DNA of 48,434 nucleotides from Reclinomonas americana ATCC 50394 (GCA_048213135.1 PS015094.1:41104-89537); one strand, 5' to 3'. Counted from the first letter of the stretch, positions 1-48,434 are shown. The notes: generated from the letters alone by a model not told the origin. Numbers and translations: made by a program.

Positions 1-30
1 CAATGAACCCTCATTTCCCCCTTTCTAGAA

Positions 31-1776
31 TCATAGTTTGGCCTCGAAACGGTACGAGAAAATGTGCATGCCTGTGCGTGTGCGGGTGAGTGAGGCGAAC
101 ATAAATTGCAAAGCACGTCACGCCATCGCACCGTTGACAAAGTAAAAGTGGTGCGCGCGGTGTCGTTGCGTGCCCGAGTCTAATTGCAGATGCTGGCAGC
201 CGAGGGCCTTGCCGACGTGACGGAGCCACTGTGTGTTGGAGTGAGAGAGGAGGGGGGAAAGAGAGGAACGTGGTGGGGAACGCACGCAACATCCATCAGC
301 GCGCGACCGTGTCCGTGGCCTCGCAGGCTCTCGTCGACCACCAGGTCGTCCACGTACAGCTGGGGAAGGAGGAAAGGGAAGGGAAGGAGAATGGAGACGA
401 GAGGAAGTGGAATGGTGGAGAGCGAGGGGAGAGTGCGGGATAGAGTGCAGATTAGGCTCAAATTGAGAGAAAGATAGAGAAGCATGAATGCAGGAGCACG
501 TGTGCATGCGAGAAACTTGGGCAGAGAAAGTGAGAAATAGACACAACGAAGAGGAAAAAGAGACGAACAGCAGAAAGTGAGTAAAAGAGAAAAGAAGGGA
601 GACACGGAGAGAGACCAAGCGAGGAAGACAGAAAAGGGACAGAGAGACACTCACAGCGAGAGAGAGAGAGAGAGATAAATGAGGAGGCCAGCGAGAAAAG
701 ACGTGCAAATGGAGAGGGACAAGAGAGTGTAAACGAACAATGAGAAGGGCCCTGAGAAGACACACGAACCGATCGACCCCAGAACAGGGTGTTCATGGTG
801 CGGTACGTGGCAATGCCGACAATCTGCAGCGAGGAATGTGAGTGATATCAGGGGAGGGAGATAAGAAGGAGGAAGAGATGTCTGCACCTTGTCATCCGCG
901 CGGGCGTATGCGAAGGACCTGCAACAGAGGGATAATGGGTGAGATGGAGAAGGGAGACCAACTGCAGACACGAGAAAACATAGAGCCGGAAGGAGATGAA
1001 GGTAGAACGGGAGACACAGAGGGAGGGACAGAGAGAGGAAGAATATGATGTGCGAGAGGGAAGCGCAGAATGATTGATAGAGAACGAGAGGAGGAGAGAT
1101 GGAGGGTGGACGACAGGTGAGAATGAAGGAAGACCGGCAGAAAGATAGTGATATTGAGGGATGAACTGACACGAGTGGAAGATGGAGGGTTCCTTGTGAG
1201 AGGAGAACGAAAAGGAAACAATGCAAGACACGTGTAGAGAGCGAACCTGCGGTGACGCAAAGCTGCACAAATACAAGAAACGAGAAACATGACAAGGAGA
1301 GACACAGAAGGAGGGATTGAGAACGGGAGCAAGGGAAAGGAAGGAAGGGAGAACGACTGCAAAGTGAGCGACAAAGAGATAGAAGAGAAAGGAGGGTGGG
1401 CGTGAGGGGAGAAAAAATGGAGAATGGCAGAGAGTGAGCCTGGGGAGGTATAGAGAGACAAGACAGCGATCCGGCAATGAACAGCCAACGAGCATGACAA
1501 GGGAGACAGAGAGGAAGGGATCGAGAGACCGAGACAAGACTCTGAAGTGTGGGTGTGAGAGGAGAATGACACGAGACACATGAAATGGAGGGAAGACGAG
1601 AGAGCGAGGGCGGAGCAAAATTAGAATGGCAGAAAGTGAGACTCGAAAGATATATAGTGGAAGTGAGGGGGAGGCATCGCAATGAACCGAACCGAAGACA
1701 CGAGATAAGAAACATGACATGGAGGGAAGGTGAGATCACAGGGAGAAAGACGGAAAGAGAGACCGAGGGAAAGCGT

Positions 1777-1837
<61 letters not shown>

Positions 1838-1840
1838 GAG

Positions 1841-1871
<31 letters not shown>

Positions 1872-3097
1872 NNNNNNNNNNNNNNNNNNNNNNNNNNNNN
1901 NNNNNNNNNNNNNNNNNNNNNNNNNNNNNNNNNNNNNNNNNNNNNNNNNNNNNNNNNNNNNNNNNNNNNNNNNNNNNNNNNNNNNNNNNNNNNNNNNNNN
2001 NNNNNNNNNNNNNNNNNNNNNNNNNNNNNNNNNNNNNNNNNNNNNNNNNNNNNNNNNNNNNNNNNNNNNNNNNNNNNNNNNNNNNNNNNNNNNNNNNNNN
2101 NNNNNNNNNNNNNNNNNNNNNNNNNNNNNNNNNNNNNNNNNNNNNNNNNNNNNNNNNNNNNNNNNNNNNNNNNNNNNNNNNNNNNNNNNNNNNNNNNNNN
2201 NNNNNNNNNNNNNNNNNNNNNNNNNNNNNNNNNNNNNNNNNNNNNNNNNNNNNNNNNNNNNNNNNNNNNNNNNNNNNNNNNNNNNNNNNNNNNNNNNNNN
2301 NNNNNNNNNNNNNNNNNNNNNNNNNNNNNNNNNNNNNNNNNNNNNNNNNNNNNNNNNNNNNNNNNNNNNNNNNNNNNNNNNNNNNNNNNNNNNNNNNNNN
2401 NNNNNNNNNNNNNNNNNNNNNNNNNNNNNNNNNNNNNNNNNNNNNNNNNNNNNNNNNNNNNNNNNNNNNNNNNNNNNNNNNNNNNNNNNNNNNNNNNNNN
2501 NNNNNNNNNNNNNNNNNNNNNNNNNNNNNNNNNNNNNNNNNNNNNNNNNNNNNNNNNNNNNNNNNNNNNNNNNNNNNNNNNNNNNNNNNNNNNNNNNNNN
2601 NNNNNNNNNNNNNNNNNNNNNNNNNNNNNNNNNNNNNNNNNNNNNNNNNNNNNNNNNNNNNNNNNNNNNNNNNNNNNNNNNNNNNNNNNNNNNNNNNNNN
2701 NNNNNNNNNNNNNNNNNNNNNNNNNNNNNNNNNNNNNNNNNNNNNNNNNNNNNNNNNNNNNNNNNNNNNNNNNNNNNNNNNNNNNNNNNNNNNNNNNNNN
2801 NNNNNNNNNNNNNNNNNNNNNNNNNNNNNNNNNNNNNNNNNNNNNNNNACACACAGAGAGAAAGAGAGAGACAGACGCAACCTCTTGCGCGCTCTTCAAC
2901 TGCGGTCGCAGCTGCTGCAGCAGTGGGAAGCACTCGCGCAGCTCATCGTCTGAGCATCGAGTCAGCAACCATATACTGACTGTGTGTCATGCGCTATGAC
3001 ACACACCTGTCTTGGCCACGCGAATGACCAGTGTGGAGAGCGGGCGTGTGTCAATCGCTGCAGTGGTGCGCACGGGAGGCTGTGGTGCAGAGTTCAT
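31..3097 (-). CDS. GNAT-family N-acetyltransferase (bacterial-type); at least 7 exons, one probably hidden in the N gap
   Basis: Exons 3097-3007, 2949-2882, [gap], 918-888, 823-770, 359-291, 228-132 and 71-31 splice via GT-AG. They give ...IRVAKTDDELRECFPLLQQLRPQL...IVGIATYRTMNTLFWGRSLYVDDLVVDESLRGHGHGRALMDWLRHVGKALGCQHLQLDSGTQRHRAHHFYFVNGMHIFSYRFEAKL*. This contains the acetyl-CoA motif A (RGHGHG) and the AHxFY motif B. Confidence 0.85.
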
Positions 3098-3795
3098 CTC
3101 ACAGATAAGACAGCAACGAAAGTTACGGGACACGCGTTGCCACTGTTGTTCCGTCCACCTTGCAGCTTTGCAGAACCACTCTCTGAGAGCACAGGAAGAA
3201 GCACTCATTCGTAATACACGCTGCAAAAACTGCGGATGATGATCTGCATCGCTTTTCGAATTCACCTTCAGATCGAATTCGAACCGCAGCGATCGCGATC
3301 GCTCGAGATACACTACTTGGAAAGGCGTACAGTATTCAGCTACTTGCAGTTCGAAGAAGGTGACATGCCAGTTGCCGATCGGTCCGTGCTGGCCATGGCC
3401 GCTACGACAAAGCCGGCACGCGTACGTCGACGAGAGGGAGCATCGAAAACGCGCGCGCGCTGTGCATGGATGAGGTGAGTGACAGCGCAACAACACTAGT
3501 ACTGCACAGCAAGTCGGTGCGAGTACCGTGAGCATCGGTGAGTGCGCAATCGGCGTTCCACAACTGCACTCGTGCGTCCTCCGACGCAATCCTGCTGAGA
3601 ACTGGTCCGAAAATTCACTATCGATCCACTAGAATGTACTGTACATTATATTCCCCGCACTGCGAGCTCGAGAACGCGGACATACACTCTCGCGCTTCTG
3701 CGGCTCTCATTGTACATCGCCACTTCAAGTCGGTGATGTACTTGAGGTCACTGATGAAGCACAGTGAGAGTGTTGTCGCCGGAGGATCGTTCCAC

Positions 3796-5122
3796 ATGCA
3801 GCACGCGTACGCATTTGTTCCACTGGTGAGTGTGAGAAATTTAAACAGGCACACGCACACACACGCACAGAATGGGAAGAGAGAGAGAGAGAAGGAGAGA
3901 GAGAGACACTCACACACACACACAGCGTCACGATGACCTCTCGAGCACTGCACTAATATCCCGTGCATCCGTCTTGCATTGTTGATCGAATCCGGAGAAA
4001 CTGATGCTTGTGCGTCTCCGTTTCTGCTGCGTGTTTGTGCAGTTGGGAGGAGCGCCTGCTGGTGGTAGTCGACCGTCAGCTGCTGCGGCTCTCTTGTCCA
4101 TGCGAGCTGGTGGGCGTGCTGGTGGTGTGACGTATGCATCGCAGTTGCGGTTGCCGCGCTTGCCTGTGCCGCCGCTGCGCGACACTCTTGCACGCTACCT
4201 GCGCTCTGTGGAGCCCCTGCTGACACCTGAAGAGTTTGCACGGACCAAGGTACGTGCGTGCAGACACAACTGGCGAACAATCGTCGTTTCTCTCGAGCTC
4301 CACCACTGTCTCTGTTCTTGACGGTTTTGCATCTCTTACCGTCGCGCTGGTCGCAGAGTTTGCATCACAGTGTGTCACCCCCTGTTGTCGATCGCTGTGC
4401 CTCATGTGTGTGCTCTTTTTCTCTGTTATTTATCATCCACCTCGTTCGGTCGCTCTTTTCGTCAGTGTTTTTTGCGTTGCGCTGCTTCTGACCAGTGTTG
4501 TCACCCCGCATCATGCCGTTAGTCGCATGGTTTACCACTTCAGCGTCACACTGTGTCTTTGCCAATCGCTGTGCCTCCTGTGTATGCTCTTCTTCTCTGA
4601 TATGTATCATCCGACATTCTCTTCGTCGACGTCTCATCCCTTCACCGTTGCAAGCATTCTCACCCCGCGTCATGTCATTGTTCTTCGGTCTTCTATATCT
4701 GAGCAGTCTGTGGTGACTGAGTTCGGCAAGGCTGGCGGCGTCGGCGAACGCCTGGATGGCAAACTGCGCGAGTACACGGAGCGCAAATGCGATGGCAACT
4801 GGCTGGAGGTTCTGCCGCCGCACGCACTTGACTTCAATGCCGTGCAAAAGTCTGAGCTCACTGTTCTCAACAGTTGTGGCGGGACTGGTGGTTCGACTAT
4901 TACCTGTACATCCGCGATGCCAACCCCAACAATGTCAACTATCATTTTGGCTTCCGCAACGATGCCGGAGCCAAAGATCAGGTCTGTTTCCGGAGCCTCT
5001 GAACGTCCCATCGATATCTGCATTTCTCGACGCATACCTCACGTACACTGTCGTGGCAGGCGCAACGCGTGGCCCGTCTCGTCACCTCCGTGCTCAAGTT
5101 CAAGCGCATGCTTGACACGTTG

Positions 5123-5165
<43 letters not shown>

Positions 5166-6870
5166 TCTCTTTCTTTCTCTCTCTCTACTCACCTTTCTCT
5201 GCATTTCCCACTCGGCTCACTTGTGTGCACCACCCTCAGCGAGACTCTGCCGCCCGACAGGATTCGCGACAAGCCGATTGACATGACGCAGTTCCCCTAC
5301 ATCTTATCGACTTGCCGTATTCCGCACAAGAAACGCGACAGCGTGGAGGTCTACGAGGGCTCGCGCCACATTGTGGTGGCCCACCGCAACCACTTTTACT
5401 CTGTGGATGTCATCCACAAGGACGGTACTCACGCCACCACTGGCGCAATAGAAGCGTTGCGTGTTCTCAGCAGTCTCGTTCTTTTTTGCACTTGTCTCTT
5501 GATCTGATAATCGCGTGCCATGCAGTTCGATTCGCGCACTGGTGACGTCGACCCCAGCCGAGCGCGGCCCGGCTGTCGGCGCTCTGACTGCGTCGGAGCG
5601 TGATTTCTTTGCGGCTGCATACCAGCGCTTGCTGCCGGAGAATCGGCAGTCGCTGGATCGCATCCATCGTGCGATATTGGTGGTGTGTTTGGAGGAGAAG
5701 GAGCCGGCCGACATCCACGAGTGGTCGCACATACTGCAGCATGGCGACGGCCAGAACCGTTGGTTCGATAAGCTTCAGCTGATCGTGTCTCCGTCGGGCC
5801 AGGCCGGTGTCAACATGGAACACTCGAGCGTCGACGGTCACACCCTGTTGAGCTTTTCCAATTTTATCGTCGCCGACAGGTTCGCTGCGCAGAACGAGAT
5901 CGCGCGATGCTGGCGCTGTATTCACACAAGCGCTTGTTCTTCTTCTTCTTCGCACAGCGAGAAGATTGCTAGCACCGGCACCGCTGCTTCGTCGTCGACA
6001 TTGGTGGCGTATGAGCGCCTGCCGTGGAAGCTCAGTTCGGAGAACTTGGCCGACATTGAAAACGGCTGCCGCCAGATCGAGTCGGCGAATCGCGAGGTCC
6101 GTGCTTGCTCAACGTATCGCCAAGTATGTGTGCTCGCTTATTCACTTGTGCTTATGCAGATGGAGGTCCACCTGCTACGTTTCACCGACTTTGGCAAGAG
6201 CACCATTGTCAAGTGGAATCTGAGTCCGGATGCATTTGCGCAAATGGCCATGCAACTGACCTTTTACAGGCATTTCGGTCGTTCGTTTACCACCGACGAG
6301 TCGTGCAACATGCGAAGGAACTTGCGTGGTCGGCTGGAGAGCATTCGCCCGCTGACAACGGAATCGGTGGCCTTTTGCAAGGCTTTCGAGGATCCGTCGC
6401 TGACCGCGCAGCAAAAGGCTCAGCACCTGCGCACGGCGTGTGCGCGCCACCACGAGAACACACGCTTGGCCATTGCCGGCCAAGGCATCGATCGCCACCT
6501 GCAGGGCATGCTCAAGATCGCCGAGCAGGAGGGCATCGAGACGCCTGCGTTGTACCGCGATCCGGCCTACACCATGATGTTCACCTTTCTGCTGTCGACC
6601 AGCCACATCGGCAGCCCCAATCTCACCATGTTTGGCTTTGGTTTGTCGCCACTCTCTGCAGCACAATGGGCACGCCGCTTACCCTCACTTCTACGCTCTG
6701 CAGGACCGGTGCACGAGCGCTGCATCGGCTCAGGTTACTCGGTGCGCGACCACGACATGGTCTTCAACATATCGTCCAAGTGGCTCGGCAGCCGTGTGTT
6801 TGCGCAGCTGTTGGCCGACACACTGCGCGAGATGCGCGCAGTGATTGAGTCGGCAGGAGGAGAAGAGTAA
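3796..6870 (+). CDS. Choline/carnitine O-acyltransferase, about 620 aa, 10 exons
   Basis: Exons 3796-3825, 4043-4249, 4707-4808, 4874-4981, 5060-5118, 5240-5455, 5526-5879, 5958-6096, 6160-6640 and 6704-6870 total 1863 nt in frame. Motifs: LPRLPVPPLRDTLARYL, NRWFDK, catalytic His in EHSSVDG, SPDAFAQMAMQL, GQGIDRHL and LSTS. The first exon/start is less certain. Confidence 0.93.
4391..4680. repeat. Degenerate ~175-bp tandem duplication inside an acyltransferase intron
   Basis: atcgctgtgcctc..tgtgt.tgctct...tctctg.tat.tatcatcc occurs at ~4391 and ~4566. Confidence 0.6.
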
Positions 6871-6899
6871 TAATGTATTGAAGAAGATGGGCATTGAGA

Positions 6900-8400
6900 G
6901 GAAAGGGGACGGTGACTGCTCGAGAAAGAAGGGGAGGGTGACTGCTCGAGAAAGAAGGGGAGAGTGATTGCTGGAGAGAAGGGGAGTGATTGCTAGAGAA
7001 AGAAGGGGAGAGTGATTGCTAGAGAGAGGAGGGGAGAGTGATTGCTGGAGAACGAAGGAGAGTGACTGCTGGAGAAGAAGGAGATGGTGACTGCTGGAGA
7101 GAGAAAGAATGGGAGAGTGACTGTTAGAAAGAAGGGGAGAGTGACTGCTGGAGAGAGAAGGGGAGAGTGCTGAGAAAGAAGGGGAGAGTGACTGCTGGAG
7201 AAAGAAGGGGAAGTGATTGCTGGAGAAGAAGGGGAAAGTGACTGCTGGAGAGAGAAGGGGAGAGTAACTGCTGAAGAGAGAAGGGGAGAGTGACAGCTGG
7301 AGAGAGAAAAAGAGAGTGACTGTTAGAGAAAGAAGGGGAAAGTGACTGCTGGAGAAAGAAGGGGAGAGTGACCGCTGGTGAACGAAAGAGAGTGACAGAG
7401 AAAGAAGGGGAGGGTGAGTGCTGGGGAAAGAAGGGGAGAGTGACTGCTGGAGAGAGAAGGGGAGAGTGATTGCTAGAGAGAGACAGAAGGGGACGGTGAC
7501 TGCTGGAGGAAGAAGGGAGAGTGGCTGCTAAAGAAATTAGGGAAGAGTGAGTGCTGGAGTAAGAAGAGGAGAGTGACTGCTCGAGAAAGAAGGGGATGGT
7601 GAGTGCTAGAGAGAAGGGAGAGTGACAGCTGGAGAAAGAAGGGGAGAGTGACAGCTGGAGAACGAAGGAGAGTGACAGTTAGAGAGAGAAGGGGAGAGTG
7701 ATGCTGGAGACAGAAGGGAGAGTGACTGCTGAAGAAATTAGAGAAGAGTGACAGCTGGAGAGAAGGGCAGAGAGAGTGCTGGAGAAAGAAGGGGAGAGAG
7801 AGTGCTGGGGAAAGAAGTGGAGGGTGACTGCTGGGGAGAAGTGGAGAGTGGCTGTTAGAGAAAGAAAGAAGGGGAGAGTGACTGCTAGAGAGAGAAGGGG
7901 AAAGTGACAGCTGGAGAGAGAAGGGGAGAGTGAGTGCTTGAGAAGGCGGGGAGAGTGATTGCTAGAGAGAGACAGAAGGGGAGAGTGGCTGTCAGAGAAA
8001 GAAGGGGAAAGTGATTGCTGGAGAGAGAAGGGGAGAGAGAGTGCTGGAGAAAGAAGAGGGGAGTGACGCCTGGAGAAAGAAGGGGAGAGTGACAGCTGGA
8101 GAGAAGGGAAGAGTGACTGCTGGAGAAAGAAGAGGGGAGTGACGCCTGGAGAAAGAAGGGGAGAGTGACAGCTGGAGAGAAGGGAAGAGTGACTGCTGGA
8201 GAAAGAACGGGAGAGTGACAGCTGAGAAAGAAGGGGAGAGTGACAGCTGGAGAGAGAACGGGAGAGTGACAGCTGAGAAAGAAGGGGAAAGTGACAGCTG
8301 GGGAGAAGGGAGAGTGACTGCTAGCGAGAAAGAAGTGGAGAGTAACTGCTGGAGAAAGAAGCGGAGAGTGAGTGCTCGAGAAAGAAGGGGAGAGTGATTG
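6900..8400. repeat. Purine-rich minisatellite, ~26-27-bp unit (GGAGAGTGACTGCTGGAGAAAGAAGG), ~1.5 kb
   Basis: Directly visible degenerate tandem array starting ~30 bp after the acyltransferase stop codon. Confidence 0.92.
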
Positions 8401-9343
8401 CTCTTTCGATGCCTCTCAACGATCCTCATGTCTCAGCCACGACTTTCTCCTCCTGTTCTCTCTGATATCTGCGTTATATTACCCTTTCCCACATCCCTCG
8501 TACCCAAAATATCCATCACATATCTTCCCACCCTTCATTCACATCTCAATTCCCCATCTTCTTCTTCTTCTTCCACCCGCGACCTTTTCGTTAGCCGCAA
8601 GCGATTCAAGAATCAAAGGGGAAAAAACACAAGAGAGAAAAGAGGCAAGATCATGGACAAATACACACACATTCATGGGCTTTCCAAAAAGCAACGTATT
8701 AACTAACNNNNNNNNNNNNNNNNNNNNNNNNNNNNNNNNNNNNNNNNNNNNNNNNNNNNNNNNNNNNNNNNNNNNNNNNNNNNNNNNNNNNNNNNNNNNN
8801 NNNNNNNNNNNNNNNNNNNNNNNNNNNNNNNNNNNNNNNNNNNNNNNNNNNNNNNNNNNNNNNNNNNNNNNNNNNNNNNNNNNNNNNNNNNNNNNNNNNN
8901 NNNNNNNNNNNNNNNNNNNNNNNNNNNNNNNNNNNNNNNNNNNNNNNNNNNNNNNNNNNNNNNNNNNNNNNNNNNNNNNNNNNNNNNNNNNNNNNNNNNN
9001 NNNNNNNNNNNNNNNNNNNNNNNNNNNNNNNNNNNNNNNNNNNNNNNNNNNNNNNNNNNNNNNNNNNNNNNNNNNNNNNNNNNNNNNNNNNNNNNNNNNN
9101 NNNNNNNNNNNNNNNNNNNNNNNNNNNNNNNNNNNNNNNNNNNNNNNNNNNNNNNNNNNNNNNNNNNNNNNNNNNNNNNNNNNNNNNNNNNNNNNNNNNN
9201 NNNNNNNNNNNNNNNNNNNNNNNNNNNNNNNNNNNNNNNNNNNNNNNNNNNNNNNNNNNNNNNNNNNNNNNNNNNNNNNNNNNNNNNNNNNNNNNNNNNN
9301 NNNNNNNNNNNNNNNNNNNNNNNNNNNNNNNNNNNNNNNNNNT

Positions 9344-9433
9344 TGCGACTCGGCGGCGCCTGCCTCGGGTGCCTCGCCGAAGACGTCGCCGCGCCGTCGT
9401 CTCGACATTTTCAAGAGCATTGCGCCGCTCTAG
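9344..9433 (+). CDS. C-terminal fragment of a Tis11/TTP-family protein (CNOT1-binding-like motif) on a probably inverted contig
   Basis: Reads CDSAAPASGASPKTSPRRRLDIFKSIAPL*. RLDIFKSI resembles the TTP C-terminal RLPIFNRIS motif. It is followed by T/GT-rich 3'UTR-like sequence and flanked by N gaps. Confidence 0.7.
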   Translation, partial: CDSAAPASGASPKTSPRRRLDIFKSIAPL

Positions 9434-10058
9434 GCTCGCGCTGCTGGTGGTGGTGGTGGTGGTATCGTTAGTGATCACTTTTCTTTCCTTTTGTGTTGGG
9501 TTGGTGGTGGCTGAGGGAAGGGAAGGGTTGGGTGGCGGTGGCGGTGCCCTGTGCATATCTTTTTGTAGGAGTTGCACTGCCCCCCGTTCTCTCTCTCTCT
9601 TTCCTCTCTGCTTCACCTCTTATTACTACTATTCAAGTGAGTGTTTTGCTGTGTGTGTGTGTGTGTTAGTTGGTGCATTTCTCTCTCCGTCGGGAGAAGA
9701 AAACTCCACGCAATCGTTATGTTGAGTTGCTTGTGTGAGTTGTTTATGTATCTCGTCGACGGGAATCTCTCTCTTTCTCTCTCCTCCTCTCTCGTGTGCG
9801 GCTGCACCACTTTGTTGCCGCCTCGTGTAGTTGTACGTTTGTTTGTGTTTGTGTCTAGTGTCCATGTTTGTAGTTGATGCGAAAAAATTGCGAAAAACCC
9901 CCACAATTATCTCGGTTCTGTATCGTCGTATGTGTTGTTTGTTTTGGTGTTGCTGTGTGTTGCTGTGTTGTGTTTTGCCTCGGTGTGTGTGTGTGNNNNN
10001 NNNNNNNNNNNNNNNNNNNNNNNNNNNNNNNNNNNNNNNNNNNNNNNNNNNNNNNNNN

Positions 10059-12573
10059 TTCACCACACCCGCCACATCGTCGGCCAGCGGAGCAGCGGGG
10101 ACAGGCGTGCTCGTCGCCTGCGGCTGAACACCGTCCGCATCCGTCACCACACGGTCGCGATCGCAACGCGTCATGCCCTCTGCGTCGAGCATCTGCAGCA
10201 GCGCATCGCTGTCGGTCTGCTCGTCGTCCTCCTCGTCAAAGTCGAGCGTGCTGCTGCTGCCGCTCATTGCTCCGCCGCGGTGCAGGGACGTGGGAAGCAC
10301 CGCCGGCATGGCGGGATCCATCATCATCATGCCGGCGTCGGCGAGCGGTGTGGCCACCGAGGCCATGAATGCTGCCAGCGACATGCTCAGTGCGGGATTC
10401 GGCTGCTGCTGCTGCTGCTGCGCATAGTGGTACACGGGCGATGCCGCAGCCGGCGGCGGCGCCGCAAAGTGCACCGTGGGCGACGAGTGCGCCTGCTGCT
10501 GCTGTTGCTGCTGCTGAGGGGGCGACGAAGGTGTCGAGGCCGGCGGCGACGACATCGGGCTCGGCATGTACGCCTGGAATTGCTGCTGCTGCGGCAACGG
10601 CATTGGCGGCTGCATCAGCGGCTGCTCGTCGGCGTGCAGGAAGAAGCAGCGGGCGCCAAACGGGCACATGCCGTGCTCGAAAAAGTACGTGCAGCGACGC
10701 GTCTTGTAGCCGGCCGGCTTGGGCTGCGAGCGCAGCTCGCCGGGCCCGTGCGCAAAGCGGCATCGCTCGCCGTACATGCAGTTGCCGGTGCGCGCAAACT
10801 GGCGGCACAGCTCCGTCTTGTAGAGTTGGGCGGGGATGGCGCGGAGGCCGACGCCGCCAATCATGCCGTCGCTGGAGACGGTGTGGCCGCTGTCGGAGGA
10901 GGCGTCGGTGAGGCTGCCGGTGGGTTGTTGTTGGTAGCCGGTGAAGGGGGGTGGGAGGACCATTTGGGAGCGGGAGCGCTGCAAAGGGGAAGGGAGGGGG
11001 AAGGTGAGATGGGGGAAGGAGGATAAGGGAAAGGGGGGGAAGGGGGAGGGAGGGAGGGAAGGGGGGGAGGGAGGGAGGGAGGGAGGGAGAGTAGCGTGCA
11101 AGAAGAGACGCGATACGAGAGCGGAGCACAAGAGAAGGAAGATAACAGCACACAAGAGAGAGAGAGGGGAGTCAACAGTGGAGGGATGGAGGAACACCAT
11201 GCCAGCCGATGCAAAGAGATGGACAAGGTGGGAAAGTGGACCAAATACGTGGCACGACGAGGGAAACGGACGAAGAGATCATGAGGAATATAGGGAGGGC
11301 GATATGAGAGAGAGAGAGAGAGGGAGAGTGAGCAGAAACACAGGAGAGCCATGCAAGGAAGATCACCCGTGATGAACATAGACAGGACGAAAGGCGCGCA
11401 CGGGAAAACTCCTGCCTACAAACGCGGCTTACACTCTCTTCCCTCCTCTCAGTCTCTCCCCCTGTTCCCGCTGCCGACTCACGAAACGCACAGCACAATC
11501 AACAGATAGACAGATAGGACACAATACACAACCAGGTCGTCTTTCGACAAAGAACAAGACACAGTTGACGAACAATGCACACAGTCAAACACACAAGAGA
11601 GAGAGAGAGAGAGAGAGACAGACACGCGAGGGGGAGGAGAGAGTGAGTGCGAGCAGACAGAGAAAAACAGACAAAGATTTCCCGCTGTTATGTCTGCGAA
11701 TGATGTCGAACACGCATCACACAAAGAAGGTGCAGTGTGATGCACACTCACACACACACAGCGAGTATGAGCGAGTGAGTGAGGAACGAGAGAGAGCCGA
11801 TCAGACATGAAATAAAAAGGAAAAGAAGAACTGCGAAATGCCACAGAGTCGCTCTTCAACGTCTAACTGAGGAAGATGCACCCCGGGAGAGAGAGAGAGA
11901 CACACACACACACACAGAGGCAGAGAGAGAGAGAGTGCGTGTGTCTGAGAGAGAGCGCACGTCGGGCACAAGGGACAAAACAGCGAGTCGCTCACACTAA
12001 AACCACCCCTGTCTCACTGGCTTGACTGCTCACACACATACACACAAACACACACACACACACACGCATAACAAGACGCAACATAGCGACTCTGATGCGC
12101 GGCAGGAGGCGCGCCACTGATCACCGGCATGTCACTCACAAACATGACCCCTTGCTGCTGCTGCTGCTGCTGCACGCCCACTGATGCAACAGGCGACGCT
12201 TGCTGCTGCTGCTGCTGCTGCTGAGTCACCGCCGCCTGTTGAAGCACCTAAACACACAAAGAAAAAGTAAGCGCGCAATGTTCACACACTTTCTGCGCGC
12301 GTTGTTGTGTGCGTGTGCGTGTGTGTGTGTATGCGCAACTGGGAGACACAGTGACGCGGAGCGACGCGGCACGTACGACGGTGGCGAGGCAGGTGGCGTT
12401 GTTGTTGATGACATGGCCGACGACGACGGGCCCACTGTCGAGTGTTGTTGCGCTGGTGATGACGTGGCGCTCTTGTGCTGTTGCTGTTGCGGTTGTTGTG
12501 GTCTCATGTACGCGTAGTACTGCTGTTGTTGGTAGAAGGCGTTGGCAGTTGCAAAGTTATCAATCGCGTCCAT
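10059..12573 (-). CDS. Tis11/tristetraprolin-family tandem CCCH zinc-finger RNA-binding protein (3' end runs into gap)
   Basis: Exons 12573-12340, 12247-12083 and 10978-10059 join in phase 0. Fingers are [25 protein letters not shown] and [25 protein letters not shown], with poly-Q/Pro-rich flanks. Confidence 0.92.
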
Positions 12574-14791
12574 TGTACAAAAGAGAGAGAGAGAAAGAGA
12601 GCAGCGGCAGTGATTGTTGGTGGTTGGTTGCTGTTGTGTTTGTGTGGACTGACGACGGACGACACAGAGTGAACTGCGCGCGCGTTGTGGCGTGGGGGCG
12701 AATGAATGAATGGGGAGTCGGCGACGGGACGGAACAACACAAGGGACATTTTTTTTCAATTTCTTCCGGCGATGCAAGCAGTTTCTGGTGTTTTCGTAGT
12801 GTTGGTGTTTTTTTTTGTGTGTGATAACGGGTGAGGGCGGGTGTGTTTGGGGAGAGAGGTGAGCGCGGCGGTTTGTTGTGGGAGTTGTGACGTTGATATC
12901 GAAGCGACGTTGAAGGGTTGGAGGAGAAGGAGGGGAGATGAGAGAAAGGAGAAGGGAGGTATGCATTGCTGAGTTCGTCTCTCTCTCTCTCTCTGTGTGA
13001 GACTGTGTGTGAATGTGTGTGTGCGCGCGCGCTCTCTCTCTCTCTGTGAGCGAGAGGGAGAGGATGACAAGATCATGACGCATCCCGCTCTGTGTGAGAG
13101 TGAGATCGAGAGAGAGAGAGACGAAGAGAGAGGGTGTAAGTGAGTGTGTTTGTGTGTGCGGGGGAGAGGGAGAGGGAGAGAGAGGGAGAGGGAGATCTCA
13201 GAAGCCACAGTTTGCAACTCCGCACACTGACTGCTGACTGCGACACGACCTCGTTTACTTATTACACGGGGCGACGAAGTGCGGTCTCTCTCTCTCTCNN
13301 NNNNNNNNNNNNNNNNNNNNNNNNNNNNNNNNNNNNNNNNNNNNNNNNNNNNNNNNNNNNNNNNNNNNNNNNNNNNNNNNNNNNNNNNNNNNNNNNNNNN
13401 NNNNNNNNNNNNNNNNNNNNNNNNNNNNNNNNNNNNNNNNNNNNNNNNNNNNNNNNNNNNNNNNNNNNNNNNNNNNNNNNNNNNNNNNNNNNNNNNNNNN
13501 NNNNNNNNNNNNNNNNNNNNNNNNNNNNNNNNNNNNNNNNNNNNNNNNNNNNNNNNNNNNNNNNNNNNNNNNNNNNNNNNNNNNNNNNNNNNNNNNNNNN
13601 NNNNNNNNNNNNNNNNNNNNNNNNNNNNNNNNNNNNNNNNNNNNNNNNNNNNNNNNNNNNNNNNNNNNNNNNNNNNNNNNNNNNNNNNNNNNNNNNNNNN
13701 NNNNNNNNNNNNNNNNNNNNNNNNNNNNNNNNNNNNNNNNNNNNNNNNNNNNNNNNNNNNNNNNNNNNNNNNNNNNNNNNNNNNNNNNNNNNNNNNNNNN
13801 NNNNNNNNNNNNNNNNNNNNNNNNNNNNNNNNNNNNNNNNNNNNNNNNNNNNNNNNNNNNNNNNNNNNNNNNNNNNNNNNNNNNNNNNNNNNNNNNNNNN
13901 NNNNNNNNNNNNNNNNNNNNNNNNNNNNNNNNNNNNNNNNNNNNNNNNNNNNNNNNNNNNNNNNNNNNNNNNNNNNNNNNNNNNNNNNNNNNNNNNNNNN
14001 NNNNNNNNNNNNNNNNNNNNNNNNNNNNNNNNNNNNNNNNNNNNNNNNNNNNNNNNNNNNNNNNNNNNNNNNNNNNNNNNNNNNNNNNNNNNNNNNNNNN
14101 NNNNNNNNNNNNNNNNNNNNNNNNNNNNNNNNNNNNNNNNNNNNNNNNNNNNNNNNNNNNNNNNNNNNNNNNNNNNNNNNNNNNNNNNNNNNNNNNNNNN
14201 NNNNNNNNNNNNNNNNNNNNNNNNNNNNNNNNNNNNNNNNNNNNNNNNNCCTCCTCCTTTTCCTCCTCCACCACCTCTTCTCAGTGCTTCCATCCTTCCC
14301 TTGCTCTCCTCAATTACGGCCAGTTCTATCTCCTCGCCATGCTGCTCCACTGTTCGTTCACCGCCCACGTCGGCGATGAAGCAGTTCGTCTCTGCGTGGA
14401 TACATGCCAAGTACGCAGGAGGAACGAAATGTTTGGTGCATGAGTTGGAGATATCGAAGCAATAAATCTCTTCGCTGTGCATTGCCGCACTGCCATGCCT
14501 CCTCGTCCTCTGACCATCGCAAAGTGATGGTAGGCTGGCTGTAGATCCATGCTCGCCACGAGCAGTGGTTTCTCTTGCAGAAACGGCTGCACAAGCCGGC
14601 GCCTTTTCGACTCTTCTCGTGCCTCTTTCCGAGTCTCAGTTTCAGATGGTCACTCAACGGGTAACATGCAGCTGTATCATTACAAAGGTGGCTGCTGTTC
14701 TTGTGCAACTGCTGCGTTTCTGCTTCGGGAGAGTTACAAATAAAAACGGAGGCACTCGCGCGCGTCACTTCCCAGTTTTTCCGCGTTGGTA

Positions 14792-15505
14792 ATGTGTCGG
14801 TGCGAGTTTGTCGGGTGCCGAGGGTGCCTGGGCTCGGGCTTTGGGTATGCGTGCTTGGTGGTGTTGACGTTGGCGAACTTGGTGAGTGGCATGCGTGGGA
14901 GAGAGAGAAGGGAGAAGAAGAAAGATGATAATGTGAGGGAATCATGCATTTGTGATGCATTGCGACTCACTCTCACCGTACTCTCTCGCGTGCACTCTTG
15001 TGCGCTCTCTGCACGCTCATTCACGTGCGCAGGAGGGGAGCAATCGCCTTCTCACGCGTGCTCTCTCGTATTCACACACACACACACTCTCTCTCTCTCT
15101 CGCTCACACACTCACACACTCACTCACTCACTCTCTCTCACTCACACACGCACTCTCACTCACTCTCTCACTCACACGCTCACTGCATTCTCTCTCTCAC
15201 TCACTCATTCACTCACTCACTCTCTCTCTCTCTCACTCACTCACTCACTCACTCACTCACTCACTCACTCACTCACTCACTCACTCTCGCACTCACTCAC
15301 TCACTCCTTCACTCCTTCCCTTCTCTCACTCCTTCTCTCTCTCTCTCACTCACTCACTCACTTACTCACTCTCTCGCTCACTCACTCTCTTTCTCTCTCT
15401 CTCTCACTCACTCACTCACTCTCTCACTCACTCACTCACTCACTCACTCATGCACTCACTCACTCACTCACTCACTCACTGTCTCTCTCTCTCTCTCTCG
15501 TCCCT

Positions 15506-15536
<31 letters not shown>

Positions 15537-16011
15537 CTCCTCCCTTCTCCCTCCCTCTGTCTCTCACTCATTTCTCCTTCCTTCCCCTTTCTTGCAGATC
15601 TTCTTCCTCTTCCGCCTCGCGCTCTCCGGCTCGCTGCGCAACGAGGAGATCGACGTGGGATCGCTGTATGCGTTTGAGAGTTTCGTGTAGGCATCGCTCC
15701 CGTATCGTAGTGCGTCGCCGCCTCACTCTGTGTCGCAGACAACAACGCCACCGTGTTCCTCATTGACTCCACGCTGGTGGCGTGCTGCTTCGGCCTCGCC
15801 TCGTCGGTGATCACTATCGTGCACCTCTTTACATGGACAAGCATCTCGCAGGGCATTGTTGCGTTTCCGAAATCTCGTGGGGAATTTCTTTCTTTCTCTC
15901 TGTCTCAGCCTCCGTCTCTCTCTCTCTCCCTCTCGCCTCCTTGTGCCTATCCTTGGTAGTGTTGTTCTCTGTGCACTTTATGTGGCCGCTGCTGTTTATA
16001 TCTGCCTCGCT

Positions 16012-16087
<76 letters not shown>

Positions 16088-16979
16088 NNNNNNNNNNNNN
16101 NNNNNNNNNNNNNNNNNNNNNNNNNNNNNNNNNNNNNNNNNNNNNNNNNNNNNNNNNNNNNNNNNNNNNNNNNNNNNNNNNNNNNNNNNNNNNNNNNNNN
16201 NNNNNNNNNNNNNNNNNNNNNNNNNNNNNNNNNNNNNNNNNNNNNNNNNNNNNNNNNNNNNNNNNNNNNNNNNNNNNNNNNNNNNNNNNNNNNNNNNNNN
16301 NNNNNNNNNNNNNNNNNNGTCTGTTGCACTTGTGCGGTCGGTATACTCCGTGTTCCTTCACGTGGCCACATCTGTGCGTTCTTCATCTGCCTCCTTCTCT
16401 GTGTTTGTGTGACTATGTTGTGTTCCACATGTCAAGTGTTGGATAGTGCAAACCTCCTTCTCCTCACCTTCATCGTGTCCGTCTTCTTCTTGTCCTCTTC
16501 CTTTTCCGCCTCCGCCCTCCTGTATATCCTCACCTTCTCCACTTCCTTCTCCTCCTCCTCCCCCTCCTCCTCCTCCTCCTCATCCTCTCCGTCCTCACCC
16601 CTTCCCCCCTTCCCCTTCTCTTCCTCACTCCCTTCCCCTTTTATCCTTTCTCACTCCCTTCCCCTTTTATCCTTTCTCACCCCCTTCCCCCTTCACGCAG
16701 TCCATCGGCCTGAACCTGTTCTCGTGGGCGCTGACAATCCTCACCATGGGCTTTGCCGGCTCGCAATACAAGCTCGGCGATCCCACCAACGGCGACATTG
16801 GAGGGAAGCAGCGCGGCCTCGCCGCCATGGCCATTACGCAGTGCATCCTGCTGCTGACGCTGTTGATTCTGCTGGTGTTGGTGGTGGCCGGGTTGAGCAA
16901 GGTCGACACGGGGGCGGAGGGGGAGGGGGGTGAGACGGATGGGCAGGAGCTGTCGGTGCCGGAGAGTAGGGCGGGGTGA
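14792..16979 (+). CDS. AWPM-19-like membrane protein, copy 1 (189 aa, 4 exons)
   Basis: Exons 14792-14881, 15598-15679, 15739-15857 and 16701-16979 total 570 nt. LTLANLIFFLFRLALSG..NNATVFLIDSTLVACCFGLASS...HLFTWTSISQGISIGLNLFSWALTILTMGFAGSQ matches the AWPM-19 pattern (NL, GNxAT, HxxxW, WxxTxLAMGxAxKQ). Confidence 0.75.
15070..15530. repeat. (CTCA)n/(CT)n microsatellite in intron 1 of AWPM-19-like copy 1
   Basis: Visible tetranucleotide array. Confidence 0.9.
16015..16086. repeat. (TG)n microsatellite abutting gap
   Basis: Visible array. Confidence 0.95.
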
Positions 16980-17723
16980 GTACGAGTGGCGAGGAGTGCA
17001 CTCAGTGAAACTTTGTACCTGGGCGGTCAGGATTCATTTCATGAGAACATCTTCTGGATGGTCTGTGGCGGTGACTTGCGTCAATTTGCCATCTCGGCAA
17101 CGAAAGCGACATTAGGACTGTGCGTGTTATTGATGTTTACCCAAGGTTGAAATTCGCTGGGTAGAAGTGTGATTGTATGCGTGTGAAGGCGATTGACCCA
17201 TTCTATTGTGCTGCTGGCAATTCTGTTGCTTGAATGTTAGGCGATCGCAGAGTACAACCATCTGCAAACTACTCTGAAGCCCTCTCATTTACTCATACAC
17301 GGCAGCGAATGAATATACTGTCGGCGTTGCGGTCTAACGCGCTCGACTCGTTCCCGATTCTCTCAGCTCCGTCCTTCCTCCGGTGTGTCATGCAGGACAG
17401 CAAGAACTTTCCACCACGCTCGGAGCTGCCTTGGTGCCCAGGCTCCCTTTCTGCGCAAATCACGGATTCGGACCCCACGTACTCATTCGTCGAGCACCAC
17501 AACCCGCAATGCCCACTGCGATGTGGATCTGCATTCCAGCGACGTGACTCGCTCTATTGCAGATGGAATTGCGGAAAGCGCCCACTCTCAACCCCATCTC
17601 ACACGCCATGATGCTCTCCCGTCATGACGCTTTGGTTCTTCAACATGGATAATAAAAAGAAAGAAAAAGAACCAACACACACTCTCTTGGCACAAAAAAT
17701 ACACACAAACGCGGTTACGCGTC

Positions 17724-19464
17724 TCATGCCGACGCCGCCCTCTTGCCGCGACGGAGGTGTGGTTGACCGCCAGTAATCATGCTGACGAGAACGATCCACC
17801 CAAGCTGCGCGAGTGGGGAGTGAGCGCCAAGGGTGGAAAGAACATGAGAACAGCAGCATCAGTCACCTCCATGAATGTTTGCACAATGGCCAGACCAGCC
17901 ATGGCCTTTTGCTTCTGCCCGAGACCCGGTGGACCGTTGACGTCGCCAAGATTGGACTCTGTGTGCGCGGAAGTGGTGAGCGCAAGTGCGTGGGTGCGTG
18001 GAGTCTGCGTGGCGCAGACGCAACGCTTGATGCCGTAGCCCATGGTGAGCACGCCCAAGAAGAGAGCGATGCATGACACGCCAACGGACTGCATGCAAAT
18101 AGTGAGATTGCTGAGAGAAGAGGGTGGTGATACATGCCGAGTCACACGCAACGACAAGTTTGGAGCCCTCCGACCAGGCGAACACTGTGAGAGGAGAAAG
18201 GGACGTAAGAAAGTGGGGATAGAAGGAGGGCGGGAGCGGAGAGAGAGAGAGAAACAAAGAAGAGAGCGAGAGAGAGAGAGAGAGAAGCGAAGGAAAAGGA
18301 GGGACGAGGGGCGACTTGCAAATGGTGCATGTTTGTGGAGGGAAGAGAGAGTAAAATCAGTACAGAGGCGCAACTGTGAAATGAAGGCAGGGAAACACAT
18401 GAAACAATGTAGAACATTCAGGCGGAAGGAGATATAGAGAAAAGGGGGAAAGGGAAGACGGAAGGGGGAAGACGAAGGGGGAAGACGAAGGGGAAGACGA
18501 AGGGGAAGACGAAGGGGGAAGACGAAGGGGGAAGACGGAAGGTGGAAGACGGAAGGGGGCAAGACGGAAGAGGGGAAGACGGAAGGGGGAAGGCGGAAGG
18601 GGGGAAGACGGAAGGGGGGAAGACGGAAGGGAGGAAAACGGATGAGGGGAAAGAGAGAAAGGAGGAGGAGCGACAACGCAGACCGCCTCTTTGTAAGATG
18701 TGCAGTCGCGACAGCAACTTCAGCATGAAACGCAACTGTGGAACACTGCAAACAACGACGCCGCAGCACCAACACACGCCACAATCAGCGTCGTATCAAT
18801 CAGGAACGGACTCGCACGATTGTCTGCAGCAAAGCAACAAAGGATGATGAGCGCAACTCACAAATGCAACTCAAACAACGCGATCGAGAAGCACATACAC
18901 ACGCACACACACACACACACACTCTTGCTCACTCACACACTCGCTCGCTCAGTCACTCAATGTGCAATCACTCACTCATCGCACTCTCCCACTCCTCACT
19001 CACGCTCTCTCTCTCTCACACACACACACACATGCACACACTTGCACACACTTGCACACGCATTCAGTTACTCACTCACTCACTCACTCTCTCTCTCACA
19101 CTCACGCTCTCACTCACACACACACACACACACACTCACTCACTCACACTCACTTGCACACTCACTCTCTCTCCCTTCCCCGTCCCTTCTCTTCCCTCTC
19201 TCTCTCATCTCTCAACTTTCCGTCGCCACAACGGCATTCCCGTTGATAATGCCGTTGACCAGACTGCCAGAGATGGCGCCACGAGAGACATACAGCGTCT
19301 GCGTCACACACAGAGTGAGCGAGACATTGCACACTCTCTCACTCTGCACACTCGCACGCCCCCTCTCTCCCCCCCTCCACACACACGCGCACAAACGCAA
19401 CGAGATTGCAGAGGCACAGCACCCATAGCAGCACAGTGCCGCAGGCGGAACGTCGGCTCCCCAT
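17724..19464 (-). CDS. AWPM-19-like membrane protein, copy 2 (166 aa, 7 exons)
   Basis: Exons 19464-19402, 19298-19217, 18823-18737, 18184-18153, 18088-18025, 17958-17867 and 17804-17724 total 501 nt. The product is collinear with copy 1 (SGSL, FLIDxTL, LTMG, LGD, GxKQ). Three intron positions are shared, with identical 82-nt and 119-nt (87+32) blocks. Confidence 0.78.
18440..18650. repeat. ~13-14-bp minisatellite (GGGGGAAGACG(G)AA) in intron
   Basis: Visible tandem array. Confidence 0.85.
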
Positions 19465-19635
19465 TGTTGCGAGTGTGACGAATATTACAATGTGTGAGAA
19501 ATCGGATCCGACGTCGGAAAAACCGCGCACTGCACGTCACTGCACTTTAGCGTGTGCATGAGCAGCGGAAGCATGTGTCGACGATAGTGAGACAGGTGCT
19601 GCAGCGTGAGAGAACGTTGCGATCAGTGTACATGT

Positions 19636-19936
19636 CGACGTTGTAATGCTGGCGTTTCTGCAAGATCATGAGAAACCAACGCTCATGACAAGATCCTGAC
19701 AGGCGTACAGACAGGCACCAAGACGAGCTGTTGAGGGAACTGTGTCTCCACTTTGCTGTCGATGCCTGGCCATGGATCTTGCGATCGATCGCGCGCGACG
19801 TTGTAATGCTGGTTTCCGCATGAGAAACCAACGCTCATGCATATGACAAGATGTAGACAGATGTGCACACAGGCACCAAGACGAGCTGTTGAGGGAACTG
19901 TGTCTCCACTTTGCTGTCGAATTCTGGCCATGGATT
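19636..19936. repeat. Two ~140-bp direct repeats with ~160-bp period
   Basis: cgacgttgtaatgctgg...atgagaaaccaacgctcatg...caggcaccaagacgagctgttgagggaactgtgtctccactttgctgtcga...ctggccatggat at 19636 and 19796. Confidence 0.9.
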
Positions 19937-20682
19937 CAGATCTCCGCGCTGCGGATCCGGATCCGGATATCGATCCTTCGAGTTCGCGATCGATCACCTG
20001 CGCTTGCACCTCTAGTTGCGGCTCCTCATGTGCACTCCAATGCCACGCAGCGCTCGCAGAGAAAGCAGTGGGCGCTGCAGCGGGAAGCCATCAGGAGCCC
20101 GACGGAGTCAGTCTCCACTTCGCGATCGAATACGATCGATATCTCCGGATCCGGTTCCTTCCCCTTCTCCATTCAACCGCAATTGCAACACAGAGACAGC
20201 AAGAGTCGCTATCGGCAGGACCCACAACAAAGCATGGCAGGGCACTCCGCTGTGACTTCTCCTTCGCATTGTGTACTGCGCGTGATATATGCGTTTATCG
20301 CGATTGCATTATTGCAATGATTGGAAGGTGGAAAATGAAGTGTTTTGTTTTTTCGACCATGTGGTTTTCTCGTTTTTTCCGTGATGTCTGAGTTTCTGGT
20401 GCTCAATCAAGATGGTGATCATCATGCAGCTGTGTTGCTGTTTGGATTAGTAAAGTTGTTGTTGTCGATATCAGCGACATATTGCAGTTTCCCCCACCAG
20501 CGCTTTCTTGGGCACTCGGTTGGTGTGCCCCCACCACCGTGATGGTGCTTCCTGGCACCGCCACACGCCGACGATACTGGCCATGTATAGTGCAGCTGCG
20601 TTGCTGTTGTTGATCACCTGCCCCTTGCAAAGCCGATTCTTCCTTCGCATTCATTCCCCATTATTCTCCCTCCAGCCCACCG

Positions 20683-21995
20683 TCACCTCGGCCCATGCTG
20701 AGGCGGCGGCGGGAACGGCGGATACTCGGGCGGCGGCGGATAGACAGCAGCAACAGCAGACCACACACCAGCTCCTTGTTGCGGCGGTGGCGGCGGCGGT
20801 GGTGGTGGCGGTGGAGGTGGCACTCTCGCCGCATGCAGTGGCGGCGACCGATCCACGCGCATGAGCGCCCGCACCTGCTCCTGCAACGCACGATTCGCCT
20901 CCTCCATCTGCTGCATGCGCGAGGCGTGAGCCTCCACGTACCCGCGCAACTGGCCGACCTCTTCGTCGCGCTCCTGCAGCTGCGCGCGCAGTCCGTCGCG
21001 CTCCATTTGGCACATGTGCAGCGCGCGTCGCGAGGTGTCGAGGTCGGTGCGCAGCCGCCGCACACGAATGTCCATGTCGATCAGCGCGCCGCACCATGGG
21101 AGAGAGGCGCGAGGGTTCTCTGCGATGGGGAGGCAAGTTAGTCGTCAGTTTCTTCTGCAGTTCTCACTTCTTGCGCAACTGTTGTTCCACACACACACGC
21201 CGGCCGCCGTCGACGAGCTGACCACGCACTTGTCGTGCAGGAAGACGGCCTTGATCATAAACTCGCGCGCGTTGTTCGACTGCAGCTCCGGGTTGACCAG
21301 GAGGTCGAGGTCCCACACGACGATGCGCTCTGTGGCGGTGTGCAATGAGAAGAAGCAGCAGCAGCAGCAACAATAACGTTTACAACCGCGACAAGAAGAG
21401 GGAGGAGGCTGGGGAAAGACAGACAGAGGCTGGGAAAAGAGAAGGAGGAGGCAAAGGAGGAGAGCAGCACGGACGCAACAGCAATAAGCAGCAGTAAGCG
21501 AGAAGAGTAGAAAACAGAGATGACGAATAATAAGACGACAGAGAATTCTAGAACAATAACAACAACAACAACAACACAACAACAACACAGCAGGCGGAGC
21601 AGAGCGCCCAGACTTACTCGATTTAAGTCAAGCACAAGAGCCAGAAGGCAAGCTCGATACGAGGAGAGCGAGCAAGCTCACGTACAACCACAAGAGAGCG
21701 ACGATCGCGATCAGCAGCAGCAGAAGAAGGCCACCAATACAAACAAGGAGGAGAAAGAAAGGTGGTGACAGAGGCGTAGGAGAACAGCACTCACATACGC
21801 AACAGAGACTACATCAAGCGAGAAGAGATGACGAACAAGAAAGAAGAGGAGGAGGAGAGCGCTCCCTCATTCAGTCGCTGTGACACGAGCGAGAGAATGA
21901 AAAGCACGCTCTAATCGATGAGAATGGAGAGCTTATTCACAACAAAAAGAGAGTGGTGAGGAAAAAGAAGACCAACAACATCCACAACCACAACC

Positions 21996-22046
<51 letters not shown>

Positions 22047-23696
22047 CCAACACCAATAGCAGCAACAAAAAACCACCACCACACCCACAGCAAGCAGAGT
22101 AAAAGCATCCAGACACTATGTACAAGAACCAGAGGGGAGCCAGAGGCAAGCTCGAAACTCAGAGCGAACAGGTTTCCGCACAACAATGTGAGTGCGAGGG
22201 TCAGGCCACCAACAACGACAAGAAGGAGAAAGAAGGATGGTGGAGGCCGAGGCGTAGGAGAACAGCACTCACACACACAACAGCGACACCATCAGCAAAC
22301 GAGACAAGGAGAAAGAGACCAAACAAACAGCAAGAAGAAGAAGTGATCGAGCACGAGAGGAAGAACATAAAAGAGAAACGGAGAAAGGGCGGCACTTCGT
22401 GATTCACTCAATAGAGAGAGAGCGACAGAGCAAGAGAGCAACGAAAGCCACGGAAAAACGAAGTCATGAAGAACAAGAACAAGAACAACAGGGCATCCAA
22501 GGAACAGCAGCCACACCAATCTTCGCACCACCACCACCACCACTACCACCACTGCACTCCCTTCCCCTCCCACCCTTTCCCTTTCATCCCCTTCCCCTTT
22601 CACCCCCTTCCCCTTTCACCCCCCACCCACCTCCCACCGTAAACATCACATTCGTCCCATCCCCCGACACATCCACACTCGTCACCTGCTCACTCGCCGC
22701 CCCACCGGCCTCCGCCTCCGCCTCCCCCTCAAACACCTGCACCGGCACATCATCATACCCCCGCTCGGGATCCACATGCGACCTCCTGCACTGCTCCGTC
22801 GACCACTGCCGCAGCGCGCCATCATCGTGCCCCGTAAACACCTTGTGCGACTCGGCCACCACCGCCATGCACGTAATCGCCGCATCGGAGGTCGTCAGCG
22901 GCTCACCCACCGTCACCCCCTCGTCGACATTCCACGTGACCAGGCGACCGCGACGATCGGCCGACGCATACGCCACAATCACCAGCTGCTGCCTTTCATC
23001 GTCGTCGTCGCTCCCCACCGCCCCCAGTCCACTCACCGCCGTCTGTCCGCGCACGCAGCCGACCGGCGGCGGCAACGTGCGCACCACCGTCCCATCCCGA
23101 ACACACCACACCACCACATCGCCCGCCTCCGTGCCACCCACCAGCAGCTCCTTGTTGAGCGAGCTCACCAGCGTCGTGATGCGGCTCTCGCTGGTGGCCG
23201 AGCGCCACGTCATGGCGGCCAGTTCGCGACGCTCGCGATCGGCCGCCGGCAATCGCCACGCGCGCAGCTCGTATCCGGTCGGCGACGAGCCGGCCGTGAT
23301 GAGGACGCGCTCCTCCACGGGCGACAGCAGCAGTGCACTCACGCCGCGGTTCTCGCCCGGTGCGTCGGTGTGGGCGTCGATGACCAGGCGGATCTCGGTC
23401 GTCTGCGCGTCGTGCATGCGGACACGGCCGTCGTCGCAGCCGCCAATGATCATCTCGTTGTGCGGGCCGTGGAGGGCGCGGGTGGTGATGAGAGCGCGCA
23501 CGCAGTCGAGCGGGTTGTTGCCGAGGAGGCGCTCGCGATGCACGCGCGCTTCGTGGTCGGGGACGTCGGGGGGTGGGGGTGGGGGTGGAGGGCGAGCAGC
23601 AGGTGGGGGAGGGGGAGGGGGAGGGGGAGGAGGTGGAGGAGGAGGAGCAGCTGGTCTGGCGGGAACGGCCGCCGGGCGCGCTTGGTTTGCTCCCAT
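20683..23696 (-). CDS. WD40-repeat protein with N-terminal MG (putative myristoylation), poly-Pro tracts and C-terminal coiled coil (550 aa)
   Basis: Exons 23696-22631, 21329-21180 and 21119-20683 total 1653 nt. WD-like repeats include GGCDDGRVRMH, GTEAGDVVVW, TGHDDGALRQW and IVVWD. A heptad-like region reads MERDGLRAQLQERDEEVGQLR. Confidence 0.82.
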
Positions 23697-24228
23697 TGTG
23701 AGTGAGTGAGATGTGTTTTTGCCGGATTTCAATGGTAGTTGTCAGGGACCCGGCGTCGTCTGAATTGCACTTGAGCTTTTTTTTTCTGTGCAATTTGCAG
23801 TGTGCACGTGTGTGTGGGTGTTTGGGTGCGGTTCGCAGGTGCGAGTGAGGACCGCAGCTTGGCGTGGTGGTTATTTCCGGCAAAAACCTGACGACATCAT
23901 GACCGGACACAACTTTGCCATTCTTGGAGACGCTCAGCAACAAGCAACAGCAGCCAAAGGCGCGGCTCGTCTCGAGAACTGCGATCAGCATCACTTGAAC
24001 AGTGAACTTCACGCTCGCGCAGCGCACTTGCAGAGACACTCAGCATCAGCAGTTGCACCGATTTCGGGAAAAGGCGAACACCAGACAAACGAAGCAGAAC
24101 TGGGCTGGATCCGAGAAGTCAGCAGAGCAGTCATCGGTGGCGTGATTAAACAGCACGCACTAGACCTGCACAGAAGCTGCTGTCGCGGAACATCCAATCT
24201 CGGGAAAGTCGGGTGAAGCAAGCAAGCA

Positions 24229-24560
24229 GACGCGTCCTTTCGTGGAGGCCGGATACAAATGAGCTTGGCTGTTGGTCGGTAGCGCTGTGCAAAGTGTGGG
24301 CGCTGCAAAGTCGGGTCAGAGTCCGCGGAGCGAGAATAACAGTGGACGCATCCTTTCGTGGCGATGCAGGATACAAAAGAGCTTGGCGTATTGTTGGCGA
24401 CGCTCCTGTCAGTGGCGGGTGGTAGGCGCAGTAAGCCGGGTCGGTATCCGTGGAGCAACGACGCGTCCTTACGTACGGAGACCAGATACAAAAGAGCTTG
24501 GCGTGTTGTCGGTGACGCTCCTGTCGGTGGCAGGTGGTTGGCGCAGCAAGGTATCCGTGG
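24229..24560. repeat. Three degenerate ~116-bp tandem units
   Basis: gacgc.tcctt.cgt.....gatacaaa.gagcttggc occurs at ~24229, ~24345 and ~24460. Confidence 0.8.
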
Positions 24561-24849
24561 GCAAGAAGAGCTGTGGGTCCGGCCGCTCGTCGTCGGTGAC
24601 GAGGTTGAACAGAGGCTTGACAGACGCCGGGGGCACATGCAAGCTTCGGAGAGGCCCGTGAGGAGAAAAGCAGTGGTTCCGGCCGTGGAGGAGTCGTCGG
24701 TGATGAGGGTGAGTAGTGAATTTGACGCACCTGCAGAAACGATCATCGTTTGCTGCTGTCGCGGCACATCGAAGCAAAGTCGGTCCAGATCCATGAAGCG
24801 AGCAATGCTGTGGGGGCGTCGTCATTGGTAAGAAGGTCGTATTAGTTCA

Positions 24850-26462
24850 CTATCTGACTCCCGGCGCTGCGGAAAAGTCTACGAGAGGTGTGTACAGGGC
24901 GGATGGTGCGTGATCCACCTGAGGCAGATCGACGTGCTGCTTTGCCCTGCCACGTCGCTTGTCGACCCACTTGAACCAGAAGCCGAGGGCCAGTGAGGAC
25001 AGCCGGAAGGCCGCCGTGCAACCACCTGCATGGCGTGGAGTTGGGTGAGGAGCGGAGGATGGTGAGGCAGGGGTCAACGCGTTGAACGCAACCAGACAAG
25101 CTGATCAGCAGGCCAAAGTAGGAGGCGAGGGACATGGTGCGCGTCTGCACGTACTCGATGCCCTTGGTGGAGAACATGGTGAAGCTGGTGGAGGGGGGAA
25201 GGGGGAGGGGGGAGGGGAAGGAGAGGCAGGGGTGAGGGAGGGGATGAGGCAGCGAGAAGCAGAGAAGCGCAGAGAGAAAGGACAGCACAGCGAGGGAGAG
25301 CACATCGAGAGAGAGAGAGAGCACAGCGAGAGAGAGAGAGAGAGTACAACGAGTAACAGAGAGAGTGAGAGAGATCAAAGCGAGAGAGAGAGAGCACATC
25401 GAGAGAACACAGCGGAGACAGACCACATGGAGAGAGCACAGATTGAGAGAGGGACAGCACAGCGAGAGGGAGGGCACAGCGAGAGAGAGAGAGAGCACAG
25501 CGAGAGAGAGAGAGTACAACGAGTAACAGAGAGAGTGAGACCACAGCGAGAGAGCACATACGAGAGAACACAGCGGAGACAGACCACATAGGGCGAGACT
25601 ACAGATTGAGAGAGGGACAGCACAGCGAGAGGGAGGGCACAGCGAGAGAGAGAGATCGTGCAGGAAGAAACAGGGAGGGACGGGAGGGGAGAGTGAGGGA
25701 GGCTGGCAGGCAGCGAGAACCAGAGAAGCAGGAAGAGGGAAGAGGAAAGAATTGAAACACAGGGGAGGGAGGGGTGAGAAGACACAGCATAGCAAGAGTG
25801 CACAGTGAGGGAGAGCTCAGCGCAGCGAGAGAGAGAGAGAGCACAGCGAGAGAATAGAGAGAGAGAGAGCACGCAAGAGGCGGCGAGGGAGGGAAGAGAG
25901 GATGAGTGAGAGGCTGTCAGCGAGAAACAGAGAAGTGGGGACGAAGGAAGACCAGGAATGGAATGACGGAGGTAAAGGGAGGAGTAGAGAGAGAGAGGAG
26001 GACGATGGAGGAGGGGAACGAGTCAGAGAAGTGGCAGGGAGAGGGGGCAGGGAGTTGTAGGAGGAGACAGAGAGAGATGGAAGGAATAAAGGAATGGAGA
26101 GTGAGAGTGAACGAGCATGTCTCACTTTCCCCACACAGACCTGATACCCAGCTGCGTGGCTGGGTTTGCCAGCAGCTCGCCACCACCGCCCACAGCAAAT
26201 GCCTCAAACCGCGTGTAGTCCAGCGTCTTGTCGAGATAGGAGAACTGTTGGGCTGTGACACACACTACATCAGCTCGAGAACTCCCCGCACGCACGCCAG
26301 CCACATATCGCTACCTTGCAGATTGAAAACGGCCACTGCAACACACCAAAGTGAGACAAGCACACAATTCGTCTCATCGCAAAAGCAAACGCACGAGAGC
26401 CTGGACTCGTTCCGAGTTGGTTGGAAGACATCTCAACCTGCGCGCCACAAATCAGCATCGCC

Positions 26463-26509
<47 letters not shown>

Positions 26510-27005
26510 AAGACAACTCTGCAAAGAGGTGCGCGCGTGCACATAAAGAACCGACGGCTTGTGCCTCATTCACTCACTCGCTCACTGCTAATGTCTCTTG
26601 ACTCATCACCACACAGCAGCCTCTCCCCTTCTGGCGAAAACTCGGTGGGGAGATACGTGCGCGTGCACGGGAAACCGATGGCTTCTGCCATCCACTCACT
26701 TGCTCACTGTGCACATCGATGCGTCACCACACAACAACCTCTCTCTCTCTCTCTCCCTCTCTCTCTCCAGAGCGCGCGCACGTGTGGACGGAGAATCTGC
26801 AATCTTTGGCCTTCCTTCCTATCTCAATCGCGCATCGCGCGTTCCGTCTCCACAGCGCCGCAGCCTATCTCTCAATCTCTTTCTTCCTCTCACTGTCTCC
26901 CCTATTCTCCCACGCGCTCACTGTAACTCACTGCTTATGTCTGTCGACTCGTCACCACACAGCAGACTCTCCCCCTCTGGCGACAACTCAGCGTGTGGAT
27001 GGGAA

Positions 27006-27039
<34 letters not shown>

Positions 27040-28174
27040 GACAGAGCGCACACGTGTGCATGGAGAAACTGCAAGCTTTTGCCTCCTTCCCTTCCTCACT
27101 TGCTCGCTGTGTCTGTTCCCTCTTCATCATGCCGCAGCCTCTCTCTCTTTCCCTCACTCCCTCTCCCTCTTCCTCACCTTAGTAAGCTCCACAAAATCAT
27201 TAAACGAAAGCTGCGACACAGCAACCACCGTCAGAACACCACCATCTCCGATTCCAACACTCCCCTCTATTGATCACCCTTTCGCCACGCCCCCCTTCCC
27301 CTTCCCTTTCCCTCAATCCCCTTTCCCTTAATACCCCCTTCCCTTCATCCCACGCACCACCGACCCCGGCGGCACCAACTGCGCCAAATCCACACTCTGA
27401 TTCGGCTCATACAACGTCACAAACGACGCCGACGTGCTGTCCACTCCATTCGCAATCAGCGTCAAGTACGGCTGCGATATCAAGTGCGCATTGTCGGGCA
27501 CCGTCAGCAGCTGCTGAAAGTTGACGACCCAGCACGTCGATTGTATGCAGCGATGGTTCCCATCAAACTCCTTCGCCGGCGCACAGTGAGCTGTGAATCG
27601 CCGCGCGGTACAATAGAGGAGGAGAGGACGCAACATCGCAAAAGCTGCCAAACAGCGGCTGACTCGGCGGCATCGGCCACGTGTGCGGAACACACGAGGT
27701 GGCATTGAAACCGACGACCCACAGACACTCCAAGTTGCTGACGGGCCCCGTGATGCAGAAATCAATGGCGGGAAACGACAGTGTGCCCGCCGCTGCCGGC
27801 ATACATAATATGCACCTTGTACAAGCAAGCAAAGAAGGCGGAAGAAGGAGAAGGGGCGACTGACCGACAGCGTTGACCGTCCAAATCGGATGCGCGTACG
27901 AATCAACAATCAGCGCAGTGTAATACCTGCACGCATGCGCGATTACTCCCCTGAGTGTGCGCGCTCCTCTCCCTTCTTCCACTTACCCAAAGAACCCGAT
28001 AAACACCGCCAATGCAATGCACACGGGCACCCAAAACACGATCGATTTGCGCTTCTTGTCGCCACCACTCTCCTGCTGTATTCTCGCCTCTAACCGTCGC
28101 AGGTCGGCTTGTAACGACACGCGAAGGCCTTCCGCGACTTCGTGAAGTTGCTGGTGCGTGACGGCGGCGCTCAT
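24850..28174 (-). CDS. 2-TM protein with Cys-containing extracellular domain, PAC(TMEM206)/ENaC-like, copy A (365 aa, 10 exons)
   Basis: Exons 28174-27987, 27926-27865, 27792-27635, 27570-27358, 27210-27178, 26437-26395, 26335-26315, 26252-26141, 25184-25093 and 25025-24850 total 1098 nt in frame. TM1 is IVFWVPVCIALAVFIGFFGYY, followed by LSFPAIDFC. TM2 is ASYFGLLISLSGGCTAAFRLSSLALGFWFKW. The gene is well supported; the family call is inference. Confidence 0.7.
26560..27100. repeat. Intronic ~350-bp-period degenerate duplication
   Basis: ctcactgct.atgtct...gactc.tcaccacacagcag.ctctcccc.tctggcga.aactc occurs at ~26581 and ~26927. Confidence 0.7.
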
Positions 28175-28236
28175 GGCCGACGCAAGAGAGGAAGAGTGAG
28201 CAGGACGACGTCTGTTCGGATCATCAGTCACGCAGA

Positions 28237-30347
28237 ATGAGCGATGGCGACGTTGCTGAGCTGCGACGACGACTGAGCGTGTTGGAGCGGCATCTTGCAG
28301 CAGCGTCGCAGTGGAGTGGCGACGTTGCGTCAACAGCAGCAGGAGAAGAGGAGAGGCGACGGGACAGGCCCATTCCGCGTGTGTATGCTCTGTGGATCCC
28401 ATTGCTGCTGGCAGGCGCAGTGTTTGCAGGCTTCTTTGGGTGCGAGAAAAGAGAAAGAGAGTGCTCTTGGAGGCACAACAGTTGCTCATCTCTCTGTTCA
28501 GATACTATGTCTATCGCACGGTGTACAGCTTCCAGAACCCTGAGTGGGTTCTTTCCCCGCTCGACTCGCCGGGGTTACCGTTGCCGGCGGTGCTGTTTTG
28601 CTTGTCGGGACCAACGGTGGGCTCGCTGGAGTGTCAGGTGGAGAACGGGACGTATTTCGGGCCGTGCCCGAGCAGCACCGTGTTTCGTAGCACTGCTCTT
28701 TTTTGTTGCAGGCCTCGATCAAGCTCACCACGTACTTCGCCTATAGGTATCCTAGCTCGACGCAACCGCTGTCGGCCAACTTTTGCCAGTCGTTCAGCGG
28801 GCACAACGATTGCATGAGCTACACGTGCTGGATTGTGAATTTCGATGGGTCGGTCGCGGTCGGCCCTCCGCCGGGCTCCTCGATCGTGACCGACACGAGC
28901 TTGCAGTTGATTGTGTCGGGCATTGTGCCGGCGCAGACCACGTCGTACATTACGATCTTTGATCCGAATCGCGCGGTGAACTTGGCACAGTTGATTCCGG
29001 CGGGACAGTTGCTGACGGCGGATGCGGCGCAGCGGCTGGCGTTGTCGTTTGAGAGTGCGCTGAGTGTGGCGGGGTTTGCGGGGACGTTGCGTCGGCGGAG
29101 AAGGGAGAGGGGGAAGAAGGGGAAGGAAAAGGGGGGAAAGGGAAAGGGAAAAGGGGGAGAAGAGGAGAGAGGGGAGCGCGAGTCGCAGAGCGAAGGGAGT
29201 GGAGCGAGAAGAGAATATCAGAGGAGTGCAACGAGAGAAGCAGAGCCGGAAGGAAAGAAGGAGAGGAGCCGAGCGGAGAGAGCGCAACGAGTCGAGGAAA
29301 GCGGAGCTGAGGGAGTGGAGCGGGAAAACACGGCAGAGGGATTTGATCGAGAGAGGAGCAGAGCGGAGAGTGGAATGAGGAAAGCAGAGTGCAAAAAGAG
29401 GAGAAAAACGGAGGGGCTTGAGCGGGAGGAGCATACCGCAGGAGCGCGACGAGGGCAGCAGGTGGAGGGAATCAATGGAGATGGGCATGCCGCGGGAGCG
29501 CGACGAGACGAGCACGGCGGAGGGAGAGAGGAGAGTAGTATATCGGGCAACGAGTGAAGCAGCGCGGAGGGACTTGCACTAGAGAGGAGCCGAGCGGAGG
29601 TAGTGGAATGAGGGGCACAGAGCAAATGGAGAGGAACGAAGAGCAGGGCAGACGGATTGGAGCGAAAGCAGCAGAGCTGAAAGATTGCACCGAGAGGAGC
29701 GGAGAGGAGGAATCGCAATGAGAGGGTGGAAGCGCAGGGAGTGCAGCGAGAGCAGCAGAGCAGCGGAAGCTGAACGAGAGGAACAGAGCGGAAGCGAAGA
29801 GGCGTGTCCTTTCTCTCACTCCTGTTTTCCGTGCAGATTGACCTTCTTCAGCTTGGACGCCACAAAGTACAGGTGACTGCGTGTTAGTCACAGTTGAACC
29901 TTGTTTACTTCTCACCCTCCTGTCGCAGTTACCTGCAAGCCGGTGAGAGTTTCACCAAGTACGGCGCGTCCATCATTGGCCTGGTGCAGGCGCTTCTCGC
30001 CGATCCGTCGTCGCAGATTGGAGTAGCGTTGCGTACCGCGGTGTTCTTTAGTGCGAGAGATGGTCACTTACCTGCTCCGCGCAGATTCACGCTGCCGGCC
30101 ACCAAGACGCTGCAGTTCAACGAGACGCACTCTAACGGAATCACGGCGTTGATTGGCAGTCTCGTCGGCGTGGCTGGTGAGTTGGGGAAGAAGGAGAAGG
30201 ATGAAGAGGAAAGAGGAGAAGGGTGAATGGGAAGAAGAGCGTACAGGATTGCTGCTTCTTTTGCGCGGGAGATGGCCACTTGTGCACTCGAGTTCCGCTA
30301 CCTCGTGTGCGTCACTCGCGTGTGCGCTCGATTCTGAGTCAATTGTG

Positions 30348-30408
<61 letters not shown>

Positions 30409-30894
30409 NNNNNNNNNNNNNNNNNNNNNNNNNNNNNNNNNNNNNNNNNNNNNNNNNNNNNNNNNNNNNNNNNNNNNNNNNNNNNNNNNNNNNNNNNNNN
30501 NNNNNNNNNNNNNNNNNNNNNNNNNNNNNNNNNNNNNNNNNNNNNNNNNNNNNNNNNNNNNNNNNNNNNNNNNNNNNNNNNNNNNNNNNNNNNNNNNNNN
30601 NNNNNNNNNNNNNNNNNNNNNNNNNNNNNNNNNNNNNNNNNNNNNNNNNNNNNNNNNNNNNNNNNNNNNNNNNNNNNNNNNNNNNNNNNNNNNNNNNNNN
30701 NNNNNNNNNNNNNNNNNNNNNNNNNNNNNNNNNNNNNNNNNNNNNNNNNNNNNNNNNNNNNNNNNNNNNNNNNNNNNNNNNNNNNNNNNNNNNNNNNNNN
30801 NNNNNNNNNNNNNNNNNCTCGAGTTCGTCGTACCTACCGTCGTGTCGTCGCTCGCGTCGTGTCGCGTCGTACGTTCTTGTAGTCGTACTAGTGA

Positions 30895-30942
<48 letters not shown>

Positions 30943-31518
30943 CTCTTTGATTCGCAACACGCCTCCGTGGTTTGTTTCTGTCACCTGTTTGACACTCTTC
31001 CTCTCTCGACACACCTCTCCTTTGCTGTGCCTTTGTCCAACACGGCTTCACTCAATTGAGAAGCTCTCTCTCGCTCTGTCCCTCTTTGGTTTGCAACACG
31101 CCTTCGCGGTTTGTTTCTGCCACCTGTTTGGCAATCTTCCTCCTGCTTTCTCCTTCGTCCTCTCGCGACATATCCCTGCTCTTGCTCGCCATTGCTCTCA
31201 GTGGTATCACTGCAGTTTCTCCGCATCCCAACTCTCGCTCTCGCTCTTTCGTTCGCGACACGCTTCGGTGGCTTTGTGCTCGTCTTTGGCATCGCTCTAG
31301 CCTGTTCTCTACACTTTCCTTCAAATGCGCTCCCTCATCCTCACTCGCTGTATCCTCATTCCTCCGCCCTCCCTCGTCCATCAGGTGGTTGCGCCTTTCT
31401 GTACCGCGTCGCCGGCTGGCTCCTCCGCTGGCTGTACCTCCGAAGAAGAAGAACAGCCAAGACGTCATTCACAAGCGAGGAGCTGCAGACTCCGCTAGTG
31501 CACATCAACAGTTCGTAA
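28237..31518 (+). CDS. 2-TM PAC(TMEM206)/ENaC-like protein, copy B (360 aa, 7 exons)
   Basis: Exons 28237-28439, 28502-28681, 28747-29085, 29837-29872, 29929-30027, 30085-30176 and 31385-31518 total 1083 nt. The product aligns with copy A (GFFGYY, LPAVLFC, QPL..FC, TCWIVNF, LAQL.P.G, LLA.P..Q.G, TPLV) and shares three intron positions. Confidence 0.72.
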
Positions 31519-31845
31519 TAAATCCAATTTGTTTCGCGCACGAGTTTGTTCAAGGATCGCATGAGCAGGCCTTCTCGGGTGTTCTCTTGCTGCTGATAAT
31601 GACGGAGAACAAGGAGGAGAAGAGAAACAAAACGCCAATCCAACAATGAACGTGTCACAGTCGCACGTTCTTAACAATGCGAGCTTGAAACAAGGCCATT
31701 TCTGCTCTGCCCTGTCTTCCTCACTTCACTCGCTGAGACTGACAAAGCCCTTGCTCGATACGATCCACATCAGCGACACAAAGCCTCTCCTACACTCCCT
31801 TCCCCCATCAACCCATCCCTTCCCTTCACCGACCTTTCCCTCAGT

Positions 31846-33090
<1,245 letters not shown>

Positions 33091-33157
33091 TTCGATTTTA
33101 TGGTGATCAATGTAATGCGTCCCACGAGGACACCAATCATTTTCCGCCTTTCAAGAA

Positions 33158-36117
33158 ATGAGCAGCGACAGCAGCGGGTCTTCGTCTTCTTCCTCGTCAG
33201 CATCCTCTTCTGGTGTGCTGTTGCTGGCGTCTGCTGCGACGTTGGCTTCGTCGACGTCGATGAGTGGCGACGTTGAGTGTATGGCCGTTGATCGCGCGCC
33301 CATGGTGCGTCTGTTGAGGCAGCATCCGGTGCAGATCAATGCTGATCGTCAGTTGCGTGGCTCAGAGAGTGTGAGTGGAAGGGAGGGGGAAGAGGAGAGT
33401 GAAAAGTGCGCGAAATCGAACACGTGTTGTCGTTCTCTCTCTCCTCTTCCTGCTCTTCTCTCTCCATCACTCTCTTTGTGTAAACGGGCGTCTGCTCCTC
33501 TGTTTGCGTGTGTGTATCTCTCTCTGTGCGCGCGTTTTCCTGGTGATTGTCATGAGTGGCAGTTGTGTGTCATGTCGTGAGATCCGAGTTCCAACACGAC
33601 TTGGAAGCCGCACTTCCCGCCTCTGCTGCCTGTGCACTCTGAGGGCTTCTCTGCATCCACTCTCTTGCCCACTCTCTGACACTTTGTAACCGTCATTCAC
33701 TCTCCCGCTCTTTCTCTCAGTCTTGTTGTCTCTCGTCGCACTCTCACTCCTTCTCTTCGCGTGTATCTTACCCCTCTCTCCTCTGCTTCTCACGTCTCCT
33801 CTCCTCCTCTGCGTGAGTTGTTTTTCTCATGAGATGCAAATCGAATATTCCTTTCTCGAACAGGCATGGCTGTGATCTTCTGTGGAGCGTGGAGCCTGGG
33901 CGAGTGATGTTTGCCGGTCGCACGCTGCAGGAGTTTCATACTCGCACTGGGCAGGTTTGTTTGGAGATCAGACTCTTCTGTGTCGCTCCTCTCGCTCCAC
34001 TCCCTCCGCTCTTCTCTTCTCGCTCCGCTCCCTCCGCTCTGCTCCTCTCGTTGCACTCTTGCTCTGCTCCTCTCGTTGCACTCCCTTCGCTCTGCTCTTC
34101 TCGTTTCACTCCCCCGCTCTGCTCTTCTCGTTTCACTCCCCCGCTCTGCTCTTCTCGTTTCACTCCCCGCTCTGCTCCTCTCGTTGCAATCCCTTCGTTT
34201 TGCTCCTCTCTCGTTGCACTCCCTCTTCTCTGCTACTCTCGTTGCACTCCCACGCTGTGCTCCTCTCGTTCCACTCCCTTCGTTCTGCTTCTCTCGTTCC
34301 ACTCCCTCCGCTCTGCTCCTCTCGCTTCACTCCCTCCGCTCTGCTCCTCTCGTTGCACGCCCTCCACCCTGCACCTCTCGTTGCACTCCCTCCTCTCTGC
34401 TCCTGTCGCTCCACTCCCTCTGCTCTGCTCCTCTCGTTCCACTCCCTCCGCTCTGCTCCTCTCGTTGCACTCCCTCTCTGTTCCTCACGTTGCACTCCCT
34501 CTCTGTTCCTCACGTTCCACTTTCTTCGCTCTGCTCCTCTCGCTCCACTCCCTTCGCCCTGCACCTCTCGTTGTGCTCCCTTCATCATTTTCTCCCATTC
34601 CCATTTCCTTTGTCATTCCTCCCATTCCTAACCCTTTCCCATTCTCGTCCCTTACCCCTTTCCCATTCCCTTTCTCCCCCTTTCCCTTCTCTCTCCCTTC
34701 CCCTTATCTCCCCTCTTGGCAGGTTCGCGACCTCGCCACCCTCGACTTCCAACCCACCACCATGAACGCCTCCACCACCTCCGGCTACTGCGTCGTGGGA
34801 GGCGCCGACGGCAATCTATGCGTGTTCCGCCTCGCCGACATGCAATGCGTGTTCAACGGCGCCGTCGGCCGGGCGCACGTGTGCGGCCTGGCCTTCACCG
34901 CCACGCTGCCCACCAACGGCGGCATGGCTCGTTCCGTGTTGAAGAAGCAAAAGGCGGTGGCGGCTGCAGGAGCGGCGGCGACGACCGCCTCCCAAGTGCT
35001 GCAGGGCGCCGTTCGTCGCCGCCCACCGGTGCGAACATGGTCACGCGTCGGCACGCAGCAGCAGCAGCAGGGGATGGAGGTCGACACGTCGGTCCAGGTC
35101 GCCGCCTCGCAGCACCAGCTGGCGTACTTGGTGGTGACGGGGGACGACGGCGCCGTGCGAGGTTTACTTGACTTCTACAGGGTGCTGTGTGCGTTCTGCT
35201 TGCTCACTCTCTATTCTGTGCCGCAGTGTGTGAGCTGCCCAGCATGACCGTGCTGGAGGTGATGACGGCGCCGAGTGCCGTGCGTCACGTCTCTGTGTGC
35301 TCGCGCACTGGTCGCCTGCTGGTCACTCGCGGCGGCAAGGTGTGCGTGCACTCGGCGGTCGGCTGCAGCGGATTTGACCCGGTGCAGAGCAACACCATTG
35401 ACGGTGCGTCTGCTGTGATGAGAAAGAGGTCTTGCGATCGCTCACTCACTCCTCACAGTGTTCCCGACCGGTGCTGGCTGCATGAGCACCAGCTGGGACC
35501 CGACCACCTCTCATTTCGCGGTGGCCAGCAAGGACGGTCATGTGGCCGTGTACGATGCCTCCAGTGACCTGCTGGTGGCCACCTTTGAGACGGAAAAGGT
35601 GTGCATTTGTTGTGAGAGGGCAGTGTCTGCTTCGTCGTTCGTCCTCACAATGTGTATGCAGGGCTCTGCACGTGCTCTGAAGTTCAACCCGAACGTCACT
35701 GTGCCGCTGCTGGGTTCGTGGAAACATGGTTGATCCTGCCCGTGCCTTCCTCACCTTGATTGACCCGCAGTGTTTGCCGAGTCGTCCAGCTTCCTCCACG
35801 TCGTCGACACGCAGTCCTTCGAGCATGAGCAGGTTGGTGACGAGTGCAGTGTCCTCTATGGAGCACACCGACTCACTGTCATCATCGCAGGTGCTGCGTT
35901 TGGAGCCTTTCGGCCTCGAGGACGCACAGATTACTGGCCTCACGTTTTCGCCGAATGGCGAGACACTGTTTATCGGTGTGTTCACTCGTTGCCTTTTCTC
36001 TGGTCTTCGCCAGTCTCTCACTCTTGTCCATTTTTCGCAGCGACCGAGTGCGCGCTGTTTGAATACGAAGTCTTGGCGCGCCGCAATCTGTGCTTCCAGG
36101 ACGGTTCGCTGTTGTAG
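33158..36117 (+). CDS. WD40 beta-propeller protein, DUF2415-like (438 aa, 9 exons)
   Basis: Exons 33158-33351, 33864-33954, 34723-35161, 35227-35403, 35459-35598, 35662-35713, 35771-35832, 35891-35975 and 36041-36117 total 1317 nt. Motifs: FAVASKDGHVAVYD, GSARALKF, FAESSSFLHVVD and ITGLTFSPNGETLFI. Confidence 0.78.
33980..34580. repeat. ~27-29-bp pyrimidine-rich minisatellite (CTCTGCTCCTCTCGTTGCACTCCCTCCG) in intron
   Basis: Visible tandem array. Related decayed units occur on the opposite strand at ~29200-29790. Confidence 0.88.
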
Positions 36118-36549
36118 AAAAGAGAAACTGTTTGCACCCGCGTGTGCGGGTTGTTGCTGTACATCGTGGCCACGAGGAGTTGCGTGCTAGTGGGTGCTTT
36201 AGTCCCCGGCGCACGCACTCTTTGTTGGCGTGTGCGAGAAGAGGGGAGGAGTATTTGAAATGAATCTGTCACCATTGTAAGAGGAGCAAGAGGAGAAGGG
36301 ATGGTGCAAGGTAATCGTGGAGAGCAGTGTGGCTGCACAGATGTGGTCTGTCGCCTGCAATGCCAAGGTGTGCAAATCGATGCAGCTGTCATACATATGT
36401 CAACCTTCCTCCTCTCCAATCGATGAATGCCGTCGAAACATCACCACGACTTCCTTTCTGCTTCTGCGTCGCAACCCAACATAGCTCTCTGACAACCCTT
36501 TCTCTTCACCACATCCCTTCCCCTTCCGCGTCTATCATCGCTTGATGCA

Positions 36550-38670
36550 TTACACACCACACAGCTCCATCACCTCTACCAGCGCCTCGGGATGATCGGC
36601 CGCCACCGCCTCCGGCAGCGAGTCGAGCAATCGCGCCAACGTAAACGACTCTCGCAGGATGCGGAAGAGCGGCGTCGAGCGCGCCTGCGACAGCACCCAG
36701 TGCAAGCACGCCGACGCCGCCGCGCCGTCCTCGCGCACCACCACACTCCAGAACGCGCAGAATCCAGGCAGCACCGACACGCCGTCGCCGCTCTCGTCGA
36801 CACGGTACAGCAGCTTGAGGCGGCAATTGTTGGGCGACAGGCACGTGAAGCCACGCTTGTCGGTGTGGATCGACACGCGCAGCTTGGAGAGGCTGCCGAA
36901 GCGCAGACCGCTCTTGGCCACGAAGCGTTGCGGGATGAGATTGACGGCCGGCTGGTCCACCACCTCGTCCTCCTCGGCCACTGGCTCCACCTCCTCTGCT
37001 GCAGGAGGAGCGACAGGAGCGGCAGCAGAGACGACTGTGGGAATGGTTTCCTCGTCTGGATCGGCCTCGTCGCCGTCGCCCTTGCGGCGCAGCGCATTCA
37101 GCCGTCGGCGCAGTCGCCGCTTGGCGCTGCTCGAAAGCTCAGGGTCGTCGAAACGCGCGAGAATCGCTCGCTCCTCCTCCTCCACAGTGGGCTTGCCGCC
37201 AGCAAAACAAGCAGGTGCTGCGGCGGTCGCAGAGCTGCCACTGGCGCCAGCGGATGGCGGTGGATCGCACTCTCCATCCTCGTCCTCCTCGTCCTCGTCT
37301 TCATCATCGTATCCACGACGACCACCACCACCACGACCGCCGCCGCCACGGCCACCGCGGCCCCCACGCTTTCCACGTCCACGCTGACCTCCGCCTCCTG
37401 GTTGCGCCTCGGTGGCAGACGGGCGAGCCACTTGCTGGTGGGTCATGATGAGGCCGAGGCTGGGGAAGGATTGCTCGCGCTTGCCGGCTAGTGGGATGAC
37501 GGAGGGGTACAGGAAGGCCTGCACAGGGGGAAGGTGGACAAAAGGAGAAGGGTGGGGAGGGGGGAGGAAAAGGGAAGAGAGGAGGAGAAAGAGAAGCAGA
37601 ATAGCAAAAAAGGAAAAATGTGAGCGAGAAAGCAACGACGGCAGGGAGACAAGCAACAGTGTGCAGGAACGGTTGCTAGAGCGAGAAGCTCGGAGCAATG
37701 GAGAAAGAGAGAGAGAGAGAGCATAGCCTGGAAATCAACAGTCAAGATGACGAGACAAGTACACGATGAAGATGCGATGCAGACACAACTGCAGAGCAGA
37801 GAAGAAGGCAGAAGAGAGCAAGACATTCGAATGAGTGCGACGGCTGGAGATAACAGCGACAAACGGAGATCGCGAGTCAAGCCACTAGATCTCGCAAATC
37901 AGACAGAAGAGCCATGAGACGTGGAAGGCGAGTCTCGACTTCACTACCATGCAAGACTAACTAGCAAACAACGAAGCGCCGCAAGGGCAAAGGAAACTAT
38001 GGAGGAGAGAACTCAGATCAAGAGTTCCGCTACAAGACGCAAGCCAAGTCAGACAAACGACTGCATGCTTCACGCTGCGAGACACCATTGCATGTCCACG
38101 CGCAGCAGCAGAAGACAAGAGAGAACATGGAATGAGAGCTACTCTTCACCATCTCGCAAGCCATGCAAAAGACAGTGTGCCGACACCACACTAAGCTCCC
38201 TCACGTCCCTCTTCCCCACTTCCCCCCTTCCTCCAATATCACGCAACATGCGTCACCAAATTAAACACCGCCTCAAAGCACCCCAAATGCTCCACACTCG
38301 CCCTCTGCGGCGGCGGCTGCTGCCTGCGAGCGCCACTCGCCACTGCCATTGGCGGCCGCAACAAATCCGTCACATCACAGCACTGCCACGACACGCGCAC
38401 ATTGCCCGCGAGCGCCTCATGCCGAATCCCACGCGTCTCCAACGCACGCACCACTCGTGCAGGCAAGCGCACTCCAAATTCACCCGAGCGACCGGCAATG
38501 CCACTGACGAGCAGAAGTTGCTCGGCTTGCGGGTAGTCCTTGGGAGGAGAAGGCTGTGAGTGAGTGCATGCAGAGATGAAAGGGCGAGCAATGTGTGAGA
38601 GAGCGGAACATTGCCGTATTGTGCAAGTGTTGGGCAGGCGGTGGAGAAGCCGAGAAACGGCGAAAACAGT
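36550..38670 (-). CDS. Hypothetical protein with RGG and acidic tracts (5' part lost in gap)
   Basis: Probable exons 38670-38610, 38553-38248 and 37518-36550 join in phase 0. The ORF is long, GC-rich and coding-like, with RGRGKRGGRGGRGGGGRGG followed by DDEDEDEEDED. No family recognised. Confidence 0.65.
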
Positions 38671-39263
38671 CTGTAAAGAAGGTTGCATTACAGTGAGGCA
38701 TGATGAGTGCATGTTCTCTCTCTCTCTNNNNNNNNNNNNNNNNNNNNNNNNNNNNNNNNNNNNNNNNNNNNNNNNNNNNNNNNNNNNNNNNNNNNNNNNN
38801 NNNNNNNNNNNNNNNNNNNNNNNNNNNNNNNNNNNNNNNNNNNNNNNNNNNNNNNNNNNNNNNNNNNNNNNNNNNNNNNNNNNNNNNNNNNNNNNNNNNN
38901 NNNNNNNNNNNNNNNNNNNNNNNNNNNNNNNNNNNNNNNNNNNNNNNNNNNNNNNNNNNNNNNNNNNNNNNNNNNNNNNNNNNNNNNNNNNNNNNNNNNN
39001 NNNNNNNNNNNNNNNNNNNNNNNNNNNNNNNNNNNNNNNNNNNNNNNNNNNNNNNNNNNNNNNNNNNNNNNNNNNNNNNNNNNNNNNNNNNNNNNNNNNN
39101 NNNNNNNNNNNNNNNNNNNNNNNNNNNNNNNNNNNNNNNNNNNNNNNNNNNNNNNNNNNNNNNNNNNNNNNNNNNNNNNNNNNNNNNNNNNNNNNNNNNN
39201 NNNNNNNNNNNNNNNNNNNNNNNNNNNNNNNNNNNNNNNNNNNNNNNNNNNNNNNNNNNNNNN

Positions 39264-39332
<69 letters not shown>

Positions 39333-39344
39333 AGAGAGAGAAAG

Positions 39345-39880
39345 AGCCATCGTCTGCACTGTGCACTTCAACTCGGGGACGAGAGCAGAGACACTCACCA
39401 AGAAACCCTTCTTGCTTACTCTCTTCATCCACGATCGGCATAGTGCACTTCAACTCGAGGAACTGAGAGATCACCAAGAACCCTTCCTGATACTTTTCTG
39501 TTCATCCATCGTCTGCCTTGCGCCCTTCAACTCGGGATCTGAGAGAGAGAGACTTGGAGGAGACCCCGTCCGTCTCTGGTTCATTCATCGATCGTCTGCA
39601 TAGTGCACTTCAACTCGAGGAACTGAGAGAGCACCAAGAACCCTTCCTGTTACTTTTCTGTTCATCCATCGTCTGCCTTGCGCCCTTCAACTCGGGATCT
39701 GAGAGCAGAGACACTCACCAAGAAACCCTTCTTGCTGATTCTCTTCACCCACTCTCTGCATCGCTCACTTCAACTCGAGAGATCACCAAGCAACCCTTCC
39801 TGTTACTTTTCTGTTCATCTACTGTCTGCCTTGCGCCATTCAACTCGGGGAACTGAGAGATCACCAAAAAACCCTTTCTG
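39345..39880. repeat. ~80-bp tandem repeat with ~160-bp higher-order structure
   Basis: The core (C)TTCAACTCG recurs about 7 times, usually followed by CACCAAGAA(A)CCCTT. Two unit types alternate. Confidence 0.85.
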
Positions 39881-40002
39881 TCACTGGTTAAAAAGACTCG
39901 CAGATGATCTCCCCAACGCACCTCTCGTCAGTCTTCCGCCGTGTCTAACTTGCCGTCTCTGTGACAGTTCTGTTAATCCGCCCTCCACTCTCCTCTGCGG
40001 CC

Positions 40003-43000
40003 ATGATTGTGCGCCTTAGCGATCCGCTGGTGTTGCAACTACGATCCGGCTTCAGTATTCAGTCGTACGCGCAGGCAGTGGTGGAGTTGGTGCTCAATGG
40101 TGAGCGAGCACAGAAGGTTTCCGATTCTCCTCCCCTCTCACCCTCTCCTCTTGCGCACAGCCCTCGACGCGAGCAGCACGCGCATCGACATTACCGTAAC
40201 CATTCACAGCGGTCGCGGCGACGGCTGCATCGAGGTGCACGACAATGGCATTGGTATCGCACACGCCGACATGCAATTGTTGGGCGAGCGATATGGTGCG
40301 ACCCATCTTCCCTCTATCTATCTGTCACCTCCTCTCTCGCCAACCCCCATCGCAGCCACCTCCAAGATCTCCACCGTGGACGACTTGTCGCGGGTGTCAA
40401 CATACGGTTTCCGCGGCGAGGCACTCAATTCACTGGCCCTCCTCTCGCACATGGAGGTGGTCAGTCGGCACCAGCAGTCGTCGCAAGCCTTCACGAAGCG
40501 ACTCGGGTGCACGACGGCCGCGGTGGAGGTAGCGACGCGTGTCACGCACGGCACCACCATGGTGTGTCGCGACATGTTCTACAACCTGCCGGTGCGCTGT
40601 CGCACCGTGTCGCACTCCGCCGACATGCACGCTGTGCGACGTGCGGTGGAGGAGTTGGCGATCGCCGCGCCCGGTGTGCTCTTTATGCTCACCGACGGGG
40701 CGACTCAGCAGCGACTGCTGGAGTTGCGACGAGTGCAGTCGCCGCTGACGCGCTTTCGGGAGATTTTCGGCATGGCGACGCGTGACTTTCTGCCGTGTGA
40801 GTACGCCGATGGCGAGGAGAGCATTCGCGTGCACGGCCACATTTCGCCGTTTGCACAGGTGTATCGATCAAAGGTGCGTTTTGTGTGTGAGAGAGTCCTG
40901 AGTGGGAGTGATTGGCTGCTCACCTTTGTGATGATTGCAGAACTTTCAGTTTGTTTGTGCGTATCGACGCGCCTTTCTCGCACATCGCTGTGCATCTCGC
41001 TTACATAGGTAGTGGTAGATGTGAACGGGCGTGCCATTCACCAGAGTCGATTGCACTCGGCAGTCACTCGTGGATACATGGAAGCCAAGGGCCACTTGCG
41101 GCCTGTGCCACTCCAGCATGACGACGATGGCGACGCAGAGTTGGAGGGCGAAGATGAGGAGGATGCTGATGGAGAAGAGGCTGTGGTGCACGGCAAGCAG
41201 CTGCCGACGTTGCGGACGTCGTCGTTGACTGCCACGCATTCTGCAAAGTGCGTCAATGTGGTGGAGTTTTGTGTGGTCGCTGCTTTATGTGGCACTGCTT
41301 TATGTGTCGCTGCTTGTGTCGTCTCTGCTCCTTGTCGCTGCTTTGCGTGTCGCTGCTCCTGGTGTCACTGCTCTCCTGGTGTCGCTGCTCCTGGTGTCGC
41401 TGCTCCTGGTGTCGCTGCTCCTGGTGTCGCTGCTCCTGGNNNNNNNNNNNNNNNNNNNNNNNNNNNNNNNNNNNNNNNNNNNNNNNNNNNNNNNNNNNNN
41501 NNNNNNNNNNNNNNNNNNNNNNNNNNNNNNNNNNNNNNNNNNNNNNNNNNNNNNNNNNNNNNNNNNNNNNNNNNNNNNNNNNNNNNNNNNNNNNNNNNNN
41601 NNNNNNNNNNNNNNNNNNNNNNNNNNNNNNNNNNNNNNNNNNNNNNNNNNNNNNNNNNNNNNNNNNNNNNNNNNNNNNNNNNNNNNNNNNNNNNNNNNNN
41701 NNNNNNNNNNNNNNNNNNNNNNNNNNNNNNNNNNNNNNNNNNNNNNNNNNNNNNNNNNNNNNNNNNNNNNNNNNNNNNNNNNNNNNNNNNNNNNNNNNNN
41801 NNNNNNNNNNNNNNNNNNNNNNNNNNNNNNNNNNNNNNNNNNNNNNNNNNNNNNNNNNNNNNNNNNNNNNNNNNNNNNNNNNNNNNNNNNNNNNNNNNNN
41901 NNNNNNNNNNNNNNNNNNNNNNNNNNNNNNNNNNNNNNNNNNNNNNNNNNNNNNNNNNNNNNNNNNNNNNNNNNNNNNNNNNNNNNNNNNNNNNNNNNNN
42001 NNNNNNNNNNNNNNNNNNNNNNNNNNNNNNNNNNNNNNNNNNNNNNNNNNNNNNNNNNNNNNNNNNNNNNNNNNNNNNNNNNNNNNNNNNNNNNNNNNNN
42101 NNNNNNNNNNNNNNNNNNNNNNNNNNNNNNNNNNNNNNNNNNNNNNNNNNNNNNNNNNNNNNNNNNNNNNNNNNNNNNNNNNNNNNNNNNNNNNNNNNNN
42201 NNNNNNNNNNNNNNNNNNNNNTGTCGCTGCTCCTGGTGTCGCTGCTCCTGGTGTCGCTGCTCCTGGTGTCGCTGCTCCTGGTGTCGCTGCTCCTGGTGTC
42301 GCTGCTCCTGGTGTCGCTGCTCCTGGTGTCGCTGCTCCTGGTGTCGCTGCTCCTGGTGTCGCTGCTCCTTGGTGTCGCTGCTCCCCTTGTGTCGCTGCTC
42401 CCCTTGTGTCACTGCTCCTTGTGTCGCTGCTCCTGGTGTCGCTGCTCCTTGTGTCGCTGCTCCTTGTGTCGCTGCTCCTTGTGTCGCTGCTCCTTGTGTC
42501 GCTGCTCCTTGTGTCGCTGCTCCTTGTGTCGCTGCTCCTTGTGTCGCTGCTCCTTGTGTCGCTGCTCCTTGTGTCGCTGCTCCTTGTGTCGCTGCTCCTT
42601 GTGTCCTTCTTCCACTGACCTCCTTCCCCATCATTTATTGTTCCTTCTGCTTTCTACCTCCTCCCCCTCTACAGGCACGTCCCCGCCTTTGTGATATTCA
42701 TTGAGTGCCCGCCGACCTCCTGCGACATCACCTACGACATCAAGAAGGACACGGTGCAATTCCAGCACTGGTCGCGAGTGCTCAATGCTGTGCGACGTGC
42801 CGTGCTGGCGGCCTACGGCATTACCGTGGTCGATGTCGAAGAGCCCGTGGGGCGTGAGTCGCCAGATGCTGCGCAGGATGTTGTGGAGGTCGTCGAGTCT
42901 GAGCCGGAAGCGGAGGATGATGACAGGAGGTGCACTTGCTGCCTTCCGTCTGTTAATGCCCTCTTCTACTGACTCTTTCACTCGCTCAGCGTTCCTCCGT

Positions 43001-45122
43001 CCGTTCCAACCCCGTCATTTGGTTGCGTTACGATACCTTTCCATCTTTGTAGTGCATTGTCTCACCTGCCTCTCCATATCAAGGCCTGTACAATCCACTG
43101 TCGTCAGCTGATTCGCCGGCCATCACACCAGTGCGCCCGCCGACCGCCACACGCTCTGTCAACGATGTGTTGCTGGCCACACCCCGTGTTGGCTTGGCGC
43201 ATCGCACGCCGACAGCAGCGGCAATTGGACAGCGCACTCCGCGGCCGACAGTCGACTCTGTTCTCTCACAGTGGTCACACCGACCGGCAGTTTGTTCATC
43301 ATTCCCGACGCGTGCCTTCGCTCTCTTCGAGTCATCTCACTCCCGCTCGTTGCAGCCGACTGCCGTCTCGGCGTCACGCACTGGCTTTCTGTCGCGGTGG
43401 ATGCGACCACGAGCAGGTGGTGAGGCGTCGTCGTCGTCACCGGTGGTTCCACAATTTTCGGCCGAGGAGTTGGATGCCATCATGCCCGACGACTATTCTT
43501 CTCCGTCGCCACCGCCGCCGCCGCCACCACCACCACCGCCACCAGTTATGGCTGCTGGTCGAGGCGGTGACGGTTCTGTGCGACTATTGGGAGCGCTGTC
43601 ACGTGCGAGCGAGCAGCAGGAGAAGGAAGTGGTGACAGAGTCGGAAGTGACGGTGGATGACGATGTGGTGGATGCACAAGCGCAAGAGTGTGGTGGCGAC
43701 GGTGTTGGCGGCTTGCTGACCGCCAGATGTCATGCTTGTGCATGCGAGACAGCGATCGCACGGGAGGTGCGGAGTGGTGATGACGTGGTCATGCGTGACC
43801 GTGTGGAACAAGACACGGGGGAGGAGGAGGAAGAGGAGGAGGGAAAGGATGAGGTTGACAAGACATTGCCTGGGAGCAAGGAGAAGGAAGGAGTATCTCC
43901 ATTGCAAGTGGTGACGCGCTCCATGGCACGTCGTTTGGAGGAGACCGAGGACACGCCGGCGCAGTTTGTGGAGCGGCTGTTGCAGGTGTTGCTGTCTCAT
44001 TACATTGCATGATCTTTGCACTGCGCTCATTCTTCTGCAGACATGGGAGAATCCAGTGTTTGCCGTGCCGCCACCGGCGATTGCGTCGCTGCTTGGCAGT
44101 GATGGATGGCCACAGTTTCGTCATTTCTGAGCTCACACTCGCCAATCACTTTTCTCAATGCTTCCCACTCGCAGACAAGTGAATCGACCGGGCTTTGACG
44201 AAGTGTTGCTGACGAGCATGTCGATCCAGCGTAACATGCTGCAGCGCATGACGGTTCTGTCGCAAGTCGACCGCAAATTCATCCTGGCCGAGGCCGACGG
44301 CGTGCTGTATGTTATTGATCAGCACGCGGCGGATGAGCGGTTCGCAGATTGATTTGCTTGCCTTAGCGATTCATCTATTTTTCTCACTCTCCTTCCCCTC
44401 CACCAGGATCCGGGTGGAGAAACTGCAAGTTGAGTACTTTGGCAAGGTCGGTGGCGGCAGTTCTCGACGGCGATTCAGCGACAGGCGCATCACCACGCAA
44501 GCCGTGTTGCCGCCCGAATCGTTGCGTGCTTTGTTGACGCCATGCAATCGTCCTCTCACTCTCACTCTCTCGTTCAGAGTCACTGTCGAGAGCCACATCG
44601 GTCGCCTGCTGCAGCTGTACGAGAAACAGTGCACGAGCTGGGGCTGGCTATTCTCCGTCTCGTTGCGTCGTCACACGCACGCACACTTTCCCCGTCCCGT
44701 CCCTCTCCATTCATACTTTCTCGCACAGCGCCGACGGCACCGCTGTCACCCTTCGACAGGTGCCTCTTGTGTGCGGTGAGCGACTGGGCTGTCGCGAGCT
44801 GGTCGAGTACGCCGAGCAGCTGCAGGAGGCGGGCACGCCGCTCAAATTCTACGCGCCACTCGCCTACCAACGCATCATCAACTACAAGGCGTGCCGCGGG
44901 GCGATCATGTTTGGCGACTCGCTGTCGCTGGAGACGTGCCAGCAGATGATTCGTCAGCTGGCCGACTGCCGTCTGCCGTTTCAGTGTGCGCACGGGCGGC
45001 CGTCGATTGTGCCGCTGATCAAGGTCGACTCGCTGCGGCAGGTCACGCGGCAGCCGGCGTATGAGGAGAGGAGGCCGAGGAGTCTGGTGAGGGCGTTGAG
45101 GGGGATGGAGGGGCGCGGGTAG
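40003..45122 (+). CDS. MLH3: DNA mismatch repair / meiotic crossover endonuclease MLH3 (MutL family), about 990 aa, ~13 exons
   Basis: GHKL ATPase motifs [30 protein letters not shown] and FYNLPVR are present, plus WENPVF. The C-terminal endonuclease motifs are [22 protein letters not shown] and FQCAHGRPS. The exon model totals 2976 nt in frame. Confidence 0.9.
41330..42605. repeat. 15-bp minisatellite GTGTCGCTGCTCCT(G/T) in MLH3 intron, spanning a gap
   Basis: Near-perfect tandem array on both sides of the gap. Confidence 0.95.
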
Positions 45123-46225
45123 GGGAAGGGGCAAAGGGGGAAGGGGCAAAGGGGGAAGGGGCAAAGGTGAGAGAATAGGAAGGGGAGAAAAAGAGTGAAC
45201 TCAATTGATTGGGGACAGTGATGGGTGCGAAGAAACTGGGTAAATGAACAACTGCAGTGTTTCACGTCAAGAGCGTCGCTCACAAGGATCGGAAACGTGG
45301 AAAGAGAATCAGCCCTGTTCTTGCGGCAAGCAACAAGAGCACAGCGTCTTACCGCAATCGCAGAAAGAGAGAGGGAGAGGAAAAGGTTCGAGTGGTGCTC
45401 TCGAAACATTGCGATGACCGTGCTGTAGGCGATCCGCAACAAGGATAAAGCACAGTGGGAACTGACGCGATACACACGGGAAACACGAAACAGCATCATG
45501 CAGAAGAAGAGTTCTAATTGCAGAGAAACTGGTAGCAAGGATGACAGTGAGAGAGATAGAGAGAGTGTGTGTGTGTGTGGTGTGTGTGAGAGAGAAGAAA
45601 AAGATGTATTAAGGAAGCGAAATGGATGACAACTGAGAAACATAAGAGATATGACGCGACGCAAAAGGAAACGACTGAAGAAAGCAGTGCCAATATAAGG
45701 AGCACACGCAGAAGAGAGACAGCAGCACCGTGGTTGTGCTGCCAAGAAAGGACAGAGGGCAATGAAACGTTCAAAGTGAAAACGGAACGATGCGTGCAGC
45801 AGTTAGATGCTCTCGCAACAGAGCAGAAAGCGCGCCACGAGCGGAACGACGCGCAAAGAAGAAGAGCGACGGTTACGCAAAAGCGAGAAGGACATCATAT
45901 TACCACAAGCGGTGTTGCTGCGGGTGCACAGCAGGAGAACGTTAACTGAGCTCGTGCCACAGCGGCAGTATCCACAACCTGTACACAATCCCTCTGCCCA
46001 CCCCACCTCCTCGTCCACCACCATCCACTTCGGTTCGCGCAAAGACACAGAATTCACTTGAGTCTCGCAAAAGCCGATCGACCACTGCTCCTCTCCAACC
46101 AACCCCACAGTCACCGCCACACCTACACACCCACCATTGTATAATGGTACTCTCCGATCACGGAGGGGCGAGTGTGCAGATGCGATGGGACCGCGGGGGT
46201 GGACGAGACGAGCGATGCAGACGAC

Positions 46226-46985
46226 TCAAACGAAATCAGTGCGCTCCTGCTTCTCCTTGATGACCTTCTCAAGGGTGTCCTTCAGGTATGTCTGCGCGGA
46301 GACCACCGGATGTGTGAGCAGCGTGCTGGACGGCCGACACCCTTTCTTCCTCGCGCGCGTATCTCACCTTGTTCGACTCGTTGAGATCCCACAGCTCCTT
46401 CGGCAGATAGTCGTTGTGGCAGCTGGCGTCAATGGCGCGCTTGAAGCGCCACTTGCGCTCCGCCTGCACCTCCTTGGGCAGCCTGTGTGTGTCGCGAGGG
46501 GAGGGGTAAGGAAATAAGCGATATGGAAGTGCGAGACAGGGTGGATGGGGCGGACCTTGAGAGCGCCTCGTTGACCTCCGGTGACTCGATGAGAATGTCC
46601 TCCTTCTTCAGGCCTGTGAAGAGAGGGAAAGGGATGAGAAGGGGAAGGCACAAATGAAGCAAAAGAGCACAGGAGAAAGATAGAGAGAGAGAGGAGAGAG
46701 AAGTGAAAGAGGAAGACACACACACGAGAGAAAGATAGAGACTGAAAGGATAAGCAAGTGGAGGCAGAGTCGCAGATTAGCATGAACGAGAAGCAATGTG
46801 CCAAAAATGCAGAGGGAGGACAGGCGGAAGAGAAAGCGTGAGAAAGGCAGGCAAGCAGCATGCCTGCAGAAGGCCGGGAGGAGAACGAGGTGGTCATAGA
46901 GGAGAGAGAGAGAGAAGTGAAAGTGGACGACACAGACACACGCACAGAGAAAGGGAGAGAGAGAGAGAGAGACAGACGGAGAGAG

Positions 46986-47079
<94 letters not shown>

Positions 47080-47153
47080 NNNNNNNNNNNNNNNNNNNNN
47101 NNNNNNNNNNNNNNNNNNNNNNNNNNNNNNNNNNNNNNNNNNNNNNNNNNNNN

Positions 47154-47234
<81 letters not shown>

Positions 47235-48054
47235 AGCAACTGTGATATACGGGGAATATGAGCACAAAGAAAAGAGGAAGACAGAGCACGAGAAAGCACA
47301 GAGCTCGATTGGAGAGGACACAGCGCGAATGAGACAGCAAAAAAGGGCAAGAGAGCGGAGGATTAGAAGAAGAGCGCGTGAATGAAGCGCACGAGTCGTG
47401 GTTGAGAGAGCACAGAAGAGGAACGCGAAACAGCAATGATGAAACTCAGAGAGAGGGGGAGATCCGAGCAAGAAGAACCAAACAGAGCGCATGAGAGACA
47501 AGGAAACAACCAAGCGCAAGAGAGAACGCAAGAAAAGAAGAGGATAACGCAACAAGAGCGAACACTCAGAATGGGAGAGAGAGAGAGAGATCCGAGCAAG
47601 AAGAACCAAACAGAGAGCATGAGAGATAAGGAAACAACCAAGCGCAAGAGAGAACGCAAGAAAAGAAGAGGATAACGCAACAAGAACGAACACTCAAAAC
47701 GAGAGAGAGGAGAGTGAGCGTGGATCAGAGCACACAGACAGCATGAGACACAGCAGAGAACGCGAGAGGGACCTCCCTTCTTCCCTGTCCCCTTCCTCCC
47801 TTTTCCTTTTCCCTTCTCGCACCATACTTGTGGTATCCCGCAGCGCCCTGGTAGTAGCGCGCCACACGGTACGCAATGCGATCCAAAAAGTCCAAATCCT
47901 CCCACTCCTTGGCCGGCTGCTGCTGCTCCGCCGACGAAGCAAACGTCCGCACCGACATCGAGGCCGACGAGGTGGCGGCCAGTGGTGCCCACTTGGAGAC
48001 CACGAGAGTGGCGGGGGTCATCCCGATGCGCTGAGACAGGCGTGCGAGGAACAT
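46226..48054 (-). CDS. QCR7: Cytochrome b-c1 complex subunit 7 (UQCRB/QCR7), 156 aa, 4 exons
   Basis: Exons 48054-47823, 46613-46556, 46482-46368 and 46291-46226 total 471 nt. The product reads YQGAAGYHKYGLKKEDILIESPEVNEALSRLPKEVQAERKWRFKRAIDASCHNDYLPKELW...YLKDTLEKVIKEKQER. Confidence 0.92.
47461..47700. repeat. ~128-bp tandem duplication in QCR7 intron
   Basis: gatccgagcaagaagaaccaaacagag...gaacactca occurs at 47461 and 47589. Confidence 0.85.
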
Positions 48055-48395
48055 GATCGGCGTGTGGCCTGCGGGTAGGTGGAGAGGGAGGGGGAGGGTG
48101 AGGGAAGGGGGGAAGGGAAGGGGAGGGGAAGAGAAAGAGAGGGAAAGAGCATGAGTGCTGGGGAACCCAGTCTTGGCAGCTACAAGCGCCAGGGAGACGT
48201 GCACGAAGGTGGAGGCAGGGGGAAGTGTGAGGGTGGGGGAATGAAGGGGAAGGGAAAGAGAGGGAAGGAGCATGAGTGCTGGGGAACTAAGTTTTGTAGC
48301 AACAAGAATGGGCAGACAGTGACATATGCAAGTCTGTTGGACGGTCAGCGCAGTGCGTGTGTGTGTGCGTGTGTGCGTGTGTGTGTGTGAGACAA

Positions 48396-48431
<36 letters not shown>

Positions 48432-48434
48432 GAG

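Follow-up and report, generated by a model that had tools for sequence, protein, structure and literature searches.

The 48,434-nucleotide stretch of DNA analysed here (the window) probably comes from the nuclear genome of an intron-rich eukaryote. In the favoured reading, its GT-AG introns start with either of two 5' signals, and old introns have moved from one to the other. The sample consists of 51 GT-AG introns modelled from genomic sequence in 11 genes of this single window, and they are presumably spliced as modelled. Class C comprises the ordinary donors, typically G|GTnnGT, and class S those with the GTTGCGT heptamer or the rarer GTTTCG and GTTGAG forms. Class S accounts for 21 of the 51 introns (about four in ten) and class C for 30. 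The donor class is linked to the last exon base. With G at -1, 27 of 28 introns carry the ordinary donor and one carries GTTGCG. With any other base at -1, GTT[GT][CA]G (GTTGCG, GTTTCG or GTTGAG) is found in 20 of 23 introns and another donor in three, which are A|GTGAGT at 32819, A|GTATGG at 47827 and T|GTTAAT at 42952. The Fisher test on this table (27/1/20/3) gave p=4.4e-10. The codon-position composition predicts 10.4 class C introns and 6.5 class S introns with -1G; the observed numbers are 27 of 30 (5e-10) and 1 of 21 (binomial 0.0046), respectively.

The gene models were built with the hypothesis known. Therefore, the donors were re-picked by codon log-odds alone, blind to the motif. 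The blind pick matched the models at 35 of the 51 junctions. Its own table (1/23/14/13) gave p=1.7e-4, and the subset where the blind pick and the models agree (1/18/14/2) gave p=7e-7. At 16 of the 51 junctions, an alternative in-phase GT has a coding potential score at least equal to that of the modelled donor. If the intron were kept, the frame would be lost or a stop would appear in 45 of the 51 cases. The word GTTGCG occurs 58 times on both strands, with about 21 occurrences expected by a rough estimate. It is highly improbable that the two classes are an artefact of gene models made without transcripts, in which GTTGCG would be a frequent word lying near different true boundaries. Such an artefact would account for the 41 GTTGCG words that are not modelled donors and for the six introns that are in frame and stop-free (30028-30084 among them), which were placed by paralog colinearity or motifs. 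However, the other 17 GTTGCG words are donors placed exactly at the required frame changes, three class S donors are the sole in-phase GT candidate at their junction, and 14 of the 21 class S donors were recovered by the blind pick. The class S acceptors are all YAG except one AAG, most of them with a branch-like motif at its usual spacing, and the junctions are colinear with the paralogs and with 12 homologues of the carnitine acyltransferase of the window, whose exons flanking intron 4 match PF00755 of Pfam. Thirteen sense-strand GTTGCG words inside modelled genes are unused as donors, so either the hexamer alone is insufficient or some exons were missed. An exon word searched in metagenome contigs gave no match, and no paper describing a GTTGCGT donor class was found in the literature search.

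Apart from the donor, the two classes resemble each other. The class C donor, AG|GTnnGT, has +5G in 23/30 and +6T in 18/30 introns in addition to its -1G. Among the 21 class S donors, T was counted 21 times at +3, G 18 times at +4, C 20 times at +5, G 21 times at +6 and T 17 times at +7; the class definition determines in part the counts from +3 to +6, and +7 is independent of it. Class S makes no demand on the exon, and all but one of its 21 introns come after a base other than G. The median intron length is 67 nt in class S vs 68.5 nt in class C, with a common mode of about 55-70 nt. A CTNAY branch-like motif lies within the last 50 nt of 19/21 class S and 24/30 class C introns, and its distance from the 3' end is mostly 13-26 nt in both. 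The acceptor consensus from -4 to -1 is GCAG in both classes, and YAG is used by 49 of the 51 introns. All 51 frame-restoring solutions used GT...AG; GC donors were listed or filtered and none was chosen. The GT and AG ends are those of U2-type spliceosomal introns, and so is the branch-like motif, for which a yUnAy some 15-40 nt ahead of the acceptor is expected. Class S is like U12-type introns in its rigid intronic 5' motif, in the lack of an exon consensus and in sharing genes with ordinary introns. It is unlike them in that neither the RTATCC 5' site (0/51) nor the TCCTTRAY branch site (0/51) was found among the 51 introns, and it has its branch-like motif and acceptor in common with class C. 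The common length, branch-like motif and acceptor suggest that after 5' recognition both classes are probably handled by the same major-type spliceosome.

Two old tandem pairs of paralogs allowed homologous introns to be compared (Table 1). A position was called shared when it fell in the same column and phase in a global alignment of the spliced products. The AWPM-like copies have 37.2% protein identity (61/164 aligned residues). The Pfam family AWPM-19 (PF05512) matched the last exon of copy 1 weakly (E=0.035, 14.7 bits, cutoff 27), and an AWPM-19 cluster of the Atlas came only at rank 8, with a score of 0.80. The second pair was named channel-like in the earlier note, an identity that did not hold up: no Pfam family was found for the main exons of copies A and B, and a comparison with 338 candidates of 158-504 aa gave no homologue at E<=0.01. 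The best Atlas score was 0.85, to unnamed clusters. By eye, the protein has hydrophobic segments at its N- and C-terminus and a Cys-rich middle. Copies A and B are 35.3% identical (118/334), and their start codons lie 62 bp apart on opposite strands.

Table 1. Paralogous genes, their introns and two carnitine acyltransferase introns, in coordinates of the window
Feature	Coordinates	Strand	Donor	Phase	Length (nt)	Column	Remarks
AWPM-like copy 1	14792..16979	+					4 exons (14792-14881, 15598-15679, 15739-15857, 16701-16979), 3 introns; translates stop-free
AWPM1 intron 1	14882..15597	+	TTG/G|GTGAGTG	0	716	30	class C
AWPM1 intron 2	15680..15738	+	A|GTTTCGT	1	59	57	sole in-phase GT candidate
AWPM1 intron 3	15858..16700	+	T|GTTGCGT	0	843	97	N gap inside
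AWPM-like copy 2	17724..19464	-					7 exons, 6 introns; donors 19401, 19216, 18736, 18152, 18024, 17866; stop-free model
AWPM2 intron 1	19299..19401	-	CTC/C|GTTGCGT	0	103	30	shared with 14882, class switched
AWPM2 intron 2	18824..19216	-	A|GTTGAGA	1	393	57	
AWPM2-only intron 3	18185..18736	-	A|GTTGCGT	1	552	86	copy 1 has an unbroken exon here
AWPM2 intron 4	18089..18152	-	C|GTTGCGT	0	64	97	
AWPM2-only intron 5	17959..18024	-	C|GTTGCGT	1	66		in frame, stop-free; basis only colinearity with copy 1
AWPM2-only intron 6	17805..17866	-	G|GTGACTG	0	62	150	
Channel-like copy A	24852..28174	-					two-TM Cys-rich membrane protein; 9 exons, 8 introns; stop-free model; introns 2, 3, 4 with weak signals
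Copy A intron 1	27927..27986	-	G|GTAAGTG	2	60	75	
Copy A-only intron 3	27571..27634	-	T|GTTGCGT	0	64		AAG acceptor
Copy A intron 7	25185..26140	-	AG|GTCTGTG	2	956	299	before F-T
Copy A intron 8	25026..25092	-	G|GTTGCGT	1	67	330	sole in-phase GT candidate
Channel-like copy B	28237..31522	+					7 exons, 6 introns; stop-free model
Copy B intron 1	28440..28501	+	G|GTGCGAG	2	62	75	
Copy B-only intron 2	28682..28746	+	T|GTTTCGT	2	65		
Copy B intron 5	30028..30084	+	GC|GTTGCGT	2	57	299	shared with 26140, class switched
Copy B intron 6	30177..31384	+	G|GTGAGTT	1	1208	330	N gap
Carnitine acyltransferase intron 4	5119..5239	+	C|GTTGCGT	2	121		colinear with 12 homologues
Carnitine acyltransferase intron 5	5456..5525	+	C|GTTGCGT	2	70		colinear with 12 homologues; sole in-phase GT candidate

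Some of these introns were placed on particular grounds. Copy B intron 5 rests on colinearity and on a branch-like CACTTAC followed by CAG. Copy A-only intron 3 was the only GT-AG solution found that restores the frame and the colinearity with copy B. Copy B-only intron 2 restores the frame and makes the distance between a conserved Cys and the QPL motif equal in the two copies.

Six intron positions are strictly shared, at columns 30, 57 and 97 of the AWPM-like pair and columns 75, 299 and 330 of the channel-like pair. Of the 12 introns there, 11 have the class that goes with their -1 base. The -1 G status differs in two of the six pairs, and the donor class differs in both. It is equal in the other four, and the donor class is equal in three of these. 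The ten donor sites cited by the earlier note were all located where it had placed them, in the sequence and in frame-checked models. As it had described, class and -1 base switch together in AWPM intron 1 (14882/19401), which follows N-L with the Leu codons TTG in copy 1 and CTC in copy 2, and in the channel-like F-T intron (26140/30028); column and phase agree within both pairs. Likewise, where both paralogs end in non-G, both donors are shifted (15680 with 19216 in phase 1, 15858 with 18152 in phase 0). The counter-example that it gave, G|GTGAGT at 30177 vs G|GTTGCG at 25092, is also present, with both introns in phase 1 at column 330; the donor at 25092 is the single GTTGCG after -1G. Its claim of correlated change among paralogs depends on these two switching pairs, with one exception. 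Because only two pairs switch class, the test on paralogs alone is underpowered.

Two channel-like intron pairs lie a few bases out of register, and seven introns occur in one paralog only. Therefore, gain, loss or sliding of introns has also occurred. Gain or sliding could mimic class switching. Class S donors are found at four of the six positions shared by these paralogs of 35-37% identity, and two of the four positions have them in both copies. The same old intron position can therefore carry either class, and the homologous introns would have switched class rather than been gained twice.

It is quite unlikely that class S descends from an old insertion wave of an element with its own GTTGCGT 5' end, whose bodies have since decayed, with class C being older and placed at AG|G protosplice sites. 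Class S does follow any base but G, as expected of insertion that needs no protosplice site, and the rigid 5' motif on unrelated bodies and the share of class S among the paralog-specific introns (4/7) agree with such an origin. However, this share is no higher than that at shared positions (7/12), and the shared positions themselves are old. Class S and class C have identical length and 3' signals. A comparison of all intron bodies, as the earlier note had proposed, revealed no class S family within the window: blastn among the 51 introns matched 21 of 1275 pairs, all of them short, low-complexity and at most 41 bits. The direct repeats at class S boundaries have a mean of 0.43 nt and a maximum of 3, with no target-site duplication. 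Terminal inverted repeats showed no excess, the complementarity being 4.81/10 in class S vs 4.80 in class C. Introners or introner-like elements are described from Micromonas, Aureococcus, fungi and dinoflagellates (PMC9860276, PMC3879977, PMC7789003). Class S is like them as a recognisable intron class at positions without AG|G. Unlike them, it lacks copy similarity, duplications and inverted repeats within the window and is present at old positions shared by paralogs, and so it is not a recent introner family as judged from these 51 introns. The earlier proposal of interconverting old introns rather than such a family is partly supported by these results; the direction of change needs an outgroup.

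The pairing of the donors with U1 was calculated with duplexfold, bulges and loops being allowed, against the human/consensus U1 5' end without pseudouridines, which may not be that of the organism. The mean duplex energy was -6.69 kcal/mol for class C, -0.84 kcal/mol for class S (21 sites) and -2.68 kcal/mol for exonic GT decoys (n=811). Class S differs from class C (p=2e-8) and is weaker than the decoys (p=4e-5). A shifted-register U1 site was tried as a candidate for GTTGCG and rejected, since it pairs with standard U1 worse than the exonic decoys in any duplexfold register. The term compensatory in the earlier note is therefore not upheld in the sense of U1 pairing: the GTTGCG motif fails to offset the lost -1G:C9 pair.

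Noncanonical U1 registers were reportedly treated by Roca and Krainer in 2009. In Tan et al. 2016, shifted registers, +2/+3 bulges and asymmetric loops are reported at about 1.5-2.1% of human sites, with proof from human cells for the shifted register and for the +2/+3 bulge (PMC4856993). It is unlikely that one standard U1 reads both classes here, as the earlier note implied, GTTGCGT being read in a shifted or bulged register whose intronic pairs offset the missing -1G:C9. The near mutual exclusion of -1G and the GTTGCG motif speaks for it, as do +6G and +7T of class S, the counterparts of +5G and +6T in class C that a one-base shift predicts. The extra U after GU and a G-U pair displaced by one base from the consensus are likewise similar to such registers. 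Besides the energies, however, pairing by hand puts +5C of class S (20/21) opposite a uridine of U1 in both alternative registers, and H|GTGCGT would give equal U1 pairs without the extra T, which leaves the invariant +3 T unexplained. The expected continuum of H|GTAAGT and H|GTGAGT is almost absent (1/23), and the 21 of 51 introns contrast with the rarity of these registers in human. Human shifted-register sites keep contiguous pairs, as in a test oligo of that paper (PMC4856993), whereas in class S G-C replaces A-A and the predicted pairing is lost.

Dependencies between -1G and positions +3 to +6 at U2-type 5' splice sites are said to be captured by the MDD model of Burge and Karlin and by Carmel et al. 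in 2004. The present link is like them in that the loss of -1G goes with a stronger and more fixed intronic signal, and homologous sites can trade exon and intron information. However, those dependencies are graded and concern the U1-complementary GTRAGT, while here the signal is GTTGCGT, predicted not to pair with standard U1, and the distribution is two-peaked.

Two modes of 5' recognition are thus proposed for this genome. Class C donors would be recognised through good pairing with the standard U1 5' end. Class S donors would use a second mode with a rigid GTTGCGT and no contribution from the exon, in which GUUGCGU may be read by something other than standard pairing with the 5' end of U1. 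The mutational path between the two could be cheap: H|GTTGCGT may change to G|GTTGCGT, as seen at 25092, and then, with one T lost, to G|GTGCGT. Among the class C donors, four start with GTGCG. Under the favoured reading of two alternative signals, the donor class describes the state in which an intron is found and does not mark a lineage of introns.

Exon models of the two paralog pairs, named AWPM-like and channel-like, were built so that the frame stayed open and all introns were GT-AG. Each model was compared with its paralog; the introns are predicted ones. The AWPM-like paralogs share 61 of 164 aligned residues (37%) and the channel-like paralogs 118 of 334 (35%). Judged from their sequences, both pairs are old. 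Paired introns occupy the same column and the same phase in global protein alignments (Table). Every donor listed in the earlier note was found with the flanks and phase it described, both in the sequence and in the frame-checked models. The leucine codons TTG and CTC before AWPM-like intron 1 differ synonymously. Hereafter, class C is an ordinary donor of the G|GTnnGT type, class S is a GTTGCG, GTTTCG or GTTGAG donor, and -1 is the last exon base. A count by hand over the six shared pairs gave two in which the G status of -1 differs, both with unlike donor classes, and four in which this status is the same, three of them with like classes. The claim that donor class and -1 base switch together in homologous introns was thus seen at the sites named, but it comes from only two switching pairs and has one exception. 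Seven paralog-specific introns, absent from the earlier note, were also found. In two channel-like intron pairs the positions lie a few bases apart, and in one of these the donor classes are unlike too; the introns may have slid or been gained independently. A first frame for exons 6-7 of channel-like copy A was dropped because its phases conflicted, and the kept model gives the two offset copy A introns. Models with a 44-nt intron 3 in copy A and a 32-nt intron 2 in copy B failed in frame or paralog colinearity. Since three of its introns have poor signals, copy A could be in decay, or its model could be wrong in part.

Positions of donors, introns and other features (donors as exon|intron)
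Feature	Position	Strand	Donor	Phase or remark
AWPM-like intron 1, copies 1 and 2	14882; 19401	+; -	TTG|GTGAGT; CTC|GTTGCG	phase 0, after Asn-Leu in both
Channel-like pair, copies A and B	26140; 30028	-; +	AG|GTCTGT; GC|GTTGCG	phase 2
AWPM-like pair	15680; 19216	+; -	A|GTTTCG; A|GTTGAG	phase 1
AWPM-like pair	15858; 18152	+; -	T|GTTGCG; C|GTTGCG	phase 0
Channel-like exception, copies B and A	30177; 25092	+; -	G|GTGAGT; G|GTTGCG	phase 1
Sixth strictly shared position	column 75		G|GTAAGT; G|GTGCGAG
Offset channel-like pairs	27177 and 29086; 26314 and 29873	-; +		phase 0 vs 2
AWPM-like copy 2-specific	18736; 18024; 17866	-	A|GTTGCGT; C|GTTGCGT; G|GTGACT
Channel-like copy A-specific	27793-27864	-	G|GTCAGT	in frame, stop-free
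Channel-like copy A-specific	27571-27634	-	T|GTTGCGT	AAG acceptor
Channel-like copy A-specific	27260-27364	-	G|GTCGGT	purine-rich body, GGGGAG acceptor, no branch-like motif
Channel-like copy B-specific	28682	+	T|GTTTCGT
Candidate donors closing open frames	2881; 33352; 38247	-; +; -	G|GTTGCGT; A|GTTGCGT; T|GTTGCGT	donor-like
MutL intron 5	42952-43052	+	T|GTTAATG	sole frame-compatible donor
Repeat-borne sites	21479, 21803; 47553, 47681	-	T|GTTGCGT
Repeat-packed long introns	15060-15480; 18890-19200; 25200-26100; 26460-27060			(CTCA)n, (CT)n, (GA)n-type
AWPM-like stops	16979; 17724	+; -		tail to tail
Channel-like starts, copies A and B	28174; 28237	-; +		divergent, 62 bp between
Seemingly intron-less gene	36553-37460	-		~300 codons
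MutL/PMS-type gene	40003-45122	+		ten modelled introns
Outside gene models	1-3900; 7000-9600; 19500-20650; 23700-24850; 36150-39950; 45150-46200			repeat-rich, gapped or coding signal unclear

Six shared pairs are too few for a test against chance, and therefore all modellable genes in the window were modelled. The resulting set comprises 11 genes with 51 predicted introns from one 48-kb window. G at -1 precedes 27 ordinary donors and one GTT[GT][CA]G donor, and another base precedes three ordinary donors and 20 GTT[GT][CA]G donors (16 GTTGCG, three GTTTCG and one GTTGAG). The association between -1 base and donor class is strong across the 51 modelled introns (Fisher p=4.4e-10). Class S has less G at -1 than codon-position composition predicts (1/21 vs 6.5 expected, p=0.0046), and class C has more (27/30 vs 10.4 expected, p=5e-10). 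Because the hypothesis was known during modelling, donors were chosen again, blind to their sequence: for each fixed acceptor, the in-phase GT with the highest leave-one-gene-out codon log-odds was taken. This motif-blind pick equalled the model at 35 of the 51 junctions. The blind table was noisier (1/23/14/13, p=1.7e-4), and the junctions where pick and model agree gave 1/18/14/2 (p=7e-7). Both class S introns of the carnitine acyltransferase gene agree with the colinearity of 12 homologues, and for class S introns of the paralog pairs the partner copy gives colinear support. If retained, 18 of the 21 class S introns would bring a frameshift or a stop codon; the other three, including 30028-30084, are in frame and stop-free and were recognised by colinearity or motifs alone. 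Three candidate donors were kept outside the counts because the acceptor could not be fixed, and the one at 2881, if a donor, would be a second exception with G at -1. The donor of MutL intron 5 is the one site that resembles the A-rich human shifted-register motif GUUAAGU and not GTTGCG.

The two classes differ at the donor. Among the 30 class C donors, A at -2 (16), G at -1 (27), G at +5 (23) and T at +6 (18) prevail, with little constraint at +3 and +4. The 21 class S donors carry T at +3 (21), G at +4 (18), C at +5 (20), G at +6 (21) and T at +7 (17), where the class definition partly fixes +3 to +6 but not +7. Their -1 base is C in ten, A in six, T in four and G in one. Median intron length is 67 nt in class S and 68.5 nt in class C. 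CTNAY, a branch-like motif, was found in 19/21 class S and 24/30 class C introns, mostly at a distance of 13-26 nt from the 3' end, and a GCAG acceptor is common to both. The U12-type signals RTATCC and TCCTTRAY were each found in 0/51 modelled introns. Among the papers listed by a search of open-access text, none that reports a class of GTTGCG donors was found.

The earlier note favoured interconversion of old introns over one recently spread introner family. All-against-all blastn of the 51 introns gave matches in 21 of 1275 pairs, at most 41 bits and of short microsatellite type, and class S introns of the window did not group by body similarity. Boundary duplications were not found in class S (mean 0.43 nt, maximum 3). 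Terminal complementarity is 4.81 of 10 in class S and 4.80 in class C. Class S is no commoner among paralog-specific introns (4/7) than among introns at shared positions (7/12). Within this sample, a recent introner family is therefore ruled out by the similarity, duplication, terminal-repeat and shared-position tests, in line with the note. Descent of class S from an old insertion wave whose bodies have since decayed is a less probable alternative. In Amoebophrya, most introners are not GT-AG introns and they carry both inverted and direct repeats (PMC7789003), which makes class S unlike them.

Intron-rich genes crowd both strands of the window, which has 48,434 bases, nine N gaps totalling 4,658 N and ~55% G+C outside the gaps. 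The most conserved exon of the window belongs to the carnitine acyltransferase gene (Pfam PF00755, E=5e-94). Its best homologues share only 33-36% identity, so at the lengths searched the protein collection includes neither this organism nor a close relative. The AWPM-19 match of the AWPM-like gene lies under the Pfam threshold and has an Atlas lead only, so the family name is weak. Pfam, homologue and Atlas searches gave no support for the label 'channel'; a homologue search with a channel-like exon at E<=0.01 returned none among 338 candidates of 158-504 aa. An exact 26-base exon word had 0 matches in metagenome contigs. The 62 bp between the channel-like start codons leave room only for a promoter and 5' UTRs that are tiny or used in common. 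The seemingly intron-less gene has an acidic and Gly/Arg-rich N-terminal half and no Pfam match. The MutL/PMS-type mismatch-repair gene, so named from motifs such as DQHAAxER, has a long disordered linker exon, and its intron 4 contains a 15-nt tandem repeat as well as an N gap. Of the nine N gaps, five fall within modelled introns, and the three that were read directly adjoin CTCA/CT/GA-type repeats. CTCAC doubles as a branch-like motif, and therefore repeat-filled introns hold dozens of branch-site look-alikes. In the long first introns of a WD40 gene and of a small gene at 46226-48042, each tandem repeat unit carries a sense-strand T|GTTGCGT. Such sites may act as decoys or as recursive or alternative donors, or they may mark small exons that the models missed.

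In the textbook view, major-type 5' splice sites are found through pairing with the 5' end of U1 snRNA, and stronger intron pairing offsets weak exon pairing. That -1G and intron positions depend on each other is a classical finding. The word 'shifted' in the earlier note suggests that class S donors are read by U1 displaced by one base, and the match of +6G and +7T in class S with +5G and +6T in class C is consistent with this. Noncanonical U1 registers are proven but make up ~1.5-2.1% of human sites (PMC4856993). Duplex energies were calculated by duplexfold, with bulges and loops allowed, against the standard U1 5' end as given by Tan et al. 2016 (PMC4856993) and assumed for this organism. 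Rfam and tRNA scans of the whole window gave zero matches, so there is no U1 gene there to read. Under the standard U1, the mean energy is -6.69 kcal/mol for class C donors, -2.68 kcal/mol for exonic decoy GTs (n=811) and -0.84 kcal/mol for class S donors, which thus pair worse than decoys even when displacement is allowed (p=4e-5). Worked out by hand, a shifted or bulged register places G+4 and C+5 opposite two U1 uridines and leaves two isolated two-pair stacks. The extra T of class S gains no U1 pair lacking in H|GTGCGT. Moreover, compensation should produce a graded series (H|GTGAGT, H|GTAAGT), of which almost nothing is seen (1/23). The energies and the near absence of this series speak against compensation by shifted U1 pairing, the mechanism implied by the wording of the note.

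Because of the poor U1 energetics and the near-absent graded series, two modes of 5' recognition are preferred as the best reading. The first would be ordinary U1 pairing, requiring -1G, and the second would be a reader of GUUGCGU indifferent to the exon. Quite tentatively, we propose a dedicated second 5' splice-site reader for GUUGCGU introns. The simplest guess for it is a variant U1-type snRNA with the 5' end ACGCAAC, which would give seven Watson-Crick pairs with +1 to +7. With two recognition modes, a class switch could be cheap: mutation of -1 to G would give G|GTTGCGT, the state seen at 25092, and loss of one T would then lead to G|GTGCGT. GTGCG is the start of four class C donors. The pair 25092/30177, presented earlier as a counter-example, is there as described, and on the two-mode reading it would be an expected intermediate.

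A large share of seemingly ordinary introns bear a rigid motif predicted to be worse at standard-U1 pairing than exonic GTs. Nonetheless, class S introns have the branch site, acceptor and length of their neighbours, and the class swaps at homologous positions. Gene finders trained with a single donor model would miss ~40% of this genome's introns. If transcripts confirm the models, the organism would offer a natural system for 5' site definition without canonical U1 pairing, for asking whether an entire class of introns can depend on variant U1 snRNAs, and for seeing how introns move between recognition modes. Such mode switching bears on ideas of U12-to-U2 conversion and of intron gain at non-protosplice sites. 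If the second reader is real, two parallel 5'-recognition systems would feed one U2-type spliceosome, with ~40% of introns served by the second one and old introns changing from one to the other.
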